Assembly (NCBI RefSeq): GCF_030013205.1 | Contig: NZ_CP122648.1 | DNA: 64,000 nt | DNA from: Escherichia coli | Lineage (GTDB): Bacteria; Pseudomonadota; Gammaproteobacteria; Enterobacterales; Enterobacteriaceae | Direction: 5' to 3' (one strand) | Shown here: one piece after another, positions 1 through 64,000 of the stretch | Position numbering within the stretch: the stretch's first letter is position 1 | Layout of the letters: every line of letters starts with the position of its first letter | Notes under the pieces: model-generated | Told to the model about the DNA's origin: nothing | Databases searched by the model: none | Seen by the model: the letters and a program-made list of their open reading frames with translations, nothing else | Program-made: the position numbers and the translations under genes

Positions 1-532
1 GGAAGGTGACGGTAACTGCCGCCGCCGCCTGGCAACCTGGCTGCTGGACGGGAGTCAGCCGCCAACTCTATTACTGCCGGAGCAGGAAGGCATTAATGGC
101 ATTCGTTTCCCCATCTGGCTGGATGAAAACGGCAAACGTGTTGCCGCTGATTGCCCTCAGGCGCGACAAGAAATGATAAATGTCTGGCCGCTACCGCTGG
201 AACCCTGGTTGCCCGCATCAGAACGCCGCGCTGTGCGCTTACCACCGGCCTCGACAATTTGCCCGCCATACGGTCACGATGCACAACTCCCACTGCAGCT
301 GACAGGTGTTTGCGATGGCGCGATTATTAAACGTTTACCGGGCGCAGCGGAAGCGACTTTGCCGTTGCAATCAAGTGGAGGGGCAGGCGAACGCTGGTGG
401 TTTCTGAATGGCGAACCGTTAACTGAACGCGGGCGCAACGTGACCCTGCATTTGATGGATAAAGGCGATTATCAATTGCTGGTGATGGATGAGGTGGGGC
501 AAATCGCGACAGTGAAATTTGTCATGCAATAG
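1..532 (+). CDS. pbpC: penicillin-binding protein 1C, C-terminal part (5' end outside window)
   Basis: Frame is open from the window edge to TAG at 530-532. It lies directly upstream of ndk as in E. coli K-12 (yfhM-pbpC-ndk). Ends ...DYQLLVMDEVGQIATVKFVMQ. Confidence 0.8.
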   Translation, partial: EGDGNCRRRLATWLLDGSQPPTLLLPEQEGINGIRFPIWLDENGKRVAADCPQARQEMINVWPLPLEPWLPASERRAVRLPPASTICPPYGHDAQLPLQLTGVCDGAIIKRLPGAAEATLPLQSSGGAGERWWFLNGEPLTERGRNVTLHLMDKGDYQLLVMDEVGQIATVKFVMQ

Positions 533-680
533 TCTGTTTTGTCCCTGATTGTTGCTTAAACTAGGTTTATTTTAAAAAAATGTTACCTTCATCAATAGTC
601 AACGGCCCTGTTGCTCATTATAATCCGCGCCATCTCGTACGCTGGTACAGACAACAACAGAACAATTTACAGAGGTAAAA

Positions 681-1112
681 ATGGCTATTGAACGTACTTT
701 TTCCATCATCAAACCGAACGCGGTAGCAAAAAACGTCATAGGTAATATCTTTGCGCGCTTTGAAGCTGCAGGGTTCAAAATTGTCGGCACCAAAATGCTG
801 CACCTGACCGTTGAACAGGCTCGTGGCTTTTATGCTGAACACGATGGAAAACCGTTCTTTGATGGTCTGGTTGAATTCATGACTTCTGGCCCGATCGTTG
901 TTTCCGTGCTGGAAGGTGAAAATGCTGTTCAGCGTCATCGCGATCTGCTGGGCGCGACCAATCCGGCAAATGCACTGGCCGGTACTCTGCGTGCTGATTA
1001 CGCCGACAGCCTGACCGAAAATGGTACCCACGGTTCTGATTCCGTCGAATCTGCCGCTCGCGAAATCGCTTATTTCTTCGGCGAAGGCGAAGTGTGCCCG
1101 CGCACCCGTTAA
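681..1112 (+). CDS. ndk: nucleoside diphosphate kinase
   Basis: 143-aa [18 protein letters not shown]... with the NGTHGSD active-site His motif. Length and sequence match my recollection of E. coli Ndk. Confidence 0.97.
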
Positions 1113-1171
1113 TAATTTCGTAAATGCCGCGTGCAAACGTGGCATCCGTGCGCCAGAATTTGTACAATGCA

Positions 1172-1215
1172 GCGCCCCCGGACGAGCAGCCGCTCACCGG
1201 GGCGTTTCTTTTTTC
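1172..1215 (+). terminator. intrinsic terminator downstream of ndk
   Basis: GC-rich stem CGCCCCCGG...CCGGGGCG followed by TTTCTTTTTT. Confidence 0.7.
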
Positions 1216-1261
1216 AACCCTCCAGGGGCCATAACGTGTAATAACGAGGCCGGAATAGCAT

Positions 1262-2416
1262 ATGTCTGAACAATTAGTCACACCTGAAAACGTCACCACG
1301 AAAGATGGAAAAATCAACCTGCTGGATCTCAACCGTCAGCAGATGCGGGAGTTTTTTAAAGATTTAGGTGAAAAACCCTTCCGCGCCGATCAGGTGATGA
1401 AGTGGATGTATCACTATTGCTGCGACAACTTTGATGAGATGACCGACATCAACAAAGTGTTGCGCGGCAAACTGAAAGAGGTGGCGGAGATCCGCGCACC
1501 GGAAGTGGTTGAAGAACAGCGTTCATCTGACGGCACCATTAAATGGGCAATTGCCGTTGGCGATCAGCGCGTCGAAACGGTGTATATCCCGGAAGACGAC
1601 CGCGCAACGCTCTGCGTCTCTTCGCAGGTGGGGTGTGCGCTGGAGTGTAAATTCTGTTCCACTGCCCAGCAGGGCTTTAACCGCAACCTGCGGGTATCGG
1701 AAATTATCGGCCAGGTGTGGCGTGCAGCGAAAATCGTCGGCGCAGCAAAAGTCACCGGTCAGCGTCCAATCACTAACGTAGTGATGATGGGCATGGGCGA
1801 GCCGCTGCTCAACCTGAACAATGTCGTTCCGGCGATGGAAATCATGCTTGATGATTTCGGTTTTGGCCTGTCTAAACGTCGCGTGACGCTTTCCACTTCC
1901 GGTGTAGTTCCGGCGCTGGATAAACTGGGCGATATGATCGACGTTGCACTGGCAATTTCCCTGCACGCGCCGAACGACGAAATTCGTGACGAAATTGTGC
2001 CGATCAACAAAAAGTACAATATCGAAACGTTCCTTGCTGCGGTGCGCCGTTATCTGGAGAAATCCAACGCCAATCAGGGCCGAGTCACTATTGAATACGT
2101 GATGCTTGACCACGTTAACGACGGCACTGAACACGCGCACCAACTGGCGGAGCTACTGAAAGATACGCCGTGTAAGATCAACCTGATCCCGTGGAACCCG
2201 TTCCCGGGCGCGCCGTATGGACGCAGTTCGAACAGCCGTATCGACCGTTTCTCAAAAGTGCTGATGAGCTACGGTTTCACCACTATTGTGCGTAAAACTC
2301 GTGGTGATGATATCGATGCTGCCTGTGGACAGTTGGCGGGCGATGTTATCGACCGTACGAAACGTACTCTGCGTAAACGGATGCAGGGTGAAGCCATCGA
2401 CATTAAAGCGGTCTGA
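1262..2416 (+). CDS. rlmN: 23S rRNA/tRNA m2A methyltransferase, radical SAM
   Basis: 384 aa with the radical-SAM cluster motif CALECKFC (CxxxCxxC). K-12 synteny between ndk and rodZ. Confidence 0.95.
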
Positions 2417-2421
2417 TAGCC

Positions 2422-2464
2422 ATTACGCCACGGTTACTTTATGTACCGTGGCGTAATCTTTTAT
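2422..2464 (+). terminator. intrinsic terminator downstream of rlmN
   Basis: 12-bp stem ATTACGCCACGG / CCGTGGCGTAAT followed by CTTTTAT. Confidence 0.8.
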
Positions 2465-2700
2465 GAATGAAGTATTAAGTTGCAATTGTCTGGTCAATAT
2501 TAACGGTGCGTTTTTGCTGACTTTAAGGCAGTATGTAACGATGCAACAGTAAGTTAGCCTTAGTGAATGTGGGCTTTGTCACGAGCACACAGACGGTCTT
2601 ATACTGTATGATAACGGTTAACTTAACGGATGTTTCGCGGTGTGGGTGAGCATGATGGTTCACCGGCATCTCAATTCTCATTTAAACGTACCTGCAGCGA

Positions 2701-3714
2701 ATGAATACTGAAGCCACGCACGACCAAAATGAAGCACTTACTACCGGCGCTCGCCTGCGTAATGCTCGCGAACAACTAGGACTTAGTCAGCAGGCCGTTG
2801 CCGAGCGACTTTGCCTGAAGGTTTCCACGGTACGCGACATTGAAGAAGATAAGGCACCCGCCGATCTTGCTTCAACATTCCTGCGCGGATATATCCGCTC
2901 TTATGCGCGTCTGGTACATATTCCAGAAGAAGAACTGCTGCCAGGGCTGGAAAAGCAGGCTCCACTACGGGCTGCAAAAGTTGCGCCGATGCAGAGTTTT
3001 TCCCTCGGTAAACGCCGCAAAAAACGCGACGGCTGGCTGATGACCTTCACCTGGCTGGTGTTGTTTGTGGTTATCGGCCTGAGCGGTGCCTGGTGGTGGC
3101 AAGACCACAAAGCTCAGCAGGAAGAGATCACCACTATGGCCGATCAATCTTCGGCGGAACTGAGCAGTAATAGCGAGCAGGGGCAGAGTGTTCCGTTAAA
3201 TACGTCGACAACTACAGACCCGGCTACAACGTCCACGCCGCCAGCGTCTGTGGATACTACCGCAACCAACACGCAAACACCTGCCGTAACTGCGCCAGCA
3301 CCAGCTGTTGATCCGCAACAGAATGCGGTTGTTTCGCCTTCGCAGGCAAATGTTGATACCGCCGCGACCCCGGCACCAACGGCAACAACAACGCCAGATG
3401 GTGCTGCGCCGTTGCCAACCGATCAGGCTGGCGTGACCACGCCGGCGGCTGATCCGAATGCGCTGGTGATGAACTTTACTGCCGATTGCTGGCTGGAGGT
3501 CACTGATGCTACCGGTAAAAAACTGTTTAGCGGGATGCAGCGTAAAGACGGTAATTTGAATTTAACCGGCCAGGCACCGTATAAACTGAAAATTGGTGCG
3601 CCAGCCGCAGTACAGATCCAGTATCAAGGGAAACCTGTCGATCTGAGTCGTTTTATCAGAACTAACCAGGTTGCGCGTCTGACCCTCAATGCCGAACAAT
3701 CACCGGCGCAGTAA
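2701..3714 (+). CDS. rodZ: cytoskeleton protein RodZ
   Basis: 337 aa. N-terminal HTH ([12 protein letters not shown]), a single TM segment ([22 protein letters not shown]), then a Thr/Pro/Ala-rich linker. K-12 synteny. Confidence 0.95.
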
Positions 3715-3740
3715 CAGACGGGTAACGCGGGAGATTTTTC

Positions 3741-4859
3741 ATGCATAACCAGGCTCCAATTCAACGTAGAAAATCAACACGTATTTACGTTGGGAATGTG
3801 CCGATTGGCGATGGTGCTCCCATCGCCGTACAGTCCATGACCAATACGCGTACGACAGACGTCGAAGCAACGGTCAATCAAATCAAGGCGTTGGAACGTG
3901 TTGGCGCTGATATCGTCCGTGTCTCAGTACCGACGATGGACGCGGCAGAAGCGTTCAAACTCATCAAACAGCAGGTTAACGTGCCGCTGGTGGCTGACAT
4001 CCACTTCGACTATCGCATTGCGCTGAAAGTAGCGGAATACGGCGTCGATTGTCTGCGTATTAACCCTGGCAATATCGGTAATGAAGAGCGTATTCGCATG
4101 GTGGTTGACTGTGCGCGCGATAAAAACATTCCGATCCGTATTGGCGTTAACGCCGGATCGCTGGAAAAAGATCTGCAAGAAAAGTATGGCGAACCGACGC
4201 CGCAGGCGTTGCTGGAATCCGCCATGCGTCATGTTGATCATCTCGATCGCTTGAACTTCGAACAGTTCAAAGTCAGCGTGAAAGCGTCAGACGTCTTCCT
4301 CGCTGTTGAGTCTTATCGTTTGCTGGCAAAACAGATCGATCAGCCGCTGCATCTGGGGATCACCGAAGCGGGTGGTGCGCGCAGCGGGGCGGTTAAATCC
4401 GCCATTGGTTTAGGTCTGCTGCTGTCTGAAGGCATTGGCGACACGCTGCGCGTATCGCTGGCGGCCGATCCGGTTGAAGAGATCAAAGTCGGTTTCGATA
4501 TTTTGAAATCGCTGCGTATCCGTTCGCGCGGGATCAACTTCATCGCCTGTCCAACCTGTTCGCGTCAGGAGTTTGATGTTATCGGTACGGTTAACGCGCT
4601 GGAGCAACGCCTGGAAGATATCATCACTCCGATGGACGTTTCGATTATCGGCTGTGTGGTGAATGGCCCAGGTGAGGCGCTGGTTTCTACACTCGGCGTC
4701 ACCGGCGGTAACAAGAAAAGCGGCCTCTATGAAGATGGCGTGCGCAAAGACCGTCTGGACAACAACGATATGATCGACCAGCTGGAAGCGCGCATTCGTG
4801 CGAAAGCCAGTCAGCTGGACGAAGCGCGTCGAATTGACGTTCAGCAGGTTGAAAAATAA
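3741..4859 (+). CDS. ispG: 4-hydroxy-3-methylbut-2-en-1-yl diphosphate synthase
   Basis: 372 aa, [28 protein letters not shown]..., with C-terminal Fe-S cysteines (CPTCSR...GCVVNGPGE). Synteny. Confidence 0.97.
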
Positions 4860-4955
4860 TAACGTGATGGGAAGCGCCTCGCTTCCCGTGTATGATTGAA
4901 CCCGCATGGCTCCCGAAACATTGAGGGAAGCGTTGAGGGTTCATTTTTATATTCA
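4860..4955 (+). ncRNA. sroE: possible SroE small RNA (ispG 3' UTR / ispG-hisS spacer)
   Basis: From memory, K-12 has a ~90-nt sRNA in the gcpE(ispG)-hisS spacer on the gene strand. The spacer here has hairpin GGGAAGCG-CCT-CGCTTCCC and a long-range stem TGAACCC...GGGTTCA followed by TTTTTA. The ends are not determinable from sequence. Confidence 0.35.
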
Positions 4956-4969
4956 GAAAGAGAATAAAC

Positions 4970-6244
4970 GTGGCAAAAAACATTCAAGCCATTCGCGGCA
5001 TGAACGATTACCTGCCTGGCGAAACGGCCATCTGGCAGCGCATTGAAGGCACACTGAAAAACGTGCTCGGCAGCTACGGTTACAGTGAAATCCGCTTGCC
5101 GATTGTAGAGCAGACCCCGCTATTCAAACGTGCGATTGGTGAAGTCACCGACGTGGTTGAAAAAGAGATGTACACCTTTGAGGATCGCAATGGCGACAGC
5201 CTGACTCTGCGCCCTGAAGGGACGGCGGGCTGTGTACGCGCCGGCATCGAGCATGGTCTTCTGTACAATCAGGAACAGCGTCTGTGGTATATCGGGCCGA
5301 TGTTCCGTCACGAGCGTCCGCAGAAAGGGCGTTATCGTCAGTTCCATCAGTTGGGCTGCGAAGTTTTCGGTCTGCAAGGTCCGGATATCGACGCTGAATT
5401 GATTATGCTCACCGCCCGCTGGTGGCGCGCGCTGGGTATCTCCGAGCACGTAACTCTTGAGCTGAACTCTATCGGTTCGCTGGAAGCACGCGCCAATTAC
5501 CGCGATGCGCTGGTGGTATTCCTTGAGCAGCATAAAGAAAAGCTGGACGAAGACTGCAAACGCCGCATGTACACTAACCCGCTGCGCGTGCTGGATTCAA
5601 AAAATCCGGAAGTGCAGGCGCTTCTCAACGATGCTCCGGCATTAGGCGATTATCTGGACGAGGAATCTCGTGAGCATTTTGCCGGTCTGTGCAAACTGCT
5701 TGAGAGCGCGGGGATCGCTTACACCGTAAACCAGCGTCTGGTGCGTGGTCTGGATTACTATAACCGTACCGTTTTCGAGTGGGTGACTAACAGCCTCGGC
5801 TCTCAGGGCACCGTGTGTGCAGGCGGTCGTTATGACGGTCTGGTGGAACAACTGGGCGGTCGTGCAACACCGGCTGTCGGTTTTGCGATGGGCCTCGAAC
5901 GTCTTGTATTGTTAGTTCAGGCCGTTAATCCGGAATTTAAGGCCGATCCTGTTGTCGATATATACCTGGTGGCTTCAGGTGCTGATACACAATCTGCGGC
6001 TATGGCATTAGCTGAGCGTCTGCGTGATGAATTACCGGGCGTGAAATTGATGACCAACCACGGCGGCGGCAACTTTAAGAAACAGTTTGCCCGTGCTGAT
6101 AAATGGGGTGCCCGCGTTGCTGTGGTGCTGGGTGAGTCTGAAGTGGCTAACGGCACAGCAGTAGTGAAGGATTTGCGCTCTGGTGAGCAAACGGCAGTTG
6201 CGCAGGATAGCGTAGCCGCGCATTTGCGCACGTTAATGGGTTAA
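4970..6244 (+). CDS. hisS: histidine--tRNA ligase
   Basis: 424 aa with a GTG start, [18 protein letters not shown]..., class II aaRS. K-12 synteny. Confidence 0.97.
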
Positions 6245-6261
6245 GGAAGGAGAAGGACAGC

Positions 6262-6882
6262 GTGGAAATTTACGAGAACGAAAACGACCAGGTGGAAGCG
6301 GTTAAACGCTTTTTTGCTGAAAATGGCAAAGCACTGGCTGTTGGGGTGATTTTGGGCGTTGGCGCACTAATTGGCTGGCGCTACTGGAACAGCCATCAGG
6401 TTGATTCTGCACGCTCCGCTTCTCTTGCCTATCAAAATGCGGTTACCGCAGTGAGCGAAGGCAAACCGGATAGCATCCCGGCGGCGGAAAAATTTGCTGC
6501 TGAAAATAAAAATACTTATGGTGCGCTGGCTTCTTTGGAACTTGCGCAGCAATTTGTTGACAAAAATGAACTAGAGAAAGCTGCCGCCCAGTTACAACAG
6601 GGGCTGGCAGACACGAGCGATGAAAATCTCAAAGCCGTGATAAATCTGCGTCTTGCTCGCGTTCAGGTTCAGCTCAAGCAGGCTGATGCCGCGCTGAAAA
6701 CCCTTGATACCATCAAAGGTGAAGGGTGGGCTGCCATTGTTGCCGACCTGCGTGGTGAAGCATTGCTGAGCAAAGGTGATAAGCAAGGTGCGCGTAGTGC
6801 ATGGGAAGCAGGCGTGAAAAGCGATGTTACCCCGGCACTGAGCGAAATGATGCAGATGAAAATTAATAATTTGTCCATCTGA
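6262..6882 (+). CDS. yfgM: membrane-anchored TPR-like protein YfgM
   Basis: 206 aa with a GTG start, an N-terminal TM segment (ALAVGVILGVGALIGW) and a helical-repeat C-terminus. Synteny between hisS and bamB. Confidence 0.9.
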   Translation: MEIYENENDQVEAVKRFFAENGKALAVGVILGVGALIGWRYWNSHQVDSARSASLAYQNAVTAVSEGKPDSIPAAEKFAAENKNTYGALASLELAQQFVDKNELEKAAAQLQQGLADTSDENLKAVINLRLARVQVQLKQADAALKTLDTIKGEGWAAIVADLRGEALLSKGDKQGARSAWEAGVKSDVTPALSEMMQMKINNLSI

Positions 6883-6892
6883 GAGGGACCCG

Positions 6893-8071
6893 ATGCAATT
6901 GCGTAAATTACTGCTGCCAGGACTGCTTTCCGTTACCCTTTTAAGCGGCTGTTCGCTGTTTAACAGCGAAGAAGATGTGGTAAAGATGTCCCCATTGCCA
7001 ACCGTTGAAAACCAGTTTACGCCGACCACGGCGTGGAGTACTTCCGTTGGTAGCGGCATTGGCAACTTCTATTCCAATCTTCATCCGGCACTGGCGGACA
7101 ACGTTGTCTATGCAGCGGACCGCGCTGGTTTAGTAAAAGCGCTGAATGCGGATGATGGCAAAGAAATCTGGTCTGTCAGCCTGGCCGAGAAAGATGGCTG
7201 GTTCTCTAAAGAGCCTGCATTACTTTCTGGCGGTGTGACCGTGTCTGGTGGGCATGTCTACATTGGCAGCGAAAAGGCGCAGGTTTACGCGCTGAATACC
7301 AGCGATGGTACTGTGGCATGGCAAACTAAAGTCGCGGGTGAAGCACTTTCGCGTCCGGTGGTCAGCGACGGTCTGGTGTTAATCCACACCAGTAACGGTC
7401 AGTTACAAGCGCTGAACGAAGCTGACGGCGCTGTCAAATGGACAGTTAACCTCGATATGCCTTCGCTCTCTTTGCGTGGCGAGTCTGCGCCGGCAACGGC
7501 TTTTGGTGCGGCCGTCGTGGGTGGCGATAATGGTCGCGTCAGCGCAGTGCTGATGGAACAGGGCCAGATGATTTGGCAGCAGCGTATTTCCCAGGCGACC
7601 GGTTCAACCGAAATTGACCGTCTGAGCGATGTTGACACGACTCCCGTCGTTGTTAACGGCGTTGTTTTCGCGCTGGCCTATAATGGTAACCTGACGGCGC
7701 TTGATCTGCGCAGCGGTCAGATTATGTGGAAACGCGAACTGGGTTCGGTGAATGATTTCATCGTCGACGGCAACCGCATCTATCTGGTCGATCAAAATGA
7801 CCGGGTGATGGCGTTGACCATTGATGGCGGCGTTACGCTGTGGACACAAAGCGATCTGCTGCATCGCCTGCTGACTTCTCCGGTGCTGTATAATGGCAAC
7901 CTGGTGGTAGGTGACAGCGAAGGTTATCTGCACTGGATTAACGTCGAAGATGGTCGTTTCGTTGCCCAGCAAAAAGTTGATAGTTCCGGTTTCCAGACTG
8001 AACCGGTTGCCGCTGACGGCAAACTGCTGATCCAGGCAAAAGACGGAACTGTGTACTCTATTACACGTTAA
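6893..8071 (+). CDS. bamB: outer membrane protein assembly factor BamB (lipoprotein)
   Basis: 392 aa with lipobox LLSGC and repeated PQQ-like beta-propeller blades. Synteny. Confidence 0.95.
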   Translation: MQLRKLLLPGLLSVTLLSGCSLFNSEEDVVKMSPLPTVENQFTPTTAWSTSVGSGIGNFYSNLHPALADNVVYAADRAGLVKALNADDGKEIWSVSLAEKDGWFSKEPALLSGGVTVSGGHVYIGSEKAQVYALNTSDGTVAWQTKVAGEALSRPVVSDGLVLIHTSNGQLQALNEADGAVKWTVNLDMPSLSLRGESAPATAFGAAVVGGDNGRVSAVLMEQGQMIWQQRISQATGSTEIDRLSDVDTTPVVVNGVVFALAYNGNLTALDLRSGQIMWKRELGSVNDFIVDGNRIYLVDQNDRVMALTIDGGVTLWTQSDLLHRLLTSPVLYNGNLVVGDSEGYLHWINVEDGRFVAQQKVDSSGFQTEPVAADGKLLIQAKDGTVYSITR

Positions 8072-8092
8072 TCGTCTCTGTCGTTCACTTTG

Positions 8093-8129
8093 AAAACGGC
8101 TCCTGGACAGGGGCCGTTTTCCTGTTTTT
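8093..8129 (+). terminator. intrinsic terminator downstream of bamB
   Basis: Stem AAAACGGC / GCCGTTTT enclosing CCTG/CAGG, followed by CCTGTTTTT. Confidence 0.65.
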
Positions 8130-8188
8130 AACAACGACACGAATATAGCGTGCGTTGTCTGATGATTTATAAAAATGAGGCTTTAAAC

Positions 8189-9661
8189 ATGGTACCTGTG
8201 GTCGCGCTTGTCGGGCGCCCTAACGTAGGAAAATCCACGTTATTTAACCGTCTAACTCGCACCCGAGATGCGCTGGTTGCGGATTTCCCGGGTCTGACTC
8301 GTGACCGTAAGTACGGTCGTGCAGAAATTGAAGGCCGTGAGTTTATCTGCATTGATACCGGCGGGATTGATGGCACAGAAGACGGTGTAGAAACTCGCAT
8401 GGCGGAACAGTCGCTGCTGGCGATTGAAGAAGCGGACGTCGTACTGTTTATGGTGGATGCGCGCGCGGGCCTGATGCCGGCGGATGAAGCGATTGCTAAA
8501 CATCTGCGCTCCCGTGAAAAACCGACCTTCCTGGTGGCAAACAAAACTGACGGTCTGGATCCCGATCAGGCAGTGGTTGATTTCTACTCGCTTGGTTTAG
8601 GGGAAATCTACCCGATCGCCGCGTCTCACGGTCGTGGCGTATTAAGTCTGCTGGAGCACGTGCTGCTGCCGTGGATGGAAGATCTCGCACCGCAAGAAGA
8701 AGTCGACGAAGACGCTGAATACTGGGCGCAATTTGAAGCAGAAGAAAACGGCGAAGAAGAAGAGGAAGATGACTTCGACCCGCAAAGTCTGCCGATCAAA
8801 CTGGCGATTGTGGGTCGTCCGAACGTAGGTAAGTCTACACTCACTAACCGTATTCTTGGTGAAGAGCGCGTTGTTGTTTACGACATGCCTGGCACGACGC
8901 GTGACAGCATCTACATTCCAATGGAGCGCGATGGACGTGAGTATGTACTCATTGACACCGCAGGCGTACGTAAACGCGGCAAAATCACCGATGCTGTAGA
9001 GAAATTCTCGGTAATCAAAACGTTGCAGGCCATTGAAGATGCCAACGTGGTGATGTTGGTGATTGATGCGCGCGAAGGTATTTCCGATCAGGATCTCTCC
9101 CTGCTGGGCTTTATTCTCAATAGTGGGCGCTCACTTGTCATTGTGGTGAATAAGTGGGATGGCCTGAGCCAGGAAGTGAAAGAGCAGGTGAAAGAAACGC
9201 TGGACTTCCGTCTGGGCTTTATCGATTTTGCTCGTGTGCATTTTATCTCAGCCTTGCACGGCAGTGGTGTTGGTAATCTGTTTGAATCAGTACGTGAAGC
9301 GTATGACAGCTCCACCCGTCGTGTGGGGACCTCTATGCTGACGCGCATCATGACGATGGCTGTTGAAGATCACCAACCGCCGTTGGTACGCGGTCGTCGT
9401 GTGAAGCTGAAATATGCCCACGCTGGTGGTTATAACCCGCCGATTGTGGTGATTCACGGTAACCAGGTGAAAGACCTGCCTGATTCCTACAAGCGTTACT
9501 TGATGAACTACTTCCGCAAATCGCTGGACGTAATGGGATCGCCGATTCGTATTCAGTTCAAAGAAGGGGAAAACCCGTATGCGAACAAGCGTAATACCCT
9601 GACGCCAACCCAGATGCGCAAGCGTAAGCGCCTGATGAAGCATATCAAGAAAAGTAAGTAA
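8189..9661 (+). CDS. der: ribosome-associated GTPase Der (EngA)
   Basis: Start moved to ATG 8189 ([17 protein letters not shown]), which gives 490 aa and has a GAGG Shine-Dalgarno upstream. Two tandem GTPase domains, each with GRPNVGKST. Confidence 0.95.
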
Positions 9662-9723
9662 TCACTTATCTGGTTTCCCTTTCCACACGGAAAGGGAAAC
9701 CGAATAACGCGCGAGGAGTATTT

Positions 9724-9939
9724 ATGGCACTCAACTGTCCAACCTGCAAAACCCCTCTCGAACGCAATGGCGAGACTGCCCACTGTGCAACTTGCGACAA
9801 AGACTTTACCGTCCAGGCACTTTGCCCTGAGTGTCATCAGCCGTTACAAGTGTTAAAAGCTTGTGGTGCTGTGGATTATTTCTGCCAACATGGGCACGGT
9901 TTAATATCTAAAAAACGCGTTGAATTTGTTATTGCTTAA
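9724..9939 (+). CDS. yfgJ: zinc-ribbon protein YfgJ
   Basis: 71 aa with four Cys-containing pairs (CPTC, CATC, CPEC, CQHGH). Synteny downstream of der. Confidence 0.85.
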   Translation: MALNCPTCKTPLERNGETAHCATCDKDFTVQALCPECHQPLQVLKACGAVDYFCQHGHGLISKKRVEFVIA

Positions 9940-10148
9940 TATCATGTGAATATATTGTTTTATCATTTATATTTAATATGTGAATGGTAAAACAATCTGT
10001 TATTAGTGGAATAACTAATGTAATTGAGTGAAATCACTAATTTAAATAATTAAGAATATATTTATTCTTTATGACATGCCTTTCTGAATAATCAGGGATA
10101 CAATATTAAAGCTTATTTTTGACTGTATCATTGTTACAGGGAAAGTGC

Positions 10149-12326
10149 ATGCTGCGATGGAAACGCTGTATTATGCTAACATTTATCTCTGGTGCTGCTT
10201 TCGCGGCACCAGAGATAAATGTTAAGCAAAACGAATCGTTACCTGATTTAGGTAGCCAGGCAGCACAGCAGGATGAACAAACCAACAAGGGTAAATCGCT
10301 GAAAGAGCGCGGAGCCGATTACGTCATCAACTCCGCCACGCAAGGGTTTGAAAACTTGACCCCTGAGGCGCTGGAATCTCAGGCCAGAAGCTATCTGCAA
10401 AGTCAAATCACCTCAACCGCACAATCTTATATTGAAGACACACTCTCTCCCTACGGTAAGGTCCGTTCGAACCTCTCCATTGGCCAGGACGGCGATCTGG
10501 ATGGTAGTTCCATCGATTATTTTGTTCCCTGGTACGATAATCAAACCACTGTTTATTTCAGTCAATTTTCTGCGCAACGAAAAGAAGATCGTACAATCGG
10601 GAATATTGGTCTTGGGGTAAGACATAATTTTGATGAATGGTTATTGGGCGGAAATATATTTTATGATTATGATTTTACCCGAGGACATCGCCGTTTAGGT
10701 TTAGGCGGCGAAGCGTGGACTGATTATTTAAAATTCTCTGGCAACTATTATCATCCGCTTTCTGACTGGAAAGACTCTGAAGATTTCGACTTTTATGAAG
10801 AACGCCCTGCGCGCGGCTGGGATATTCGTGCCGAAGCCTGGTTACCTTCTTATCCGCAACTGGGGGGCAAAGTTGTCTTCGAGCAATATTACGGCGATGA
10901 AGTCGCCCTTTTTGGTACGGATAATTTGGAGAAAGATCCCTACGCGGTAACACTTGGACTGAATTATCAACCGGTGCCATTACTAACCGTTGGGGCGGAC
11001 TATAAAGCGGGGACCGGAGATAACAGCGATGTCAGCATTAATGCCACTCTTAATTATCAGTTCGGCGTTCCGCTAAAAGATCAATTGGATAGCGATAAAG
11101 TGAAAGCGGCTCACTCGTTGATGGGCAGTCGTCATGATTTTGTTGAGCGTAATAACTTTATTGTTCTGGAATACAAAGAAAAAGATCCGCTTGATGTCAC
11201 CCTGTGGTTAAAAGCGGATGCCACCAACGAGCACCCTGAGTGCGTCATTAAGGACACTCCCGAAGCGGCCGTCGGGCTGGAAAAATGTAAGTGGACCATT
11301 AACGCGCTTATCAACCACCACTACAAAATTGTCGCTGCGTTATGGCAGGCGAAAAACAATGCTGCCCGCACGTTGGTTATGCCGGTTATCAAAGAGAATA
11401 CCCTGACAGAGGGTAACAATAACCACTGGAACCTGGTGCTGCCCGCCTGGCAGTACAGCTCTGACAAAGCCGAACAAGAAAAACTCAATACCTGGCGAGT
11501 ACGTCTGGCACTGGAAGATGAAAAGGGCAACCGACAGAACTCTGGCGTGGTGGAAATCACCGTTCAGCAGGACCGTAAAATAGAGTTGATTGTTAATAAC
11601 ATCGCGAACGTGCCGGAAGAGAACAACCACAGCCACGAAGCCAGCGCTCAGGCAGATGGCGTTGATGGTGTGGTGATGGATCTCGATGTAACCGACAGCT
11701 TTGGCGATAACACCGACCGCAATGGCGATGCGCTGCCGGAAGATAACCTCACGCCGCAGCTTTACGACGCGCAGGACAAACGAGTGACGTTAACCAACAA
11801 GCCTTGCTCGACCGACAACCCCTGCGTTTTTATCGCTAAACAAGATAAAGAAAAGGGCACTGTCACCCTCTCCAGTACCTTACCCGGCACCTATCGCTGG
11901 AAAGCAAAAGCTGCGCCCTACGACGACAGTAACTATGTGGATGTCACTTTCCTCGGGGCAGAAATTGGTGGGCTAAATGCATTTATCTATCGTGTGGGGG
12001 CGGCTAAACCCAGCAACCTGATAGGTAAAGATAAAGAACCGCTGCCGCTCAACAACACTTATCGATTTGTTTTGTGGCGTGACAGCAATAAAGACGGTGT
12101 CTTCCAGCAGGTCGAAAAACTGACTGACGAAGAGATGGCGCAGTACGACTACAAGTGGGAATTTACCGGCAAGAGCATCAATGGTGAAGTGGGTGCACAG
12201 GCGAACACTTCCAATGAGGACATTGTGATTCCGGCCACTAACCGCGAAGCAGCGCAAACCTATGGCGCACAAGCGGGAGATGGCTTGCAGGGATACGGTT
12301 TACGCGTGCTGTATACCAAAAAATAA
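10149..12326 (+). CDS. sinH: intimin/invasin-like inverse autotransporter (SinH-like)
   Basis: Start chosen at ATG 10149 (signal peptide MLRWKRCIMLTFISGAAFA). The N-terminal beta-barrel region (YFVPWYDN..., GLGVRHNF, GLNYQPVP) is typical of intimin/invasin, followed by Ig-like passenger domains. Position yfgJ-sinH-sinI-ratA-xseA matches my recollection of the Salmonella CS54 island. An AT-rich upstream region spans 9940-10148. Confidence 0.8.
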   Translation: MLRWKRCIMLTFISGAAFAAPEINVKQNESLPDLGSQAAQQDEQTNKGKSLKERGADYVINSATQGFENLTPEALESQARSYLQSQITSTAQSYIEDTLSPYGKVRSNLSIGQDGDLDGSSIDYFVPWYDNQTTVYFSQFSAQRKEDRTIGNIGLGVRHNFDEWLLGGNIFYDYDFTRGHRRLGLGGEAWTDYLKFSGNYYHPLSDWKDSEDFDFYEERPARGWDIRAEAWLPSYPQLGGKVVFEQYYGDEVALFGTDNLEKDPYAVTLGLNYQPVPLLTVGADYKAGTGDNSDVSINATLNYQFGVPLKDQLDSDKVKAAHSLMGSRHDFVERNNFIVLEYKEKDPLDVTLWLKADATNEHPECVIKDTPEAAVGLEKCKWTINALINHHYKIVAALWQAKNNAARTLVMPVIKENTLTEGNNNHWNLVLPAWQYSSDKAEQEKLNTWRVRLALEDEKGNRQNSGVVEITVQQDRKIELIVNNIANVPEENNHSHEASAQADGVDGVVMDLDVTDSFGDNTDRNGDALPEDNLTPQLYDAQDKRVTLTNKPCSTDNPCVFIAKQDKEKGTVTLSSTLPGTYRWKAKAAPYDDSNYVDVTFLGAEIGGLNAFIYRVGAAKPSNLIGKDKEPLPLNNTYRFVLWRDSNKDGVFQQVEKLTDEEMAQYDYKWEFTGKSINGEVGAQANTSNEDIVIPATNREAAQTYGAQAGDGLQGYGLRVLYTKK

Positions 12327-12380
12327 GATTGGCGTAAGGCCAGTCGGCCAGTCGCTGAAGGTTCATTAAGGAGAGCATCA

Positions 12381-13358
12381 ATGAAGCAGGATAAAAGACG
12401 CGGTCTGACCCGGATCGCATTGGCGCTGGCACTGGCAGGTTATTGTGTGGCACCTGTGGCACTGGCGGAAGAAAGCGCCTGGGTCGACAGCGGCGAAACC
12501 AATATTTTCCAGGGAACCATTCCGTGGCTCTATTCGGAAGGGGGAAGCGCTACGACAGATGCCGACCATGTAACGTTGACTTCTGATCTAAAAGGCGCTC
12601 GCCCGACAGGTAGTGAAACGGACAAGCGTCTTTACTCGGGTGATAAATTAACCGTAAGTTGGGAAATTGGTGATACCGAAGGCGACGTGGATCTTGGGGG
12701 ATTGGGCGATAACGCAAAGACTATCGATACTATCCGCTGGATGAGCTACAAGGACGCTCAGGGTAACGATCCAAAAGAGCTGGTAACGAAGGTGACCAGT
12801 TACACCCTTACCGATGCCGACCGTGGTCGTTATATCGGTATTGAAATTACGCCAACCACGCAGACCGGTACGCCAAACGTCGGGAATGCGCTGCATCTTT
12901 ATGACATTTCCACTGCCAGCGGCGGCGGAAGCGACAGCGACAACGTTGCGCCAGGGCCGGTGGTTAACCAGAACCTGAAAGTCGCCATCTTTGTTGATGG
13001 TACCAGTATCAACCTTATCAACGGCAGCACGCCAATCGAACTTGGCAAAACCTACGTGGCCAAACTGTACTCGGATGAGAACAAAAACGGCAAGTTTGAT
13101 GCGGGTACCGATGCTGACGTTACCGCCAATTATGACTTCCGTTGGGTACTTTCTGGCAGCAGCCAGCAGCTCGGCACCTCGGGTGGTATCGTTAACTCAA
13201 GCTTCGATAATAACAATCTGGTCATCCCTGCGACCAACGAAGACGCCAGAACCAACCTTAACGGCCCTGCGCGCGATGGTAAAGAAGCTCTTACCATCCC
13301 GACCAACGGCGACGGGGTACAGGGGTACAAACTTCACATTATTTACAAACACAAATAA
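12381..13358 (+). CDS. sinI: SinI-like secreted protein
   Basis: 325 aa with signal peptide ...VAPVALA. The C-terminal ~90 aa are paralogous to the SinH C-terminus (...IPATNxxA...GDGxQGYxLxxxYxxK). Confidence 0.7.
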   Translation: MKQDKRRGLTRIALALALAGYCVAPVALAEESAWVDSGETNIFQGTIPWLYSEGGSATTDADHVTLTSDLKGARPTGSETDKRLYSGDKLTVSWEIGDTEGDVDLGGLGDNAKTIDTIRWMSYKDAQGNDPKELVTKVTSYTLTDADRGRYIGIEITPTTQTGTPNVGNALHLYDISTASGGGSDSDNVAPGPVVNQNLKVAIFVDGTSINLINGSTPIELGKTYVAKLYSDENKNGKFDAGTDADVTANYDFRWVLSGSSQQLGTSGGIVNSSFDNNNLVIPATNEDARTNLNGPARDGKEALTIPTNGDGVQGYKLHIIYKHK

Positions 13359-13369
13359 CGCGTACTCAG

Positions 13370-13398
13370 CAGCATTCCCGCAAGGGAATGCTGTTTCC
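13370..13398 (+). terminator. intrinsic terminator downstream of sinI
   Basis: Stem CAGCATTCCC-GCAA-GGGAATGCTG followed by TTTCC. Confidence 0.65.
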
Positions 13399-13399
13399 G

Positions 13400-13434
13400 C
13401 ATATTTTGCTTAATCCCGGATTAAGCAAAATATG
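13400..13434. repeat. 35-bp perfect palindrome between sinI and ratA
   Basis: CATATTTTGCTTAATCC-C-GGATTAAGCAAAATATG, with 17-nt arms that are exact reverse complements. Confidence 0.9.
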
Positions 13435-13478
13435 TTGATGCGACAAGCGTCCGTTTAACAACCGGTGGAGTTTCTGTC

Positions 13479-16400
13479 ATGTCCCTGACCCTGAATAAAA
13501 TCCTTGTGTTATGCGCATTGCTGATAAGCGCAATGCTGCCTGGGTGGTCATGGGCAGAATCTGCATGGCAAGACTCTTCAGATACGGTCGGCGAATTTAA
13601 CGGTACCGTGCCCACCGCCGACAGTGCCAGCATACCCGTCTACCAGGGCAGTGTCTTTCTGGATCCTGCAAAGACGCATGAGGTAGCGTTTACCGCTAAA
13701 CCGAGTGAATTCAGCGCGGATATTAGCGTCTCTAAATTGCTCGTCACCAATCCGCAAGACAGAGAAGGCGATATCATTTCCACCCCACGTTGGGAAAACC
13801 AAACGCCACCGACAGTATCTTTAGTTTGGGCGGATGCCGCGACGCCGGACACCTTACTGGACCCACAGCCAGTCGCAGATCGCTCGTTTTGCGCTCAGGG
13901 ACTTGCCGGGCGTTCGCTGGTCGCCTGGGCGCAGCCTGATCCCCAACAGACCATGCCGCTGTTATATTTACTCACCTCGACGGGCTATCCCTATGAAAGT
14001 GTTCTGACGCTCGCCGATCAGAAAGTGACGCTGAAGATTGCGCCCGCGCAGGGTGACCTTATTTCCGTCAGCGCCGCGGGCTATGACGAATCCTCCGGTG
14101 CGGCGAAAACGACGGTTGGCGGCAGTATCACGTTAACGGTCACCACCAAAGATTGCGTCGGTAATGTTGTGGGGAATATTCCTTTTGTTATCAAACGCAA
14201 AGATGCTGAAAACCGCCAGGGTGTGGTGAACAATACTGCGCCGGTAAAACTGGGCACGACCGAATTAACCACCACCGCGACGGAATATCGTGGTACTACC
14301 GATGCGAATGGTGTTGCCACGGTTACGGTCACCCAGGCCAACGGCCCTGGTGTAAAAACGCCGTTGGTCGCGAGCCTTGCGGGTATTGCTCAGGCCAGTG
14401 AAACGGCAGTGATCTTTACCGTCCTCACCAGCCCGGATGTCCCGCAGGCTACAATGTGGGGTCATATGCCCGATACGCTGAAGGCCCGTGATTACACTTT
14501 TAGTCGACCAAAACTGGCGGCGGAAGTCGATAATGAAGACGGTACGGTTAACGATCACAATGAAACCTGGTCCACCTTTACCTGGAGCGGCGCGGATAAA
14601 CATTGCGACATTTTGCCCGGAATGCGTCAGTTCGGTGCGCTGGCGACGGTGGTGCCAACGTCAGTGCAGGATGTGGCTGGTTGGCCGATGCAGGGTAATT
14701 TCTACTGGTCATCACTGGCGGGGATGAGTGGCCAGCACCATGCGGCGGATGTTTCGAACCGCAGCGAAGCGCAAAAACCGGACGATACGACGTTTATTGT
14801 GAGCTGTGTCGATAAAGAAGCGCCCGATGTTGAACCGAAGCTGGTACTGACGCCGGGCAGTTATGATTCGACGATAAAAGCGATGAAAGTAAAGGTGGGG
14901 GAAGAGGCTTCTTTACGCCTGACGATTACCGATAGCAAGAACAACGATCAGCCGCTGGCGTACTACTACTTTTCGCTGCATCTGGATGACGGCGTTAACC
15001 GTAAGAATCAAACTGACACCGCGTGGCAGGCGAATCCGGTACAAATAGCGGGCGGCAGTAATGTCCATCAGGTTGACGCGCATACCTATGAAGGGATCAC
15101 TGATGCTAACGGAGAGGCCTCTCTGACGCTGACCCAGCCAGGCGGTGTGGGGGTGAAAACTCACATCACCGCGAGAATGCGCAGCGATTTTACCGCCTCG
15201 GATGAGAAAGACGTTATTTTTACGGTGATCACCAGCCCTGATTCCGACAAAGCGCGGATGTGGGGACATATGTTGGGCATTATTGAAGCGAATAATATCT
15301 TTAAACGCCCACGGCTGGCGGATGAAACCGACAACGAACTGGGTGCAGTGCGGGAAAATAACGAAGACTGGGCGCTGTTTGATCAGAATAGCAGTATGCA
15401 GGCTGAGTGTGGTTTAGGTCATATTCCGAGCCAAAGCTCATTGCACAGTTTGTTTGCCGCACATCCAGCCAATGTCATCGGCACCGAATATGGCTGGCCA
15501 ACGTTGCAAAAAGCGTATCTTAGTGCGGTGGAAGAGACGTCGCACGCGTCGGTGAACCTGGCCACGGGCAACATCGACACCTATTCCGGCTTTAAGCAAA
15601 ACTACCTTTCTTGTTCGGGCAATGAGATGGTCGCCCAGATTGCTGCGACCACCGATCATGATGTTTCCACAAGCAGCAGAGCGCAGGCTAAAGTGGGTGA
15701 AACGATTACCATGACGGTACGCACCTTTAATGCCTTGAATAATGCGCCCGTGCCGTATACCGCGTTCACCATCACTAAAGATATGGGGAAAAATCGTCAG
15801 GGGCAGAGCACGGGTTTCGATGATCCAACCCGCGGCGCAATCGAGATGAATGGCACGCTCTACGGAACATCGCAACCGTCTTTAGTCTATGCAGGTACTA
15901 CGGATGCGCAGGGTTTTGCTACTGTGGAAATTAAGCAACCGCAAGGTGTGGGCTTAGCGACGCCGCTGAATATTGCGCCTGTAAACTCCTATATTCCCAA
16001 TACTGTTAATTACAATGTGATTTTCACTACGCTCACCAGTCCGGATGCGGTTGGCGCGCAGATGTGGGGGCATATGGATGAGACGATTACCGTCGATGCA
16101 TTAACCTTTGCCCGACCCCGGCTGGCTGCGGAAGTGTCCAGCCCGGACGGCACATTAACGGAAAATAACGAAGTGTGGTCGCGCGTTAGCCAGGCCAACA
16201 CTTCCAGCACCAGTAAAGGTGGCTGTGGTGCCAATATGCTCCCACGCCGTTCCCAGCTTAACGCGCTCTATGATGCTAACAGCGGTAACGCCGTTCAAAC
16301 GGTACACGGTTGGCCAACGCAGCGTCAGCCCTACTGGAGCAGTTCGCCCGCGGATCAGGTGCCGCATTACTACACCATAGCCCTCAACGATGGCGCGCGG

Positions 16401-19400
16401 ACCGTTGGCGGTAGCACGGCGGTTTATGTCAGTTGCCTGACGACGGCTAACAATCCTGCCAGCAGCATTACGCTGGAAGTGGTGGACCCGGCGCAGTGGA
16501 ACGCGGCAGCAAATGCGGCGAAGCTGAAAAAAGGCGAAACGCTACAGGTGAAGGTGACGGTAAAAGATGCTCAGGGCAATCCATTGGGTGATATGCCTTT
16601 TACGCTGAAGCGTGGCGATGGTTATACCCGATCAAACGAAAAACACATTGCCGGTAGCGGTGATGCGCTGGTTGCGCCGGTTGTGATCAATAGTGGCCTG
16701 GCGGATGAAACTTCGCTCAATGATACCGCCGCAGCATACAGCGCGATGACCGGTAGCGATGGCACTAAAATTCTCACTATTACCCGCCCGGATACCCATG
16801 GCACAAAAACGTCGCTGACCGCCGCGCTCTATTCAGACACAACGAAAAAAGCGACCCTCGATACCATTTTTACCGTTGTCACCAGCCCAGACAGCAATAA
16901 AGCGAAAATGTGGGGGCATATGCCGGAAACGGTGACGGCTGCGGATGGAACGGTCTTTAAACGCCCATTATTGTTGAAAGAGTTATCCAGTACGTCGGGT
17001 CGAACAGCGATTGCAGAAGATAATGAGGACTGGGCGCAATTTACCCAAACTCAGGCGACAAGCACATCCTCTAATGGTTGTGGTAGTGAATATGTTCCCT
17101 CTCAGGCCGGGCTGGAGTCATTGTATGAAGCCAACCGCGGCAATGCGATGAAAACGGTTCAGGGCTGGCCCGTCGCCTCAAGTTACCTTACCAGCACGAC
17201 AGGCAGCAGTAGTCTGGAACAGCGTGACTTAAAGGCCGTCAATCTCAGTTCAGGCACCAGTTCGATAATTCCATCGGCCACAAAAGAACTGCTTACCTGC
17301 CAGACGACGCCGATCGTCAAGGCTAGCCAAATCGTTCTTGAGGCTGCGGACCCCACAAAATTTGACAGTACGAATAATGTTGTCAAAGCGAAAAAAGGGG
17401 AAGAAGTCGTGGTTCGCGTGACCACTAAAGATTCGCAGGGTAACCCGGTGGGAAATACCGCGTTTACGCTTAAACGTAACCTTAGCGTCAATCGGGCAAA
17501 TGCGTCTACAACGGTGACAGCAGGCGCGCTCATCGTGACGGATGCCTGGGGTAACACGCAGAGTAATTTTTCCTCAACAACAGCACTGATTTATGGCGTT
17601 ACCGGCGCAGATGGTACGACAACACTTGCACTGAAACAGGACAATACCACGGGTTTAAAAACCGAACTGACCGCCATGCTGGATACAGATAATAACGTAA
17701 AATCAATGCTTCCGGTGGTCTTTACGGTGATAACCAGCCCCGATACCCCTAAAGCAAAATTCTGGGGGCATATGGCCGAAACGATGACCGGTGCAGGCGG
17801 GCTTATTTATAAAAGACCGTTATTGCAAGATGAGCTTTCCGTTACAACCAGTCGAAGCTCTTTTCAGGAAGATGGAGAGAGCTGGTCACTGTTCTCGCCG
17901 GACCAGTCGAACAACACATCTGTAAATGGTTGCGGTGCAGGATATGTCCCGATTGAAAGTGAGCTGGAGTCACTGTATGCCGATGAAGGTTACGTGCCAA
18001 TACATGACGTTACGGGATGGCCTGTATCACGCGCCTATATCTCCAGTACGGTTGTTGCCTATTACACTCAAACATTTAATTTTAAAGCGGTTTCGTTAAA
18101 AACGGGTGATGGAACGGAGGTCATGTCAAGCAGTCTAGGACTGCTAAGTTGTCGGGCTACCCCAGTGGCGGTGACCAGCCACATTATTGTTGAAGCGAAC
18201 GATGCGACACAATTTGTCAAAGTTGACGAAACCCTCAGCGCACTAAAACGGAAAAAAGGTGACGACGCGGTGATTCGCGTGGTGACAAAAGATGCGCAGG
18301 GAAATGTCGTACCAAATGTTCCGTTTATTCTCAAACGTGAAGGATCGACAAATCGCCAGAATGTACAGTTGTCGAACAGAACTATCACTGTAATCAACGC
18401 TGCGGGAACGTCGGCAAGAGTGGATACTCCATCAATCTCCCTTTATGCGGTGACAGGTGCAGACGGGACAGCCACGTTTACGGTAAAGCAGGATGATTCT
18501 ATAGGCCTGGTAACCAATGTGTACGCTCAGGCCTATCAGTCGAGCCTGGAATCCAACAAATTACCCGTGATGTTTACCGTGATAACCAGCCCGGATACCC
18601 CCCTGGCAAGTTACTGGGGGCATATGGCGGAAACGTTCACTACGCGTTCTGGTACTGCCTTCAAACGCCCCTTACTCTCTGCTGAAAGATCGTCGGGCCA
18701 GTCGTTTATAGAAGACAATGAAGAGTGGGCCGTGTTGAGATCGGCAACAAAGGGGGATATCGATAAAAGCGGGTGCGATGTACATTATCAACCACTGTTA
18801 AGCGAACTACAGGCATTGTACGACGAACACCCAAGTCGTGCGATAAAGACCGATCTGGGTATTCCGGTAAATAGCTACTGGTGGGCTTACGACATGGTGG
18901 CATATGCGGGTAACTGGTACGATCAATATATTTATCTGTTAAATGGATCAAGTGGAAGAGCGTCTTCAACCACCTCGGCATTAATGCTGTGCCTGGTAAA
19001 CCCTCATCCAGAGGCGGCTTCTATTGAAATGACCTCAACGGCGGAGGATGCAACGAAAACGGCCAGCAATGATGGCAGGCCCAGCGCAACAGCGAAGAAG
19101 GGAGAGGTTATCCCGATGACTGTTACGGTGCGAGATAGCGCAGGCAATCCACTGCCAGGTGCCAGCTTTAACCTTAAACGAGGAACTGCGCTGAACCGCG
19201 CTAAAGCTGCGTACGATGCCTCTGCAGATGATCTTACCATCATACCTGTGGAACCTACTGGGGTAACGTCAATCTTGTATGGGGATGGGACGCAGGCTCT
19301 TCTGAAGACAGGGAGCGATGGTAAAGCTACGTTTGAGGTCAGCCAGAATAGCAGTTATGGGCTGTCAACGCCGCTCAGCGCAGAACTCATGCGCGATACC

Positions 19401-21521
19401 TCGAAAAGCGTCACGCTGGATGTCATTTTCACGGTGATAACCAGCCCGGATTCGCCAAAAGCGAAATACTGGGGCCATATGCCGGAAACGTTTACCAGTT
19501 CGGCAGGCGTGACCTTCAAGCGCCCATTACTGGCAGCGGAAGCGACTACGGGGAGCTCGGTAAACGGTAATAATGAGACATGGTCATATATATATAGTAC
19601 TCAAAAAGCGACGGCAGATTGTTCGCTGGAATATCAACCGCGCCTCAGCGAATTGCAGGGGTTATATGACGATCACCCAAACGGGGCGTTAACGAAAGAT
19701 CTGGGGTTGCCGATAGCGTCAGGAAACTGGTGGATTTATGAATTGCTTAACTCCAATGGTAGCTCCTGGTATTATCAGGTCTTTAACCTAAGTACGGGAC
19801 GAGTATCATCCGCACTCTCTCCGGTTGCTCTAATGCTCTGCCTGGCACAGCCTCACTCTAAGCCGTCAAGCGTTACCCTGACTTCAATAGCATTTGATGA
19901 GACGAGAACCGCAAGTAACGGCGGCACACCTTCGGCATCGGCGAAAAAGGGCGAGACAATCCCGTTAGTCGTGACAGTAAAAGACCAAAATGGCAACCTG
20001 GTGAGTGGTGAGGGCGTGACGCTTCAGCGGGCGCAGGCGAAAAGTCGTTCAGGAATTAGGCCCTCATCGTTGGCAGATGATCTTATTGTAGATGTTGTCA
20101 CACCGACAGCAACCCGTATTTCTTTTGCTCAGGATACGGCAAAATGGCTTGGTTTTACCGGCAGTGATGGCACAGTGACGTTCAATGTTACGCAAAACGC
20201 CACCACCGGCCTGGCAACGCCGTTTACGGTCTCGCTTGCACAAGATCCGCAGATCACGTCAAACTTGGACCTGATATTTACCGTGGTCACCAGCCCTGAC
20301 GCCCAGGATGCCGACTACTGGGGTCATATGCCAGAAACGGTGACAGCGGCAAATGGAACCGTCTTTGAACGACCGAAATTGTGGAAGGAGCTGCCATCGA
20401 CCTCCGGGGTAAATAAAACCAATAACAATAATGAGGACTGGCCCTATTTTTCGTCAACCACTAAAGCAAATGCCAGCCTCAGCCCTTGTGAGGAAGCCCG
20501 GCAACCGTTGCTCAGCGATATGAAGTCACTGTATCAACGTTATCCCAATAACACCCTTACGACGGAAACTGGCTGGTCAGTTTATTATTACTGGTGGGCG
20601 CAGGATAAGACTACAGATGGTAAAAATCAGTCGCTCAATATGAAAGATGGCACAACGACATTGAATGGTAATGCCGCTTATCAGGCGTGTCTGGTGTCTG
20701 CGCGCGCGACGGTTTCCAGCGTCACACTGACCTCAACAGCGTTTGATGCTGACAGCCAGGCGGCGAAAGTGAAAAAAGGCGAAGCCATGCCCGTTACCGT
20801 GACGGTGAAAGACAGCGCCGGGAATACGGTACCGAATGTGGAATTTACTTTGAAACGTGGCGATGCATCGCCGCGTAACGCTGGGGCGACGTTGTATGGT
20901 GATGTGGTGGCGATGGACGATCTCATCGTTCAGCCGTTATCTGGTTCGGCTGTTACGCTGAGTGAAAGCGGTAATACCATTAGTGGCATGACAGGCGCGG
21001 ATGGGACGGCAAGTTTTACGCTCCGCCAGGATAATACCCCTGGTTATAAAACGCCACTGACGGTTACTCTGGCTAATTACGCTTCCGCGACAGACACGCT
21101 GGACGCTATTTTTACGGTACCAACCAGCCCGAATGTTTCCTCGGCGCACTTTTGGGGACATATGGCAGACACTGTAGTGGTGAATGGTAAATCGCTACAT
21201 CGACCGTTGTTAACGACAGAATTGCCGTCCGGGGCTAATCCCGTATCCTCACCGATTATTAACTACGAAAACTGGGCTTCTGCACATATCATTGATGCCA
21301 GTAAATGGGATATTGCAAGGCAGTGTGGCAGCATAGAAAATGCACCGACATACAATGAATTAGAGTTGTTGCACACTGTTTTTAATTCACTGGGATGGCC
21401 GTCTTCACCAAGTTTTCCTTATTTGTCCTCTCAACAGTGTGGGATGGACGAAGGCACTGGAGCACAGGATTGTAGTATCACGCTAATGAATAAACCGGGT
21501 CTGGTGACCTGCTTCCAGTAA
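13479..21521 (+). CDS. ratA: RatA/RatB-like giant repetitive surface protein (Ig-like + lectin-like modules)
   Basis: 2680 aa with signal peptide ...GWSWA. Nine tandem modules each contain a conserved block (I/V)FTV(I/V)TSPDxxxAxxWGHMxET...RP(L/R)L...(N/E)(E/D)W...C(G)...GWP...YW(S/A). The position after sinI matches the CS54-type island. Confidence 0.75.
14410..21150 (+). repeat. nine in-frame tandem modules (~0.80-0.85 kb period) inside ratA
   Basis: The FTVxTSPD motif recurs near 14415, 15215, 16020, 16866, 17720, 18572, 19425, 20275 and 21110. Confidence 0.85.
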
Positions 21522-21580
21522 CCAGCATGGCGCATCTGGCGTGGCCTGGGAGCCAGTGCCGGATGCGATGCTGGCGCATC

Positions 21581-22987
<1,407 letters not shown>

Positions 22988-23019
22988 TTATTCAGTCGAT
23001 AGTAACCCGCCCTCCGGGG

Positions 23020-23082
23020 ATAGCAAGCATTTTTTGCAAAAAGGGGTAGATGCAATCGGTTACGCTCTGTATAATGCCGCGG
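23020..23082 (+). promoter_or_regulatory. guaBA promoter region
   Basis: Perfect -10 TATAAT at 23070-23075, followed by the GC-rich discriminator GCCGCGG. An A/T-rich UP-like tract (GCATTTTTTGCAAAAAGG) lies upstream, about 45 nt before the guaB ATG. Confidence 0.6.
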
Positions 23083-23118
23083 CAATATTTATTAACCACT
23101 CTGGTCGAGATATTGCCC

Positions 23119-24585
23119 ATGCTACGTATCGCTAAAGAAGCTCTGACGTTTGACGACGTTCTCCTCGTTCCTGCTCATTCTACCGTTCTGCCGAATACTG
23201 CTGACCTCAGCACCCAGCTGACGAAAACTATTCGTCTGAATATCCCTATGCTTTCCGCAGCAATGGATACCGTAACGGAAGCGCGCCTGGCTATTGCTCT
23301 GGCTCAGGAAGGCGGTATCGGCTTTATCCACAAAAATATGTCCATTGAACGCCAGGCGGAAGAAGTTCGCCGTGTGAAAAAACACGAATCTGGCGTGGTG
23401 ACTGACCCGCAGACTGTTCTGCCAACCACGACGCTGCGCGAAGTGAAAGAACTGACCGAGCGTAACGGCTTTGCGGGCTACCCGGTCGTTACCGAAGAAA
23501 ACGAACTGGTGGGTATTATCACCGGTCGTGACGTACGTTTTGTTACCGACCTGAGCCAGCCGGTTAGCGTTTACATGACGCCGAAAGAACGTCTGGTCAC
23601 CGTGCGTGAAGGTGAAGCCCGTGAAGTTGTGCTGGCAAAAATGCACGAAAAACGCGTTGAAAAAGCGCTGGTGGTTGATGACGAATTCCACCTGATCGGC
23701 ATGATCACCGTGAAAGATTTCCAGAAAGCAGAACGTAAACCGAACGCCTGTAAAGACGAGCAAGGCCGTCTGCGTGTTGGTGCAGCGGTTGGCGCGGGTG
23801 CGGGTAACGAAGAGCGTGTTGACGCGCTGGTTGCCGCAGGCGTTGACGTTCTGCTGATCGACTCCTCTCACGGTCACTCTGAAGGCGTTCTGCAGCGTAT
23901 CCGTGAAACTCGTGCTAAATATCCGGATCTGCAAATCATCGGCGGCAACGTGGCAACAGCTGCGGGGGCACGCGCTCTGGCAGAAGCTGGTTGCAGCGCG
24001 GTTAAAGTCGGCATTGGCCCTGGCTCTATCTGTACGACTCGTATCGTGACTGGCGTAGGTGTTCCGCAGATCACCGCCGTTGCTGACGCCGTAGAAGCCC
24101 TGGAAGGCACCGGTATTCCGGTTATCGCTGACGGTGGTATCCGTTTCTCAGGCGATATCGCCAAAGCTATCGCCGCAGGTGCAAGCGCGGTAATGGTGGG
24201 TTCCATGCTGGCGGGTACTGAAGAATCTCCGGGTGAAATCGAACTCTACCAGGGCCGTTCTTACAAATCTTACCGTGGGATGGGCTCTCTGGGTGCGATG
24301 TCCAAAGGTTCTTCTGACCGTTACTTCCAGAGCGACAACGCTGCCGACAAACTGGTGCCGGAAGGTATCGAAGGTCGCGTGGCCTATAAAGGTCGCCTGA
24401 AAGAGATCATTCACCAGCAGATGGGCGGCCTGCGCTCCTGTATGGGCCTGACCGGCTGTGGTACTATCGACGAACTGCGTACTAAAGCGGAGTTTGTACG
24501 TATCAGCGGTGCGGGCATTCAGGAAAGCCACGTTCACGACGTGACCATTACTAAAGAGTCCCCGAACTACCGTCTGGGCTCCTGA
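23119..24585 (+). CDS. guaB: IMP dehydrogenase
   Basis: Start moved to ATG 23119 ([21 protein letters not shown]), giving 488 aa. CBS pair and catalytic loop [11 protein letters not shown]. Confidence 0.97.
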
Positions 24586-24653
24586 TTCTCTTCGCCCGAC
24601 TTCATGTCGGGCGATTTATATTATCTGTTTCACTTGCCTCGGAATAAGCGTCA

Positions 24654-26231
24654 ATGACGGAAAACATTCATAAGCATCGCATCCTCATTCTGGACTTCGG
24701 TTCTCAGTACACTCAACTGGTTGCGCGCCGCGTGCGTGAACTGGGTGTTTACTGCGAACTGTGGGCGTGGGATGTGACAGAAGCACAAATTCGTGACTTC
24801 AACCCAAGCGGCATTATTCTTTCCGGCGGCCCGGAAAGCACCACCGAAGAAAACAGCCCGCGTGCGCCGCAGTATGTCTTTGAAGCAGGCGTACCGGTAT
24901 TCGGCGTTTGCTATGGCATGCAGACCATGGCAATGCAGTTGGGCGGTCACGTTGAAGCCTCTAACGAACGTGAATTTGGCTACGCGCAGGTTGAAGTCGT
25001 AAACGACAGCGCACTGGTTCGCGGTATCGAAGATGCGCTGACTGCAGACGGTAAACCGCTGCTCGATGTCTGGATGAGCCACGGCGATAAAGTTACCGCT
25101 ATCCCGTCCGACTTCGTCACCGTAGCCAGCACCGAAAGCTGCCCGTTTGCCATTATGGCTAACGAAGAAAAACGCTTCTATGGTGTACAGTTCCATCCGG
25201 AAGTGACTCACACCCGCCAGGGTATGCGCATGCTGGAGCGTTTTGTGCGTGATATCTGCCAGTGTGAAGCCCTGTGGACGCCAGCGAAAATTATCGACGA
25301 CGCCGTAGCTCGCATCCGCGAGCAGGTAGGCGACGATAAAGTGATCCTCGGCCTCTCTGGTGGCGTGGATTCCTCCGTAACCGCAATGCTGCTGCACCGC
25401 GCTATCGGTAAAAACCTGACTTGCGTATTCGTCGACAACGGCCTGCTGCGTCTCAACGAAGCAGAGCAGGTTCTGGATATGTTTGGCGATCACTTTGGTC
25501 TCAATATTGTTCACGTTCCGGCAGAAGATCGCTTCCTGTCAGCGCTGGCTGGCGAAAACGATCCGGAAGCAAAACGTAAAATCATCGGGCGCGTTTTCGT
25601 TGAAGTATTCGATGAAGAAGCGCTGAAACTGGAAGACGTGAAGTGGCTGGCGCAGGGTACTATCTACCCTGACGTTATCGAATCTGCGGCGTCTGCAACC
25701 GGTAAAGCACACGTCATCAAATCTCACCACAACGTGGGCGGCCTGCCGAAAGAGATGAAGATGGGCCTGGTTGAACCGCTGAAAGAGCTGTTCAAAGACG
25801 AAGTGCGTAAGATTGGTCTGGAGCTGGGCCTGCCGTACGACATGCTGTACCGTCATCCGTTCCCGGGACCAGGCCTTGGCGTTCGTGTTCTGGGTGAAGT
25901 GAAGAAAGAGTACTGTGACCTGCTGCGCCGCGCTGACGCCATCTTCATTGAAGAACTGCGTAAAGCGGACCTGTACGACAAAGTCAGCCAGGCGTTCACC
26001 GTCTTCCTGCCAGTACGTTCCGTTGGCGTAATGGGCGATGGTCGTAAGTATGACTGGGTTGTCTCTCTGCGTGCTGTCGAAACCATCGACTTTATGACCG
26101 CACACTGGGCGCATCTGCCGTACGATTTCCTCGGTCGCGTTTCCAACCGCATTATCAATGAAGTGAACGGTATTTCCCGCGTGGTGTATGACATCAGCGG
26201 CAAGCCGCCAGCTACCATTGAGTGGGAATGA
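24654..26231 (+). CDS. guaA: GMP synthase (glutamine-hydrolysing)
   Basis: 525 aa with a GATase domain (GVCYGMQ) and ATP-PPase motif SGGVDSS. The last 4 codons plus the stop lie inside the prophage attL core. Confidence 0.97.
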
Positions 26232-26233
26232 TT
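26217..26233. repeat. attL core (guaA 3' end)
   Basis: ATTGAGTGGGAATGATT, identical to 55362-55378. It covers guaA codons I-E-W-E-stop. Confidence 0.85.
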
Positions 26234-26277
26234 AACAGCTAACTCATAGCAAATCATTCCTATTCAGATGCCAACTC

Positions 26278-26310
26278 AACCCTCTGTTTTTGCAGAGGGT
26301 TTTTGTTTTT
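26278..26310 (+). terminator. phage-borne terminator now serving guaA
   Basis: AACCCTCTG-TTTTTG-CAGAGGGTT followed by TTTTGTTTTT. Its stem arms are identical to the native terminator at 55403-55432. Confidence 0.8.
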
Positions 26311-26356
26311 ATGTATTCATTTCTATTCACTCTACACCATATTTTTCGGCGGTACA

Positions 26357-26367
26357 GGTGACGGTAT
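26357..26367 (+). repeat. candidate integrase arm-type site (copy 1)
   Basis: GGTGACGGTAT, repeated at 55280-55290 near the other prophage end. GGTAC submotifs lie nearby at both ends. Confidence 0.35.
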
Positions 26368-26381
26368 TACCTTAAAGGTAT
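26367..26381. promoter_or_regulatory. phage palindrome site A (TTACC-TTAAA-GGTAT), upstream of int
   Basis: One mismatch to TTACC-N5-GGTAA. The right half overlaps the -10-like TATACT, 42 nt before the int start. Confidence 0.55.
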
Positions 26382-26423
26382 ACTCTCATACCGTCATGAA
26401 AATGGTTTCTATACGGGTGAATT

Positions 26424-27674
26424 GTGCTTACCGATACAAAATTAAAAAACCTCAAGCCGCAGGACAAACTGTACAAGGTCTCCGATCGTGACGGGCTGTA
26501 TGTAGCTGTGCTTACGTCAGGCACGGTCTCATTTCGTTATGACTACCGTATCAACGGTCGCCGCGAAACACTGGTAATCGGGCAGTATGGGCGTGACGGT
26601 ATCAGCCTGGCAGAAGCGCGGGAAGAACTGATTGCTGCAAAGAAGCTGCTTAAAGCAGGCCAGTCACCGGCTGCGGCTAAACGTGACGGTATCAAAAAGA
26701 TTCGTGGTGCCGAAACGTTTGCGGTACATACCGACAGTTATATGAAACACGTCATCCTGGCTGAAAGTACCCGCGCAATGAAGCAGGCAGTGATCGACCG
26801 TGACATACTTCCGGTTCTTGGCAACAAAATGATGGCTGAAATTACCACATCGATGGTTCGTGATTTGTGTGACCGGATTGTCGAACGCGGTGGCCGGGCA
26901 ACAGCAGTGCAGGCCAGGGAGATCATCAGCAGCGTATACCGTCACGCCAATGACCGTGGTCATGGTTTGTTTAATCCTGCGGCTGACATTAAGCCTTCGT
27001 CTATCGCCATATTTAAACCACGAGAGCGAACACTGACACCAGAAGAAATTGGCCTGTTCTTCCGCACGTTGGATGCCATTGGTGCTATGGGCACTATGAA
27101 AATGGCTTTAAAACTGGTGCTTATCACTATGGTTCGTAAGGGCGAATTCACCAATGCAACGTGGGATGAAATAGATTTTAAAAAATGGACATGGACAATT
27201 CCTTCAGACCGCATGAAGGGAAGCCGGGCGCATGTTATTTACCTGCCTAAACAGGCTCAGGATATATTGGTCGGGTTGCAGATGTGCGCTGGTGGAAGTG
27301 AATATCTGGTTCCTGGTCGTTACAATTTCCGGAAGCCATTATCTAATGCCGCGCTGAACTCTCTGATCGACAGAACGGTGAAAATAATAAATGAAGATGG
27401 TGAGCATATTCAGGATTTCACCGTACACGATATGCGCCGTACAGCCAGTACGTTGTTGCATGAGGCTGGTTATCCTTCAGACTGGATTGAAAAGGCTCTG
27501 GCACATGAGCAGAAAGGTGTGCGCGCCGTATATAACAAAGCGGAATACGCCAGACAGCGCGCCTACATGTTGCAGCAGTGGGCCGATATGATTGATTCCT
27601 GGATTAACGGGGAGCATACGGATCTGATTCCGTTCTCCCCGTCGAAGTTTGAGAAGTGGATGGCGGGGGAATAA
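26424..27674 (+). CDS. int: tyrosine integrase (P4-type, DUF4102 N-terminal arm-binding domain)
   Basis: 416 aa with a GTG start. N-terminus LTDTKLKNLKPQDKLYKVSDRDGLYV. Catalytic region HDMRRTASTLL...LAHE...VYNKAEY. Adjacent to attL. Confidence 0.92.
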   Translation: MLTDTKLKNLKPQDKLYKVSDRDGLYVAVLTSGTVSFRYDYRINGRRETLVIGQYGRDGISLAEAREELIAAKKLLKAGQSPAAAKRDGIKKIRGAETFAVHTDSYMKHVILAESTRAMKQAVIDRDILPVLGNKMMAEITTSMVRDLCDRIVERGGRATAVQAREIISSVYRHANDRGHGLFNPAADIKPSSIAIFKPRERTLTPEEIGLFFRTLDAIGAMGTMKMALKLVLITMVRKGEFTNATWDEIDFKKWTWTIPSDRMKGSRAHVIYLPKQAQDILVGLQMCAGGSEYLVPGRYNFRKPLSNAALNSLIDRTVKIINEDGEHIQDFTVHDMRRTASTLLHEAGYPSDWIEKALAHEQKGVRAVYNKAEYARQRAYMLQQWADMIDSWINGEHTDLIPFSPSKFEKWMAGE

Positions 27675-27677
27675 CGT

Positions 27678-27872
27678 TTAATTATTCTGCTGATTTTCTT
27701 CCATCTCGGCTTCTGCTGCCAGTGATTCAATTTTATCTGTGAATATTGCTGACAGTGTTGCAAATTCAGCATCAGTGACAGCGGGAATTGGAACAAACCT
27801 GATCCCGCTGTGTGCAAGCATGTTTGCAGTTTCAAGGCATTTCCTTAAATCTGATGGTGATGCCCTGTTCAT
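27678..27872 (-). CDS. small phage protein, unknown function
   Basis: Start placed at ATG 27872 (MNRASPSDLRKCLETANMLAHSGIRF...), which overlaps the methylase stop as ATGA (translational coupling). 64 aa with an acidic C-terminus. Confidence 0.6.
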   Translation of the reverse strand: MNRASPSDLRKCLETANMLAHSGIRFVPIPAVTDAEFATLSAIFTDKIESLAAEAEMEENQQNN

Positions 27873-28531
27873 GCTGCACGCTCCCGCCCCTGGTTGTCTG
27901 TTGGTGACAGCGGAGCATTGCTGAATGCATTTGTTAATCTGGCAATATCCAACGCGTATCCAGGGTGTAGTTGCACTGCCGGGTCTTCGCACTGATTACC
28001 CCAAACATCGAAACCATGAGACGACTGGCGGGCGAACAGTTCAATGCGAGAAACATCGCCTAACAATTGCACAAGTTTTTCACGAACGATATCTGGTTTT
28101 CTTGAATGCTCAAGCCGCGGTGCGGTAAATGACTGAACGATCCCTGCATTAATGCGCGTAGGTAGTTTTCCCTTTACTGCAAACAGGCAATCTTCACTAT
28201 TGGCGCGAGTCATGTGACCCATACCCATAACCAGTTTATCTGGTTGTCGACTACCACATTTTATCCACGTGAATCCCTTCATGGTCATCAGACGGAATCC
28301 CCAGGCCTCAACAACTTTTAGTGCTTCGAGTGGTTGTGTTGGCACCCACCACATGGCCAACAGACAGTTTTCATCGGCCAAATCCCACACAGGAAGGCGG
28401 CAGATATCCAGCACACTCATAACCGGATATTTAAAACCGGCACCGCGATTACCATCTGCGGCTTTGTCCCGGTATACCCAGGGTGGATCTGCATAGATTA
28501 GTGTGTATTTCTTAGTCATAAACCACCCCAC
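27869..28531 (-). CDS. MT-A70 family DNA N6-adenine methyltransferase (no cognate endonuclease visible)
   Basis: 220 aa with the catalytic motif IYADPPWVY and MT-A70-like blocks (LLAMWW, EAWGF, FTWIK). Confidence 0.8.
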   Translation of the reverse strand: MGWFMTKKYTLIYADPPWVYRDKAADGNRGAGFKYPVMSVLDICRLPVWDLADENCLLAMWWVPTQPLEALKVVEAWGFRLMTMKGFTWIKCGSRQPDKLVMGMGHMTRANSEDCLFAVKGKLPTRINAGIVQSFTAPRLEHSRKPDIVREKLVQLLGDVSRIELFARQSSHGFDVWGNQCEDPAVQLHPGYALDIARLTNAFSNAPLSPTDNQGRERAA

Positions 28532-28811
28532 AACATCCTATGCCGCTATAGTCGCCACGGCGAAGGCCGTTACCTTTTGTGATACATTGGTCCCTGCGAA
28601 CCGCGATCCTTGCACGCTCAACATCACCAGAAGCAACATCCATACACTGAAGCCAAAGGTGAGCGGCAATGCGGAACTGCCCTTTTTTCTCTCTTTCAAT
28701 CGCGCGTTTTTCGATCTCTATCGCCGCAGGAGTAACGGCGACAATCTTTGACGGACTGCGCATTGAAACCTTGTTCATGTGATATTTTTCAAGTCGGCTT
28801 AACTTTCTCAC
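28512..28811 (-). CDS. PerC/Pch-like transcriptional activator family protein
   Basis: 99 aa with an uncertain GTG start. Core AIEREKKGQFRIAAHLWLQCM...ERARIAVRRDQCI resembles the PerC pattern (LExxGxxRRAAxxW...C). Confidence 0.5.
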   Translation of the reverse strand: MRKLSRLEKYHMNKVSMRSPSKIVAVTPAAIEIEKRAIEREKKGQFRIAAHLWLQCMDVASGDVERARIAVRRDQCITKGNGLRRGDYSGIGCCGVVYD

Positions 28812-28920
28812 TTAATCCAACCCTCTCTGAAAATTAATGCCAGCAGATAAAGCCATGCTGAAACAGAGGCCAGGAATAAGTACCATCCTGACCATTTGCT
28901 CCAGTGCCTTAGCAGCACAC

Positions 28921-29169
28921 TCATGCCGCGTTGCTCACGGGACGATATACACGTTGCTGAACAGGAGGTTTTTTACCCTGGAACTCTGCCGGGCTTGCTG
29001 CCTGACGTTCATCAAGCCAACGCTCAACTTCATCACGGTTCCATGCGCAGCGTTTATCGGTGATATACCAGCGTTTAGGAAATTCCCCTGCGCGCTCCAT
29101 ACGGTCGATAGTGCTCCATGACAGTGGAACCACCGCCAGGAGTTCCTTCTTACCTAATGCACCTTTCAT
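28921..29169 (-). CDS. AlpA-family HTH protein, likely excisionase/regulator
   Basis: 82 aa. LSWSTIDRMERAGEFPKRWYITDKRCAWNRDEVERWL matches the AlpA/Xis-type winged HTH. Confidence 0.75.
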   Translation of the reverse strand: MKGALGKKELLAVVPLSWSTIDRMERAGEFPKRWYITDKRCAWNRDEVERWLDERQAASPAEFQGKKPPVQQRVYRPVSNAA

Positions 29170-29218
29170 AAATACCTCTCTTGGTTGCAGTGCGGCGCGC
29201 GTGGCGCCGCGGTGGTGG

Positions 29219-30160
29219 TTACATAGATGTTTCGTTTAATTCTTCCCGACGAACGCTGTAAACGTCGGTGGCTTTTGCCAGCAGTTCGTCATCATCTGAA
29301 AGTTTTTGTGCAATGTATTTGTAAGCCTTATCCAGTTCGGAGACAGTGCTGTAATTCATCGCTGCGCTGGTAAAGGCCATCAGCATTTCTTCTGGATCAC
29401 GGCTGTCCGATTTACGCGTTTGCTCATCAGGCTTTTTCGCTGGTTTAGCGTTGATCAGACTGTTCATTCCCGCAGCAGTGGTCGTTTGCGGAGTAATGTC
29501 TCGCTCAACGCGCGGTGCCGTTTCCTGTAATTCGTCTGGGGTGTAGACGCCCATGATTACGTCAGGACAGTGCAGGCGAGACCAGCGTTTTGTCGCAAGG
29601 TATGCGAGTTGTTGTTTCGGATCACTGGCCCAAAGTGTGGAGTTTCTTACCTGTGCTTGAGACAGCATTAACTCAAGCACTCGAGGTTGATCCTCGCCCT
29701 TCATGGTTGCCCATACGCGAACACCGCAGCCTTCTTCGTCTTTTAGAGTCCAGCCTGGTGCGATATATGGATTGCCGTTTTTGGATGTTTTCTCAACAAA
29801 CTTACCGATCACGCGTTCCCACGGCCCGAACCACTCGTAGTTGATGCGATCTTTTGTTGGCGACATCGTTGAGATAACTGCGTTTACTAATTGGGCTTCA
29901 TAACCTAGCGTGCCGTTCACAACATGGGTTTTCTGAGCCACGGCAAACGGGTTCATTCCCCACTGCGCAGCCTGCATTGCCACGGCCATGCAATCAGCTG
30001 GTTTCCCGGCGAGGTGCGCCGGTACCGTTACGCGGCTTTGCGCCATTACCTCGGCGAATTTCATCAGTTGGTTCAAGCCGTCTGGGCTGAAAATAGTTGC
30101 AGCAGTTCCAGCGATTGCTGTGTCTACTGGTGCGTTGATGTTTGCGATGTCGTTGCTCAT
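29219..30160 (-). CDS. RecT-family single-strand annealing protein
   Basis: Start at ATG 30160 (MSNDIANIN), overlapping the upstream stop as ATGA. RecT-like core ...WGMNPFAVAQKTHVVNGTLGYEAQL... Confidence 0.8.
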   Translation of the reverse strand: MSNDIANINAPVDTAIAGTAATIFSPDGLNQLMKFAEVMAQSRVTVPAHLAGKPADCMAVAMQAAQWGMNPFAVAQKTHVVNGTLGYEAQLVNAVISTMSPTKDRINYEWFGPWERVIGKFVEKTSKNGNPYIAPGWTLKDEEGCGVRVWATMKGEDQPRVLELMLSQAQVRNSTLWASDPKQQLAYLATKRWSRLHCPDVIMGVYTPDELQETAPRVERDITPQTTTAAGMNSLINAKPAKKPDEQTRKSDSRDPEEMLMAFTSAAMNYSTVSELDKAYKYIAQKLSDDDELLAKATDVYSVRREELNETSM

Positions 30161-30978
30161 ATGTACATATCCTGTTTGCGTGCCCACTCAGGGCGTTTAA
30201 TGATTTCCACACCGCCCCATTCATCATTGATGCGGCATTCGTGATAGGTATTCAGATCCCGGCGGAACAGAGCGTGCCCGGCATCGACATCCTGCGCATC
30301 CAGCTCGAACACGCGTACCGGATACCGACCACAATCAATGCTTTCGCTCACGGCAAGAAAGAAAAAACCATGCGGCTGACCAGTAACCCTCATTGCGCCT
30401 TCGCGGTACATTGCGTCCTGCACGTGGTAGCGGAATTCCTCGATGTGGCGTGCAAAACGGTCCATATCTGCAACCTTTTTCACGTCGACGATCACGTTGT
30501 GCTCGTTCAGCCATTTGTCTGGACGAATTCGGCACAACTCCCCCGTCTCTTCATCGTTCCAGTACATTGATGCTTCGCAGTAACCAGGTGCTTCCAGCAT
30601 CCAGCGTGCCGCCGGGTGAGCCATTGCGCTATCACGCATCAGCTCCAGTTTCCGCCACTGCTCGGCATCAAGTACCGTAATCCCCATATCCGCCACATCA
30701 CGAAGAAATTCCTCTTCGTCAGCTTTACCTTGTTTCGTCCGACGATCGAATTTCGGTGAAACAATGAAGCGTTTGTCGAACTCTCCAGGCTCCAGAAGCA
30801 GACAGTGCAATGCGGTTCCCATATCCAGTGCAGACTTTTTCTCTTCGTCTTCTGGTGCTGCCTGAACCCATTTAAGAAGCGCCGGATTCTTGGCAACCAT
30901 GTCCAGTTGCGACTTACTCACGCCGTCACCGGCGTGGTAGTCTTCGTTGCTGATGTCGAAATAAATTCCCGGTTTCAT
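30157..30978 (-). CDS. PD-(D/E)XK exonuclease (RecE-like, DUF3799-type)
   Basis: 273 aa. N-terminus GIYFDISNEDYHAGDGVSKSQL and nuclease motif IVDVKK. Paired with RecT. Confidence 0.75.
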   Translation of the reverse strand: MKPGIYFDISNEDYHAGDGVSKSQLDMVAKNPALLKWVQAAPEDEEKKSALDMGTALHCLLLEPGEFDKRFIVSPKFDRRTKQGKADEEEFLRDVADMGITVLDAEQWRKLELMRDSAMAHPAARWMLEAPGYCEASMYWNDEETGELCRIRPDKWLNEHNVIVDVKKVADMDRFARHIEEFRYHVQDAMYREGAMRVTGQPHGFFFLAVSESIDCGRYPVRVFELDAQDVDAGHALFRRDLNTYHECRINDEWGGVEIIKRPEWARKQDMYI

Positions 30979-31274
30979 GCCGCGTCCCTCTGCCCATCAA
31001 GCTGATCAGCCAGATCCCAGCGGGCGATAATTGCCATTGCCTCGCGCCGGTAGGCATCCATTAGTTCTTCGAACTCAGGGCTGTCTTTAGCGGCCTCCAG
31101 TACTTCCTGGCGAACGCCTTTAACTGTTACAACGTCGAAAGTTGATGCCAGTTGATGAAGCCGGATACTCTCAATCAGTTCAACTTGTCGGTCATATAGC
31201 TGTTCTGACAGACGGTAGTCCTTGTCGAATGCCAGCATGATTTTTTGAAGATTTTTCTGCTGATTAACGTTCAT
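30975..31274 (-). CDS. hypothetical early protein
   Basis: ORF with its start placed at ATG 31274 (MNVNQQKNLQ...). Its stop overlaps the exonuclease start. Confidence 0.55.
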   Translation of the reverse strand: MNVNQQKNLQKIMLAFDKDYRLSEQLYDRQVELIESIRLHQLASTFDVVTVKGVRQEVLEAAKDSPEFEELMDAYRREAMAIIARWDLADQLDGQRDAA

Positions 31275-31276
31275 TA

Positions 31277-31429
31277 TCAGCCCTCCCATATCTCGTTATC
31301 GTTGGCCACATCGCGAGCTTCTTTGCTGACGAAAGCCCACTTAATGCCTTCCTGTAAGGTGCGGAACTTCCAGCTCATGAATCCGCATGCAGTAACGCAG
31401 TACCAACCGTTGATGATTTTCCACTGCAT
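31277..31429 (-). CDS. hypothetical 50-aa early protein (first gene of leftward operon)
   Basis: Hand-translated MQWKIINGWYCVTACGFMSWKFRTLQEGIKWAFVSKEARDVANDNEIWEG, below the ORF-track cutoff. A GAGGT Shine-Dalgarno lies 10-14 nt upstream, and the ORF sits just downstream of palindrome site B. Confidence 0.45.
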   Translation of the reverse strand: MQWKIINGWYCVTACGFMSWKFRTLQEGIKWAFVSKEARDVANDNEIWEG

Positions 31430-31448
31430 AACTTGTTACCTCGGTCTG

Positions 31449-31463
31449 TTACCGTTGAGGTAA
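31449..31463. promoter_or_regulatory. phage palindrome site B (TTACC-GTTGA-GGTAA), leftward early promoter
   Basis: Perfect half-sites, 19 nt upstream of the 31429 start. The -10-like AATTAT abuts it on the upstream side. Confidence 0.65.
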
Positions 31464-31510
31464 TAATTATGCGTATATGGTTTGATGTCAATAGATATGA
31501 GTTAAAAAAA

Positions 31511-31525
31511 TTACCCGTTAGGTAA
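31511..31525. promoter_or_regulatory. phage palindrome site C (TTACC-CGTTA-GGTAA)
   Basis: Perfect half-sites, located between the repressor-gene terminator and site B. Confidence 0.6.
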
Positions 31526-31535
31526 TCGAATAGGC

Positions 31536-31561
31536 AATAAAAAAGCCGCCATAAGGCGGCT
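31536..31561 (-). terminator. intrinsic terminator of the repressor gene
   Basis: Minus strand reads AGCCGCC-TTAT-GGCGGCT followed by TTTTTATT. Confidence 0.8.
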
Positions 31562-31582
31562 TACTTACTGAAAAATATGGTT

Positions 31583-32167
31583 TTATTGTTTGTTTTTTTC
31601 GTTCTGGTTGATGACAAATTCAATGTAACTTTCGATCTTTGCTTTCTCGGTTTCGGGTAACAATGCGTAGCGCGAGCGATCATAGTTGATGGTCGCAGGG
31701 TCGTGCGGGTGAATCAGTAATTCATAGCCGTGACGCCCGAATGCGGATGCAACATTCTCCAGGGTGGAAATGGAAACGCTGACCTCATTGTTTAACAGGC
31801 GGCTGATTGTCACCTGGGCTACGCCGGATGCGCGGTGAAGTTTTCCCTGTGTTGAAAGGTCGCGGCTTTCGCTCATCCAGCGTTCCAGGTTGTGAGCCGC
31901 CAGCTGGCCAATGTCGCTTGGGCCGACAGGCTGAAAACCTTCCTGAGAAAGCGAGCGATCGATATCAAGCCAGTTACGGGGTTTATTGGCGGCAGCTTCA
32001 ATTTTTCGTGCAACCTGGTCGCCGATAACCTTCTTGCCAAGAGCCCAGCGGTTTACCAGATTTGCCTGAGTTCCAAGTTTTTCAGCCATCCGCGTCTGAA
32101 CACCATTGAATTCACGGTCGATCAAGTCGTTGAGATTTTGCCTGCGGACGTCCTGGATACTTTTCAT
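31583..32167 (-). CDS. prophage repressor candidate with two XRE-type HTH domains
   Basis: 194 aa. HTH 1 is QTRMAEKLGTQANLVNRWALGKK. HTH 2 is QGKLHRASGVAQVTISRLLNNEVSVSISTLENVASAFG. Divergent from a Cro-like gene across a region with three palindrome sites. I see no S24 peptidase-like C-terminus. Confidence 0.7.
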   Translation of the reverse strand: MKSIQDVRRQNLNDLIDREFNGVQTRMAEKLGTQANLVNRWALGKKVIGDQVARKIEAAANKPRNWLDIDRSLSQEGFQPVGPSDIGQLAAHNLERWMSESRDLSTQGKLHRASGVAQVTISRLLNNEVSVSISTLENVASAFGRHGYELLIHPHDPATINYDRSRYALLPETEKAKIESYIEFVINQNEKNKQ

Positions 32168-32222
32168 TTTCTGGAAAATCGCCTCATATATGAATCAGTA
32201 GATGATTCAATTTAAAGCAATA

Positions 32223-32237
32223 TTACCCAACAGGTAA
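32223..32237. promoter_or_regulatory. phage palindrome site D (TTACC-CAACA-GGTAA)
   Basis: Perfect half-sites in the repressor/cro intergenic region. On the repressor strand GGTAATATT supplies the -10-like TAATAT. Confidence 0.65.
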
Positions 32238-32239
32238 AT

Positions 32240-32254
32240 GCACCTCATAGGTAA
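32240..32254. promoter_or_regulatory. phage palindrome site D' (GCACC-TCATA-GGTAA)
   Basis: Degenerate left half (2 mismatches), 2 nt from site D. Confidence 0.45.
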
Positions 32255-32270
32255 CTATCCTTGATTTTTG

Positions 32271-32285
32271 TTACCTTATGGGTGA
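32271..32285. promoter_or_regulatory. phage palindrome site E (TTACC-TTATG-GGTGA), overlaps rightward promoter
   Basis: One mismatch. It overlaps a candidate promoter with -35 TTGTTA (32268-32273), a 17-nt spacer and -10 TATTAT (32291-32296), ahead of the cro-like ATG at 32322. Confidence 0.6.
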
Positions 32286-32321
32286 ATATTTATTATCTGA
32301 AATAAATATCAGGCAATAGCT

Positions 32322-32552
32322 ATGAGCGATAACGGACATTTCGATTTCAAAAAGCACTGGCTTGCACTTACTCCGGATGAGCGTGAAGCCTTCGCACAGG
32401 AAGCCGGAACGACGAGTCACTATATCCAGACTCACTTAACAGGTAAGCGCAAAATGCCAGGTAAAGTATTGATGAATGGGCTTTTTAAAGCCTGTAAAAC
32501 AAGACAATGGCTGCGCTCAAAAGCAGAACTGGCATACTTCTTCTACTCATGA
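32322..32552 (+). CDS. Cro-like small DNA-binding protein
   Basis: 76 aa, divergent from the repressor gene. HTH-like segment EAFAQEAGTTSHYIQTHLTGKRKM. Confidence 0.6.
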   Translation: MSDNGHFDFKKHWLALTPDEREAFAQEAGTTSHYIQTHLTGKRKMPGKVLMNGLFKACKTRQWLRSKAELAYFFYS

Positions 32553-32573
32553 TATCCAGCTACAACCCTCTGT

Positions 32574-32597
32574 AGACCGCCACCCGGCGGTCTTTTC
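32574..32597 (+). terminator. intrinsic terminator after the cro-like gene
   Basis: AGACCGCC-ACCC-GGCGGTCT followed by TTTTC. Confidence 0.75.
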
Positions 32598-32607
32598 ATA
32601 TCTATTC

Positions 32608-32622
32608 GTACCTCAAAGGTAA
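32608..32622. promoter_or_regulatory. phage palindrome site F (GTACC-TCAAA-GGTAA)
   Basis: One mismatch, 11 nt after the terminator and upstream of the replication-module genes. Confidence 0.55.
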
Positions 32623-32702
32623 TAAATAACCAAATCTGGTTGATCTTTTTTTTGTGTCAGCACAAAATGACCGTAATCCCAATACTAATAACAGGGCTTA
32701 CC

Positions 32703-32903
32703 ATGGAAATCATTACACGTATTGATGCCGCAAAGCGCGGACTTAAACGCTACTACACCGGAAAACCATGCAAGCACGGACATGACAGTGAACGCTGGGT
32801 TTACAACGGACACTGTGTTGAGTGCACCATGGAATCAAACCGTCGTATCAGGGCAGAGATTAAGCAGATCATGATTAATTCCTCCCCACAACATTCAAGC
32901 TGA
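32703..32903 (+). CDS. small Cys/His-rich (zinc-binding?) phage protein
   Basis: Start placed at ATG 32703 (MEIITRIDAAKRGLKRYYTGKPCKHGHDSERWVYNGHCVECT...), 66 aa. The upstream part of the track ORF looks non-coding. Confidence 0.55.
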   Translation: MEIITRIDAAKRGLKRYYTGKPCKHGHDSERWVYNGHCVECTMESNRRIRAEIKQIMINSSPQHSS

Positions 32904-32918
32904 TAGCGGAGATTAATC

Positions 32919-33752
32919 ATGAGCAGACATGCAACAGATTGGGCCTGGGAGACAGATCCAGGTAGCTCGTCATTAAAGCTCATACTGCTCTCGATGGCTG
33001 ACAGAGCCGATGAATATAACCTCTGCTACCCCAGCATAGAACGCCTCGTTAAAGACACTTGCCTGAATAAAAAAACCGTGCAGGCCGGGCTTATATCGCT
33101 CATGAAAATGGGGCTTATTTCAGATACCGGAGAGAGAAAGGGAGCGACGAAAAGAGTGCGGGTTTTCTCTCTTAATATAACCAAAAACGGGAACATTAAA
33201 GGCAACCGGGAAGGGGGTAATGGACCCGAAAACGGTAATGTTACCGAAAACGGTAATGTTACCGAAAACGGGAATATACCCAAAAACGGGATGTTGAATG
33301 ATCCCAAAAACGGGATGTTGAATGATCCCAAAAACGGGATCCAGAACCAGTCATATAACCAGTCATTTAACCAAGAGAGGGAGAGCAGGACAAAAAGCGG
33401 GGATTCTGTGCCTCATGACCCCGGCGCAAACAACGCCGTGATGAATAACTTTGTTCCTCCTGGTGGGCCAGGGCAATTAGGCAAATTTGTCATGCATGAA
33501 CAATGGCAGCCATCAGATGACTTTCTTCGGAAAAGCTCATTGCAGGGGATCTACCTGGACAGTCTGCCAACGGCACAGGAACTTGCAGAGTTCAGAATTT
33601 ACTGGATGGCTGAGGGTAAGGCATACCATCAGGCACAGTGGGAGCAGAAGCTGGCAAGGCGGCTGCAGATTAGCAGACAGAAGCAATCAACATTACCTGA
33701 TAACAACGTTCCGCACTGGAACAGCCCTGAAGCATGGGAGGATTTCTTGTGA
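32919..33752 (+). CDS. replication initiator (winged-HTH N-terminus, DnaT-like C-terminus; lambda O analogue)
   Basis: 277 aa. N-terminus LKLILLSMADRADEYNLCYPSIERLVKDTCLNKKTVQAGLISL. The C-terminus WQPSDDF...EFRIYWMAEGKAYHQAQWEQKLARRLQ is DnaT-domain like. The central Asn/Gly repeats are encoded by iterons. Followed by a lambda P-like gene. Confidence 0.75.
   Translation: MSRHATDWAWETDPGSSSLKLILLSMADRADEYNLCYPSIERLVKDTCLNKKTVQAGLISLMKMGLISDTGERKGATKRVRVFSLNITKNGNIKGNREGGNGPENGNVTENGNVTENGNIPKNGMLNDPKNGMLNDPKNGIQNQSYNQSFNQERESRTKSGDSVPHDPGANNAVMNNFVPPGGPGQLGKFVMHEQWQPSDDFLRKSSLQGIYLDSLPTAQELAEFRIYWMAEGKAYHQAQWEQKLARRLQISRQKQSTLPDNNVPHWNSPEAWEDFL
33181..33345 (+). repeat. iteron array (candidate origin of replication) inside the initiator gene
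   Basis: Seven AAAACGG cores at 33184, 33229, 33247, 33265, 33283, 33307 and 33331 (spacings 45, 18, 18, 18, 24, 24). Two 24-bp units CAAAAACGGGATGTTGAATGATCC are identical. Confidence 0.75.
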
Positions 33753-34534
33753 ACAACGTTTTTACCGCGATACAAAACCGTGACGGAGAAGCCCTTTCTC
33801 GCATGTCAGGTTATGAGCATCAGTACGTCAACAATGACAATGTGGTGAACATGTCAGCAGAGAGGCTTGTTGATGCCCTTTTTAAACAGCTGAAACAACT
33901 GTTTCCGGCGGCAGTGGTAACCAACCTGAAGACGCCAGAGCAGGAAGTTGCTGCAAAACAGCAGTGGATTGCTGCGTTTGCCGAAGGGGGGATCCGAACC
34001 CGTGAACAGGTTTCTGCTGGTATGCGCCACGCCCGCGCCAGTGAGTCTCCGTTCTGGCCGTCGCCAGGGCAATTCATCAAGTGGTGTAAAGACAGCAAGA
34101 TGGTTCTTGGCGTCACCATTGACGATGTGATGGCGGAGTTTCACCGGTACAGCAAGGAAAAAAGTTTATATCCTGGTGGTCCCGAAAGATTCCCGTGGCG
34201 ACATCCGGTTATGTACTGGGTCGTATGTGATACCCGCCGTGCAATGTATCAGCGCCAGCTTAGCGAGATTGAGGTTGAGAAACACGCGCGCAGGCTGCTC
34301 GATGATTGGGCGAAAAAGGTGGCTTCCGGACAGCAGATACCCGATCCGGTGATCAGCATACAGGCAAAGCCAGAGCCCATGAGTACGCCTCCGGACACAG
34401 GGAGAGACGTTTACCATCCACCAGGGCGAAGTTTCGGGTGTATGCCTAACGCCGCCACCCTGGGGGGAATAACACCGGCGCAGTGGCTGATAGAGGAATA
34501 CAGGCGGGGAAAGGCGGCAGGATTTATCAAGTAA
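33749..34534 (+). CDS. lambda P-like replicative helicase loader
   Basis: QWIAAFAEGGIRTREQVSAGMRHARASESPFWPSPGQFIKWC closely parallels lambda P as I recall it (RQWVLAFRENGITTMEQVNAGMRVARRQNRPFLPSPGQFVAWC). GTG 33749 is preferred because GGGAGG lies 7 nt upstream and it overlaps the upstream stop. ATG 33734 is the alternative. Confidence 0.85.
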   Translation: MNNVFTAIQNRDGEALSRMSGYEHQYVNNDNVVNMSAERLVDALFKQLKQLFPAAVVTNLKTPEQEVAAKQQWIAAFAEGGIRTREQVSAGMRHARASESPFWPSPGQFIKWCKDSKMVLGVTIDDVMAEFHRYSKEKSLYPGGPERFPWRHPVMYWVVCDTRRAMYQRQLSEIEVEKHARRLLDDWAKKVASGQQIPDPVISIQAKPEPMSTPPDTGRDVYHPPGRSFGCMPNAATLGGITPAQWLIEEYRRGKAAGFIK

Positions 34535-34571
34535 TACCAGCGCGATAGCGCATTTTTTTACGTCTCAATAA

Positions 34572-34586
34572 TTACCCATCGGGTAA
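34572..34586. promoter_or_regulatory. phage palindrome site G (TTACC-CATCG-GGTAA)
   Basis: Perfect half-sites. The -10-like AATAAT abuts the left half. Confidence 0.6.
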
Positions 34587-34633
34587 CAAAACATTCTAAA
34601 CTCTATTGATTTCGTGTCTTATGTGGTTTTTAA

Positions 34634-34648
34634 TTACCTTAGAGGTAA
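34634..34648. promoter_or_regulatory. phage palindrome site H (TTACC-TTAGA-GGTAA)
   Basis: Perfect half-sites, 3 nt before ATG 34652, so the site contains the Shine-Dalgarno AGAGG. The upstream candidate promoter is TTGATT-17-TTTAAT, whose -10 overlaps the left flank. Confidence 0.65.
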
Positions 34649-34651
34649 ATC

Positions 34652-34996
34652 ATGAGAAAACAGATACAGGCTCTTGGTCGACTCAAAACAGGCCAGATGA
34701 ACAAAACAGAATCTGCGTATTGCCAGCACCTTGAGCAGCGTAAACGTGCAGGGGAAATCGCCTGGTATCGATTCGAGGGTATCAAGCTGCGGTTAGCTGA
34801 CAACACGTTCTATACGCCCGATTTTGCTGTGATGCTCGCCACCGGCGAGATGGAACTGCACGAAGTGAAAGGTTTCTGGACCGACGACGCCAGGGTGAAA
34901 ACCAAAGTCGCCGCAGATCAGTATCCGTTCCGAATCATCGGGGTAACGGTTAAGCCAAAGAAAGCAGGTGGTGGCTGGAACATCGAAGAGTTCTGA
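34652..34996 (+). CDS. DUF1064-type phage nuclease-fold protein
   Basis: 114 aa. MNKTESAYCQHLEQRKRAGEI...YTPDF...HEVKG...DARVK pattern (PD-(D/E)XK-like D...E-V-K). Confidence 0.65.
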   Translation: MRKQIQALGRLKTGQMNKTESAYCQHLEQRKRAGEIAWYRFEGIKLRLADNTFYTPDFAVMLATGEMELHEVKGFWTDDARVKTKVAADQYPFRIIGVTVKPKKAGGGWNIEEF

Positions 34997-35057
34997 ATCG
35001 ACGATCTTTTTAGTTATCAATGTAATCAATAAGTTATGTGGATAAGCGAGGGTAAAG

Positions 35058-35447
35058 ATGGAAAGTAATATCAAAGGGTTAGTTGCCGCCGGGCATGAGA
35101 TGGCTTCGGAACTGAAAGCAGAATGTGGTGCCGTTGATATGCGTAGTGTGGCAAAACTGATCAGCGATTTGGCAACGCAACTGGAAGTGCAACTGGTGCG
35201 TGCTAATGCGCTGGCAGCGGAGAATGCAAAGCTGAAGGATTACCTGGCCCCTATAGGGCTGAAGGTTGAAGGGACTCCAACCACCGACGCTGTCCTGGCT
35301 GAAATTGAACGCAAAGCAATCCGCAAGTTCATTAACAGCATTGAACACATCCTGCGTGACAAGTTATCACCGTATGACACCGAAGAGATGCTTGAGGCTA
35401 TGCGTATTTTTCTGGAAGAACAGGGAGGTGAGCAAAAATGGCAATAA
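35058..35447 (+). CDS. hypothetical coiled-coil phage protein
   Basis: 129-aa ORF in the rightward early/middle operon. No motif recognised. Confidence 0.5.
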   Translation: MESNIKGLVAAGHEMASELKAECGAVDMRSVAKLISDLATQLEVQLVRANALAAENAKLKDYLAPIGLKVEGTPTTDAVLAEIERKAIRKFINSIEHILRDKLSPYDTEEMLEAMRIFLEEQGGEQKWQ

Positions 35448-35755
35448 CAAAGCAACGTGTAGAAGAAATCATATCCCGTATTGAAATGTATGGGCATGGC
35501 GCAGGGTATACAGTCGAAGAGGTTTATGACCTTGCTGTACTGGCGCTGAATTTATCAAATATCGCAAAACTCAAGCGATACGAGCTTGATATGGATGGTT
35601 GTGACTCGTTCGGTCAGGATTGTGGCGCTGACATGACTGAAGATTCTGATGGCGATTATGTCCTGTTTGATGACGTGGTTAAGTTGTTTGAGTTTGATAC
35701 AACCACTCAGAAGTTAGAAAGCACAGCAAAGGAGGCAGCCAGTGAGCGAGATTGA
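35438..35755 (+). CDS. hypothetical acidic phage protein
   Basis: 105-aa ORF that overlaps both neighbours by a few codons (operon packing). Confidence 0.5.
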   Translation: MAITKQRVEEIISRIEMYGHGAGYTVEEVYDLAVLALNLSNIAKLKRYELDMDGCDSFGQDCGADMTEDSDGDYVLFDDVVKLFEFDTTTQKLESTAKEAASERD

Positions 35756-36317
35756 CTATCAGGCACTGCGTGACAAGGCAGAGAAAGCAACGTGTGGTGA
35801 GTGGTCGATCGAATATGGAGATGGCAGCTTTGATGGTGATGATGCACTAATTCATCGCGAGGCTGCTGGATATATTCCCATTTGCAGAATTGAAGGAGCG
35901 CATCCTGAAAGCGGTTTCGATGAAGATTTCCAAATGGAACAGCAGGCCAATGCTGAATTCATCGCTGCAGCCAATCCGGCTACCGTCTTGGCGCTGCTTG
36001 GCGAGCTGGAAGCAGCAAAAAAGCGCATAGCAGAACTGGAAGCCGAACTCGTAAGCCAAACTTACAAGTTGAACGAGCTATCGGGCAACTCTCCGGTAAC
36101 TCCGGATGGTTGGATAAGCTGTAGTGAGCGAATGCCGGATAGCAAAACAGCCGTTCTTGTTGCCAGGGAGTTTGACAGGAAAGGTGACTGGCGAATGAAA
36201 TGGGCGACTTACATCCCTGGGCATCCTGACGCTAATGATGGGTGGATAATTCCTGGTGCGTCGTGGATACCATCACACTGGATGCAACTACCAGAACCGC
36301 CGCAGGAGGCGAAATGA
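35742..36317 (+). CDS. Ead/Ea22-like protein with DUF551-like C-terminus
   Basis: 191 aa. N-terminus ALRDKAEKATCGEW, a coiled coil LLGELEAAKKRIAELEAEL, and a C-terminus W(I)SCSERMPD...SHWMQLPEPP typical of DUF551. Confidence 0.6.
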   Translation: MSEIDYQALRDKAEKATCGEWSIEYGDGSFDGDDALIHREAAGYIPICRIEGAHPESGFDEDFQMEQQANAEFIAAANPATVLALLGELEAAKKRIAELEAELVSQTYKLNELSGNSPVTPDGWISCSERMPDSKTAVLVAREFDRKGDWRMKWATYIPGHPDANDGWIIPGASWIPSHWMQLPEPPQEAK

Positions 36318-36407
36318 TGGACTATTCACAGTTAAGTGATTTTGAAATTAACAGAAGAGGCGAAATGATGGACTATTCACAGTTAAGTGATTTTGAAATT
36401 AACAGAA
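36306..36407 (+). repeat. perfect 51-bp tandem duplication (2 copies)
   Basis: GAGGCGAAATGATGGACTATTCACAGTTAAGTGATTTTGAAATTAACAGAA at 36306-36356 and 36357-36407. It duplicates the ribosome-binding site, the start codon and the first codons of the next gene, in frame. Confidence 0.95.
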
Positions 36408-36718
36408 TGGTAGGAGACATAATTTTTAAAGGCCTTTGGGCGTGTAAACCGGAAACATCAGGGAATAACACCAACAAATGGTATTACGGAAATACTGATA
36501 CAACTTTTGAGCCATTAAACCCTTTACCTGACTACTGCAATAATCCATCGGATGCATGGCCTATTATTGTTGATAATAAAATCAGTCTAACCTGCCACCA
36601 CTCTCGCGGTGAGTGGTCAGCAGTTTTTAATGCCGACAACATTTGCTTTCATGCGAATAATCCACTCCGAGCCGCCATGATTGTATTTCTCATGATGCAG
36701 GAAAATCAGAATGGCTAA
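36314..36718 (+). CDS. NinX/DUF2591-like phage protein
   Basis: MMDYSQLSDFEINR... N-terminus, present twice because of the duplication. An alternative start is 36365. ...NPSDAWPIIVDNKISL...NPLRAAMIVFLMMQE. Confidence 0.6.
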   Translation: MMDYSQLSDFEINRRGEMMDYSQLSDFEINRMVGDIIFKGLWACKPETSGNNTNKWYYGNTDTTFEPLNPLPDYCNNPSDAWPIIVDNKISLTCHHSRGEWSAVFNADNICFHANNPLRAAMIVFLMMQENQNG

Positions 36719-37115
36719 ATCAGCAGCAGAGCGCAAAGCCGCTCAGAGAGCCAGACAAGCTGCATCTGGCGTGCGTAAGCTGGAAATTGTGCTTGATGCT
36801 CAGGAAATTGAAATGCTGGAGCGTAACTGTGCCACGCGTCGCCCCGGGCGTGCGCCTTACGAATTTGGTGAGTATATAGCGTTACTGATCCGCCAGGATG
36901 ATGCACGCGTGCGCGGGCGTATAAAATCGATCAGCAGAAAACGTTGCGGTAAGTGCGGCGAGATAGTTCCTGTGAATTCATGCCCGTGTACCGTACCCAT
37001 TACAAATGGGACAACGGACTTGCTCTGCGTGACTGGCGTTATGTTGTTCGCATTGCAAACATCGATGTCAGCAATCTTTCAGAACCTTCCTCTGCCGCAA
37101 ATATTGCGAAGTTGA
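36711..37115 (+). pseudogene. early-region gene (MAKSAAERKAAQRARQA... family) running into head-gene remnant DNA
   Basis: The first ~85 codons look like a normal small phage protein ending in a Cys cluster (CGKCGE...CPC). The rest is read out of frame across DNA that encodes a capsid-like C-terminus in another frame. Confidence 0.4.
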
Positions 37116-37333
37116 TGGTTAAAGCACTGCATCGCATTCCAAATCGTGGCATGGGTCGCCCGGTGTTCTACATGAACCGCACTGTAGGCCAGGCTCTTGA
37201 TCTGCAATCTCTGGAGAAAACATCTCTGGCGATCAGCGTAAAAGAGACAGAAGGCGAGTGGTGGACTTCATTCCGTGGTGTACCAATCCGTGAAACTGAT
37301 GCGCTTCTGGAAACAGAAGCCCGCGTGGTGTAA
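36953..37333 (+). pseudogene. major capsid protein, C-terminal remnant
   Basis: The frame is closed by TAA at 36950-36952 and has only a GTG. The translation ...RYVVRIANIDVSNL...MGRPVFYMNRTVGQALDLQ...FRGVPIRETDALLETEARVV looks like the last ~115 aa of a capsid protein. No N-terminal part, portal or terminase lies upstream. Confidence 0.45.
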
Positions 37334-37384
37334 CGCCTGTTATTAACCTGTGGGTCGTAACAGACCCACTAATGGAGAAAGAAG

Positions 37385-37753
37385 ATGATCACCGACAAAC
37401 TGTTGATGTTCTCCGAAGCTCAGGCGGTTACGAATACCGCGGCTTCTACTGACGTAATCGATCTCGGTCCAATTGACGGAAAACGTCGTGATATCGGCGT
37501 GGGTTACCCGCTTGAGTTTTGGGCGCTGGTTAACACAGCCGCCGCGGCAAGCGGTGATGCAACTGTAAACATCCAGTTGCAGGCGAGTGAGAATAACAGC
37601 TCATGGACCACTATTTATGATAGTGGCGCACTGGCAAAGACCGCCCTGACAGCAGGTAAACGAGTTGTTTCTGCAAAGGTGCCTGCCGGTGTTCAGCGAT
37701 ATCTGCGTGTTAACTACTCCGTCGCAACTGGCCCACCGGGACAATTACGTTAA
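37385..37753 (+). CDS. capsid decoration/cement-like protein, possibly 3'-truncated
   Basis: 122 aa. MITDKLLMFSEAQAVTNTAASTDVIDLG...YLRVNYSVATGP resembles Bbp16/epsilon15 gp10-type cement proteins as I recall them. The C-terminus ends abruptly just before another junction. Confidence 0.4.
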   Translation: MITDKLLMFSEAQAVTNTAASTDVIDLGPIDGKRRDIGVGYPLEFWALVNTAAAASGDATVNIQLQASENNSSWTTIYDSGALAKTALTAGKRVVSAKVPAGVQRYLRVNYSVATGPPGQLR

Positions 37754-37794
37754 CGGCAAGCGCCTCTATTTTTGGCGCGGAGCAGGTAGGCAAA

Positions 37795-38391
37795 TTGTTC
37801 TATCTGGAACAGCCTGCAGTGGATTCTGTGCCGGTAACCAGCAATACCGCTGTAGTGGTTCGTGCCAACAGGAACGTCCCGCCATCCCTCAGGAATACGG
37901 CCACCACGAACTGGCAGATGGCGCGCCGGACATTTGGAGGCCTGTCTCATCTTGAAGGCCAGACCGTAAACATTCTCTCTGATGCGAGCGTGGAACCACA
38001 GAAAGTGGTTTCCGGAGGTGCCGTCACGCTGGAATCTCCGGGGGCTGTAGTGCACATCGGCCTGCCAATAACTGCTGAATTCGAAACACTGGATATCAAC
38101 ATTAACGGACAGGAAACGCTGCTGGACAAAAAACAGGTGATCCCCTCCGTTACTCTGGTTGTGAATGCCAGTCGCGGCATCTGGGCGACTACGCCTGGCG
38201 GTAAATGGTACGAATATCCACAGCGTGAATTCGAGTTCTACGATGATCCTGTTGATGATGCTACCGGAAAAGTAGAAGTGAAACTGGACAGTAACTGGGG
38301 CAAAAACGGACGTGTAAAAATCCGTCAGCTTGATCCGTTGCCGCTGTCTGTTCTTGCCGTTATTCCTCGCCTTACTGTTGGGGGATTTTGA
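37795..38391 (+). pseudogene. virion/tail protein, C-terminal remnant
   Basis: The frame opens only at 37714, with no ATG (a TTG at 37795) and no Shine-Dalgarno. The translated ...GGLSHLEGQTVNILSDASV...GLPITAEFETLDI... looks like an internal-to-C-terminal part of a larger structural protein. Confidence 0.4.
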
Positions 38392-38855
38392 TGATCGACG
38401 TTAAAATTATTCCCGCTACCGAAGAGCATCTTCAGATGATTTTGCCGGATGTTCGTCAGGCTGATATTGACGAACTGTATGCGGTATCGCTGATGACTAC
38501 CGAAGATGCGCTGCGTGTTGGTCTGCGCACTGCGACTATGGCCTGGTCAGGGTTCGCGAACGGAGAACTGGTAACCATGTTTGGTGTATCTCCGGCGTCA
38601 ATGATCGGTGGCAATGGTACGCCTTGGCTGGTAGGAACCAGCCGTATTGAAAAATATCAGAAGACATTTCTTCGCCACTGCCGACCTGTATTGCAGCAGA
38701 TGCTGGCAGTTTATCCGCGCCTGGAAAACTACGTCGACGAGCGAAACCATGTTGCCAAAGCATGGCTGCACTGGCTTGGATTCAGGCTTGAAGAAGCCGC
38801 GCCTTATGGTGCTCTTGGTCTTAATTTCCACAGATTTCACATGGAGAGAAAATAA
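38388..38855 (+). CDS. structural-module protein, unknown function
   Basis: 155-aa ORF whose start overlaps the upstream stop (ATGA). It occupies the position before the internal virion protein genes. Confidence 0.55.
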   Translation: MMIDVKIIPATEEHLQMILPDVRQADIDELYAVSLMTTEDALRVGLRTATMAWSGFANGELVTMFGVSPASMIGGNGTPWLVGTSRIEKYQKTFLRHCRPVLQQMLAVYPRLENYVDERNHVAKAWLHWLGFRLEEAAPYGALGLNFHRFHMERK

Positions 38856-39400
38856 TGTGCGATCCGGTTATTGCTGGTGGCGCAATGCTCGCCATGAGTG
38901 GCATTCAGGCATACACCCAGTACCAACAGGGAAAGTATGCCTCGAAGGTTGCAGAAGCGAACGCAGATATAGCCACAGCTCAGGCAAATGATGCAATAAA
39001 CAGAGGTAACGCTGAAGCTGAGCAACGGCGCAGAGAGACGCGACAGCGGCTTGGTACACAGGCGGCGACAATGGGGGCGACCGGCGCTGATTTATCTACC
39101 GGTAACGCGCTGGATATATTTGGTGACACTGCTCAGTTTGGCGCTCTTGATTCGCTGACGACGGTGAATAACGCGCAACGCGAGGCTTACGGTTATCAGG
39201 TTCAGGCTGCCAACTATAAAGCAGAAGCCAGTTCAGCCCGTAAACAGGGGAATGTGGGAGCAGCAACAACATTGCTCACTGCGCCTCTGAAGGCATACGG
39301 TGCGTACCAGATGTTTGGTGGGACGTGGAGTCCGTTTACTCAAAGCACCCCCGCGCCAATCAGGGCAGCAGCAGGAACCAGATTACCCGGAGGATTATAA
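38855..39400 (+). CDS. internal virion protein (Ala/Gln-rich)
   Basis: 181 aa. The stop overlaps the next start (TAATG). Composition and position resemble podovirus core proteins. Confidence 0.55.
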   Translation: MCDPVIAGGAMLAMSGIQAYTQYQQGKYASKVAEANADIATAQANDAINRGNAEAEQRRRETRQRLGTQAATMGATGADLSTGNALDIFGDTAQFGALDSLTTVNNAQREAYGYQVQAANYKAEASSARKQGNVGAATTLLTAPLKAYGAYQMFGGTWSPFTQSTPAPIRAAAGTRLPGGL

Positions 39401-42021
39401 TGCCAGTCGTACCAACAGTATCCGGACGTCAGGTTGAGAGCCGTGGAGTTCAGTCAGCAGGCTTGCAGACGTTTTCTCAGCCAGGTATTGGTGATGCTTT
39501 TGTTCGGGCAGGGACAGAGGCAATTGATGTTCTGGGTCAGGCAAAACAGCGCGCCAATATTGCCTTGATTCAGGAGGCATCCCTTAAACTCAGTCAGACA
39601 GGCAGTGATCTGCTGAATAATCCTGAAACAGGATTGCTTAACCTGAAAGGGAAAAATGCTATTGGAAAAGGTCAGGAGTATACGCAGCAGTTTGATGCCC
39701 AGGTCGAGCAACTGGCTATGTTGCTGCCGGATGAACAGGCTCGTAATGCTTTCATGCAGCAGGCGCAGCAGCAGCGCATTCAGTTCACTACGCAGGCCGG
39801 GAGGTACGAAATAGGACAGGTTCGCCAGTATGAGGCGGATATGCAGGATGCGACACTAAAAAACCTATCGATGCAGTTCCGTAACCCGACAATGGCAAAC
39901 CAGGCAGGATTGAAGGCATATCATAGCATCATCGCTTACGGCGAAGCCCACGGCCAGAGTCAGGAAGAGATCGAACAGAACTGGGTTTCGTGGCGCGAGA
40001 ATGCCGCGAACGGTGCGGCGGAGGCGTGGTATGTGCCGATGTATCAACAGATGATGGGTCCGAACGGCAAGATTGAGGTAACCGATACACCGAGTGAGGC
40101 GCAGTTATTCTCTGCAATAATCTGGCAGGAGAGTGGCGGAAATCAGTACGGAAAGGACGGAACACCTCTGGTGTCGCCAAAAGGCGCTGTTGGCGTAGCG
40201 CAGGTGACGGAAGATACTGGCCCCGAAGCTGCCCGCCTTGCTGGCGTGCCGTGGGACCGCGATAAATGGTTGAATGACCCGCGCTATAATGCCCGCTTGG
40301 GGCAAGCTTATTTCGGCGCGCAGATGAAGAAATACGACAATAACCCGGTTCTGGCAGTAGCTGCCTATAACGCTGGCCCAGGAAAGGTTGACGGCTGGAT
40401 TAAACAGATTGGCGACCCGCGCACAGGCGAAGTCAGTAACGCCCAGTTTGCCGCAGCTATCCCATACGACGAGACGCGCAATTATGTGGCAAAAGTAACT
40501 GGCAGTGCTGGAGCTATTCCTGGATCTGCGACGATGGAAAACCTCATCGCACAGCCATTCTGGAACGCCATGAGTCCGGACAAAAAGTCGCAGATGATGA
40601 GCAAGGTTGCTGGCATGTACGACATGCAGGCTTCAGCCGGTCGCGTTGCGCTACAGAGTCGAATGCAGGACGACCTATCCAAAATTGAGGCCGGTAAGCA
40701 GGTGACGCCTATTTCAGCGCACGAATGGGCCGCCGTTATGCCGCTTCAGGCAGCGCCTGCCGAGCGCCTGCAGATGGAAAAAACCTTCCAGCAATACCAG
40801 CAGGCAATGACGCTACAACCTGTTTATCAGACCATTATGCAGGGCAACGTCCAGCAGGGTACCGCCGCCGTGCAGGCAATGGCACCGCAGGAAAACGCCC
40901 CTGACTTTAAATACAAAGCAGAGCTTTATGCATCGGCAAAGGTCAAGCTTGGGCAGGTACTGAAGGCGCGGGAAGCGGATCCGGGGGCATGGCTGCAACA
41001 AAACTCTCCGGTTGTGCAGGCTGCATTCCAGCAGTACCTGAATGACCCTTCATCTGGTGAATACCTAGTTTCCCGCATACAGTCTGAAAAAGACCGCCTG
41101 GGGATAATGAGCAAAAAAGTTTTACCGGAGTCCATGGTCAATGATGTACTGCAGCGTATTGACAACACGCAGGAATCTAGCGTTAAGGCCATTCAGTCGG
41201 TGGCGCAGTCGTTCGGCAAATACTCGGATCAGGTGATGCGGCAGGTGCAAAATAAAGCATTCCCAGCTTTAAAGGTTGTAATGTCTACAGAAAACCAACG
41301 GGCAGCAGATGCGTTGTGGCAAATACGGAATGTACCTACTTCTGATTTGAGATCTGGTTTGGATAAAAACCAGGCAGACAGTGCAGACTCATCGTGGACA
41401 GATCAATTTAAAGATTTTTCTTCAACTCTTATTCCTCAGAGAAATGGTGCTGAAAACTGGACTATTTATAACGAGCAGGGAAAACGCTTGACCTACAACT
41501 ACATGCAGCGCGGAATGTCGGCGTCTGATGCAGCAAAACAGGCGTATCAGGACCTTCTCGGCGAGCAGTACCAGACCAATGGCACTTGGCGGCTACCTAA
41601 TCGTGCAGGGGTAGATATTCGTGACGTTAACGATGGTGCCAATGCGTATCTGAAAAACCTGTCAGCAGATCAGATTATGCCGCTTATTGGTGACCCAAGG
41701 CTACCTGATGAGGTCAACCGTGAGCAGAGTATCTCCCGCATTCGTGATAATGCGCAGTGGGTTACCAACAGCGACGAAACAGGACTTACCCTGATGCTCA
41801 ACGGGCTGATCGTCAACGGTGCCGACGGCAACCCGATTACGGTGACGTTCAACGATCTGGCGAAACTGGGAACAACCAACCGATCAGTATGGAACCGCAT
41901 TACCAAGTTCATTGATACTCCGGTGAAATATACTCCCGGACAGTCTAAGGAATACAGCGCAGAAAGTCAGCGCGACAACCTGATTAACATTTTCCAGAAC
42001 GGCCAGCAATCAGGACGATAA
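39400..42021 (+). CDS. internal virion/ejection protein with lytic transglycosylase (SLT) domain
   Basis: Start moved to ATG 39400 (GGAGG upstream), giving 873 aa. SLT motifs IIWQESGGNQ...GAVGVAQV...AAYNAGPGKV. Confidence 0.8.
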   Translation: MPVVPTVSGRQVESRGVQSAGLQTFSQPGIGDAFVRAGTEAIDVLGQAKQRANIALIQEASLKLSQTGSDLLNNPETGLLNLKGKNAIGKGQEYTQQFDAQVEQLAMLLPDEQARNAFMQQAQQQRIQFTTQAGRYEIGQVRQYEADMQDATLKNLSMQFRNPTMANQAGLKAYHSIIAYGEAHGQSQEEIEQNWVSWRENAANGAAEAWYVPMYQQMMGPNGKIEVTDTPSEAQLFSAIIWQESGGNQYGKDGTPLVSPKGAVGVAQVTEDTGPEAARLAGVPWDRDKWLNDPRYNARLGQAYFGAQMKKYDNNPVLAVAAYNAGPGKVDGWIKQIGDPRTGEVSNAQFAAAIPYDETRNYVAKVTGSAGAIPGSATMENLIAQPFWNAMSPDKKSQMMSKVAGMYDMQASAGRVALQSRMQDDLSKIEAGKQVTPISAHEWAAVMPLQAAPAERLQMEKTFQQYQQAMTLQPVYQTIMQGNVQQGTAAVQAMAPQENAPDFKYKAELYASAKVKLGQVLKAREADPGAWLQQNSPVVQAAFQQYLNDPSSGEYLVSRIQSEKDRLGIMSKKVLPESMVNDVLQRIDNTQESSVKAIQSVAQSFGKYSDQVMRQVQNKAFPALKVVMSTENQRAADALWQIRNVPTSDLRSGLDKNQADSADSSWTDQFKDFSSTLIPQRNGAENWTIYNEQGKRLTYNYMQRGMSASDAAKQAYQDLLGEQYQTNGTWRLPNRAGVDIRDVNDGANAYLKNLSADQIMPLIGDPRLPDEVNREQSISRIRDNAQWVTNSDETGLTLMLNGLIVNGADGNPITVTFNDLAKLGTTNRSVWNRITKFIDTPVKYTPGQSKEYSAESQRDNLINIFQNGQQSGR

Positions 42022-42022
42022 C

Positions 42023-43720
42023 ATGCCAATTTACACAGATGATCCGGGACAGGGAATTAACCAGCCAATTGGCAACGCGCCAGCAGGGCTTGGCGAATCG
42101 CTGCTTTCTTCCCTTAAGCAGGGATTTGAAGAGGGGCCGGTCATGTCCGGCTACCGTTTTGCGCAGGCCGACTCGCTGGCGAATGACCCAAACTCTACAG
42201 TTATCAGTAAGCAGGAAGCGGATGAGCTCCTGAAGCAGTACGGCGTAAAGAGCATAAACGTGCCAGATTCTGGCGTTACGCAGGCTTTTCTCGATCATGT
42301 TATTGCCGAACGCAAAGATTCTCTGGCACGCCAGCAGATCGCGATGTCGGCACCGAGCGGGTGGGTAGCCACGCCGCTTAATTTCGCAGCCAGCCTAGCT
42401 GGTTCAATGGCAGATCCTGGTAACGTGGCGCTGGCGCTGGTTCCGTTCGCTGGAGAAGCAAAGGCGGCTTCTGTGCTTGGCCGATTTGGCGAGCGATTTG
42501 TTGCTGGTGCACGCATGGGGGCAGCGCAGGCGTTGGTGACCGTGCCGCTTACCGGGCTGGCAGCGGCGGCGGAAGGTGACGACTTCACCTATAGCAACGC
42601 GTTGGAAAGTACTTTCTTTAACACGATGGCTGGCGGTCTAATGCATGCCGGCGGCGGCCTTATCGCCGATATCGTGCGACCGCGTCGCGTTCCCGATGCT
42701 GCAACGGGAGAGTCCCCGGCGTTTTCTGGCGATGCGCAGCCAACCCCGGTGATAACGCCTGACAACATTCCGGCGGGCGTGAATATCCCTGAGGTTGGCG
42801 CTAACGCAGATCTGGCGGCGGCCATTTCCAGTGAAGCGGAGAGCTACGCATACAGCCGGGCTTATGACGACGTGGTTCCTGACTATATGGCGCGCCAGCA
42901 GGAGTTACAGAGCGGGCAGATCGGTAACGTTGCCGACCTGCGTGCCGAGCTTGCGGCTAATCAACGTCATGCTGACTCGCTTGATGCGACGCTGCAGCAG
43001 CGCACCAAAAAGTATCAGGGGCAGCGGATGAAGTTTAAGGATGCGCGCTCTAGGGCACTGAAAGAGATTCAGGCCGAGAAAGACGCCATCGCTGCACGCA
43101 ATCAGGAGATCAACACATCGCTGGAGCAGAACGCGACAGCAGAGCAGGCGCGCTGGCGCCAGTCTCAGATTTCCCGCGGCGAGATCCCCGACGACCTGAA
43201 AGTCACCATTTCCGAGCGTGCGCAGCAGATCCTGGACGGCATGCAGATGTCTCCGGTCGCTGGCGCAGTTCGCACTGCCGCAAGCGCCATCAGGGATGCT
43301 GACTGGAGCGTGAACCAGCAGGCGTATCGCGCTGCGCTGGCACACATGATGGAAGGACGTATCCCAGATGTTGAGCCCTTCTATGAACTGCACAAACCGG
43401 CACTGCGTGAACGCGCCATCCATCGCATACAGAACCCGGCACGGCAGGTTGATGAAACGGCTCGCCCAGCAAGCGAAACAGCCGATCGGGTTTATCAAGA
43501 AACGCAAAAGGCAGATCATGAAATTACCGCTGCCGCTGCAGACCTTGATAACGAGCTCAACCTGAGTAACGCACTGCTTGACGATATCGCTGTCGATAAC
43601 CCTGATCTTGCGACCACGTTGCGCCAGAAACTCAATGATATTCGTGCCGACGCCAGCGACAATAGCATGAGCAACGCTTTCCGGGCATTTGCCGCCTGTA
43701 TGATTAACCGGGGGATGTGA
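42023..43720 (+). CDS. internal virion/ejection protein
   Basis: 565-aa intact ORF, tightly packed between two other large virion ORFs, with a coiled-coil-rich C-terminal half. Confidence 0.65.
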   Translation: MPIYTDDPGQGINQPIGNAPAGLGESLLSSLKQGFEEGPVMSGYRFAQADSLANDPNSTVISKQEADELLKQYGVKSINVPDSGVTQAFLDHVIAERKDSLARQQIAMSAPSGWVATPLNFAASLAGSMADPGNVALALVPFAGEAKAASVLGRFGERFVAGARMGAAQALVTVPLTGLAAAAEGDDFTYSNALESTFFNTMAGGLMHAGGGLIADIVRPRRVPDAATGESPAFSGDAQPTPVITPDNIPAGVNIPEVGANADLAAAISSEAESYAYSRAYDDVVPDYMARQQELQSGQIGNVADLRAELAANQRHADSLDATLQQRTKKYQGQRMKFKDARSRALKEIQAEKDAIAARNQEINTSLEQNATAEQARWRQSQISRGEIPDDLKVTISERAQQILDGMQMSPVAGAVRTAASAIRDADWSVNQQAYRAALAHMMEGRIPDVEPFYELHKPALRERAIHRIQNPARQVDETARPASETADRVYQETQKADHEITAAAADLDNELNLSNALLDDIAVDNPDLATTLRQKLNDIRADASDNSMSNAFRAFAACMINRGM

Positions 43721-46269
43721 TGGCAGCAAACGAATTTTTGACGCAGTGCGAGCGCAGTGTAAATGCTGCCGCTGGTCGCGAGCTTTCTTCCGATGAGATG
43801 GAGTCGCTGGTGCGTGACATGAACGACACCACTAGGCGAATTCTGGCGACCAATGAGGCGCTGTCTCTGGAAGAGGCCGCGATGCGCGCAGCGGAAGAAC
43901 TGAGCAATGCCGATATGCTGGCAAAACAGATTGAGGCTCGCAATAAGGCAATCAACACCCGTATTGCCGCACAACGACTTAGAGAGCTTCGTACTATCTG
44001 GAAAGACCGCCCGGATATCGGGCTTGAAGCAATGCTGGTTGGCCGCAACGATGCGCGTACCGGCGCCCGCCGGTCGGTATCTTCGGAGGTGGCGCAACTG
44101 CGCGGCAAGTATCATTCCGGTATCAACTACGATTTTGACCGTGCCGGGCTGGTGCAATTCATCGCCAGCGGCAGCAATGACAGGGAAATTGCCGATGCAA
44201 TGTGGCGCATAGGGCGCGGGCAGTCAACTGACGGTATGACAAAGCAATCCGTAAGCGCTGCACAAATCATCATGAAATGGCAGGAAACTGCGCGCATTGA
44301 TGAGAACCGCGCCGGGGCATGGATACGCAAAGAGCCGGGCTATATAGTGCGCCAGTCACACGACATCATGAAGATCCGCGCCGCAGGTTATGAAGCATGG
44401 CGAAATGCTATTCTCCCGCGCCTTGATGAGCGCACTTTTGACGGCGTGGCTGACCGCGAGCAGTTCATGCGTAACATTTATAACGGGCTGGCTTCCGGCG
44501 TGCATCTTACATCTGAAAAGCCAGATTGGATGAATGGCTTTAAGGGATCGGCGAACGCAGCTAAACGCGCCAGCCAAGAGCGAATTTTGCACTTCAAAGA
44601 TGGTATCTCGTGGCACGAGTACAACCAGCAATTCGGCACCGGCAGCCTGCGAGAGGCGCTGTTTGGTGGCTTAAACAGCGCTGCCCGCACAACGGGCATG
44701 ATGCGCGTACTGGGCACTAACCCACAGAACATGTTTAAGTACCTGACGGACACCATTGCTGAAGATATCAGCAAATCCGGAAGACCGGCAGCGTTGGCTG
44801 ACTACATGACGAAGGTGCGTCGCATTAACCGTACCGTAATGCCGCAGGTTGACGGCTCGCTAAATATTCCTGGCAGCGTAGGCTGGGCCAATGCGTCGGC
44901 GGCTGTACGCGGCTGGTTGCGTATGAGCCAGCTTGGTGGCGCGGTAATCTCATCGTTTAACGACGTGCCTATCGCCGCTACCGAGATGCGCTACCAAGGG
45001 CAGAATTTTATGCAGGCGTTGCTTGGTGCTATGAGAGGCCGCTTCACGCGTTACAACAGCGCGGAGCAGAAAGAGATCCTTTCCTCTATCGGAGTTTATT
45101 CCGACTCCATGACGCAGGAAATCATCCGGCGCATATCTGGTGATGACACGCTGAATGGAAAACTTGGTCGCGCGCAGCAGCTTTTCTTTAAGTACAACCT
45201 CATGAACTTCTGGACCGAGAGCGGTCGTAACAGCAACGCCATGATGATAACCAACTGGCTTGCAAAGAATGCTGACCAGTCTCATGCGCGGCTACCGGAA
45301 GACCTGCGACGCGTGCTGGATCTGCACGGTATTGGCGAACGTGAGTGGGAAATTTTTCGTAACATGGACATGGCCGATAGCGAAGGTCGTAAGTTCATGA
45401 CGACCAGCGGCATGCGCGGCGTGCCTGACGAAGTGATTGCCGGTTATGTAGAGAGTAAGGGGATCAAACCAACGCAGCGCGCTATCGCTGACGCACGCGA
45501 TCAATTGGAAGGGCAGTTGCGCGGCTACATCCTTGACCGCCTGAATATCGCCATGTCAGAGCCTGGCGATCGCACGCAGGCGTTTATGAAGATGGGCACG
45601 GTGCCAGGAACGGTGGCTGGGGAAGCAATACGATTCGCTGGTCAATACAAATCGTTCACTGCAAGCTTCATGCAGAACGTACTAGGACGCGAAGTATTCG
45701 GGCGTGGTTATATTCCTGCTGGGCTTGGTGAGTCGAAAACCGGATCGCTGACGAATGCGCTGCTACGTAACGGGAAGGGGGCTTTCCTTGGTGCTGCAAA
45801 CCTCTTTGTCTGGGCGACTATGTTTGGTTATATCTCCATGCAGTCAAAACTCATGCTGAAAGGGCAAACACCACGCCCGGCAGATGCCAAGACGTTTCTC
45901 GCAGCCGCATCTCAGGGGGGCGGTCTTGGCATCTTGGGTGACTTCATGTTTGGCGAGGTCAACCGCATGGGGGCCGGGCCGGTTACGTCGCTAATGGGGC
46001 CAGCAGCATCGAACGCTGACAGCATTATCACGCTGCTCCAGCAGACCACGAGAGGGGATGCAGATTTGGGTGACTGGTATCGCACGGCACTTGACAATAC
46101 GCCATTCCTCAACGTGTTCTGGCTTCGTACGGCGATGAATGGTTTAATATTGAACCGGATACAAGATGCCCTTGACCCAGGCTCTCTTGAGCGTTATCAG
46201 CGCCGTGTTGAGCGTGAGCAGGGTAACGACTTTTTGATCCCACCATCGCAGTTCATGCTAGGTAAATAA
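43717..46269 (+). CDS. internal virion/ejection protein (largest)
   Basis: 850-aa intact ORF whose start overlaps the upstream stop. Hydrophobic segments near the C-terminus (AFLGAANLFVWATMFGYISM). Confidence 0.65.
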   Translation: MMAANEFLTQCERSVNAAAGRELSSDEMESLVRDMNDTTRRILATNEALSLEEAAMRAAEELSNADMLAKQIEARNKAINTRIAAQRLRELRTIWKDRPDIGLEAMLVGRNDARTGARRSVSSEVAQLRGKYHSGINYDFDRAGLVQFIASGSNDREIADAMWRIGRGQSTDGMTKQSVSAAQIIMKWQETARIDENRAGAWIRKEPGYIVRQSHDIMKIRAAGYEAWRNAILPRLDERTFDGVADREQFMRNIYNGLASGVHLTSEKPDWMNGFKGSANAAKRASQERILHFKDGISWHEYNQQFGTGSLREALFGGLNSAARTTGMMRVLGTNPQNMFKYLTDTIAEDISKSGRPAALADYMTKVRRINRTVMPQVDGSLNIPGSVGWANASAAVRGWLRMSQLGGAVISSFNDVPIAATEMRYQGQNFMQALLGAMRGRFTRYNSAEQKEILSSIGVYSDSMTQEIIRRISGDDTLNGKLGRAQQLFFKYNLMNFWTESGRNSNAMMITNWLAKNADQSHARLPEDLRRVLDLHGIGEREWEIFRNMDMADSEGRKFMTTSGMRGVPDEVIAGYVESKGIKPTQRAIADARDQLEGQLRGYILDRLNIAMSEPGDRTQAFMKMGTVPGTVAGEAIRFAGQYKSFTASFMQNVLGREVFGRGYIPAGLGESKTGSLTNALLRNGKGAFLGAANLFVWATMFGYISMQSKLMLKGQTPRPADAKTFLAAASQGGGLGILGDFMFGEVNRMGAGPVTSLMGPAASNADSIITLLQQTTRGDADLGDWYRTALDNTPFLNVFWLRTAMNGLILNRIQDALDPGSLERYQRRVEREQGNDFLIPPSQFMLGK

Positions 46270-46271
46270 TA

Positions 46272-46832
46272 ATGAAGGCAATTATATTTTTTGTTTCAAT
46301 ATTGATGTCTGCATTTTCTTTTGCAGGGCAAAATGTTAAATGCGAACTTCAATACTTTGGAGATAGCGATAAATTTAAGGTAACTCAGTTTTCTTTTATG
46401 GGGATTCCATCTGATTCATACCTTTATACCTGTGCCGACTGTGGAGGCATCCAGATAAACGTGTTCCCATCTATTCAGACTGTTGCTTCCTACTCATTTG
46501 AAAACAACATTGATTTCGAAAGGAAAATCAATGCTGAATACAACAGAAAAGACATAGCTAAACTTGAGATGGAAAACGTTACTCAAGGCGGGAGAATAAA
46601 ATATTCAATCACCGATACTGGTTTGGCAGAGTTTTACCCAGAGGGCAAAAAGATAAGCTACCTCTACTTTTTAGCCAAGCAACAAAATGGTAAAGAACAA
46701 GTAGGTTATTCAGGATTTGTTACCTCTAACGGGGATAAGTCATGCTCAATTATTGCGACATATCCAGGAAAAGAAATTTCTTTTCTGGGAAGTAAATCTT
46801 TAAGCTACTTTATGAATCATATATCAATGTAG
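46272..46832 (+). CDS. secreted/periplasmic protein, unknown function (accessory gene)
   Basis: 186 aa with signal peptide MKAIIFFVSILMSAFSFA-GQ. Visibly AT-rich compared with the upstream virion genes. It starts 2 nt after the preceding stop. Confidence 0.65.
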   Translation: MKAIIFFVSILMSAFSFAGQNVKCELQYFGDSDKFKVTQFSFMGIPSDSYLYTCADCGGIQINVFPSIQTVASYSFENNIDFERKINAEYNRKDIAKLEMENVTQGGRIKYSITDTGLAEFYPEGKKISYLYFLAKQQNGKEQVGYSGFVTSNGDKSCSIIATYPGKEISFLGSKSLSYFMNHISM

Positions 46833-46845
46833 CGTGACATGTCAC

Positions 46846-46870
46846 AGGCCGCTTTCGCGGCCTTGTTTTT
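46846..46870. terminator. terminator after the 186-aa gene
   Basis: AGGCCGC-TTTC-GCGGCCT followed by TGTTTTT. Confidence 0.8.
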
Positions 46871-47030
46871 AACGAATGCCACCGCCACCCGGGCGGGAAT
46901 CCGCAGAACGCCCACCGCAGCGGGAGCCGTCAGCGGCAGTATCGCTGTCGTGCTGACAACGACCGGCAAAGGCCTGAGTTGAAGCTACCAGAGACAACAA
47001 AACGAACAGTGCAGCAAATGCTTTTTTCAT
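46869..47030 (-). CDS. small secreted Gly/Arg-rich peptide (53 aa)
   Basis: Start placed at ATG 47030. Signal peptide MKKAFAALFVLLSLVASTQAFA, then GRCQHDSDTAADGSRCGGRSADSRPGGGGIR (2 Cys). The Shine-Dalgarno is weak. Confidence 0.5.
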   Translation of the reverse strand: MKKAFAALFVLLSLVASTQAFAGRCQHDSDTAADGSRCGGRSADSRPGGGGIR

Positions 47031-47043
47031 TGTGAAGTTTCCA

Positions 47044-47071
47044 TCTATAAGCCACCTCAATGTGGCGTCAA
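47044..47071 (-). promoter_or_regulatory. candidate sigma70 promoter for the small-peptide gene
   Basis: Minus strand reads TTGACG, 16 nt, TATAGA. The predicted leader is very short. Confidence 0.4.
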
Positions 47072-47100
47072 TGAGTGTAGCACTGGCTTTTGTTTCGTCC

Positions 47101-47124
47101 ACAAAAAAAGCCCGCAGCGCGGGC
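47101..47124 (-). terminator. intrinsic terminator of the 69-aa/288-aa operon
   Basis: Minus strand reads GCCCGC-GCT-GCGGGC followed by TTTTTTTGT. The stem overlaps the stop codon. Confidence 0.8.
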
Positions 47125-47990
47125 TATTCTTTTTTGCTATTTCTTTGATATATATTTCTTCCATTTTTGGTAACACGAATAACGTGCCCCCTGGATTCTA
47201 CTTTGTTATTTGTTGCTTTATATACTTCAAAATCAAACCATGATATATAACTTATTTCGTCAATAGACACCATGATCTCAAGTCCTGGCACTTTCTTTCT
47301 GCTAATTCCTCTTATTGCTGCAGTCCGCTTGACCTGTATTTCTCCTGGATAAGCATTAGTGAATGTGACAGATAAGTTGTCTTTGTTCCTGTATCCTGAC
47401 ATTAAAGGAACAAAAGATATGTGCTGATGCGGACCCTGATTTTCCGTTGGTTCACCAGAACCATTTATTATTCCAACATACACTTTGTTTGATGATAAAG
47501 TAATCAGCATTGGTCGTTTAGGATCCGATTCAATAGCATCAAGCAATAGTAAGTCTAAAGAACCTTGCGAGTAAGTTTTTCGCAGTACTCTGGCCTTCAT
47601 TGCCTCTGTTTTTTGCTCGTAAATATCACGTTTATAAAAACAACCAAGAAGAAAATCTTTCACCCACACAACAGACACATAACACAAAGAGAAGCAAATG
47701 GATGTGGCTGAGAGAAGAAGCAGCCACATGTAAATTCTATCTGTTTCTGGTTTTGATGTTACATTAAAAGTTTCCACCATATCGTGAACTAGGTGAAAAT
47801 CAGGCCATTTATATTTTATAGCGGCTGCAATTATTACTGATGCAACAAGGCAATATGTACCTAGTGCCGCTACTTTCATATAAAGAAGCTGGCCTTCGTG
47901 TCGGTATAAACGGAAATAATGATACTGGTTAGCGGTTATCATAATATAACCGCTAACCAGGATTGGGATAATTAGAAGAGCTAGCAACAC
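47124..47990 (-). CDS. membrane protein with ~170-aa C-terminal soluble domain, unknown function
   Basis: 288 aa with a GTG start preceded by AAGGAAG. Three or four N-terminal TM segments (LLALLIIPILVSGYIMI, VAALGTYCLVASVIIAAAI, IYMWLLLLSATSICFSLCYVSVVWV), then a soluble domain (...PMLITLSSNKVYVGIINGSGEP...SFVPLMSGYRNKD...). AT-rich. Confidence 0.7.
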   Translation of the reverse strand: MLLALLIIPILVSGYIMITANQYHYFRLYRHEGQLLYMKVAALGTYCLVASVIIAAAIKYKWPDFHLVHDMVETFNVTSKPETDRIYMWLLLLSATSICFSLCYVSVVWVKDFLLGCFYKRDIYEQKTEAMKARVLRKTYSQGSLDLLLLDAIESDPKRPMLITLSSNKVYVGIINGSGEPTENQGPHQHISFVPLMSGYRNKDNLSVTFTNAYPGEIQVKRTAAIRGISRKKVPGLEIMVSIDEISYISWFDFEVYKATNNKVESRGHVIRVTKNGRNIYQRNSKKE

Positions 47991-48199
47991 TACTTCCTTA
48001 CAGTGGCAAGATCCTGTTTAACAATTGCAGCAGCGAGACGACGCATCTCCTTAACCTCAGGAAGCTCAGAAATTTGCTGTGATGAGATATATACTCCACC
48101 ACGCTTGTTAACCTGCGCTGACGCCGGAACTTCTGCATTTTTTGCCTGAGGGCTGGGTGCATTATCCCTCGTTTTTGTACGAGCGAACCAAAATCCCAT
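47990..48199 (-). CDS. 69-aa protein, unknown function (first gene of the two-gene operon)
   Basis: ATG with a GGAGGA Shine-Dalgarno. Its stop TAG overlaps the GTG of the 288-aa gene (TAGTG). Confidence 0.6.
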   Translation of the reverse strand: MGFWFARTKTRDNAPSPQAKNAEVPASAQVNKRGGVYISSQQISELPEVKEMRRLAAAIVKQDLATVRK

Positions 48200-48225
48200 A
48201 TATCCTCCTCATGTAAACACATGGT

Positions 48226-48240
48226 TTACCTTTAAGGTAA
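48226..48240. promoter_or_regulatory. phage palindrome site I (TTACC-TTTAA-GGTAA)
   Basis: Perfect half-sites, 27 nt upstream of the 48199 start. On the gene strand the -10-like TAATAT abuts the site (TAATATTACC). Confidence 0.65.
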
Positions 48241-48270
48241 TATTACGCGAATCTACATCACATCGCCAAT

Positions 48271-48298
48271 GATTATTTTAAAGGCACATCCCTGTGCC
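48271..48298 (-). terminator. terminator after the BRO-N gene
   Basis: Minus strand reads GGCACA-GGGA-TGTGCC followed by TTTAAAATAAT. Confidence 0.55.
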
Positions 48299-48306
48299 GC
48301 CGCTCG

Positions 48307-48999
48307 TCAGAAGAACCCTGCCTTGTCGTTGATGTACTCCGCGTGCGTCTGGATATCACGCAGGCATTTGCTCACACCGACGATGTAGCAGAACATGGTG
48401 GTCAACTCCGCCGCCGCGCCCGATACGTCGTGCCCGTCTTCCTGTAACTGGTTCAGCAGATTCATCAGCAGTGAGTTCTCCGTCAGGCCGAGAACACCAG
48501 ACGGAGAATGAATCAGGCTGCGGTAGCCGGGCTTCAGCGGGGCACTGTAGGTTTTGTTCTCTATCTTCATTGCCTGCATCACTGCTGATGCTGTGGCGTT
48601 GGCTACCTGGTCGGCAACCATCTTTATGCGTTCTTCCTGCGGGAGCGAGTTTTTAATGTAACTTCCGGTGCGGCGGATCTGAGGAAGAACCTCACCTGTA
48701 ACCCATTCAAGAAATCTGAATGCTCTCGTTCCCTCAGTCATTGCCTCTTTGCAACGCAGAATAAGGATGTAGAGACCTGATTCTGAAACGATGGATAGTT
48801 CTTGTATTCCACCAGGGGTCTGTATTGAATACAGCCCCTTTTTGTTCCAGCCTTTTTTATCAAGTTTTCTCGCTTGTGTAACATCAATATTCAAAGCATT
48901 GCACACATCTTTGGTGACAAACCAAGGTTCTCCGTCAATCATGAACATACGGATCTGGCAGGATGACTCAAAGGAAAAGATGGAAGGTTTGGTATTCAT
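48307..48999 (-). CDS. BRO-N domain protein (antirepressor-like) with uncharacterised C-terminal domain
   Basis: Start placed at ATG 48999 (MNTKPSIFSFESSCQIRMFMIDGEPWFVTKDVCNALNI...), 230 aa. The N-terminus is a typical Bro-N/KilA-N-type DNA-binding domain. The C-terminal 72 aa are paralogous to the 85-aa ORF at 50145-50402. Confidence 0.75.
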   Translation of the reverse strand: MNTKPSIFSFESSCQIRMFMIDGEPWFVTKDVCNALNIDVTQARKLDKKGWNKKGLYSIQTPGGIQELSIVSESGLYILILRCKEAMTEGTRAFRFLEWVTGEVLPQIRRTGSYIKNSLPQEERIKMVADQVANATASAVMQAMKIENKTYSAPLKPGYRSLIHSPSGVLGLTENSLLMNLLNQLQEDGHDVSGAAAELTTMFCYIVGVSKCLRDIQTHAEYINDKAGFF

Positions 49000-49149
49000 G
49001 GCGATCACCTTTGTAGTTAGGTTAATCACCACCGCTGAGACCAATCAGATGGTGGTGAACTGTGCAGAGTTGGTCTTACCGGCTACAAAGGAACCCGGCG
49101 CACCTTTCGGTGCCCCCACACAGCCCACCATAGAATAGGTGCGCTTTAC

Positions 49150-49262
49150 ACATAAAAAAACCGCTTATGCGGCATATGTGCCTCTGTAGTAATCCGGGAG
49201 ACCAATCCCGGCACTGGATTTTGCCAGTGCCCGATTACTATGGCACAAGAGGAGTGCGATGT
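49150..49262 (-). promoter_or_regulatory. structured leader upstream of the BRO-N gene (three-way junction plus weak terminator)
   Basis: Outer stem 49187-49194 (TAGTAATC) pairs with 49233-49240 (GATTACTA) and encloses two abutting hairpins, CCGGGA-GACCAA-TCCCGG and CACTGG-ATTTTG-CCAGTG. On the minus strand this is followed by CCGC-ATAA-GCGG plus seven U (49154-49172). Confidence 0.4.
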
Positions 49263-49266
49263 AAAT

Positions 49267-49281
49267 TTACCGCAAAGGTAA
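49267..49281. promoter_or_regulatory. phage palindrome site J (TTACC-GCAAA-GGTAA)
   Basis: Perfect half-sites. On the minus strand the candidate promoter is TTGATT, 17-18 nt, TATCAT, with the -10 abutting the site (TATCATTACC). Confidence 0.6.
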
Positions 49282-49359
49282 TGATAAACGCGAAGAAATA
49301 TTAAAATCAACCGTATTTGGTTGATTGCGTTTAACGCTTGATCACCTGAAAGCAAGATA

Positions 49360-49374
49360 TTACCTTTAAGGTAA
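49360..49374. promoter_or_regulatory. phage palindrome site K (TTACC-TTTAA-GGTAA)
   Basis: Perfect half-sites, 20 nt upstream of ATG 49395. Confidence 0.6.
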
Positions 49375-49394
49375 TGTTATTGTGAGGAAAGGCA

Positions 49395-50123
49395 ATGGAA
49401 GTTTTCTGGGTAGTTGTTGGTGTGGTTGCGGTGATTATTTACGTTATCAACCAGAACAAGACTAAGATCTCTGATCGTACGGTCGTTAATCATAACAAAA
49501 CGATAAAGACTGAAGATGGGGAGATAACGATTAATCGTACACAGGTGATAGAACACACCTCCACTCAGTTTCAAAAAACGGGAGATAATGCGCCTAATAT
49601 TTCCGTACCTCCTGCTTATGATAGCGCGGTAATCCAGACATATTATAAACAGCAGGAGTTAGCAAAAGAGAGGCAACTGATTCAGCCAAAGCCGTTTACA
49701 GCTGAGCTTCCACCCGGAGTGTCAACGCGTCCGGCATATCATGGAAGATTCCCTGGTGATGACATATCGTCTCAGTCATCTAAAAAAGCACCTCAGGCAG
49801 TATCAGAGCCAGCAAGAATACCTTCTGTATCGCCGCCAAAAGAAGAATCAGCTAACAGAGTTTCAAGTGGTAGCAAGCAGTGCTTGCGATGCAGAATAAA
49901 CCTTCCATATGAAAAATTCAGGAAATCGTCAAAAAATCCAGATGGATTGACTAAGTGGTGTGCAAGGTGTCTCGATGGCCCAAAGAATACACGCCATATG
50001 AAGTGGTGCCCAATTTGTAATGTCCGCAGAAAACGAACTAGCTTTTACCCTAATAATCAAAATGCGGACGGCTTAATGGCATGGTGCAAAACGTGCTGGG
50101 ACGAGCACAAAGCGAAACGATAG
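49395..50123 (+). CDS. membrane-anchored protein with two C-terminal zinc-ribbon-like repeats
   Basis: 242 aa. N-terminal TM segment MEVFWVVVGVVAVIIYVI, a low-complexity linker, then two units CxxC-x(n)-DGLxxWCxxC (CLRC...DGLTKWCARC and CPIC...DGLMAWCKTC). Confidence 0.65.
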   Translation: MEVFWVVVGVVAVIIYVINQNKTKISDRTVVNHNKTIKTEDGEITINRTQVIEHTSTQFQKTGDNAPNISVPPAYDSAVIQTYYKQQELAKERQLIQPKPFTAELPPGVSTRPAYHGRFPGDDISSQSSKKAPQAVSEPARIPSVSPPKEESANRVSSGSKQCLRCRINLPYEKFRKSSKNPDGLTKWCARCLDGPKNTRHMKWCPICNVRRKRTSFYPNNQNADGLMAWCKTCWDEHKAKR

Positions 50124-50146
50124 GCCGCTAGAGCGGCCTTTTCTTT
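50122..50146. terminator. bidirectional terminator between convergent genes
   Basis: AGGCCGC-TAGA-GCGGCCT followed by TTTTCTTTAT. Confidence 0.75.
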
Positions 50147-50402
50147 ATGTGGTTTGTTTTCGTAATTGTTCGGCACAATAGTCGAGATGTGTTTGCAGAT
50201 CCTGCATAGACATCTGTGAGCTGGTGACGTAGTTAATCAGTGCAGTCAGTTCGGCAAGTGGGCCATCGACATTAAATCCATCCTTATCGAGATCCCGGAG
50301 TAATTTCATCAAGTGCGATCCCTCCACCAGTGATCTGACGCCTCCCGGCGTGTGAATCCTTTCGGTAAATCCGTCTTCCAGTGGATAGTGATACTGCTGC
50401 AT
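50145..50402 (-). CDS. 85-aa protein paralogous to the BRO-N protein C-terminal domain; candidate SOS-controlled antirepressor
   Basis: Start placed at ATG 50402 with a GGAGAA Shine-Dalgarno. 31 of 72 residues are identical to the BRO protein C-terminus in an ungapped hand alignment. A LexA box lies about 20 nt upstream. Confidence 0.65.
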   Translation of the reverse strand: MQQYHYPLEDGFTERIHTPGGVRSLVEGSHLMKLLRDLDKDGFNVDGPLAELTALINYVTSSQMSMQDLQTHLDYCAEQLRKQTT

Positions 50403-50421
50403 CTTATCTTCTCCATGCAAT

Positions 50422-50441
50422 AACTGTATATTTATACAGTA
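50422..50441. promoter_or_regulatory. LexA (SOS) box
   Basis: AACTGTATATTTATACAGTA compared with the consensus TACTG(TA)5CAGTA. CTGT-N8-ACAG is intact, and ACTGTATA-TT-TATACAGT is a perfect dyad. Confidence 0.75.
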
Positions 50442-50478
50442 TCAAATAATTTGTTTGCTATCCAGCACGTTTTGCAAA

Positions 50479-50493
50479 TTACCCGAAAGGTAA
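50479..50493. promoter_or_regulatory. phage palindrome site L (TTACC-CGAAA-GGTAA)
   Basis: Perfect half-sites in the divergent region between the 85-aa gene and the tailspike gene. GGTAATATC provides the -10-like TAATAT toward the tailspike. Confidence 0.6.
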
Positions 50494-50597
50494 TATCTAT
50501 TCGTATTCACAGTCTTTCTATCCATATGTGGTTTTTCAGGTAATAGAATAACCAGATATGCGGCGCAACGGGTGCTGCGACTATCTGGAGATTTAAC

Positions 50598-52967
50598 ATG
50601 ACGGTCTCAACCGAAGTTGACCACAACGAATACACAGGTAACGGCGTTACGACATCATTTCCGTATACCTTCCGTATTTTCAAAAAATCCGACTTGGTTG
50701 TTCAGGTGGTTGACCTTGATGAAAATATTGCTGTGCTGGCTCTTGATACTGATTACACAGTAACTGGTGCGGGAGGGTACAACGGCGGTAATGTAATTCT
50801 GTCGAAGGCGTTGGCTAACGGTTATCAGATTTCTATATCACGAGACCTCCCGGTTACGCAGGAAACTGATTTGCGTAATCAGGGTAAGTTCTTTGCAGAA
50901 GTGCATGAGGATGCGCTTGATAAGCTAACGATGCTGATTCAGCAGGTTCGAAGCTGGTTCCGGCTGGCGTTGTGTAAGCCATCCAGTATAGCGAATTGGT
51001 ATGACGCACTTAATAACTATATTCGTAATCTGAAAGACCCACGCGACCCTCATGATGCAGCTACAAAAAACTATGTAGATACCATTGTATTCTCTAACCT
51101 TAGCCGAACTCTCCGAGTTCCTGAGCCAATAAATCAGTTACCTCCAGCAGCAGTTCGGCGGAATATGATGCCAGCATTTGATAATGATGGTAATGCGATT
51201 GTTGTTATTCCTCCATCTGGGTCAGCATCTGATGTGCTTATTCAGTTAGCAAGTTCTTCCGATGGAAAGGGGGATGCTTTAGTTGCAGTTAAACAACCTT
51301 ATGCTAATTCTGTAACTATTACTCAACATCAGCACAACACCTATCTTCTTACCCCTTACCACTTCGGAGCAAAGGGAGATGGTATTGCAGATGACACTCT
51401 TGCCCTAAACCGCTGGTCCAATTGCGGAGCTAAGGTACTCTATTGGCCAGCAGGAAAATATCTGGTGAGCCCTACAAATGGTGTTTCTCTGGATATGGAT
51501 AACTACCATACAGGGGATTCCGCACTGACGGCGTGCGTAACCGTTCCCTATGGCGTGAAAATTTATACGGCTGGGACAGAAACCCAGTTATGCGTGAAGG
51601 ATGCTGACTCAGCATCGACCGTAGGTCTGGCCGTTAGCTACCCGGAGTCAAGTTATTCCCAGGGAGAAACCGACATCGGAAAATTCATGATTCGCCTGGA
51701 AAACGGAAATGGTCGGTACGGTATTCTTACTCCACTCAGGGAGGAAATGTTCACTGCGCACCGGGCGAAGTTCAAATTAGGAGCGCATTTCGGTCCTCAA
51801 CAGGGGCGTGATGACCTGACGGTGCTACAGTATTCGTGGGTAAATGGCATGCTGATTGGCGACGCTTTTAGCGGCTCAGTGCATGTCACTGGATACGGCA
51901 GCTATAACGTGCAGCAGGTTGAAGGTACGCAATTCCAGTGCGTGGCCGTTAAGATGAAGTCCGTTCGAGGTAACGTAGGTGTAGACATCAGATTCAACAC
52001 AAACAACTGGTGGAAGTTTGTCGAACTGAGTGACGGCGTTGAAGGGTTTGTTGTCAAGGACAGCGAAGGGCTTGGGGCATTTGTTGGAATCGACCTAACC
52101 AACCCAGCCAGCGAGCCAGGTGGATTTATCGATAACGTACACGTCAACGTTAAGCAAAACGGAGTACGAGCCAGAAACAGGCCATCCCTGCAAATCGGAA
52201 ACATTGAAGTCTATAAAAGTGATGGATTTGCCACTGACCTTGTTTACGATGCGGTGCTTCTGGTTGACTGCCAGGAAGTGACTATCAACTCTATTCACGC
52301 AATCGTCGGCAACTCAATCACAAATGCTCAGTCAGTAGTTAACTCGACAAACAGCACATTCCGCCTGAACTCATACTTTGCGCAAAACATCAGGTTCGTC
52401 GATTTTGTGGTTAATAGCCCTGACTGCTATGTCGGAGAGGGGACAATTAACCAGGTCGAGGCAGTTCACTCACTTTCTGGATCACAAAGCAACGACTTCC
52501 ACGGTAGTGATGTTCTGGTTAGATCCTACAGAAACAACGTTCGCCCACTTTACGCAGTGATGGATTCCGCTTTCAACAGGGCAAGGGCGAGGTTTCCACA
52601 AAATACAAGCCTCCAGGTGAGAACCTTTCTCGACTACACTGTGGCAGCAGCTGGGACTTTAACAATAGAACCAAGGCTTGACCCCTCCAGGTACTACATC
52701 ATCATGAGTGCTGGTACAGGTGCCTTCACCTATTCAATTGAGCTGGATAAAGTGTCTGCCGTAGTTGGTGATATTGTTTACATAAAGATAGCCGGGTCAT
52801 CATCTGCTAACCCAACAGTTTTGGTTAAAAATGGTATTGGTGGGACAACGCTCAGCACATTCAATAATATCGGTCCGATTCGTTTGAATTGTGCTTACAG
52901 ATTTAATGAGTCAGGTAACTGGGTGGCCTACTACATTACCCAAAGCGTTGAAACCACTTATGGCTAA
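50598..52967 (+). CDS. tailspike (epsilon15-type N-terminal adaptor domain, beta-helix depolymerase body)
   Basis: 789 aa. N-terminus MTVSTEVDHNEYTGNGVTTSFPYTFRIFKKSDLVVQVVD matches my recollection of the epsilon15 gp20-type head-binding domain. The FGAKGDGIADDTLALNRW motif is typical of pectate-lyase-fold tailspikes. Confidence 0.8.
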   Translation: MTVSTEVDHNEYTGNGVTTSFPYTFRIFKKSDLVVQVVDLDENIAVLALDTDYTVTGAGGYNGGNVILSKALANGYQISISRDLPVTQETDLRNQGKFFAEVHEDALDKLTMLIQQVRSWFRLALCKPSSIANWYDALNNYIRNLKDPRDPHDAATKNYVDTIVFSNLSRTLRVPEPINQLPPAAVRRNMMPAFDNDGNAIVVIPPSGSASDVLIQLASSSDGKGDALVAVKQPYANSVTITQHQHNTYLLTPYHFGAKGDGIADDTLALNRWSNCGAKVLYWPAGKYLVSPTNGVSLDMDNYHTGDSALTACVTVPYGVKIYTAGTETQLCVKDADSASTVGLAVSYPESSYSQGETDIGKFMIRLENGNGRYGILTPLREEMFTAHRAKFKLGAHFGPQQGRDDLTVLQYSWVNGMLIGDAFSGSVHVTGYGSYNVQQVEGTQFQCVAVKMKSVRGNVGVDIRFNTNNWWKFVELSDGVEGFVVKDSEGLGAFVGIDLTNPASEPGGFIDNVHVNVKQNGVRARNRPSLQIGNIEVYKSDGFATDLVYDAVLLVDCQEVTINSIHAIVGNSITNAQSVVNSTNSTFRLNSYFAQNIRFVDFVVNSPDCYVGEGTINQVEAVHSLSGSQSNDFHGSDVLVRSYRNNVRPLYAVMDSAFNRARARFPQNTSLQVRTFLDYTVAAAGTLTIEPRLDPSRYYIIMSAGTGAFTYSIELDKVSAVVGDIVYIKIAGSSSANPTVLVKNGIGGTTLSTFNNIGPIRLNCAYRFNESGNWVAYYITQSVETTYG

Positions 52968-53297
52968 TAGTCATTATTAATATCCTGCAGATGTGACCTA
53001 ACGACAAGCGTCGCCACGATGACAACTACGGAAAGGATGCCGATAACCCACCACATAACTTACCCGCGCAAAATGAATGGATAAAAATCATCCGCTGATT
53101 GATCCTAATCTTTGCATATTTTTCGAAGATGTTACGTTTAGTGGGGCGAAAAAAGCAATTACAGCAATGCCACCTATCGACGTAAGTCCGAAAAAGCCAG
53201 GCTCAGGTCTGCCGCTAATTGGGTATTGATGGCTTACAAGGACTACAAGTGATGCGATAAGCCTGATCACGTCAAAGCAATTATGTCTGTTATTCAT
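52964..53297 (-). pseudogene. O-antigen acyltransferase (acyltransferase-3 family) remnant with internal deletion
   Basis: The N-terminal ~50 aa MNNRHNCFDVIRLIASLVVLVSHQYPISG...GGIAVIAFF fit the FDxxRxxAxxxVxxxH...AVxxFF start of Oac-type acetylases, then the sequence becomes unrelated and stops. A separate 30-aa ORF (53056..52964, MWWVIGILSVVVIVATLVVRSHLQDINNDY) looks like the last TM helix. Confidence 0.5.
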
Positions 53298-53334
53298 ACA
53301 TCCATACTGTAGGAAATAGCGATACGAAACAATA

Positions 53335-53349
53335 TCACCTCACGGGTAA
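53335..53349. promoter_or_regulatory. phage palindrome site M (TCACC-TCACG-GGTAA)
   Basis: One mismatch. Located between the acyltransferase remnant and the lysis genes. Confidence 0.5.
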
Positions 53350-53453
53350 TTTAGAGATAGGTGGACTCATAAAATTTAATTCATATATGGTTTGTGTGTA
53401 TTATAAACCCAATAACCAATGGGGTGGATTATACACAGTAATCGGCGGTCTTT

Positions 53454-53858
53454 ATGTCAGTTCAACTAACTAGTGAGTCTTTAAATCAGTGGCTTAGTAT
53501 GAGTTCTCTTGCAGCAGTAATAGCTGGAGTACCTCCAGAAGTGGCGTTGGGTTCTTTGGCTGGTGCGGTAATTTTTGTTACCTCTGCTGTAGAATATCCA
53601 ATCCGCCGCCGGGTGCTCCTGTCGATGCTCAGCTTTCTTTGCGGTCTTCTCTTTTACAAACCAGCAGCATCAATTCTTATCGGCATAGCCACCCTGATCC
53701 CTACCATCACACAGGACTCTTTTGAGAAAGGGATTGTTTTCTCTGCTGGCGCATTCGTGTCAGCAATTGTCGCGGTGCGTGTTGGTATATGGCTCTACCA
53801 CCGTTCCGATAATCCACGCGAGTTAATTCCGGGGAGAAAAGACGATGGTAACGCATGA
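53454..53858 (+). CDS. holin-like membrane protein
   Basis: 134 aa with 3-4 TM segments and a charged C-terminus ([19 protein letters not shown]). First gene of the lysis cassette. Confidence 0.6.
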   Translation: MSVQLTSESLNQWLSMSSLAAVIAGVPPEVALGSLAGAVIFVTSAVEYPIRRRVLLSMLSFLCGLLFYKPAASILIGIATLIPTITQDSFEKGIVFSAGAFVSAIVAVRVGIWLYHRSDNPRELIPGRKDDGNA

Positions 53859-54153
53859 GTTTTTTTTGCTTATCACCAATGCAGTTATTTGTACTGGTAT
53901 AGCAATTCGTGTTGTCACATTCCGGCGTAACGGTTCACAACACCGAAGATGGGGAGGGTGGCTTGCTTATTTCCTTATTGTTGCTGCGGCCAGTATTCCT
54001 GTTCGTGTCGTCTATGCAATCTGGTTATGCACGCCAATGGCTGTGGATTTATCTGAGGTCATTATCAACGCTGTCATGCTTGCTGCGGTTCTTAAAACTC
54101 GCGGTAACGTCGTTCAGATTTTCAAAATAACGAGGTCTAAACATGGAGATTAA
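53845..54153 (+). CDS. second holin/antiholin-like membrane protein
   Basis: 102 aa with three TM segments and a basic C-terminus. It overlaps both neighbours. Confidence 0.6.
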
Positions 54154-54772
54154 ACAATTCCAGCGAGCTGCTGGTATTAGCGAGGCGCTGGCCGCACGCT
54201 GGTTCTCGCATATAACTTCTGCTATGAAAGAGTTTGGTATCAGCAAACCAGAAGATCAGGCAATGTTTATTGCTCAGGTCGGGCATGAGTCTGGGGGCTT
54301 CACCAGATTGGAGGAGAATTTCAACTACAGTGTCAGCGGTCTGGCTAACTTCGTTCGGGCTGAGCGTCTCACTCAGGGGCAGGCTAATGCACTGGGTCGC
54401 CGTGCTGGTGAACCACCATTGCCACTCGAGCGCCAGCGAGCGATCGCCAATCTGGTGTACAGCAAACGCATGGGGAACAATTCCCCTGGTGACGGCTGGA
54501 ATTACCGAGGCCGTGGACTTATCCAGATTACCGGTTTGAATAACTATCGTGACTGCGGAAACGGCCTGAAAGTGGACCTGCTGGAGAATCCTGAACTGTT
54601 AGCGCGGGACGAATATGCGGCTCGTAGCGCGGCGTGGTTCTTCTCCAGCAAAGGTTGCATGAAGTATACCGGAGATATTGCACGTGTAACTCTGATTATC
54701 AATGGTGGCAGGAATGGCATCGACGACCGGCGCGCGCGCTATGTCACTGCCAGTAAGGTGCTGGCTGTATGA
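54143..54772 (+). CDS. endolysin, glycoside hydrolase family 19 (chitinase-like)
   Basis: 209 aa. [22 protein letters not shown] and [15 protein letters not shown] are hallmark GH19 phage endolysin motifs. Confidence 0.85.
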
Positions 54773-55251
54773 TCTGGGCATTCGTAAAATCATACTGGAA
54801 ACAGTTACTTATCATGGCGGTGCTTGCTGTTCTGGCCATATCCGGAGTTGTTGCCTGGAGTGTACACGGCAGTCGTCAGTACGACGCCGGGTATGCACAG
54901 GCGAAAGAAGACCGCAAAACCGAAGATGAGAGAGTTCGTCAGCACTACGAACAGGAGAAAGCGATCAATGAACGTGAAGCGCAGCAGAGGATCGACCAGG
55001 CGCGCAATGATGCTCTTGATGCTGCCGCTCGCACTGGCCGGTTGCAGCAACAGCTCGTTGCCATCCGTGAGCAGCTCAGGCACTATAACGCCATTGTCGG
55101 CGCTGGGTCGTCAGCCGCAGACACCGGAGTTTTGCTTGCCGACGTGCTCAGCAAATCTCTCGAGAGAAACAGACAACTGGCAGAGTATGCTGACCGGGCA
55201 GCCGAAGCCGGAAGAGTCTGCGAAACACAGTACGACACCCTGACCAGATAG
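54769..55251 (+). CDS. i-spanin (Rz-like)
   Basis: 160 aa with an N-terminal TM segment ([18 protein letters not shown]) and a coiled-coil periplasmic part. The start overlaps the endolysin stop. Confidence 0.8.
54968..55243 (+). CDS. o-spanin lipoprotein (Rz1-like), embedded in the +1 frame of Rz
   Basis: [26 protein letters not shown] with lipobox LAGC, followed by a Pro/Ser-rich mature part. An alternative start is ATG 55007. Confidence 0.75.
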   Translation: MNVKRSRGSTRRAMMLLMLPLALAGCSNSSLPSVSSSGTITPLSALGRQPQTPEFCLPTCSANLSRETDNWQSMLTGQPKPEESAKHSTTP

Positions 55252-55279
55252 CATGGCATTTTTTATGGTACTGATTTCC

Positions 55280-55290
55280 GGTGACGGTAT
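55280..55290 (+). repeat. candidate integrase arm-type site (copy 2)
   Basis: GGTGACGGTAT, identical to 26357-26367. Confidence 0.35.
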
Positions 55291-55361
55291 ATAAAACGGT
55301 ACGGGAAAAATTCATCTTTGGAAAAATGTTATCACTCAATTGGTTATGGTATCCGTAAATA

Positions 55362-55378
55362 ATTGAGTGGGAATGATT
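55362..55378. repeat. attR core
   Basis: ATTGAGTGGGAATGATT, identical to the guaA 3' end at 26217-26233. Confidence 0.85.
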
Positions 55379-55402
55379 TTGATCCCTGCACTATGAATGA
55401 AC

Positions 55403-55432
55403 AAAACCCTCTGTTACTACAGAGGGTTTTTT
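55403..55432 (+). terminator. native guaA terminator, now displaced ~29 kb from guaA
   Basis: AAAACCCTCTG-TTACTA-CAGAGGGTTTT followed by TTAT. Confidence 0.8.
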
Positions 55433-55470
55433 ATCTTCAAGAATTATAGGCTTGAAGTTACTTACATCGA

Positions 55471-56010
55471 TTAATTAAACCAGCTGTCCGATTTGTTCTC
55501 TTCTGCTTTGCCCACGCTTTTCATCAGATCTCGACCGCCCTCAGTCATATTCCTGTTTGCGTCAGCTTCAGATTGCACCACATCGGTTTGCGCAGCTTTG
55601 TGCTTCAGTTCCTGATCGATAAATTCGTTTTCTCGCTTAACGCGGGCTTCTTCTTTCGCCAGCGCCAGTTTTTGTTTCTGAATCTCTAAGCTGCGTAGCT
55701 CATCTTGATAACTTTGATCGCGTTTTTTGTCCGCAGAGGCTTCGGCGTCCAGTTTATCCTGACGAGCTTTCTTATTTGCCGCTGCCGTTGTCGCTCTTTT
55801 GTTAGCGGCGGCCTGGGCGTTTGCGCGACGTTGCTTCTCTTGCTGGATTTCCCTGTTGCGCTCCGCGACCCATTCGTCATGCTGCCTTTGCTCTTCATTT
55901 TTACCTTGCTGTTCCGCTTCTGCGACAGCAGAGAGTTGATCCTGCAATGATGAGGCGATAGCCGGATAGCTTAAGGAAGCTAAGATGGCGCAAAGAAAAA
56001 CTTTCTTCAT
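55471..56010 (-). CDS. yfgI: YfgI (periplasmic/coiled-coil protein)
   Basis: 179 aa with signal peptide MKKVFLCAILASLSYPAIA and a Gln/Ala/Lys-rich coiled coil. K-12 synteny next to guaA. Confidence 0.85.
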   Translation of the reverse strand: MKKVFLCAILASLSYPAIASSLQDQLSAVAEAEQQGKNEEQRQHDEWVAERNREIQQEKQRRANAQAAANKRATTAAANKKARQDKLDAEASADKKRDQSYQDELRSLEIQKQKLALAKEEARVKRENEFIDQELKHKAAQTDVVQSEADANRNMTEGGRDLMKSVGKAEENKSDSWFN

Positions 56011-56421
56011 GACTCCTCCTGATTATTAGCTCTTTTCAGGACATTTGGTATTTGGCTGAATACGCGTTTCGTTATACGTCGTGGTAATAACAACGGCTAA
56101 ACCTGTCGTAAACTGGCACTCTTTACCCACCTGGGTGGAGGTATACACTTTGGTGCCTTCCTTATACGTTAGAGAAACACCTTCCACTAAGGTTTTATCA
56201 TTCACCATAGAACCCGCTGCCGCGCCAACAGCTCCGCCGCCAACTGCACCTGCCGTCGTTCCGGAATTGCTGCCAGACCCGACGTTGTGGCCAATAACAC
56301 CGCCAGCGACTGCACCAATAAGCGCGCCGAAGGCTTGTGCGTTTCGTTTATTTTGGGAGTTGTCTAGGTGATGCTGCCAACTTACTGATTTAGTGTATGA
56401 TGGTGTTTTTGAGGTGCTCCA

Positions 56422-56697
56422 GTGGCTTCTGTTTCTATCAGCTGTCCCTCCTGTTCAGCTACTGACGGGGTGGTGCGTAACGGCAAAAGCACCGCCGGAC
56501 ATCAGCGCTATCTCTGCTCTCACTGCCGTAAAACATGGCAACTACAGTTCACTTACGCCGCCTCTCAGCCCGGTACGCACCAGAAAATCATTGATATGGC
56601 CATGAATGGCGTCGGATGTCGCGCCAGTGCACGCATTATTGGCGTTGGCCTCAACACGATTTTCCGCCACTTAAAAAACTCAGGCCGCAGTCGGTAA
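56422..56697 (+). CDS. insA: IS1 InsA
   Basis: 91 aa, [40 protein letters not shown]... Confidence 0.95.
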
Positions 56698-57119
56698 CCT
56701 CGCGCATACAACCGGGCAGTGATGTGATTGTCTGCGCTGAAATGGACGAACAGTGGGGCTACGTCGGTGCTAAATCACGTCAGCGCTGGCTGTTTTACGC
56801 GTATGACAGGATGCGGAGGACGGTTGTGGCGCACGTCTTCGGTGAACGCACTCTGGCCACACTGGAGCGTCTTCTGAGCCTGCTGTCGGCCTTTGAGGTC
56901 GTGGTATGGATGACGGATGGCTGGCCGCTGTATGAATCACGCCTGAAGGGAAAGCTGCACGTTATCAGCAAGCGTTATACTCAGCGCATTGAGCGGCATA
57001 ACCTGAATCTGAGACAACATCTGGCAAGGCTGGGACGGAAGTCACTGTCGTTCTCAAAATCGGTGGAGCTGCATGACAAGGTCATCGGGCATTATCTGAA
57101 CATAAAACACTATCAGTAA
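56616..57119 (+). CDS. insB: IS1 InsB' frame (expressed as the InsAB' transposase by -1 frameshift)
   Basis: ORF overlapping the insA 3' end. The slippery TTAAAAAAC run is at 56671-56679. ...[21 protein letters not shown]... Confidence 0.9.
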
Positions 57120-57630
57120 GTTGGAGTCATTACCGTTGTCTACGGCAACTTTTGCGGGAAGAATGGAAATAATATTAACGGTTTTAGTTTCTTGTTTGGT
57201 ATTCAGTTGATCGGTTTGATAAACATCGGCGGCATGATCATCAGCATTTGACTGGCATCCTGCCAGAGTGAATGACGCTAACATTACCACAGGCAGAAGA
57301 CATTTTTTAAATTTCATCACTATTCCTTGTTATACACATTACGAAAAATAAGACATTTAAGATCATCAAAAGAGGAAAGTAAATGTATTGCGTATTAAGG
57401 AATAGATTAAATTTATTAAAATTCATGTGGAAAATAATTTATAAAAATACATCATTAAAACATATGTATTAATTTTATATTTATTTCGCAGCCAAACAGG
57501 ATAAACATCAGTCAGGACAAAGACGTAAAATTTAAGATGAAAGAATATCTGCCGCTTTGATAATCCCAAAGAGCAAAAGCATCCGACAGCGAGGTGCCGT
57601 TATGTTCTGTGAAAGTGGAGAAGGTAACCG

Positions 57631-57822
57631 CTAACGTTGTACCGGTGATTCGACGGAGAGTGTGGATTGCTGAGCTTCTTTTTTGCTCTGATGGTGCTGC
57701 CATGCACCGACGGACGAGTAGATAAAACGGCCAAAGAAGAAGATAAAGCTGATGAGCAGTACGATACGGGTCATGCGACTGTTAAATCGGTGTCGTTTTC
57801 GCATACTGGTTGCCTGACTCAC
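57631..57822 (-). CDS. yfgG: small membrane protein YfgG
   Basis: 63 aa, MSQATSMRKRHRFNSRMTRIVLLISFIFFFGRFIYSSVGAW... K-12 synteny between yfgH and yfgF. Confidence 0.8.
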   Translation of the reverse strand: MSQATSMRKRHRFNSRMTRIVLLISFIFFFGRFIYSSVGAWQHHQSKKEAQQSTLSVESPVQR

Positions 57823-58173
57823 AAAAGGTTCCTTGAAGTATGTCCCACGCTGTGGACGGTACTTACATTAAGGCACAACAGGACAAAATGGTCAATTCTT
57901 CGTTATGTAAAAAAGCGTCAGTGGATACATATTTTAATGTTATGGAAGTTAATTTAATTATTTACAATGATGATGTAATAATGATGAATTAACATGATAA
58001 ACGTAATAATTCATTAATCAGGGTTATTTTGTTTGATATATATCAATTGGAACTTTCATATGACACTTAGAATCAATGCTCTCTATAGTGATGAATAATC
58101 ATCATTCGAAGTCAGGTGGGATGCCTGTCTGAATACACCTCCTTCAGGATGTGGGGGATTCTGCTGAGCATCT

Positions 58174-60416
58174 ATGAAACTGAATGCAACTTATATAAAA
58201 ATACGTGATAAATGGTGGGGCTTCCGCTGTTCCTGCCTTCTTTAATCTTGCCCATTTTCGCCCACATTAATACTTTCGCGCATATTTCTTCCGGTGAGGT
58301 TTTTCTCTTTTATCTGCCTCTGGCTCTGATGATCAGCATGATGATGTTTTTCAGCTGGGCGGCATTGCCAGGGATCGCCTTAGGGATTTTTGTCCGCAAA
58401 TATGCAGAGCTGGGTTTTTACGAAACGCTCTCATTAACGGCTAATTTTATTATCATTATCATTCTCTGTTGGGGCGGTTACAGGGTCTTTACTCCCCGGC
58501 GTAACAACGTTTCACATGGTGATACCCGTTTAATTTCCCAGCGTATATTCTGGCAGATTGTGTTTCCTGCAACGCTGTTTCTGATACTTTTCCAGTTTGC
58601 TGCGTTTGTAGGATTACTGGCGAGCAGAGAAAATCTGGTCGGCGTCATGCCTTTTAACCTCGGGACCTTAATCAATTATCAGGCCTTACTGGTGGGCAAT
58701 CTGATTGGTGTCCCGCTGTGCTACTTCATCATTCGTGCAGTGCGAAATCCGTTTTATTTACGTAGTTATTATTCGCAATTAAAACAGCAGGTTGATGTAA
58801 AAGTCACCAAAAAAGAGTTCGCACTCTGGCTACTGGCATTAGGTGCTTTACTGCTGCTGTTATGCATGCCGTTAAATGAAAAAAGCACAATTTTTAGCAC
58901 CAACTATACCTTGTCATTATTGCTGCCCCTGATGATGTGGGGAGCGATGCGCTATGGTTATAAGCTAATTTCGCTGCTCTGGGCGGTCGTGTTGATGATC
59001 AGCATCCACAGCTATCAAAATTACATTCCCATTTATCCTGGCTATACCACGCAGCTGACCATAACCTCCTCCAGTTATCTGGTATTCTCTTTTATTGTCA
59101 ATTATATGGCTGTACTGGCAACCCGTCAGAGAGCGGTAGCCAGACGCATTCAGCGGCTTGCGTATGTGGACCCGGTGGTTCATCTGCCAAATGTTCGCGC
59201 CCTGAATCGCGCGTTGCGTGATGCCCCCTGGTCTGCGCTTTGTTATTTACGCATCCCTGGCATGGAAATGCTGGTTAAGAACTATGGCATCATGCTGCGG
59301 ATTTAATACAAGCAAAAACTTTCTCACTGGCTGTCACCCTTGCTGGAACCGGGTGAGGATGTTTATCAGCTTTCGGGTAACGATCTCGCGCTGCGACTGA
59401 ATACAGAATCGCACCAGGAGCGCATTACCGCACTGGATAGCCATCTCAAGCAATTTCGTTTCTTTTGGGATGGAATGCCGATGCAACCGCAGATTGGCGT
59501 CAGTTACTGCTATGTGCGCTCGCCAGTGAATCATATCTACCTGCTGCTGGGAGAGCTAAATACGGTCGCCGAGCTTTCCATCGTGACCAACGCCCCTGAA
59601 AATATGCAGCGTCGCGGGGCAATGTATTTGCAACGCGAATTGAAAGATAAAGTCGCGATGATGAATCGGCTACAGCAGGCGCTGGAACACAACCATTTTT
59701 TCCTGATGGCCCAGCCGATTACCGGTATGCGTGGCGATGTCTACCATGAAATTCTTCTGCGTATGAAAGGTGAGAATGATGAACTGATCAGCCCCGACAG
59801 CTTCTTGCCGGTCGCGCACGAATTTGGTTTATCGTCGAGTATCGACATGTGGGTCATTGAACATACGCTGCAATTTATGGCTGAAAACAGAGCGAAGATG
59901 CCCGCTCACCGTTTTGCCATTAATCTGTCGCCAACCTCGGTATGTCAGGCTCGTTTTCCCGTTGAAGTCAGTCAGCTGCTGGCTAAATATCAGATTGAAG
60001 CGTGGCAACTTATTTTTGAAGTCACCGAAAGTAATGCTCTGACCAATGTTAAGCAGGCGCAAATCACCTTGCAGCATCTTCAGGAATTAGGCTGCCAGAT
60101 TGCGATTGATGATTTCGGCACCGGCTACGCCAGCTATGCGCGGCTTAAAAATGTGAATGCCGATCTGCTTAAAATTGACGGCAGTTTTATCCGCAATATT
60201 GTGTCAAATAGTCTGGATTATCAGATAGTGGCGTCGATTTGCCACCTGGCGCGAATGAAGAAAATGCGGGTAGTGGCAGAGTACGTTGAAAACGAAGAGA
60301 TCCGCGAGGCGGTGCTCTCTTTGGGGATCGATTATATGCAGGGTTATCTTATTGGTAAGCCGCAACCGTTAATTGATACGCTGAATGAAATCGAACCCAT
60401 TCGCGAAAGTGCCTGA
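58174..60416 (+). pseudogene. pdeF: c-di-GMP phosphodiesterase PdeF (YfgF; MASE1, degenerate GGDEF, EAL) with an in-frame TAA and a probable N-terminal frameshift
   Basis: ORFs 58212..59306 and 59340..60416 share one frame, separated by TAA at 59304-59306 (...GIMLRI*YKQKLSHW...). MASE1 TM helices are followed by the EAL motifs (FEVTE, DDFGTGYAS). ATG 58174 is out of frame by one nt with the long ORF across a G4 run (58217-58220). Confidence 0.8.
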
Positions 60417-60420
60417 ATAA

Positions 60421-60447
60421 TGCGGGCCGACATTTCTTGTCGGCCCG
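60421..60447. terminator. hairpin between convergent pdeF and ppx
   Basis: GCGGGCCGACA-TTTCT-TGTCGGCCCGC. There are no strong U-tracts. Confidence 0.5.
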
Positions 60448-60454
60448 CAAAGCA

Positions 60455-64000
<3,546 letters not shown>

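Follow-up and report, generated by a model that had tools for sequence, protein, structure and literature searches.

Probable region of induction control and interchangeable cargo between the ejection and tailspike genes of an epsilon15/phiV10-like prophage of Escherichia coli

Among the closest described systems is the antirepression switch of Salmonella phage SPC32H, whose Rep and Ant proteins were reportedly defined by Kim and Ryu in 2013 and whose structures (PDB 5D4Z and 5D50) are said to come from Kim et al. in 2016. In this phage, Ant binds the C-terminal domain of the repressor Rep and breaks the Rep tetramer, which derepresses the phage (PMC9638917, PMC9986798). A second type of switch is found in immI of phages P1 and P7 (c4, icd, ant) and in isrK-orf45-anrP of Gifsy-1, the precedent for a leader RNA/antirepressor switch; here, a terminated leader, a C4 RNA and an antirepressor gene lie on one strand, and the C4 loops are complementary to leader sites and to the downstream ribosome-binding site (PMC4825925). 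In phage P22, the interval from gene 16 to gene 9 holds sieA-immI (sieA, mnt, arc, sar, ant), and phage morons or cargo hotspots consist of promoter-gene-terminator cassettes that sit amid conserved genes and vary from one near-identical phage to another.

The window analyzed here, 64,000 nucleotides of an E. coli contig (NZ_CP122648.1), contains a prophage in which positions 46272-50442 are flanked by ejection genes and the tailspike gene. In our reading, this is probably an induction-control and cargo region with three layers, kept at this site by epsilon15/phiV10-like (Uetakevirus) prophages, and not one foreign island. Its genomic position is identical to that of P22 sieA-immI, and the order of ejection genes, exclusion and antirepressor genes, tailspike, O-antigen modification and att, as well as the mixed strands and separately terminated units, are alike. 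However, the window lacks arc, mnt, sar and sieA homologues, the likeness being one of position and logic only. Mnt-like, Arc-like and P22_AR_N genes occupy the locus in 9 of 77 relatives, including TL-2011b, the only one in which a check for a sar RNA gave a match. The locus is mostly ordinary, since it combines a known SOS-triggered antirepressor, a second antirepressor presumably held in check by RNA and a few interchangeable cassettes; the exception, and its most novel part, is an uncharacterised two-gene cassette encoding proteins of 69 and 288 aa.

The core switch comprises the following features:
50145..50402, minus strand: ant, predicted 85-aa SPC32H-type antirepressor (PDB 5D50_E match), genus core gene
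50424..50439: perfect LexA box CTGTATATTTATACAG, 22 nt upstream of the 85-aa gene
31583..32167, minus strand: rep, prophage repressor, outside the block (PDB 5D50_A, E=4e-42)

The 85-aa protein is approximately 88% identical to SPC32H Ant (PDB 5D50_E, E=1.3e-47), and in the SPC32H record the same gene, adjoining tsp, is named ant. The first-pass annotation had rightly recognized its SOS box, which separates the ant promoter region from the ribosome-binding site, but had counted the gene as accessory; it was present in 77 of 77 related loci, with a CTGT-N8-ACAG box no more than 200 nt upstream in 74 of them, and its product is predicted to be a LexA-controlled antirepressor Ant of the SPC32H type. 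LexA would hold ant off until DNA damage allows Ant to be made and, judging from the 88%-identical SPC32H protein, Ant would then bind the Rep C-terminal domain, break the tetramer and derepress the phage. The rep product presumably serves as the target of Ant and binds TTACC-N5-GGTAA palindromes, which flank rep at 31449, 31511, 32223 and 32271. As in SPC32H, ant adjoins the tailspike gene in the same orientation with a LexA box in front, and Rep is homologous over its full length. In contrast, Rep of the prophage is far more diverged than Ant (a value of 42% is given for phiV10-type versus epsilon15 repressors in the ZX5 paper, PMC9782041), and, unlike SPC32H, the prophage adds 3.9 kb of modules to the locus, among them one for a second Ant-domain protein. 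Because ant is invariably on the opposite strand at this locus, the mixed-strand layout is ancestral to the whole genus, and does not reflect a late operon broken by insertion, as had been proposed.

A 350-bp stretch (49045-49394) previously counted as intergenic holds two RNA genes detected with Rfam, by which the earlier list of seven genes was incomplete. Together with the adjoining BRO-N gene, they form the second switch:
48307..48999, minus strand: 230-aa BRO-N protein with Ant-like C-terminal domain (Pfam Bro-N, 1.8e-13)
49048..49135, minus strand: C4 antisense RNA (Rfam RF01695, 78.6 bits versus a gathering score of 45)
49154..49230, minus strand: isrK-like small RNA or leader, terminated intrinsically at 49160-49173 (Rfam RF01394, 74.7 bits versus 50)

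The BRO-N protein matches phrog_130 ('anti-repressor Ant'), and its residues 149-225 match SPC32H Ant (PDB 5D50_E, 9e-14), which makes it a predicted second antirepressor whose C-terminal domain is a paralogue of Ant. A common Ant-like C-terminus was found in Bro-N, AntA, ORF6N and P22_AR_N-type proteins; Bro-N, AntA and ORF6N antirepressors of E. coli, Hafnia and Providencia have the same RNA pair upstream, and the isrK and C4 pair is conserved in the phiV10, TL-2011b, Hafnia and Providencia loci. Overexpression of the BRO-N protein of the same locus in phage ZX5 lowered lysogeny about 1000-fold (PMC9782041). BRO-N, counted earlier among the uncharacterised accessory genes, thus forms with its RNA leader a secondary-immunity module of known type. 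The isrK-like RNA overlaps a c4 a1/b1-type target (c4-a1b1, 39.9 bits, below the gathering score of 46.7), and the C4 loop UUCCUUUGUAG is complementary to CUACAAAGG, located 9 nt before the BRO-N AUG, and AGACCAA to UUGGUCU. From this homology and complementarity we infer that C4 regulates BRO-N: one promoter would serve the terminated isrK-like leader, then C4, then BRO-N, in an optional switch of the P1-immI/Gifsy-1 isrK-anrP type, and since the C4 loop can pair with the BRO-N ribosome-binding site, translation of the second antirepressor would be silenced unless the RNA balance is disturbed. With P1 immI and Gifsy-1 the prophage has in common the one-strand order of terminated leader, C4 RNA and antirepressor gene, and C4 loops complementary to leader sites and to the downstream ribosome-binding site. 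Unlike them, it lacks an upstream ORF of the icd or orf45 type with coupling to the start of the antirepressor gene (a Gifsy-1-type AUGA-coupled ORF was looked for at the BRO-N locus and was absent), its antirepressor is a Bro-N::Ant-like fusion presumably aimed at an SPC32H-type Rep, and its promoter carries the Uetakevirus palindrome.

The remaining genes and the terminators that separate them are as follows:
46272..46832, plus strand: 186-aa protein with signal-peptide-like N-terminus, last gene of the ejection operon after a 2-nt gap (phrog_11983)
46846..46863, plus strand: terminator hairpin closing the ejection-gene operon, near-universal linker and cassette boundary
46869..47030, minus strand: 53-aa secreted peptide, Gly/Arg/Cys-rich, stand-alone unit (RefSeq CDS; phrog_14503)
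47109..47125, both strands: bidirectional terminator hairpin, cassette boundary (hairpin prediction; coverage step)
47124..47990, minus strand: 288-aa membrane protein, second gene of its cassette
47990..48199, minus strand: 69-aa partner protein, first gene of the cassette (phrog_5739)
49395..50123, plus strand: 242-aa protein with membrane anchor, Pro-rich linker and two zinc ribbons, optional cassette
50122..50139: terminator hairpin separating the 242-aa gene from ant

In the census of 77 related loci, the interval ranged from 193 bp to 5.8 kb and showed 61 different gene orders, despite which the slot order was fixed. Both the census and the coverage profile resolved the block into at least five independently assorting modules; in the latter (76 related loci), coverage stepped sharply at terminators and promoters, and module frequencies ranged from 4 to 75 of 76. 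The hairpin DNA at 46846..46863 was at least 80% identical in 65 of the 76 loci, and the cargo slots would be set apart by such conserved terminator and promoter linkers. The separately terminated units described earlier were recovered, with hairpins at all three positions above and at 49160-49173, as was the idea of a cargo site: in SPC32H, which is functional, a 46-aa ORF and ant are all that occupies it, with about 200 bp from the ejection-gene stop to the ant stop, and in phiV10 only BRO-N and ant do. True, independently assorting cargo consists of the 53-aa gene (in 37 of the 77 relatives), the 69+288-aa pair (in 7) and the 242-aa gene (in 28), which are dispensable for virions because the SPC32H and phiV10 loci lack them.

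The 53-aa peptide belongs to a family labelled 'membrane associated protein' in the moron category (phrog_14503). In TAGTG, the stop of the 69-aa gene and the start of the 288-aa gene overlap, and therefore the pair is, as first described, an operon preceded by a palindrome; the RefSeq start of the 288-aa gene (251 aa) is too short. The model of the 288-aa protein shows an Sm/LSm-like beta-barrel at the C-terminal end, preceded by about three long hydrophobic helices. In 7 of 7 contexts examined, the large gene had a small one (57-90 aa) upstream; three of the seven small partners were 34-37% identical to the 69-aa protein, and the three most distant (16-21%) have only a motif in common with it. 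This pair of a small protein and an Sm-like-domain membrane protein belongs to a large unannotated family. In the 242-aa protein, an N-terminal anchor and a variable Pro-rich linker precede two CxxC-22-CxxC zinc ribbons, with all 8 Cys invariant among 20 homologues; it falls in phrog_6762, matches weakly the zinc-ribbon part of EndoVII, HNH and Lar-like families, and scored below threshold against Pfam Stc1. In each of the 28 loci with this gene, it adjoined an antirepressor module.

All four palindromes reported earlier for the block region were present:
48226..48240: TTACCTTTAAGGTAA, putative Rep operator, directly after the -10-like TAATAT of the 69+288-aa cassette promoter
49267..49281: putative Rep operator, leftward isrK/c4/BRO-N promoter (TTGATT, 18 nt, TATCAT)
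49360..49374: putative Rep operator of the 242-aa gene, located 21 nt upstream and present in all 28 loci with the gene
50479..50493: putative Rep operator, divergent ant/tailspike promoter region, in 74 of 77 loci

The window contains 10 perfect and 17 one-mismatch copies of TTACC-N5-GGTAA, compared with about 1.1 expected. At most phage promoters, those of the rep-cro region among them, the motif abuts or overlaps the -10; in phiV10 and SPC32H, it occurs at the rep-cro, PL, replication, terminase, portal, tailspike and holin promoters, with sites equivalent to the one at 50479 in both. Since it is also found at PL, PR/PRM and late promoters, we interpret it as the likely Rep operator, although it could bind Cro or a late activator instead. 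All 7 loci with the 69+288-aa cassette have it before the first gene, and so do most unrelated cassettes that occupy this slot; for unrelated cassettes with the palindrome before the first gene, counts were 7/7, 10/10, 8/8, 5/5, 4/4, 4/4 and 28/28. The analogous cassette promoters of a Providencia relative carry the variant TAACC-N5-GGTTA. If the palindrome is the Rep operator, cargo that bears it would be repressor-gated: the 69+288-aa pair and the 242-aa gene would be silent in a quiescent lysogen and on with the lytic programme, although single operators (48226, 50479) may repress weakly, making cargo expression in lysogens possible. The 53-aa gene, upstream of which the palindrome was found in 0 of the 37 loci that carry it, would be expressed constitutively. 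The lower GC of several cassettes and their membrane or secreted products recall phage morons, from which the locus differs in its fixed slot order and in that most cassette promoters bear the phage's own operator-like palindrome, which suggests repressor control rather than silent-prophage expression.

The position of this operator bears on a tentative alternative, which we regard as rather unlikely, namely that the variable slots form a hotspot of anti-phage defence, with the 69+288-aa pair as a toxin-antitoxin or abortive infection system, the membrane and secreted proteins as superinfection-exclusion factors that the lysogen expresses for the protection of its host, and palindromes that are recombination linkers or weak sites. 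The slot does hold YafO-like toxin pairs in relatives, and DUF4760 and DUF2335 membrane proteins in further ones; the 69+288-aa pair is self-contained and also occurs beside integrases at prophage ends and in one chromosomal context, and P22 has sieA at the equivalent position. However, an operator on the -10/start region of the cassette promoter argues for repression in lysogens, the 69+288-aa pair has no toxin-family homology, and PADLOC returned no match for any window protein or slot representative. No defence, toxin or exclusion family was matched by the cargo proteins in searches that included Pfam, PHROG and PADLOC. Because all cargo products except the 69-aa protein are secreted or membrane-anchored, and YafO-like pairs share the slot, our best guess from topology and slot neighbours only is an envelope-directed exclusion or an abortive, toxin-like function.

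The 186-aa gene had been listed as island cargo. It invariably follows the 848-850-aa ejection-gene allele by 2 nt in E. coli, Hafnia and Klebsiella, and in the Klebsiella record the tailspike gene comes directly after it, leaving it as the sole gene between ejection and tailspike genes; therefore, it belongs to the ejection module of the 850-aa allele and is not mobile cargo. Homologues 66-92% identical occur in Salmonella, Cronobacter, Klebsiella and Hafnia, phrog_11983 is listed as of unknown function, and the AF2 model (pLDDT 43) was unusable. This strict linkage across genera, together with the small genes linked to other ejection alleles, could be read as a sign that the cargo proteins, chiefly this one, are virion, ejection or assembly accessories of the allele. 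We consider this improbable, as its cleavable Sec-type signal peptide, recognized by inspection, fits poorly with cytoplasmic capsid packaging, and the remaining cargo genes lie on the opposite strand under their own promoters and are missing from functional phages.

Even less probable, and largely refuted by the census, is the first-pass view of one AT-rich island of seven unrelated accessory genes inserted en bloc with no phage role, for although GC falls to 0.38-0.44 over 46-48 kb, most block genes are absent from SPC32H and phiV10 and the exact configuration occurs in only 7 of 5426 complete E. coli genomes, the block has neither one pair of boundaries nor an even composition, the modules differ in frequency with sharp boundaries, the 186-aa gene tracks the allele of the ejection gene, the palindrome at the cargo promoters is that of the phage itself, and ant and BRO-N/C4 are predicted to regulate the phage's own repressor. 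AT-richness applies to the 186-aa (0.355), 288-aa (0.37) and 242-aa (0.44) genes but not to the 85-aa (0.47), BRO-N (0.49) and 53-aa (0.57) genes, and is patchy rather than a property of the block (0.355 to 0.574 by gene), the tailspike gene outside it also having a GC of 0.47. Similarly, 'uncharacterised' still fits the 69+288-aa cassette, but not the 85-aa gene, whose homologue is solved and studied, nor, largely, BRO-N.

The prophage is defective, with terminase, portal and capsid genes missing, and because of these losses its control circuit may be decaying. All seven ORFs were confirmed in position and strand, and the same seven are annotated by RefSeq in the 100%-identical record of E. 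coli ETEC4071. Furthermore, the 186-aa, 288-aa, 69-aa and 242-aa ORFs are real genes, since they have homologues in other genera with 33-66% identity.

The block at 46272–50442 lies in a Uetakevirus prophage of the epsilon15/phiV10 kind, which sits at the guaA 3′ end; the block falls between three ejection-protein genes (39325–46269) and the tailspike gene (50598–52967), in a region that is 100% identical to E. coli strain ETEC4071. All seven ORFs of the first-pass annotation were present, and RefSeq calls the same seven. However, the 85-aa gene, which had been listed as uncharacterised, matched the antirepressor chain of PDB 5D50 (chain E, Ant of Salmonella phage SPC32H, about 86 aa) with E=1.3e-47 and residues 2–85 aligned. 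Furthermore, the ORF 31583–32167 (minus strand) matched the repressor chain of this structure (5D50_A, E=4e-42), and its C-terminal domain matched 5D4Z (4e-20); the prophage thus also encodes a cognate two-domain Rep repressor, outside the block. The record of SPC32H likewise has ant directly before tsp, in the same orientation and place as here. In the mechanism described for SPC32H, Rep sits on DNA as a tetramer, and tetrameric Ant grips two Rep dimers via the C-terminal domain, whereby the Rep tetramer is broken (PMC9638917, PMC9986798). Judging from the sequence matches, we infer that Ant of the present prophage would dissociate the Rep tetramer via the Rep C-terminal domain. The regulatory features predicted in the block were as follows.

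Predicted regulatory features of the block
49048–49135, minus strand: C4 antisense RNA (RF01695), 78.6 bits (Rfam gathering score, 45)
49154–49230, minus strand: isrK-like RNA (RF01394; isrK is an Hfq-binding RNA of Gifsy-1), 74.7 bits (Rfam gathering score, 50)
50424–50439: LexA box CTGTATATTTATACAG at the ant promoter, predicted by motif

The last of these had already been reported as an SOS box, and it is a perfect CTGT-N8-ACAG. Its conservation was assessed in 77 intervals between the ejection genes and the tailspike gene of related prophages (73 from IMG/VR plus phiV10, SPC32H, TL-2011b and this window). The left end of each locus was set by an ORF-based anchor at the last ejection gene, because a DNA anchor at the 3′ end of this gene failed for most loci owing to several very divergent alleles. 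The ant gene was present in all 77 loci, with a LexA-type box within 200 nt upstream in 74 of them, which makes ant the core induction switch of the genus and not cargo. Such prophages were found in 569 of 5426 complete E. coli genomes (roughly 10%), and across those genomes the reading of the locus changes, with the gene beside the tailspike gene becoming the SOS trigger of induction.

The locus was variable. Measured between the stop codons of the ejection gene and of ant, it spanned from 193 bp in SPC32H-like loci up to 5.8 kb, and 3876 bp here. ORF clustering resolved 61 gene orders among the 77 loci, with the order of the slots fixed, which yields a defined slot map for strain-to-strain comparison of cargo.

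Slot map of the locus, from the ejection genes to the tailspike gene (occurrence among 77 loci)
Slot 1: gene on the plus strand, linked to the allele of the ejection gene
Slot 2: 53-aa gene (37/77)
Slot 3: minus-strand cassette slot
Slot 4: antirepressor and RNAs (BRO-N in 52/77)
Slot 5: plus-strand slot (242-aa gene in 28/77)
Slot 6: ant (77/77)

The contents of slot 3 were mutually exclusive and comprised the 69+288 pair (7/77), YafO-like pairs, DUF4760, DUF2335 and several unknowns. Per-base coverage along the block changed in sharp steps at terminators and promoters (4, 65, 38, 6, 62, 50, 62, 27 and 75 of 76 loci). In slot 1, the 186-aa gene always began 2 nt after an ejection allele of 848–850 aa, also in Hafnia and in Klebsiella, where the tailspike gene follows directly after it. 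The last ejection-protein gene itself (43717–46269 here; compared across L003–L085) occurred as alleles of 850, 824, 1129 and about 1004 aa, each accompanied by one or more small downstream genes of its own; the 824-aa allele shared only 23% identity with that of 850 aa, and the allele of about 1004 aa gave no detectable match. The block had been described as AT-rich. This held only for the 186-, 288- and 242-aa genes (GC of 0.355, 0.37 and 0.44, respectively) but not for the 53-aa gene (0.57), nor for BRO-N and ant, which, like the tailspike gene, lay at 0.47–0.49. The locus is real and variable, but each of its parts belongs to a known kind, and no new type of element emerges from it; the only leads with some novelty are the 69+288 family and the wiring of the cargo to putative operators.

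With regard to slot 4, the BRO-N protein carried a Bro-N domain (PF02498, 51.4 bits against a Pfam cut-off of 25.6), and its residues 149–225 resembled Ant (9e-14). A gap of 350 bp in this part of the block had been taken as intergenic, whereas the Rfam search placed both RNA genes inside it. The C4 RNA is co-oriented with BRO-N and lies 49 nt upstream of its AUG, and the isrK-like RNA has an intrinsic terminator of its own (49160–49173). Both RNA genes were unannotated in the E. coli, phiV10 and TL-2011b stretches that were fetched. The sequence CUACAAAGG, 9 nt before the BRO-N AUG, is complementary to the C4 hairpin loop UUCCUUUGUAG, and AGACCAA of C4 is complementary to UUGGUCU, which occurs both in the leader and before the BRO-N ribosome-binding site; the C4 segments complementary to the ribosome-binding-site region are unpaired in C4. 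The whole-duplex energy of C4 with this a2/b2-type target was equalled or bettered by 13 of 500 shuffles. The leader upstream of c4 contains both motifs of an a1/b1-type target (UUGGUCU and CUACAGAGG), but the duplex energy was no better than that of shuffles (138/500), and the c4-a1b1 family RF03163, with 39.9 bits, fell short of its gathering score of 46.7. Wherever an antirepressor variant was checked (E. coli, Hafnia and Providencia), the pair of isrK and C4 stood before it, these variants having Bro-N, AntA, ORF6N or P22_AR_N N-termini and one shared Ant-like C-terminus. Overexpression of the BRO-N protein of the equivalent locus in phage ZX5 lowered lysogens from 10^9 to 10^6 (PMC9782041). 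The BRO-N gene may, on this pattern, be a second trigger of induction under small-RNA control.

The same layout of leader RNA, C4 and antirepressor is found in P1/P7 immI and in Gifsy-1 isrK-orf45-anrP, where leader RNAs gate translation of the antirepressor (PMC4825925). In contrast to Gifsy-1, which has a coupled upstream ORF, no icd- or orf45-like frame ended on the BRO-N AUGA, and the sole ORF near the BRO-N start was one of 28 codons inside c4, with its stop about 40 nt upstream. P22 carries sieA, mnt, arc, sar and ant between genes 16 and 9, so that the block is the positional counterpart of this P22 region in a different podovirus lineage. The window proteins showed no Arc or Mnt domain, and there was no sar match in 45500–51500, unlike in the relative TL-2011b, in which Arc, Mnt and sar are all present. 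In TL-2011b (L003, 3783–8243), three modules adjoin one another, namely Arc with sar RNA and a P22-type Ant, isrK with C4 and BRO-N, and the LexA-box ant; its P22-type Ant and BRO-N both end in the same Ant-like domain.

The phage palindrome reported in the block was recovered as TTACC-N5-GGTAA in four copies. In the entire window, there were 10 perfect and 17 near-perfect copies, compared to about one expected. In phiV10 and SPC32H, two or three copies lie between rep and the cro-like gene and two at the leftward early promoter; the palindrome also follows the replication genes, and single copies precede the terminase, portal, tailspike, holin and int units. Window copies were located directly 3′ of −10-like hexamers, as in TAATTATTACC (leftward early promoter) and TAATATTACC (69+288 promoter). 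Among the cargo, most cassettes of the minus-strand slot had the palindrome upstream of their first gene, as did the 242-aa gene in 28 of 28 cases, and it was never found upstream of the 53-aa gene in the loci carrying it. Terminator-like hairpins separated the units, as had been proposed and as would be expected of morons, autonomous promoter-gene-terminator units active in a repressed prophage; the 53-aa unit lacks the palindrome. In the Providencia relative L086, TTACC-type sites were absent and the ant homologue had no canonical LexA box in front of it; a variant TAACC-N5-GGTTA was present at the corresponding cassette promoters (4633, 6373 and 6971), upstream of the 69-aa and 242-aa homologues. 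Taken from its placement, the palindrome is probably the Rep operator, and operator-bearing cargo would be gated by the repressor. In a bolder and rather improbable reading, unrelated cassettes would be plugged behind a standard scaffold of promoter, operator and terminator, so that they would fire only once Rep is inactivated, upon induction or in early infection. Palindromes were also observed in pairs, with a spacing of 62 bp for 31449/31511 and 34572/34634 and of 48 bp for 32223/32271. A promoter lies between the two members of each pair, and this arrangement across 31449–34648 fits two-site binding by a tetrameric repressor.

The 69+288 pair is one candidate for a new two-gene module. The RefSeq start of the 288-aa gene (47879, 251 aa) is placed 37 codons too late, the omitted residues being the most conserved part of a family with a strongly conserved N-terminus; the longer start (47990) overlaps the stop of the 69-aa gene. 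For the latter, a 74-aa frame from the ORF caller was rejected, as homologues supported the 69-aa frame. The AF2 model of the 288-aa protein (pLDDT 73) showed roughly three long hydrophobic helices together with an Sm-like barrel. Its family comprised 28 clusters in a word-indexed search and 2357 representatives in an exhaustive profile search, with no assignment in Pfam, NCBIfam or PADLOC, and ten distant members gave nothing relevant in Pfam. In all seven contexts examined, which include integrase-adjacent sites and one chromosomal site, a small gene (57–90 aa) lay upstream of the 288-aa homologue; three of these partners were 34–37% identical to the 69-aa protein and clearly homologous to it, and the three most divergent have no more than a short motif in common with it. 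As a YafO-like type II toxin-antitoxin system, the pair found no functional match in Pfam, NCBIfam or PHROG, and has only the slot in common with the YafO-like pairs. The joint proposal of repressor-gated cargo slots with 69+288 as the founding example of a large two-gene family lacking annotation (about 2,400 representative clusters), acting as an induction-coupled membrane module for toxicity, exclusion or abortive infection, is speculative and in our estimate rather improbable.

Functions of the cargo are guesses. In the 242-aa protein, an N-terminal anchor is combined with two CxxC-22-CxxC ribbons that are invariant, and its family was found in Enterobacterales alone; the 242- and 288-aa profiles gave only chance-level matches to PDB sequences, the best being the PacI zinc ribbon (E=0.2). 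The AF2 model of the 186-aa protein was unusable (pLDDT 43). PADLOC-DB v2 had no match for the 7 window proteins, and 10 representatives from relatives (8 from slot 3 and 2 from other slots) yielded only one chance-level match (E=0.039). Similarly, NCBIfam gave no matches, and nothing was found in the literature on DUF4760 in defence or describing this Uetakevirus hotspot.

The prophage is defective. The published att core ATTGAGTGGGAATGATT (PMC9782041) was found at 26217 and 55362 of the window, delimiting an element of 29.2 kb (26217–55378) compared to 39.1 kb for phiV10. At window position 36989/36990, phiV10 39045 is fused straight to 6905, a junction at which the two terminase genes, the genes for portal and protease, and some two thirds of the major head gene are lost; a second gap, in the 36989–37834 region, skips 7652–10977 of phiV10. 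Downstream of the tailspike gene, a 69-codon ORF (53088–53297, minus strand; start MNNRHNCFDVIRLIASLVVLVSHQY) resembles, by eye only, the N-terminal stub of an O-antigen acyltransferase; it occupies the position of oac in phiV10 and SPC32H, the remainder of the gene apparently being missing. The host DNA upstream of guaA contains an ORF of 2680 aa (13479–21521, plus strand).

Follow-up and report, generated by a model that had tools for sequence, protein, structure and literature searches.

A prophage in the 64-kb window (the whole stretch of DNA that we analyzed, 64,000 nucleotides of Escherichia coli) carries a swappable two-gene cargo of about 1.1 kb, in which a gene for a 69-aa protein and a gene for a 287- or 288-aa membrane protein lie end to end on the minus strand. 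The prophage is a Uetakevirus-like podovirus and the pair sits between its internal-virion genes and its tailspike gene. We tentatively favor the reading that the pair is an anti-phage membrane module, that is, a self-contained two-gene cassette composed of a candidate membrane effector and its small partner. We lean this way because the genes are conserved as a unit, occupy defense or accessory positions, show the features of a controlled effector, encode proteins with complementary charges and keep the cytoplasmic parts of the large protein invariant. The features to which we refer throughout are these:

47101..47125, no strand assigned: bidirectional intrinsic terminator, stem AGCCCGC/GCGGGCT (47125–47109), then TTTTTT, with the T-run on the minus strand (terminator scan)
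47124..47990, minus strand: large gene, 288 aa from GTG 47990 or 287 aa from TTG 47987 (open reading frame; PHROG 3630)
47135..48224, minus strand: swappable cassette, the DNA replaced in related prophages (homology breakpoints against CP8-3 and ZX5)
47145..47558, minus strand: predicted cytoplasmic Sm/LSm/Hfq-like beta-barrel, residues ~145–282 of the large protein (AF2 model)
47661..47990, minus strand: membrane anchor, residues 1–110 of the large protein (hydropathy, AF2 model)
47922..47963, minus strand: conserved mRNA stem-loop inside the large-gene coding region, codons ~10–23 (folding, covariation)
47990..48199, minus strand: small partner gene, 69 aa (open reading frame; PHROG 5739)
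47993..47999, minus strand: Shine-Dalgarno sequence AAGGAAG for the large gene, within the end of the small gene (sequence)
48204..48210, minus strand: Shine-Dalgarno sequence GAGGAGG, 4 nt before the small-gene ATG (sequence)
48226..48240, no strand assigned: 15-bp palindrome TTACCTT-A-AAGGTAA, arms 100% complementary, one-base overlap with the −10 hexamer TAATAT
48240..48269, minus strand: putative weak sigma-70 promoter, TTGGCG (48269–48264), 18-nt spacer, TAATAT (48245–48240) (read by eye)

The two open reading frames run from 48199 to 47990 (69 aa) and from 47990, or 47987 with the alternative start, to 47124 (288 or 287 aa), which agrees with the minus-strand coordinates of the initial annotation, and the palindrome and the bidirectional terminator flank them. 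The same annotation had described the DNA as more AT-rich than the flanking virion genes and the slot before the tailspike gene as variable. Both descriptions hold: GC content is 37.0% in the large gene and 47.6% in the small gene, against 54.9% in the adjacent virion gene and 50.2% over the 64-kb window, and the cargo is replaced in both CP8-3 and ZX5. Homology between CP8-3 and the window extends from 48500 to 48225 and then from 47134 to 46833; for ZX5 it extends from 48500 to 48270 and then from 47133 to 46970. Other cargoes of this slot consist of a small protein with a DUF2335 membrane protein, or of a 55-aa and a 147-aa protein. Because none of these alternative cargoes are known defense genes, the window slot gives no independent evidence of a defense hotspot.

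A palindrome-controlled promoter had been proposed to drive the cassette. The palindrome is present at 48240–48226 and TAATAT overlaps it by one base; together with TTGGCG and the 18-nt spacer this hexamer matches 8 of the 12 sigma-70 consensus positions, and a consensus scan requiring at least nine of the 12 called no promoter upstream of the small gene. A weak promoter at this position is plausible and must be regarded as putative; transcription may also arrive by read-through, since an antirepressor gene lies upstream in the same orientation. The proposed control of the cassette by the palindrome, however, did not stand. The CP8-3 prophage has an identical promoter and palindrome, with homology spanning the palindrome to 48225, but carries different cargo. 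Since promoter and palindrome are common to a prophage with unrelated cargo we assign both to the slot backbone and reject the palindrome as an operator of the small/large operon. The strong terminator expected at the operon end was found (stem 47125–47109 plus TTTTTT) and is common to all cargo variants of the slot, with homology to ZX5, CP8-3 and Ecol_542 resuming at 47131–47134. Judged by these alignments, promoter, palindrome and terminator all belong to the prophage backbone and not to the cassette.

Full-length PHROG matches and conservation across many loci indicate that both genes are real. The large protein matches PHROG 3630 (E 2.1e-114, residues 4–288 on profile positions 3–274 of 274) and the small protein matches PHROG 5739 (E 7.3e-52, residues 1–69 on positions 1–69 of 69). 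Translational coupling through an overlapping TAGTG had been suggested for the pair, and indeed the small-gene TAG (47992–47990) shares its G with a GTG (47990–47988), preceded by AAGGAAG at 47999–47993. The large protein nevertheless probably starts at the TTG at 47987, which makes it 287 aa long and its gene closely apposed to the small gene, with no overlap. The TTG start is favored because relatives without the GTG (tagtaTTG, tagcaTTG and tagcTTG) conserve as their start a TTG located two bases past the stop codon, and because AAGGAAG is better spaced from it (5 nt, versus 2 nt to the GTG). Amongst 47 loci with an intact large gene, 35 have a TTG start codon and four have GTG. The RefSeq annotation gives the large protein only 251 aa, beginning at M38. 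Since the N-terminal M.ALLLIPILVSGY of the large protein is nearly invariant across the family, we take the long form to be the right one.

Early in the large gene, the mRNA can fold into a hairpin with a 15-bp stem and a 6-nt loop (−24.7 kcal/mol, z = −7.9). Across the alignment 85.7% of cells maintain the pairing, versus 18–59% in slid controls, and we counted 19 double-sided changes versus 8.9 in shuffles, with none of 500 shuffles reaching 19. At two pairs UA is changed to CG, and the presence of G-U pairs favors the sense RNA as the folded strand. These statistics indicate that the 5' hairpin of the large gene is conserved as a covarying RNA structure. It is unlikely to act as a terminator, a U-rich tail being found only in the window type, and no Rfam family matches it.

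The large-protein family is extensive, with ~2,300 clusters at 50% identity, and Pfam, NCBIfam and PADLOC contain no model of it. A small ORF lies directly upstream of the large gene in all 44 loci with upstream sequence, ending −1 to +24 nt from the large-gene start, and the small-protein profile was matched at E ≤ 1.3e-6 in seven of eight further loci. Whereas the small gene is tolerated alone, as in Ecol_542 where it occurs without the large gene, every large gene that we checked has a small ORF upstream. By this comparison the two genes are strictly linked and conserved as a unit, which answers in the affirmative a question that the initial annotation had raised. The pair is found in Enterobacterales, Pseudomonas, Pseudoalteromonas, Brachymonas, Bowmanella and Acidobacteria. 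Among mobile elements, it occupies accessory slots of unrelated temperate phages from several families and is also carried by plasmids and integrative islands. It also occurs as a variant in a 186-like prophage, for which E. coli genomes gave no near match.

Hydropathy places three transmembrane (TM) helices in the large protein, at residues ~2–20, 38–58 and 88–110, within the earlier estimate of three or four. The predicted topology has the N-terminus outside and the C-terminus inside; lysine plus arginine residues number two in loop 1, four in loop 2 (versus five aspartate plus glutamate) and eight after the third helix. Loop 1 is conserved at 17–18 aa and loop 2, between TM2 and TM3, ranges from 23 to 63 aa; across the family, then, the cytoplasmic parts are invariant and variation falls in the periplasmic loop. 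Because the TM2–TM3 loop is all that sets the longer family members apart, we reject the idea that they are natural small–large fusions.

The C-terminal domain, which had been considered unassignable, is an Sm-like barrel according to the AF2 model. This monomer model, of moderate confidence (mean pLDDT 73.5), has the N-terminal helix and strongly bent five-stranded sheet of the Sm fold, and residues K169, Y171, S198, G199, R201 and Y214 of the domain are invariant in the family. In contrast to the small beta-barrels of Sm/LSm/Hfq proteins and to the related WYL domains, which sense ligands, the predicted barrel is joined to a membrane anchor, is acidic throughout the family and contains a low-pLDDT insertion (214–238) that separates strands 4 and 5. 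Neither the window protein nor any of 79 family members matches Pfam LSM, Hfq or WYL at the sequence level; the Sm1/Sm2 motif was not found, and no Pfam family was assigned to the window protein or to the 79 members. Profile and sequence searches of PDB sequences with the large protein likewise gave no match. Across the family the small proteins carry a mean charge of +5.0 and the Sm-like region one of −5.4, and the acidity of the latter argues against general RNA binding. Each subunit of an MscS channel has three TM helices and, after them, a cytoplasmic Sm-like beta domain; together these domains ring the underside of the pore. The overall plan of the large protein resembles that of MscS-type channels, a likeness that we use as a working analogy only; neither the large protein nor the family members match the Pfam MS_channel domain.

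The small protein is basic (12 lysine plus arginine versus six aspartate plus glutamate residues) and has no TM segment by hydropathy, in keeping with the soluble protein expected earlier. Its AF2 model has a mean pLDDT of 68.6, rising to 84–89 over residues 31–60, and consists of a disordered N-terminus, a beta-hairpin (28–38) and helices (40–68). The core of the small-protein family reads V.V..RG.V.IP..EI..LPEVkeM...A..IV. Although the G.V.IP..EI portion resembles AbrB/MazE-like or ribbon-helix-helix DNA binders, such an assignment finds no support: 16 small proteins gave no Pfam or PDB-sequence profile match, even at E ≤ 10.

Outside the window, the pair is found in the P2 hotspot (gpA–portal), whose role in defense has been validated by experiment, of a Klebsiella phage, of Salmonella SEN4/5 and of the 186-like prophage. 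Amongst the unnamed systems of that hotspot Rousset et al. (2022; Table S5B, PMC9122126) listed #43 (93 loci) and #57 (75 loci), described there by no more than ‘2 TM’ and the lack of a Pfam family. An hmmsearch with our family profile matched #57 at E 1.8e-84 and #43 at E 1.6e-41, and both are therefore of the same protein family. The large protein of #57 is 37% identical to the window protein over 275 aa (BLASTP), its second protein matches the small-partner profile (E 8e-12), and its two-gene layout is that of the window cassette. Both entries are divergent in sequence and come from the cos-proximal hotspot of P2-like myoviruses, whereas the window copy resides in a podovirus prophage, away from the gpA–portal location that other family members do occupy. 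Neither #43 nor #57 is amongst the cloned and tested systems of the study (Tables S2A and S2B, PMC9122126), and family motifs occur only in its Tables S1 and S5.

In two independent loci (L003 and L057) a bSEFIR gene lies immediately downstream of the pair (E 6.9e-103 and 1.1e-48), and Gabija GajB (E 2e-208) is found in the same integrase-bounded island as a pair plus bSEFIR. The pair adjoins int/attP in phiES15, lies near int in phage C5a and is carried also by IncC plasmids, and one pair locus adjoins a ParE toxin gene. A 2026 study reported that six of eight randomly chosen unknown loci of the related P4 hotspot gave protection (PMC13586616). Against the anti-phage reading stand the alternative cargoes of the window slot, the partition systems and the toxin that show the P2 hotspot to hold non-defense cargo too, and the non-defense neighbors of the pair at two of the distant chromosomal loci examined, namely T2SS-type and HD-domain genes in Bowmanella and genes for a deaminase and the RNase P protein in a Thermoanaerobaculia MAG.

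The initial annotation had put the pair forward as a candidate exclusion or defense system. The P2 hotspot, the bSEFIR and Gabija neighbors and a sieA-like slot lend weight to this suggestion; the PADLOC searches do not. PADLOC-DB 2.0 (5,027 models) gave no match at E ≤ 1 to the two window proteins or their phage homologs, and 79 diverse family members searched at E ≤ 0.01 gave only a chance-level match to AbiEii (E 0.0094). The family was not found in the DefensePredictor supplements, and our literature search found no experiment on it, no work linking Sm-like domains, membranes and defense, and none mentioning PHROG 3630. Lambda RexAB, Hydrolase+TM, RT-nitrilase+TM and other two-gene abortive-infection systems are likewise prophage- or satellite-borne hotspot pairs with a TM protein as the proposed killer (PMC9122126). 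PADLOC detected no homology of the pair to any of them, and compared with RexAB-type pairs the non-membrane partner here is tiny: its folded core spans only ~40 aa, and it lacks any enzymatic or NTPase domain.

An alternative that we judge unlikely is superinfection exclusion of the SieA type, whereby the membrane protein, in the inner membrane of the lysogen, would passively block genome delivery by disturbing the ejection-protein conduit of incoming phages and the cell would survive. The operon mirrors P22 sieA in place and orientation (encoded on the opposite strand, with the ejection or internal-virion genes on one side and the ant/tailspike region on the other), SieA is also a prophage-expressed inner-membrane protein with three predicted TM helices (PMC10883804), and a periplasmic loop varying as described above would be expected where diversifying phage proteins meet it. 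Yet homology to P22 SieA was found neither by BLASTP (E 3.1) nor by hhalign (probability 0.65%), and no P22-like phage was amongst the tblastn matches of the window large protein. With 162–164 aa, SieA is devoid of a cytoplasmic domain and acts alone, needing no other phage protein (PMC10883804), whereas the large protein is linked to a strictly conserved cytoplasmic partner in 44 of 44 loci and its most conserved parts are themselves cytoplasmic. A family present in myovirus hotspots, plasmids, islands and non-phage chromosomal loci of distant phyla is, moreover, an ill fit for one injection apparatus.

We assign a still lower likelihood to the pair being an addiction or maintenance module of the toxin-antitoxin type, in which a membrane toxin and a small antitoxin would stabilize the prophage, plasmid or island, with no primary anti-phage role. 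Its gene order (small, then large), tight coupling and weak large-gene start would suit such a module, as would the tolerance of the small gene alone, the presence of the pair on conjugative IncC plasmids and integrative elements, the locus beside the ParE toxin gene and the plasmid-type partition systems of the P2 hotspot. The small protein, however, has no recognizable antitoxin or DNA-binding domain (no RHH, AbrB or HTH fold, as type II systems would have); the promoter palindrome is not cassette-specific, which leaves no sign of type II-style autoregulation; and the large protein, with its elaborate conserved cytoplasmic domain, is no minimal membrane toxin. Very improbable, in our estimation, is a membrane effector controlled by a nucleotide signal, as in Thoeris or the 2TM+1TM+TIR system of AC1, with the barrel binding a TIR or SEFIR product. 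No TIR or signal gene lies near the pair in the window, phiES15, SEN4/5, the 186-like prophage, C5a or the IncC plasmids, and the pair matches no PADLOC model, including those of the Rousset systems. bSEFIR, which is reportedly a single-gene system, matches its PADLOC model on its own. We likewise reject an assignment to Rst_2TM_1TM_TIR (phage AC1) or to another known system, as the window has no TIR gene, the TM proteins have no PADLOC match and the TIR neighbor in L003 and L057 is bSEFIR.

If, as we tentatively favor, the pair is an anti-phage module, we infer ring formation, binding by the small protein, a trigger, pore activity and ultimately protection along the following lines. The large protein would be held in the inner membrane by its three helices with the Sm-like barrel facing the cytoplasm. 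Barrels may join in a ring, the usual arrangement of Sm folds, and the ring would bundle 18–21 helices into a latent pore or an assembly that perturbs the membrane. The small basic protein would be made first and in excess; the large gene relies on a weak TTG start and on the upstream frame, and its 5' coding region is structured. Docked on the acidic barrel, it could either keep the assembly closed or serve as a sensor. An infecting phage would then remove or alter the partner, or bring a ligand to the K-Y / S-G-Y-R / Y pocket, whereupon the membrane would be permeabilized and the infection aborted. The TTG/GTG starts, the covarying hairpin and the small ORF found upstream of every large gene checked are features of a controlled, potentially harmful effector.

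More speculative, and in our view improbable, is that the family constitutes a new class of immune effector in which a membrane-anchored Sm-like ring forms a channel through the inner membrane, gated by the small basic protein, which would hold it shut from its acidic cytoplasmic face, and opened by a phage cue, with sensing by the K-Y / S-G-Y-R / Y pocket and expression tuned by the hairpin. Were this so, current catalogs would have missed a widespread defense system of ~2,300 clusters, and the Sm fold would for the first time be known as a membrane-channel scaffold outside MscS. Should the pair protect, by whatever mechanism, it would be a further two-gene system, and a widespread one, left unannotated by Pfam, NCBIfam, PADLOC-DB 2.0 and PHROGs; it would also bring a new architecture (an Sm-like barrel on a three-helix anchor) to the membrane effectors and provide a function for two recurrent unnamed P2-hotspot entries, which in E. 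coli account for 168 loci. Its small size, its short list of obvious mutational targets and its covarying hairpin make mechanism and regulation directly testable.

Finally, a practical observation concerns the names under which the partner travels: ‘multidrug ABC transporter ATPase’ is a name wrongly given to some homologs of the small protein.

The initial annotation had read a tandem pair of minus-strand genes encoding 69 and 288 aa in this prophage slot. Both are present, lying head to tail, and the palindrome with its abutting TAATAT and the downstream terminator were likewise found:

Features of the gene pair and its immediate surroundings
48240-48226: perfect 7+7 palindrome, TTACCTT-A-AAGGTAA, upstream of the small gene and overlapping TAATAT by one base
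48199-47990, minus strand: small gene, 69-aa ORF
47990-47124, minus strand: large gene, 288-aa ORF as read from the GTG at 47990
47963-47922, minus strand: stem-loop (15-bp stem, 6-nt loop) over codons ~10-23 of the large gene (LVSGY-IM-ITANQ), in the region coding for the first transmembrane (TM) helix
47125-47109, both strands: terminator-like site 3' of the large gene, stem AGCCCGC/GCGGGCT then a T-run

GAGGAGG, a strong ribosome-binding site, precedes the small gene's ATG by 4 nt. A sigma-70 scan called no promoter ahead of this gene; by eye, a candidate, TTGGCG-18 nt-TAATAT, matches at 8 of 12 positions. The pair is more AT-rich than the virion genes, as first noted, with a GC content of 37.0% in the large gene and 47.6% in the small gene versus 54.9% in the adjacent 850-aa virion gene and 50.2% in the whole window. 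Just past the antirepressor stop codon lies a hairpin (GGCACA-GGGA-TGTGCC then TTTAAAAT; 48275-48298, minus strand), uncalled by the terminator scan, that may be a weak terminator between the antirepressor gene and the cassette.

At 100% identity, the stretch matches a prophage of E. coli ETEC4071, whose gene products include a core protein like T7 gp14, a cement protein of Bbp16 type and a tailspike, and whose close relative vB_EcoP_ZX5 is classed as Uetakevirus. Internal-virion genes (plus strand) are followed by a 186-aa AT-rich gene (plus), a 77-aa membrane-protein gene (minus), the pair (minus), a BRO-N antirepressor gene (minus), two more small genes and the tailspike gene (plus). We set the boundaries of the cassette by comparison with three related prophages, CP8-3, ZX5 and Ecol_542. 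Homology to CP8-3 runs from 48500 to 48225, spanning promoter and palindrome, and again from 47134 on, with unrelated 55-aa and 147-aa genes in between; homology to ZX5 stops at 48270 and restarts at 47133, the cargo there being a 113-aa gene and a DUF2335 membrane-protein gene. The position before the tailspike gene is thus a variable slot, as proposed, and the cassette extends over ~48224-47135. Since palindrome, promoter and terminator are common to related prophages with different cargo, they are part of the slot and not of the cassette, and the earlier view of a palindrome-controlled promoter as a feature of this operon does not hold, both elements being shared with CP8-3. In Ecol_542, homology stops at 47986, the exact junction of the small and large genes; this hybrid (locus L052, 4128-5075; also in strain 4/4) keeps the 69-aa gene at ~93% DNA identity and has the large gene swapped for a 71-aa ORF and a DUF2335 membrane-protein gene resembling that of ZX5.

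In the RefSeq/PGAP annotation the large gene begins at M38 and is 251 aa long (locus L001, NZ_CP122673, 20442-21197, and other E. coli records). This version is too short, because the first 37 residues (M.ALLLIPILVSGY..., G33-Q-L-L-Y37) rank among the most conserved of the family. The M38 start also removes the conserved first TM helix, and in several genomes the annotation covers just one gene of the pair. The initial annotation had started the large gene at a GTG overlapping the small gene's stop behind a Shine-Dalgarno AAGGAAG, and the sequence is as described: AAGGAAG lies within the final codons of the small gene, and in TAGTG the stop TAG and the GTG have one G in common. The GTG itself is the weaker candidate. 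Relatives that do not have it (tagtaTTG, tagcaTTG, tagcTTG) conserve a TTG two bases past the stop, and AAGGAAG is spaced 5 nt from the TTG versus only 2 nt from the GTG, so that the large protein is most likely 287 aa with a TTG start, and its gene most likely closely apposed to the small gene, not overlapping it. Start codons over 47 loci with an intact large gene, many of them near-identical copies, were TTG in 35, GTG in four and ATG in eight.

The stem-loop in the large gene has a predicted stability of -24.7 kcal/mol (z = -7.9 versus shuffles). The stem is retained in Enterobacterales relatives down to ~45% protein identity and is absent from distant homologues. Across 20 distinct sequences, 85.7% of cells were paired versus 18-59% with the partner column slid, and 19 cells had double-sided changes versus 8.9 in shuffles, with 0 of 500 shuffles reaching 19; two pairs covary from UA to CG. 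The frequent G-U pairs point to a structure in the sense RNA, and synonymous sites are frozen (Ala codon GCT in 18 of 20, Val codon GTT in 19 of 20). We regard this evidence for a conserved hairpin as moderate, since kinship of the sequences inflates such statistics. The hairpin has no Rfam match; it could limit translation or stability of the large-gene message.

Where three or four N-terminal TM helices had been expected, hydropathy gives three hydrophobic segments (residues ~2-20, 38-58 and 88-110). Positive charges in loop 1 and past TM3 predict an outside N-terminus and a cytoplasmic C-terminal domain. The same charge pattern runs through 79 family members, with mean charges of +1.5 in loop 1 (17-18 aa), -1.1 in loop 2 (23-63 aa) and +1.9 in the linker past TM3. 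An AlphaFold2 model built on a 22-sequence alignment (pLDDT 73.5, pTM 0.57) has helices to residue 154 and a beta domain thereafter, with strands at 161-165, 169-178, 190-201, 208-213, 239-242 and 246-251. K169, Y171, S198, G199, R201 and Y214 are invariant family-wide, and G173, P181, E183, P195, Y200 and F252 are conserved in at least 90% of members. When 1.84 billion cluster representatives were searched with a family profile, the hits numbered 2,337 at E <= 1e-3, 901 at E <= 1e-10 and 123 at E <= 1e-30. Almost all were 240-340 aa long and aligned end to end; the longer ones differ in the TM2-TM3 loop, and none of these is fused to the small protein. Neither the window protein nor any of 79 diverse members matches a family in Pfam, NCBIfam or PADLOC, and PDB sequences include no relative. 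Sm folds usually form rings, and ring formation by the large protein would follow solely from that usual behaviour; a likeness to MscS is likewise only a working analogy. In two Arsenophonus endosymbiont loci (L010, L012) the match to the family profile is limited to the C-terminal part of the large gene, and a start codon was not found; the gene appears degraded, as expected for decaying prophage cargo in endosymbionts.

The pair is conserved as a unit elsewhere. We located the large gene by family HMM in each fetched locus and inspected the DNA upstream: in all 44 loci with upstream sequence a same-strand small ORF ends between a 1-nt overlap and 24 nt ahead of the large-gene start, and a small-protein profile matched in 7/8 further loci (E 1.6e-15 to 1.3e-6). 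These ORFs share the core V.V..RG.V.IP..EI..LPEVkeM...A..IV, recognisable in degenerate form in the P2-type, Brachymonas, Bowmanella, Acidobacteria and Pseudoalteromonas copies. A profile search for the small protein gave 170 clusters, all of 58-109 aa and none with a Pfam domain; several homologues (Salmonella, Lonsdalea, Brenneria, Cronobacter) are wrongly named 'multidrug ABC transporter ATPase'. Its AF2 model (mean pLDDT 68.6; 84-89 for residues 31-60) is disordered at the N-terminus, with a beta-hairpin (28-38) and helices (40-68) after it. The mean net charge of small proteins is +5.0 versus -5.4 for the Sm-like region of large proteins, which fits direct binding between the two, and the acidic barrel argues against a general RNA-binding role.

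Every phage that carries the pair is temperate and has it in an accessory position. The pair adjoins integrase and attP in Cronobacter phiES15, lies near the integrase/repressor region in Pseudoalteromonas C5a and stands at the record ends of Pseudomonas phages U5 and U6. In Klebsiella ST15-OXA48phi14.1, Salmonella SEN4/5 and a 186-like prophage it occupies the gpA-portal interval, the P2 hotspot that is home to old and tin and from which several defence systems have been validated (Rousset et al., 2022; PMC9122126). It is the sole sizeable cargo of the 186-like locus, alongside two short ORFs (119 and 69 aa) without Pfam match. Two unnamed systems in Table S5B of that study belong here: #43 (93 loci, one protein; E 1.6e-41) and #57 (75 loci; large protein E 1.8e-84, small protein E 8e-12). 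Neither is listed among the systems that were cloned and tested (Tables S2A, S2B), and family motifs were found in Tables S1 and S5 only (PMC9122126). In the related P4 hotspot, six of eight randomly chosen unknown loci protected against phage in a 2026 study (PMC13586616). In the 4-Mb chromosome GCA_005233495.2 the pair sits inside an integrase-bounded element with an OLD-like ATPase, GajB (E 2e-208), a relaxase and bSEFIR. Salmonella IncC plasmids carry it next to a RecD-like helicase gene. The neighbours of two distant chromosomal copies are not defence genes: they are T2SS-type and HD-domain genes in Bowmanella, and deaminase and RNase P protein genes in a Thermoanaerobaculia MAG.

The evidence shows that the two genes are strictly linked, with the large product held at a low level and tied to the small one; that the large protein combines a conserved cytoplasmic barrel bearing an invariant polar motif with a variable periplasmic loop; and that the pair is swappable cargo travelling in locations that phages and other mobile elements use for anti-phage genes. 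On these grounds we tentatively favour, at somewhat less than even odds, a candidate anti-phage module in which the small partner would control the membrane effector in a response of the abortive-infection type. In P22 the order is gene 20, gene 16 (ejection, plus strand), sieA (minus, own promoter), mnt, arc, ant and gene 9 (tailspike), the same layout as that of the pair, and SieA, an inner-membrane protein of 162-164 aa with three TM helices, alone suffices to block DNA delivery (PMC10883804). In contrast to this likeness of layout, the large protein has no sequence or profile similarity to SieA (BLASTP E 3.1; hhalign probability 0.65%), and we consider a SieA-like passive block of genome entry unlikely.

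A toxin-antitoxin-like maintenance module seems slightly less likely still; one locus has a ParE toxin gene beside the pair, and Ecol_542, keeping the 69-aa gene without the large one, shows that the small gene is tolerated alone. bSEFIR (SEFIR/TIR) adjoins the pair in two independent loci (L003 4856-6495 and L057 7883-9022), directly downstream in GCA_005233495.2 (E 1.1e-48) and 3' of it in the Klebsiella phage (E 6.9e-103), an arrangement that may be fortuitous or may reflect a functional link; we think it improbable that the pair encodes a signal-activated effector tied to TIR/SEFIR enzymes. Other functions share the remaining probability. The anti-phage module would be of a known kind, a two-gene prophage cassette with a membrane protein; its architecture and protein family are new, the family being already visible, without name, fold or function, in PHROGs and a supplementary table of the 2022 paper. 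Between the pair and bSEFIR in the Klebsiella phage there is a 69-aa ORF that is coupled to the TIR gene.

Other genes of the slot may be described briefly. The 186-aa ORF (46272-46832, plus), directly after the 850-aa internal-virion gene, has a signal-peptide-like N-terminus, 35.5% GC, a match to PHROG 11983 and none in Pfam, and looks like another AT-rich moron. The 77-aa ORF (46869-47102, minus; 53 aa in RefSeq) has a hydrophobic leader and a Gly/Arg-rich tail, matches PHROG 3117 and PHROG 14503 ('membrane associated protein') and is common to most slot cargo variants. The BRO-N antirepressor (48307-49044, minus) has a stand-alone paralogue of its C-terminal domain ahead of the tailspike gene, a 91-aa ORF (50145-50420, minus), and both match PHROG 450 and PHROG 15539. 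A 242-aa ORF (49395-50123, plus; PHROG 6762) starts with a hydrophobic helix and carries two CxxC zinc-ribbon repeats at its C-terminal end, with weaker matches to endonuclease VII-like, Lar-like and Stc1-like profiles.

Follow-up and report, generated by a model that had tools for sequence, protein, structure and literature searches.

Two candidate antirepressors with one shared Ant-type domain, behind a LexA box and behind an isrK/C4 RNA leader, in an epsilon15-like prophage of Escherichia coli

The window analysed here is a 64,000-nucleotide (64 kb) stretch of an Escherichia coli genome that includes a defective prophage of the epsilon15/phiV10-like type (Uetakevirus) located at guaA. Flanked by the ejection-protein and tailspike genes of this prophage, in a position syntenic with P22 immI, two genes on the same strand, separated by 1146 bp (about 1.1 kb in the preliminary description), encode an 85-aa protein (AntS, the product of ant) and a 230-aa protein that combines a BRO-N domain with a C-terminal domain resembling AntS (BRO-N-AntC; Table 1). 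The BRO-N-AntC gene starts at the ATG at position 48999, and the mechanically delimited ORF reaches back to a TTG at 49044. The BRO-N domain is readily identifiable, with 51.4 bits against a gathering score of 25.6; an AF2 single-sequence model of the entire 230-aa protein had a pLDDT of 34, too low to be used.

Table 1. Features of the ant locus and of the rep region, in window coordinates
Feature	Coordinates	Strand	Description
rep, 194-aa two-HTH repressor	31583..32167	-	5D50_A 'Repressor', E=4e-42, residues 1-190
rep-cro intergenic operators (putative)	32223..32285		TTACCCAACAGGTAA; TTACCTTATGGGTGA with one mismatch
TTACC-N5-GGTAA	48226..48240		separates the BRO-N gene from the 69-aa and 288-aa ORFs downstream of it
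BRO-N-AntC, 230 aa	48307..48999	-	BRO-N domain, helical linker, Ant-like C-terminal domain
Ant-like C-terminal domain of BRO-N-AntC	48310-48561	-	residues 147-230; similarity to Ant
BRO-N domain of BRO-N-AntC	48682-48954	-	residues 16-106; Pfam PF02498
C4 target sites in BRO-N mRNA	49008..49044	-	UUGGUCU 49044-49038; CUACAAAGG 49016-49008, over Shine-Dalgarno
C4 antisense RNA	49048..49135	-	Rfam RF01695, 78.6 bits (gathering 45), E=4.6e-15, full length
isrK-like sRNA / a1b1 target element	49154..49230	-	Rfam RF01394, 74.7 bits (gathering 50)
Intrinsic terminator at end of isrK-like element	49160-49173	-	terminator scan
Promoter-like TTTACA-17-(TG)CATAGT	49237..49265	-	promoter scan; -10 ends 7 nt ahead of isrK match
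TTACC-N5-GGTAA, putative Rep operator	49267..49281		abuts -35 of the isrK-C4-BRO-N promoter
TTACC-N5-GGTAA	49360..49374		20 bp upstream of the 242-aa ORF; also one in TL-2011b
242-aa ORF	49395..50123	+	membrane helix at N-terminus, Cys-rich region at C-terminus; an insertion that separates the two ant genes
GC-rich hairpin terminator	50122..50139		common to ant (-) and the convergent 242-aa ORF (+); terminator scan
ant (AntS), 85-aa stand-alone antirepressor	50145..50402	-	orthologue of SPC32H Ant / epsilon15 gp19 / phiV10 p24
LexA (SOS) box TACTGTATAAATATACAGT	50423..50441	-	between promoter region and ant ribosome-binding site; core CTGT-N8-ACAG 50424-50439
TTACC-N5-GGTAA, putative Rep operator	50479..50493		between ant and the divergent tailspike gene; abuts -35-like TTGCAA

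The preliminary description, based on a hand count of 31 identical residues in 72, proposed that the C-terminus of the BRO-N protein aligns with the 85-aa ORF without gaps. BLASTP reproduces this alignment as one ungapped segment (residues 149-222 versus 2-75) with 31/74 identities, 43/74 positives and E=8e-20, far past chance; lack of significance had been named beforehand as one outcome that would refute the idea. The two domains share 42% identity, and the residues common to both Ant subfamilies in the alignment include I16, H17, G21, D41, G42, E51, Y58 and H72. Judged from their sequences, the 85-aa ORF and the C-terminal segment of the BRO-N protein are true paralogues, and purifying selection acts on both copies, with dN/dS of 0.06 (small ant gene) and 0.17-0.27 (fused domain).

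AntS is 88% identical to SPC32H Ant and matches chain E ('Anti-repressor protein') of PDB 5D50 with E=1.3e-47 (phmmer) as well as phrog_450 (PHROG 450; 1.4e-47); the fused domain (residues 149-225 of the BRO-N protein) is matched to the same chain with E=9e-14. The domain has no counterpart family in Pfam or NCBIfam, and neither the two Ant proteins nor the ORFs next to them had a match in NCBIfam or PADLOC. Thus, the original impression that the domain lies outside named families stands as far as Pfam and NCBIfam are concerned, but the domain is that of an already published, structurally solved antirepressor, and AntS itself, by these similarities, is the characterised LexA-controlled antirepressor Ant of epsilon15-like phages. 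Antirepression of Rep by SPC32H Ant and its control by LexA were reportedly described by Kim and Ryu (2013, J Virol 87:11775) and Kim et al. (2016, PNAS 113:E2480), with the structures 5D50, a co-crystal of Ant and Rep, and 5D4Z. Two secondary sources depict SPC32H Ant as a tetramer bound to two dimers of Rep via their C-terminal tetramerisation domain, by which the Rep tetramer is broken up (PMC9638917; PMC9986798).

The LexA box lies 20 bp upstream of the AntS ATG, and its core is one of only two CTGT-N8-ACAG sequences in the entire window. At the equivalent position before ant, the same core is found in SPC32H, epsilon15, phiV10, TL-2011b, Tyrion and ZX5, and a near-consensus box is kept before the small gene in all seven compared genomes. 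As initially noted, only the short gene has such a box: the scan of the 64 kb window for CTGT-N8-ACAG detected none at or close to the BRO-N gene.

The same genome encodes the cognate non-cleavable Rep, with two HTH motifs and a C-terminal tetramerisation domain, a protein that shows 100% identity with phiV10 p40 as well as with ZX5 ORF21. In SPC32H, the small gene occupies the same position between the ejection-protein and tailspike genes and has the same LexA box, the layout of Rep is the same as in the window, and the palindrome TTACC-N5-GGTAA is identical; however, the SPC32H Rep is only about 42% identical to that of the window, and the BRO-N gene, the isrK/C4 leader and a second Ant domain are all lacking in SPC32H. 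The window contains nine exact copies of the palindrome, every one within the prophage, and, with one mismatch allowed, 17 matches versus 1.1 expected. Each of the two genes indeed has its own palindrome upstream, at 50479-50493 for ant and at 49267-49281 and 49360-49374 for the BRO-N gene. The first of these sites is conserved in a six-genome alignment, and its epsilon15 counterpart (19895-19911) is annotated as 'protein_bind: repressor' in the GenBank record; a palindrome also occupies the position equivalent to 49267-49281 in phiV10, ZX5, Tyrion and TL-2011b. From the epsilon15 annotation and these positions, we infer that the palindromes are Rep operators. The single palindrome before AntS would have to be weak because tight repression by Rep would block SOS triggering. 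The suggestion that the two copies share the repressor as a partner gains backing from homology, with 5D50_E matched by both copies and 5D50_A by the 194-aa protein, and Rep is the likely common target of both Ant domains.

The conserved stretch of about 300 nt before the BRO-N gene was considered as coding, starting from the TTG at 49044, but this was rejected because two Rfam RNAs match it and the BRO-N coding region is less well conserved. The match to c4-a1b1 (RF03163) that overlaps the isrK-like element scored 39.9 bits, under the gathering score of 46.7. The -10 region of the promoter before isrK shows no variation in a five-genome alignment. The loop of the C4 RNA (nt 45-53, CCUUUGUAG) pairs at 9 of 9 positions with CUACAAAGG, the ribosome-binding site of the BRO-N gene, and AGACCAA (C4 nt 60-66) is exactly complementary to UUGGUCU immediately downstream as well as to a second copy of this motif at 49205-49199, inside the isrK element. 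C4 was found in each compared genome that has the BRO-N gene, including phiV10, TL-2011b, Tyrion and ZX5, and is absent from SPC32H and epsilon15, both of which are devoid of that gene; among the compared genomes, isrK and C4 occur only alongside it. This antisense-RNA leader, overlooked in the first reading of the sequence, is probably what actually controls the BRO-N gene.

The arrangement resembles immI of P1/P7 (c4-icd-ant) and isrK-orf45-anrP of Gifsy-1, where a1b1/isrK and C4 likewise precede an antirepressor gene, C4 is complementary to sites on either side of itself, among them the ribosome-binding site of the gene that follows, and a repressor-type operator is located at the promoter. 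The Gifsy-1 locus is riboregulated in this way, and AnrP induces the Gifsy-1 prophage (PMC4825925). Unlike these loci, that of the window has no icd, and translational coupling is not evident: the sole candidate for an icd/orf45-like ORF is a 28-codon ORF (49045-49131) inside C4, with a stop 46 nt before the ATG of the BRO-N gene and no overlap with the latter. The effector domain, unlike those of P1 Ant and AnrP, is of the SPC32H Ant type, and the sign of RNA control differs among the known systems, P1 C4 being a repressor versus IsrK of Gifsy-1, an activator. A similar wiring is reportedly present in the anti-immunity locus of N15, where, according to Mardanov and Ravin (2007), antC is driven by a promoter controlled by a C4-like RNA and by a LexA-controlled promoter. 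In that case as well, antirepressor expression directed at one repressor responds both to SOS and to an immunity circuit based on antisense RNA, but both inputs converge on one gene, unlike in the window, where they are split over two paralogous proteins. The available part of Lemire et al. (PMC3121763), as regards Gifsy GfoA/GfhA, mentions no small-plus-large antirepressor pair like that of the window.

We consider it probable, given these similarities, that the prophage possesses two antirepressors with one Rep-binding domain, AntS triggered by SOS and BRO-N-AntC riboregulated, both acting against the same Rep. Under this scenario, LexA would occupy the box before ant until its removal upon DNA damage permits synthesis of AntS; by homology with SPC32H Ant, an AntS tetramer would assemble on the C-terminal tetramerisation domain of Rep and split the DNA-binding Rep tetramer into dimers, releasing Rep from the TTACC-N5-GGTAA operators. 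BRO-N-AntC would be a second antirepressor for this Rep, without SOS wiring, transcribed from the promoter that abuts a Rep-type operator through the terminated isrK-like leader and C4. By analogy with ant of P1/P7 immI and anrP of Gifsy-1, it would be kept off both at transcription, by Rep, and at translation, by C4/IsrK, the latter being suggested by the complementarity of the C4 loop to the gene's own ribosome-binding site. It would then be made only once repression begins to fail, or upon entry into a cell lacking these regulators, and could lock in induction by feed-forward action, serve as an anti-immunity factor, or do both. Both this timing of expression and the binding of the fused domain to the window Rep appear likely. 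The 42% identity to AntS would leave room for a shift in the specificity of the fused domain.

Indirect functional support comes from phage vB_EcoP_ZX5 (ZX5), the source of the only experiment on a BRO-N fusion with an identical C-terminal domain. Its ORF4 is the counterpart of the window gene at the equivalent locus (as are phiV10 p23 and TL-2011b AEW24558), with the C-terminal 84 residues, as well as Rep, 100% identical to those of the window. Overexpression of ORF4 as a GST-fusion lowered the number of lysogens from 1e9 to 1e6, a drop of about 1000-fold, and reduced the rep transcript by 75% (PMC9782041). The authors called ORF4 an 'anti-repressor' and noted its Bro-N domain alone, with ORF6, the small ant, labelled 'hypothetical'; they drew no link between the ORF4 C-terminus and the small ant or SPC32H Ant and did not describe the RNA leader (PMC9782041). 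These data bear on the earlier idea that one copy competes with or titrates the other, that is, that the fused paralogue co-assembles with AntS or competes for Rep and so damps or tunes SOS induction, as an anti-antirepressor or buffer. Mixed oligomers are conceivable given the many invariant positions in common, SPC32H Ant is described as homotetrameric (PMC9638917), and the two genes occur together nearly always in E. coli. However, overexpression of the fusion drove ZX5 towards lysis, the effect expected of an antirepressor, instead of stabilising lysogeny (PMC9782041), and the gene sits behind control elements that elsewhere serve bona fide antirepressors (P1 ant, Gifsy-1 anrP). Competition or titration finds no support, and we regard a modulator role as very improbable.

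The fused-type domain was found in 19 of the approximately 35 phage-collection records that contain both Rep and Ant, and all 19 also encode AntS and Rep, so that the co-occurrence suggested at the outset as a subject for a survey is borne out. Among 5426 complete E. coli genomes, the AntS region is present in 528 and the fused-type C-terminal DNA in 469, and AntS and BRO-N-AntC genes co-occur almost invariably. Comparison of genomes shows the BRO-N gene to be dispensable: it is missing in SPC32H, epsilon15 and PAS61 (the Rep of the latter is identical) and carries a frameshift in phiV10 as well as in O157 typing phages 9 and 10. It is also mosaic; the BRO-N domain of the window protein shows 69% amino-acid identity to that of ZX5 ORF4 and 45-67% nucleotide identity along that stretch and is apparently a different cassette. 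Together with the defective state of the window prophage, such losses and mosaicism are what would be seen if the BRO-N gene were a decaying moron left by recombination of immI cassettes, with a purely historical similarity to AntS. This we find very improbable: the window gene has kept an intact reading frame, the dN/dS of the fused domain is low, the C-terminal DNA is 95-99% identical within intact annotated genes of the 469 E. coli genomes, the RNA leader is strongly conserved, and ORF4 has a phenotype in ZX5 (PMC9782041).

The same dispensability for the phage's own life cycle (PAS61, phiV10) is compatible with the fused domain having different targets, namely other repressors, such as the Salmonella- or Klebsiella-type Rep of relatives that are heteroimmune, or those of unrelated co-resident prophages, so that BRO-N-AntC would be an anti-immunity or cross-talk factor similar to P22 Ant or Fels-1 FsoA. 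The limited identity of the two domains, the synteny with P22 immI and the TL-2011b version with a P22_AR_N head behind sar RNA all fit this possibility; antirepressors that inactivate non-cognate repressors in trans are on record (PMC3121763); and a role in trans is plausible because the window prophage itself is defective. We nevertheless consider different targets unlikely. The fused-type domain occurs only in genomes that also have this Rep family and AntS, and AntC divergence roughly follows that of Rep (77% and 78% identity, respectively, with Tyrion, and 54% and 45% with Klebsiella phages). Furthermore, overexpressed ORF4 altered the lysogeny and the rep transcription of ZX5 itself (PMC9782041).

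Exhaustive profile search, as opposed to word-indexed searches, which gave only close, mostly stand-alone relatives, revealed the fused architectures. Within the same prophage family, the C-terminal module, at 94-100% identity, is carried on BRO-N, P22_AR_N, AntA and ORF6N heads; more distant versions are joined to Rha. In TL-2011b, a third copy of the module, fused to P22_AR_N, lies behind a sar RNA. BRO-N/KilA-N-type modular phage regulators (COG3617) are said, by Iyer, Koonin and Aravind (2002), to be built in this manner, and here, too, an N-terminal head (BRO-N, P22_AR_N, AntA, Rha, ORF6N) is combined with an interchangeable C-terminal module; the difference is that the module in the window matches no Pfam family and is tied to a solved antirepressor-repressor complex. 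The presence of one module on several heads is expected if the module is a Rep-specific effector. A broader and quite speculative reading is that this SPC32H Ant-like module of about 80 aa is the universal Rep-inactivating effector of epsilon15-like prophages, with heads and leaders (LexA box, isrK/C4, sar) serving as interchangeable input cassettes. The stand-alone and fused paralogues might even co-assemble, because Ant acts as a tetramer, and integrate SOS and immunity-RNA signals in one mixed complex on Rep.

BRO-N 'antirepressors' are annotated in large numbers, with a mechanism that is mostly obscure, and the locus described here, present in roughly one complete E. coli genome in ten, ties one of their C-terminal modules, by sequence, to a solved complex. 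If the universal-effector reading is correct, this would, for the first time, assign a concrete job to the C-terminal portion of a BRO-N 'antirepressor'. With a module that moves among five kinds of N-terminal heads and three control elements, the locus offers a testable picture of temperate phages rewiring one repressor to several inputs. The design is tidy and largely known; it refines established biology and introduces no new principle.

The 242-aa ORF that separates the two ant genes matches phrog_6762 (1.7e-149) and, weakly, Stc1. It is missing from phiV10 and ZX5, appears as a misc_feature in TL-2011b, and is cargo outside the switch.

The preliminary description placed two ORFs with similar products about 1.1 kb apart on the same strand: one encodes AntS, a stand-alone protein of 85 aa, and the other BRO-N-AntC, a protein of 230 aa in which the same kind of domain follows a BRO-N head. 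Indeed, 1146 bp separate the two genes, and BLASTP aligns residues 149-222 of BRO-N-AntC with residues 2-75 of AntS without gaps (31 of 74 identical, E=8e-20). This similarity is genuine and has biological meaning, and the dN/dS values (0.06 for AntS, 0.17-0.27 for the fused domain) indicate purifying selection on both copies. The most likely explanation, and one that we consider probable, is that these are two antirepressors for one repressor, the two-HTH protein Rep.

Features of the window discussed in the text
Feature	Coordinates	Strand	Details
sroE sRNA (host)	4859-4950		116.6 bits
Row of very large ORFs (host)	10119-21521		one of 2680 aa at 13479-21521
att core ATTGAGTGGGAATGATT	26217-26233		guaA 3' end
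Palindrome pair	31449/31511		62 bp apart
rep	31583-32167	-	194 aa
Palindrome pair	34572/34634		62 bp apart
Second CTGT-N8-ACAG core	37348
Low-GC cargo	46272-48199		GC 0.41
BRO-N-AntC gene	48307-48999	-	230 aa from ATG at 48999
Divergent BRO-N cassette	48743-49006
CUACAAAGG	49016-49008		contains BRO-N gene Shine-Dalgarno
UUGGUCU, downstream of C4	49044-49038
28-codon ORF	49045-49131	-	wholly within C4
C4 antisense RNA	49048-49135		Rfam, 78.6 bits (gathering score 45); full-length
isrK-type sRNA	49154-49230		Rfam, 74.7 bits (gathering score 50); 3' end is an intrinsic terminator
UUGGUCU, in isrK element	49205-49199
Palindrome at BRO-N leader	49267-49281
242-aa ORF	49395-50123	+	between the ant genes
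AntS gene	50145-50402	-	85 aa
LexA box TACTGTATAAATATACAGT	50441-50423		near-consensus; 20 bp 5' of AntS ATG
att core ATTGAGTGGGAATGATT	55362-55378		other prophage boundary
IS1 (insA / insB frames)	56422-57119		~1 kb beyond attR
ppx and ppk (host)	60455-63962		after IS1

The shared domain was initially assigned to no named family, and no Pfam or NCBIfam family covers it; because of this, and because the matching PHROG 450 is labelled 'unknown function', it went unrecognised. However, what looked like an unknown domain is an antirepressor with a solved structure: AntS matches PDB 5D50 chain E, 'Anti-repressor protein' (E=1.3e-47), and Rep matches chain A of the same entry, 'Repressor' (E=4e-42). 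AntS is 88% identical to the product of the SPC32H gene annotated ant, which Kim & Ryu reportedly found in 2013 to be under LexA repression. The LexA box noted earlier at the short gene is present, and is retained 5' of ant in SPC32H, epsilon15, phiV10, TL-2011b, Tyrion, and ZX5; the 64 kb window contains only one other, distant CTGT-N8-ACAG core. Given the conservation of this box and the homology to SPC32H Ant, the AntS half of the finding is already known biology. According to two papers that cite the structural work, SPC32H Rep is a DNA-binding tetramer, and an Ant tetramer binds two Rep dimers via the C-terminal tetramerisation domain of Rep, breaking the tetramer (PMC9638917; PMC9986798). 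AntS of the E. coli lineage shares 84-88% identity with its Salmonella-lineage counterparts and is far more conserved than its target Rep, for which the figure is only ~42% (54% in the N-terminal domain, 28-33% in the middle, and 43% in the C-terminal part). This suggests that what Ant recognises on Rep is a conserved feature, and Ant may act across immunity types.

BRO-N-AntC combines a Pfam Bro-N domain (residues 16-106, 51.4 bits) with ~80 C-terminal residues that match phrog_450 (3.2e-37) and 5D50_E (9e-14). ORF4 of phage ZX5 ends in the same 84 residues, and the two Rep proteins are identical as well. When ZX5 ORF4 is overexpressed, lysogens fall from 1e9 to 1e6 PFU-equivalents per mL, and the rep transcript drops by 75%; the authors noted only the Bro-N domain in ORF4 and left the small ant unnamed (PMC9782041). 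The BRO-N protein is an annotated, partly tested antirepressor. The earlier proposal that one Ant copy titrates, or competes with, the other is unsupported and runs contrary to this phenotype, and we consider it quite improbable.

Across five phages, conservation is higher in the ~300 nt 5' of the BRO-N start than in the BRO-N coding sequence; this stretch contains an isrK-type sRNA followed by a C4 antisense RNA. The preliminary description captured the palindrome before this gene but missed the RNA leader. The C4 loop CCUUUGUAG is the exact complement of CUACAAAGG, and C4 AGACCAA is complementary to UUGGUCU both downstream and upstream, within the isrK element. The isrK match begins 7 nt after the end of a promoter-like TTTACA-17-TGcCATAGT, which adjoins a palindrome. 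The P1/P7 immI operon has the layout a1b1 / c4 / a2b2, which the BRO-N-AntC leader matches. The same layout is found in the Gifsy-1 isrK-orf45-anrP locus, where the mRNA is not translated before IsrK has acted in trans and the prophage is induced by the antirepressor-like AnrP (PMC4825925). All compared genomes with the BRO-N gene also have isrK and C4; both RNAs are missing from SPC32H and epsilon15, which lack the gene. The 28-codon ORF within C4 may be the counterpart of Gifsy-1 orf45; since its stop codon lies 46 nt 5' of the BRO-N ATG, translational coupling is not evident. If both proteins act on one Rep, AntS would be the SOS trigger, and BRO-N-AntC would be a riboregulated immI-type antirepressor, probably repressed by Rep, that strengthens induction or works on infection.

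Each of the two genes is preceded by its own palindrome, as first noticed, and at both sites this is TTACC-N5-GGTAA. There are nine exact copies in the window, every one within the prophage, and 17 matches with at most one mismatch, against 1.1 expected. The palindromes occupy equivalent places in all compared genomes (the rep-cro spacer, the early-operon flanks, and 5' of ant), and the equivalent sites in the epsilon15 GenBank record carry a repressor-binding annotation; they are putative Rep operators. Pairs of palindromes exactly 62 bp apart flank the early operons, a spacing kept in SPC32H, epsilon15, and phiV10 and compatible with a looping Rep tetramer.

Only 65 of 1.84 billion representative proteins matched the Ant-like domain in an exhaustive profile search, most of them stand-alone proteins of 82-95 aa; in several, the domain is C-terminal behind Bro-N, AntA, Phage_pRha, or ORF6N heads. 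In the phage collection, the domain is restricted to ~35 epsilon15-like records, the same ones that hold Rep; AntS accompanies the fused-type copy in all 19 records with the latter, a co-occurrence for which a survey had been proposed, and the Salmonella phage members have AntS only. The main rival explanation, that the fused copy has diverged towards other repressors and has a role in anti-immunity or cross-talk, appears possible but unlikely. Among 5426 complete E. coli genomes, 528 contain the AntS region and 469 the fused-type C-terminal DNA, at 95-99% identity and in genes annotated BRO-N, 'phage antirepressor Ant', or ORF6N.

At the nucleotide level, the window and ZX5 share 80-92% identity over the RNA leader, 45-67% over the BRO-N domain, and 93-100% between residue ~93 and the stop codon. 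Because a divergent BRO-N cassette is thus flanked by a conserved leader and 3' half, we place a recombination joint near residue 93; the C-terminal module is constant within this Rep family, with heads and control elements exchanged. In TL-2011b, a third copy (31231-32244) lies behind a sar antisense RNA (RF00262, 44.8 bits); its 314-aa product has a P22_AR_N head (2.9e-45) and a C-terminal module 94% identical to the fused domain of the window. This single phage carries three antirepressor cassettes with three control types. The BRO-N gene is dispensable: PAS61 has an identical Rep but no copy of the gene, and in phiV10 (19554-20230, annotated p23 plus p22) and O157 typing phages 9 and 10 a frameshift interrupts it inside the Ant-like domain. 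This would suit a relic, a reading that the selection signal on the fused domain and its conservation make quite improbable. In the literature searched, we found no prior statement of the paralogy of AntS and BRO-N-AntC, of a C-terminal module common to several head types, or of isrK/C4 control of the second ant copy; these appear to be new.

The region is part of an epsilon15/phiV10-group prophage (genus Uetakevirus); in a megablast search, 48200-50600 matches TL-2011b, EC.W1-9, phiV10, ZX5, and others. The att core is as published (PMC9782041) and delimits only ~29 kb (26217-55378). The prophage is, by its gene content, defective, because, relative to phiV10, it has no genes for terminase, portal, or protease and lacks most capsid genes and part of p15; it retains rep, both ant genes, and the tailspike and lysis genes. 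The two ant genes have the ejection-protein genes on one side and the tailspike gene on the other, the position held by immI in P22. The ORF inserted between them, missing from phiV10 and ZX5, encodes an N-terminal membrane helix and a C-terminal Cys-rich region, matches phrog_6762 and, weakly, Stc1 and an HNH / endonuclease VII-like PHROG, and has its own palindrome 20 bp 5'. Low-GC cargo, located where P22 has sieA, separates the ejection-protein gene from the BRO-N gene; its ORFs, with zero PADLOC or NCBIfam matches, encode 186 aa (+; N-terminal signal-like sequence), a 288-aa membrane protein (phrog_3630), and 69 aa (phrog_5739). Beyond the prophage boundaries lie an IS1 element, host ppx and ppk, the sroE sRNA, and a row of very large host ORFs.

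Follow-up and report, generated by a model that had tools for sequence, protein, structure and literature searches.

A probable P1 immI-type RNA immunity module, with an IsrK-type leader RNA, in a Uetakevirus-like prophage of Escherichia coli

Introduction

What kind of RNA is the structured leader of about 110 nt that precedes a BRO-N domain gene in a prophage of Escherichia coli? We addressed this question in a stretch of 64,000 nucleotides, hereafter the window, in which the leader and the gene lie on the minus strand. A sequence-only reading had described a palindrome-controlled promoter, an outer stem enclosing two hairpins as a three-way junction, and a terminator-like hairpin, and had offered three roles for the element: an antitermination RNA resembling HK022 put, an attenuator, or a stand-alone sRNA. 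Here we report that this leader belongs, as an ordinary example, to the known IsrK / c4-a1b1 family of phage RNAs and is as such already catalogued. The prophage is phiV10/epsilon15-like (Uetakevirus), and the element very probably serves it as the leader sRNA of an RNA immunity module of the P1 immI type.

Results

The leader and its neighbor match known phage RNA families

The flagged hairpins fall within a match to the Rfam family isrK (RF01394) that scores 74.7 bits (gathering score 50), lies at 49230-49154 on the minus strand and covers the model in full (positions 1-77 of 77; E 3.8e-14 and 2.7e-16 in two covariance-model searches). The c4-a1b1 motif (RF03163) matches at 49243-49191 with 39.9 bits (E 9.2e-9), below its gathering score of 46.7, whereas the P1 immI leader reaches 51 bits on this model, and scores 35 bits on isrK (E 4.5e-6) and 68.8 bits on C4. 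Because the isrK match spans the same hairpins, we regard the c4-a1b1 match as a sub-threshold homologue and not as a separate element. Adjacent to the isrK match, on the same strand, is a match to a further family, C4 (RF01695), at 49135-49048 (78.6 bits, gathering score 45, model positions 1-87 of 87). For the C4 family and the c4-a1b1 motif, see Weinberg et al. (2010; PMC2864571).

The surroundings that mark an isrK locus are present as well. The leader is followed by C4 and then by the BRO-N gene (start at 48999), C4 is complementary to the middle hairpin of the leader through the b1 and b' sites described below, and read-through from the leader into this region is predicted. Two coding readings of the same stretch, of 69 aa at 49146-49355 (-) and of 45 aa at 49167-49304 (+), were rejected; neither is annotated in RefSeq, and the RNA families account for the stretch. 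For comparison across the family we surveyed about 100 related modules (105 in the counts), and base pairs were counted on a 93-row alignment of distinct relatives.

The anatomy of the leader is supported by covariation

The leader RNA, predicted to be 77 nt long from the Rfam match, the fold and the covariation (49154-49230), begins with hairpin 1 (49230-49211, GCACUGG/CCAGUGC around a CAAAAU loop), which directly abuts hairpin 2 (49210-49195, CGGGA/UCCCG). An open linker separates hairpin 2 from a terminator, GCCGC-AUAA-GCGGU followed by seven U (49173-49154, stem 49173-49160). The two abutting hairpins and the CCGC-ATAA-GCGG element with its U-run had been recognized correctly in the sequence-only reading; the terminator stem has 5 bp including one G.U. 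The leader folds with -26.4 kcal/mol (z -2.8). That reading had left its hairpins and terminator to be checked by covariation, and the 93 distinct relatives bear out hairpin 1 and the terminator beyond chance. In hairpin 1, 99.7% of cells are paired and 5 of the 7 pairs show changes on both sides; in the terminator, 92.6% of cells are paired and 4 of the 5 pairs are doubly changed. The search pattern itself fixed hairpin 2, whose pairing therefore carries no covariation information. Terminator stems measure 5-6 bp in 98 of the 105 relatives, which makes the weak terminator a trait of the family.

In the lambdoid prophage Gifsy-1, IsrK is a stable sRNA that runs from the base of hairpin 1 to this terminator (PMC4825925, Hershko-Shalev et al. 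2016). Given this homology and the family membership, the earlier suggestion of a stand-alone sRNA ending at the U-tract most probably holds here too. The suggestion of an attenuator appears to be only partly right: the terminator is weak family-wide, and it is partly read through in Gifsy-1 into the antirepressor gene, giving a long RNA that is translationally silent (PMC4825925). The distance from the U-run to the BRO-N ATG, put at about 150 nt, is 155 nt, but this spacer is occupied by the C4 RNA, which had been overlooked.

Two candidate promoters and a probable palindromic operator precede the leader

The candidate promoter named in the sequence-only reading (TTGATT, 17-18 nt, TATCAT) is present at 49310-49281 (-35 at 49310-49305, -10 at 49286-49281, a 9/12 match) with a spacer of 18 nt. 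Its -35 and -10 are kept, with a differing spacer, in about 15 of 20 phiV10-like relatives. A second promoter-like site lies 44 bp closer to the hairpins (49237-49265), with a -35 of TTTACA (49265-49260), a 17-nt spacer and an extended -10, TGcCATAGT (hexamer 49242-49237). It is this site that the family conserves: the best -10 hexamer sits exactly at -12 to -7 from the base of hairpin 1 in 99 of the 105 relatives. The site aligns with Gifsy-1 PisrK, whose +1 is fixed by published mutant numbering, and with the -10 of P1 P51b (48218-48223), which in P1 lies 12 nt before hairpin 1. This homology predicts that transcription begins where hairpin 1 has its base, near 49230. Since TTTACA and CATAGT are imperfect and abut the probable repressor site, how active this promoter is in the lysogen is uncertain.

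That site is palindrome J, ATTACCTTTGCGGTAAA, a 17-bp ATTACC-N5-GGTAAA element at 49266-49282 that covers the -10/+1 region of the upstream promoter and adjoins the -35 of the conserved one. It is probably an operator of the prophage repressor. The palindrome matches 16 times in the window, where 1.76 matches would be expected, and 12 of the 16 lie within the prophage. Another copy is at 49359-49375; several copies overlap promoter-like sites, the arrangement in which a -10 ends in the AT of ATTACC recurs in the prophage, and copies flank a gene for an HTH_3 protein (31583-32167, minus strand). In the literature on epsilon15 and phiV10 we found no description of an operator, only a paper on phage ZX5, which does not define one. 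The upstream promoter is plausibly a second, repressor-controlled promoter and the positional analogue of P1 P51a. The earlier notion of a palindrome-controlled promoter is thus plausible for the upstream of the two promoters; the conserved one is nearer the hairpins.

The outer stem is not a family feature

In the sequence-only reading the two hairpins were enclosed by an outer stem, TAGTAATC (49233-49240) pairing with GATTACTA (49194-49187), giving a three-way junction, and the two stacked hairpins upstream of the terminator were likened to put. On such a model, the palindrome-controlled promoter would yield a leader of about 110 nt whose junction acts in cis on RNA polymerase. The 8-bp complementarity is real, and the helix is part of the minimum free energy (MFE) fold of 49290-49140 (-52 kcal/mol, z = -3.95); the upstream promoter is kept in the phiV10-like subgroup, and two abutting hairpins before a terminator bear a superficial likeness to put.

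Conservation, however, does not follow the helix. Family-wide the outer stem is paired in 49.4% of cells on the 93-row alignment, against 34-38% for slid controls. Within the same promoter subgroup it reaches 7-8 bp in only 13 of about 20 phiV10-like relatives and is absent from the other 7, and no compensatory changes were found among these relatives, the changes being one-sided (G.U). The three-way junction as a family feature was rejected on these pair counts and on a comparison of the longest helices in cognate and non-cognate combinations of 5' and 3' segments. Because the conserved promoter sits at a fixed distance (99/105), the 5' half of the stem is best read as promoter DNA, made up of the discriminator and the final 4 nt of the -10 hexamer. 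It thus precedes the start predicted near 49230 and would be transcribed only from the upstream promoter. The 3' half overlaps the first bases of the a1 site. In a read-through RNA begun at 49274, the MFE fold does not include the outer stem.

A put-type element would also be expected to conserve its structure, not its loop sequence, and to have no antisense partner. Here the loop and the linker are hypervariable sites complementary to C4 and covary with it, and the element scores as a member of a base-pairing sRNA family, isrK / c4-a1b1, whose characterized members act by pairing with C4 and not on RNA polymerase. The putL and putR elements of HK022, which we set against the window by description, likewise comprise two stem-loops near a promoter and upstream of a terminator; they act in cis on RNA polymerase without a base-pairing partner and are not terminated as an sRNA, whereas the element described here has partner-specific loops and ends in its own terminator. 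No put model was among the Rfam matches at E <= 1, and the region of the HK022 record that was consulted has no annotated put site. We give hardly any credence to the put-like model.

The outer stem could have a role confined to the phiV10-like phages, where two promoters might produce two leader isoforms of differing activity. The near promoter would give the open 77-nt RNA with a1 free for C4, and the upstream, repressor-controlled promoter, upon derepression, an RNA extended at its 5' end. In this longer form the 8-bp stem (49240-49233 with 49194-49187) would enclose the hairpins as a three-way junction and bury the start of a1. If so, the choice of promoter would decide whether the leader can neutralize C4, and the RNA switch would thereby register the state of the protein repressor. 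Taken jointly, these steps have a slim chance of being correct.

Leader, C4 and the gene start carry matching sites

The C4 RNA (49048-49135) folds into a three-way junction of its own (-43.1 kcal/mol, z -4.3); its mature form, predicted by alignment to the annotated P1 C4, would span 49129-49051. Of its two sites, a' (CCUUUGUAG, 49091-49083) occupies the loop of the second hairpin and b' (AGACCAA, 49076-49070) is part of the junction. In the leader, b1 (UUGGUCU, 49199-49205) occupies the loop of hairpin 2, is complementary to b' and identical to b2; a1 (CUACAGAGG, 49181-49189) lies in the single-stranded linker, is complementary to the a' loop with one G.U, and is a near copy of a2. Ahead of the BRO-N gene, b2 (UUGGUCU, 49038-49044; extended, GAUUGGUCUC, 49046-49037), the putative target of b', is displayed between CACCACC and GGUGGUG, and a2 (CUACAAAGG, 49008-49016), the putative target of the a' loop, overlaps the Shine-Dalgarno sequence AAGGUGA (49011-49005). 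C4 thus has a' and b' sites complementary to a2 and b2 near the ribosome-binding site, and the leader mimics both targets, which is the arrangement that defines an immI-type module. These complementarities, central to the proposed mechanism, had gone unnoticed, like C4, in the sequence-only reading.

Across the family these sites change together. The loop-2 (b) sequence comes in 20 types; for each, C4 contains the exact reverse complement and the region ahead of the gene repeats the sequence directly. This three-way b match holds in 98 of 105 cognate modules compared with 24 of 9370 non-cognate combinations. The a sites, of which there are dozens of types, pair over a mean of 7.9 bp (a1:a') in cognate and 5.6 in non-cognate combinations; for a':a2 the means are 9.4 and 7.0 bp. 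The a2 site ends about 4-11 nt before the ATG in most modules and overlaps the Shine-Dalgarno sequence in nearly all. When the window is compared with phiV10 and Gifsy-1, the b positions differ as UCU/AGA/UCU versus CGU/ACG/CGU; the a sites differ in length by two bases, and this difference is compensated. Two pairs of Gifsy-1, G28:C162 and G31:C159, map exactly onto b1:b'; compensatory mutations have proven both (PMC4825925). In its MFE fold, the read-through leader pairs b1 and a1 with b' and a' in cis. Whole-RNA RNAduplex energies were not discriminating (C4:IsrK, -52.5 against -41 +/- 5.5 for shuffles; C4:5' UTR, -42.4 against -32 +/- 4.8) because duplex folding joins long imperfect helices, and we therefore relied on complementarity at the level of the sites. 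The pattern of co-change suggests that the a and b sites serve as phage-specific labels that guard against cross-induction of co-resident prophages.

The same pattern bears on a different possibility, that the leader is an Hfq-dependent trans-acting sRNA aimed mainly at host mRNAs and only secondarily linked to C4 and the antirepressor. According to Rfam, isrK RNAs bind Hfq; an open linker and a 3' hairpin with U7 are in keeping with an sRNA of the Hfq type, and host sRNAs are targets of other E. coli prophage sRNAs (review PMC12197685). However, the only segments that are both variable and exposed covary with C4 and the cognate 5' UTR and not with host sequence, and at least 20 loop variants would be intolerable for host targets. 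We consider this reading very unlikely. We know of no host target of IsrK.

The regulated gene is probably an antirepressor

The gene at 48307-48999 (minus strand) encodes a 230-aa protein with a Pfam Bro-N match of 51.4 bits. RefSeq names the product 'BRO-N domain-containing protein', and its phiV10 counterpart is annotated 'putative anti-immunity protein'. Overexpression of the BRO-N protein ORF4 in the Uetakevirus ZX5 pushes the phage to lysis (PMC9782041), and by analogy the window gene is most likely the regulated output of the module, an antirepressor or anti-immunity protein.

No icd-like gene was found between C4 and the BRO-N gene at this locus. The only open reading frame there, which begins with an AUG at the 5' edge of C4, is 28 codons long and leaves 48 nt between its end and the BRO-N ATG; across the family this AUG is conserved, the length ranges from 3 to 72 codons and the stop position varies. 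The authors of the Gifsy-1 study explain trans-activation by IsrK through an upstream frame, orf45, that is coupled to the antirepressor gene (PMC4825925). There orf45 overlaps the start of anrP (AUGA), whereas the window frame stops short of the gene. Because neither the length nor the stop of the frame is conserved, coupling of the orf45 type was rejected for this locus and may not transfer from Gifsy-1; the step does not appear to be general.

Discussion

The layout of the locus copies those of P1 immI and Gifsy-1 isrK: a promoter, a leader with b1/a1 and a weak terminator, C4 with a'/b', b2/a2 over the Shine-Dalgarno sequence, and an antirepressor gene. The immI operon of P1/P7 was reportedly described by Citron and Schuster, and P1 C4 is released by RNase P and 3' processing. 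The GenBank annotation of P1 gives the order Op51, P51a, P51b, a1 b1, C4, a2 b2, icd, ant, with P51a and P51b 40 bp apart; it grades the a1/b1 targets only 'putative'. The locus resembles P1 in the order of parts, in predicted tandem promoters about 40 bp apart with the downstream -10 12 nt before hairpin 1, in a probable operator at the upstream promoter, in target-mimic hairpins, in a C4 three-way junction whose processing is predicted by homology, in targets at the ribosome-binding site and in a presumptive antirepressor as output. It differs in lacking icd, which P1 needs for expression of ant, in having a BRO-N protein in place of Ant1/Ant2, and in its probable operator, a symmetric 17-bp palindrome between the promoters where P1 has an asymmetric C1 site over the -35 of the upstream promoter.

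The Gifsy-1 module has about 68% DNA identity to that of the window and shares with it the two abutting 5' hairpins, the CAAAAU loop, the position of b1 in its loop, the open linker, the weak terminator with its U-run and the distance to the promoter, followed by a C4-type RNA (the STnc1160/orf45 region) and an antirepressor-like gene. The specificities differ, being UUGGUCU / CUACAAAGG in the window and UUGGCGU / AUCACCGG in Gifsy-1. So does the type of phage, a podovirus-like Uetakevirus as against a lambdoid phage, and the locus lacks an adjacent Q-type antiterminator and has an additional probable operator palindrome and candidate upstream promoter. In Gifsy-1, short IsrK activates in trans, the processed downstream RNA is STnc1160, and Hfq binding has been reported (PMC4825925).

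Taken together with experiments on homologues, which cover the two isoforms (short and read-through), the pairing of b1 with b', activation in trans, C4 processing and repression of ant by C4, these likenesses suggest that the IsrK-type sRNA and the neighboring C4 antisense RNA probably control translation of the prophage antirepressor. Transcription would start from the conserved promoter at the base of hairpin 1, and most transcripts would end at the weak 5-bp terminator as an sRNA of about 77 nt. A fraction would read through into C4 and the BRO-N gene, and C4 would be excised from this longer RNA. The a' loop and b' junction of C4 could then pair with a2, over the Shine-Dalgarno sequence, and b2, so that translation of the antirepressor is blocked and the prophage is immune. 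As copies of b2 and a2, the b1 and a1 sites of the leader may act in two ways: in cis, by pairing with C4 and locking the read-through RNA in an inactive fold, and in trans, where the short sRNA would compete for a' and b' and relieve repression. The a and b sequences, hypervariable among phages, would be the specificity labels of this circuit. The upstream promoter, its -10/+1 region lying under a dispersed palindromic operator, probably adds repressor-controlled transcription, as P51a does in P1. In Gifsy-1, added STnc1160 fails to counteract IsrK, which is awkward for a simple sponge model (PMC4825925).

A related scheme differs from this one only in the controlling step. In it, mature C4 would pair with nascent a1/b1 and enforce termination, so that C4 limits both itself and transcription of the antirepressor gene, the short RNA being mostly a by-product. 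Its precedent is the immunity region of P4 (seqA - CI RNA/seqB - seqC), which by description has a processed antisense RNA between upstream and downstream complementary sites, as this locus is predicted to have; CI acts by premature transcription termination of the replication genes and not by covering an antirepressor ribosome-binding site. The a1 site ends 8 nt before the terminator stem, the family-wide weakness of the terminator suits factor-assisted termination, the attenuator option of the sequence-only reading agrees with it, and Hershko-Shalev et al. name P4 seqA/CI as a structural homologue and raise the same possibility (PMC4825925). However, constitutive STnc1160 enhanced rather than reduced IsrK-dependent toxicity in Gifsy-1, short IsrK works there in trans (PMC4825925), and the position of a2 over the Shine-Dalgarno sequence in nearly all modules points to translational control as in P1. 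We consider control by termination unlikely, though a possibility of some weight.

Earlier work on P1/P7, P4 and Gifsy-1 has already described this RNA family together with its partner and the circuit logic, and both RNAs are found by a standard Rfam scan. The co-change across about 100 modules, in which the b sites fall into at least 20 types and the a sites into dozens, joins the separately named IsrK and c4-a1b1/C4 systems. Because neither RNA is annotated in RefSeq or in the phiV10 record, the BRO-N control region looks empty in Uetakevirus prophages, which about 10% of the complete genomes of E. coli contain.

An IsrK-type leader adjoined by a C4 antisense RNA

When the entire window was searched with Rfam models at their gathering thresholds, three matches came back: sroE, isrK and C4. 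The latter two are adjacent and both on the minus strand: isrK (RF01394) at 49230-49154 (74.7 bits, threshold 50) and C4 antisense RNA (RF01695) at 49135-49048 (78.6 bits, threshold 45). A permissive scan also placed the c4-a1b1 motif (RF03163), described by Rfam as 'a1, b1 targets of C4 antisense RNA', on both leader hairpins (39.9 bits, E = 9e-9), below its threshold of 46.7 bits. The leader scores above the curated cutoff of isrK, a publicly available model, and the family, architecture and logic of the leader/C4 switch are all known already. IsrK is reportedly treated in Padalon-Brauch 2008, and c4 in work by Citron and Schuster.

The isrK model spans two hairpins, a linker and a terminator. 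Its first position coincides with the base of hairpin 1, and it contains no outer stem. On the minus strand these parts are hairpin 1, GCACUGG-CAAAAU-CCAGUGC (49230-49211); the abutting hairpin 2, CGGGA-UUGGUC-UCCCG (49210-49195); and the terminator GCCGC-AUAA-GCGGU with seven U (49173-49154), in which we count five pairs, four of them G-C. The BRO-N ATG follows at 48999, 155 nt past the U-run. The sequence-only reading had identified these elements, together with a promoter TTGATT-18 nt-TATCAT (49310-49281), the palindrome ATTACCTTTGCGGTAAA (49282-49266) and an 8-bp outer stem of TAGTAATC (49240-49233) with GATTACTA (49194-49187), all on the minus strand. As a reading of sequence it was accurate, because every listed motif is present and RNAfold of 49290-49140 yields its three-way junction (-52 kcal/mol, z = -3.95). 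The '150 nt' region that it treated as a spacer, however, is the C4 RNA. The three-way junction genuinely present at the locus is that of C4, whose fold takes this form (-43.1 kcal/mol, z -4.3).

The complementary sites of the switch can all be located on the minus strand. In C4, a' (CCUUUGUAG, 49091-49083) forms the loop of the second hairpin, and b' (AGACCAA, 49076-49070) lies in the open junction. Before the BRO-N gene, a2 (CUACAAAGG, 49016-49008) is complementary to a' and overlaps the Shine-Dalgarno sequence AAGGUGA, and b2 (UUGGUCU, 49044-49038) is complementary to b'. The leader carries b1 (UUGGUCU, 49205-49199) in the hairpin 2 loop. Its a1 (CUACAGAGG, 49189-49181), which makes one G.U pair when matched to a', belongs to a linker of 21 nt, left unpaired in the fold of the 77-nt RNA alone. 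In the minimum free energy fold of the read-through RNA, b1 and a1 pair with b' and a' in cis, corresponding to the inactive 'structure A' of Gifsy-1 (PMC4825925).

Covariation among phage relatives

We scanned IMG/VR with a pattern that left everything free except loop 1 and the G-C core of hairpin 2. This gave at least 120 loci, and the matches listed yielded 105 non-identical modules with a terminator. Among these, the hairpin 2 loop takes at least 20 different 7-mers, and 98 of the 105 modules carry its exact reverse complement 65-165 nt beyond the terminator, with an exact direct copy about 30 nt farther on; only 24 of 9370 non-cognate combinations satisfy the same criterion. The a sites, of which the listed modules hold dozens of types, covary likewise: a1:a' averages 7.9 bp against 5.6 for non-cognate pairs, and a':a2 9.4 against 7.0. 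In most modules the end of a2 lies some 4-11 nt upstream of the start codon. Also among the matches listed, a and b types are reshuffled between modules. A three-sequence alignment shows the b sites as UCU/AGA/UCU in the window and CGU/ACG/CGU in phiV10 and Gifsy-1, and a two-base length difference between window and phiV10 is compensated at all three a sites.

In a 93-row alignment of the matches listed, 99.7% of cells pair at hairpin 1, where five of seven base pairs show double changes; for the terminator the figures are 92.6% and four of five. The weak terminator proves to be a family trait, as stems are only 5-6 bp, with 6-7 U, in 98 of the 105 listed modules. This is consistent with designed leakiness.

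At least three viral contigs among the matches listed (L029, L049, L054) carry two isrK-type modules. Those of L029 (407-495 and 1357-1447, minus strand) are about 950 nt apart and differ in b (UUAGUAC, UUGCAAC) and in a types, an arrangement resembling a stack of two independent RNA locks within a single phage.

The transcription start and the outer stem

In 99 of the 105 listed modules, the best -10-like hexamer (variants TATAGT, TATATT and CATAGT) lies exactly at -12 to -7, counted from the hairpin 1 base, and a -35 element sits at -36/-35. This position coincides with that of Gifsy-1 PisrK and of the experimentally named P51b of P1 (-10 at 48218-48223, hairpin 1 at 48230). In the window, family position and a generic scan place the conserved promoter at TTTACA (49265-49260), 17 nt and TGcCATAGT (hexamer 49242-49237) on the minus strand, and the leader RNA is therefore predicted to start at about 49230.

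Such a start would leave the 5' half of the outer stem (49240-49233) outside the RNA from this promoter, because it consists of the last four bases of the -10 element and the discriminator. In the 93-row alignment of listed matches 49.4% of cells pair in the outer stem; sliding the partner gives 34-38%. Helices of 7-8 bp occur in only 13 of about 20 listed phiV10-like sequences, where changes are exclusively one-sided and G.U-compatible, and no compensation for the lost stem was found in the seven other members of this subgroup among the matches listed. The sequence-only reading had itself named lack of covariation as counting against its three-way junction, and among the relatives listed the junction is without such support. 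On these grounds we rejected the outer stem as a family feature; a leader isoform restricted to one subgroup and dependent on the promoter keeps a slim residual probability.

Correspondence with P1 immI and Gifsy-1 IsrK

The P1 record (L124) annotates, in order, Op51 (a C1 operator), P51a, P51b, a1/b1, C4, a2/b2, icd and ant1/ant2. It calls a1 and b1 'putative' target sites for C4 RNA, gives the processed C4 as 77 nt, and labels a2/b2, through which C4 represses ant, with 'repression of icd ant translation'. According to work of Hartmann and Schuster, P1 C4 is reportedly processed by RNase P. The P1 leader between P51b and c4 includes a terminator-like hairpin with a U-run. Because it matches both c4-a1b1 (51 bits) and isrK (35 bits, E 4.5e-6), the two Rfam families describe one and the same leader. 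A 2025 review (PMC12197685) still gives IsrK and c4 as unrelated entries, so that their identity is under-appreciated, yet it is already implied by the 2016 IsrK paper (Hershko-Shalev, PMC4825925) and by Rfam; c4-a1b1 was described by Weinberg 2010 (PMC2864571).

In Gifsy-1, IsrK is a short sRNA that ends at its own terminator, while some transcripts continue into orf45-anrP, which includes an antirepressor-like gene; this long RNA is translationally silent and is activated in trans by short IsrK, and the downstream part is the source of STnc1160, a processed RNA that accumulates (PMC4825925). That the middle of IsrK forms a helix with the downstream RNA is proven there by the compensatory mutations G28A/C162U and G31A/C159U (PMC4825925). 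With +1 set at the A before hairpin 1, every published mutant position carries the stated base; G28 and G31 map to the hairpin 2 loop (UUG28GCG31U), and C159 and C162 to the junction of the C4 homologue (AC159GCC162AA).

For the window locus itself the analysis established family membership, the parts, their complementarity and covariation, and where the promoter lies; the short and read-through isoforms, b1:b' pairing and trans-activation were established in its homologue in Gifsy-1. By extension, C4 from the read-through transcript would block the BRO-N ribosome-binding site, and the leader mimic sites would keep the long RNA shut in cis; as a free 77-nt RNA the same sites would compete for C4, opening antirepressor translation. 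The variable a and b sequences may confer phage-specific immunity. As an alternative or an addition, C4 may affect termination at the leader terminator as in P4, a live possibility in view of the published comparison of IsrK to P4 seqA relative to CI RNA (PMC4825925).

In the Gifsy-1 model, activation runs through translation of orf45 from an AUG at the 5' edge of C4 (PMC4825925). This AUG (window 49131-49129) is kept in 94 of 98 modules among the matches listed, but its ORF varies from 3 to 72 codons (28 in the window, stopping 48 nt before the BRO-N ATG), and orf45-type coupling is therefore unlikely as a general mechanism. Because the annotated mature C4 of P1 starts at the G of this AUG (48341-48343), C4 5' processing and translation from it would be mutually exclusive.

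Palindromes and a second promoter

Of the palindrome-controlled promoter first proposed, the motifs are kept and the palindrome recurs; control by the palindrome is a step that we infer. Among the matches listed, the phiV10-like subgroup retains the -35 (TTGNNN) and -10 (TATNNT) at this position with a differing spacer, and neither promoter motif nor palindrome is an artefact. The 17-bp palindrome ATTACC-N5-GGTAAT has 16 copies in the window, where 1.76 would be expected, and 12 of these lie in the prophage (26366-53350: 26366, 31448, 31510, 32222, 32607, 34571, 34633, 48225, 49266, 49359, 50478 and 53334). Five or more sites share a layout in which the AT of ATTACC closes a -10-like hexamer and a -35 stands 17-18 nt farther upstream. 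A 194-aa HTH_3 protein (31583-32167, minus strand; C-terminal domain 38.5 bits) has three copies of the palindrome at its flanks and is probably the prophage repressor, the counterpart of phiV10 ORF40. The palindromes look like its dispersed candidate operator set, similar to that of P1 C1. On the simplest reading, the conserved promoter would be joined, 44 bp upstream, by a second and repressible one whose start the copy at the leader covers, mirroring P51a/Op51 and P51b of P1, 40 bp apart.

Two pairs of palindrome sites are exactly 62 bp apart. At 49305-49326 (minus strand), an 8-bp hairpin, AATCAACC-AAATAC-GGTTGATT, is followed by a T-rich run and overlaps the -35 of the upstream promoter. 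Its AACC...GGTT core is kept in phiV10-like relatives, 3' of the p24 gene, of which it is possibly the terminator.

The host prophage

The window is E. coli chromosome with 100% identity to swine ETEC strains, and the 2-kb region is present in 541 of 5426 complete genomes. The prophage is phiV10/epsilon15-like (Uetakevirus) and adjoins yfgI. The gene downstream of the leader matches Pfam Bro-N (51.4 bits), and in phiV10 its counterpart, which has a BRO-N domain, bears the annotation 'putative anti-immunity protein'. When the BRO-N ORF4 'anti-repressor' of the related phage ZX5 was overexpressed, prophage titres fell 1000-fold (PMC9782041).

The third Rfam match, the host core sRNA sroE (4859-4950, plus strand, 116.6 bits), lies in distant host DNA. 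It shows the window's left part to be the hisS-ispG region of an enterobacterial chromosome. On the opposite strand to the leader, between the phiV10-p24 homologue and the isrK promoter, a 242-aa ORF (49395-50123, plus strand) has a hydrophobic N-terminus, no Pfam match above threshold (Stc1, 21 bits) and its own palindrome at 49359-49375. It is absent from this position in phiV10 and looks like a moron-like insertion.
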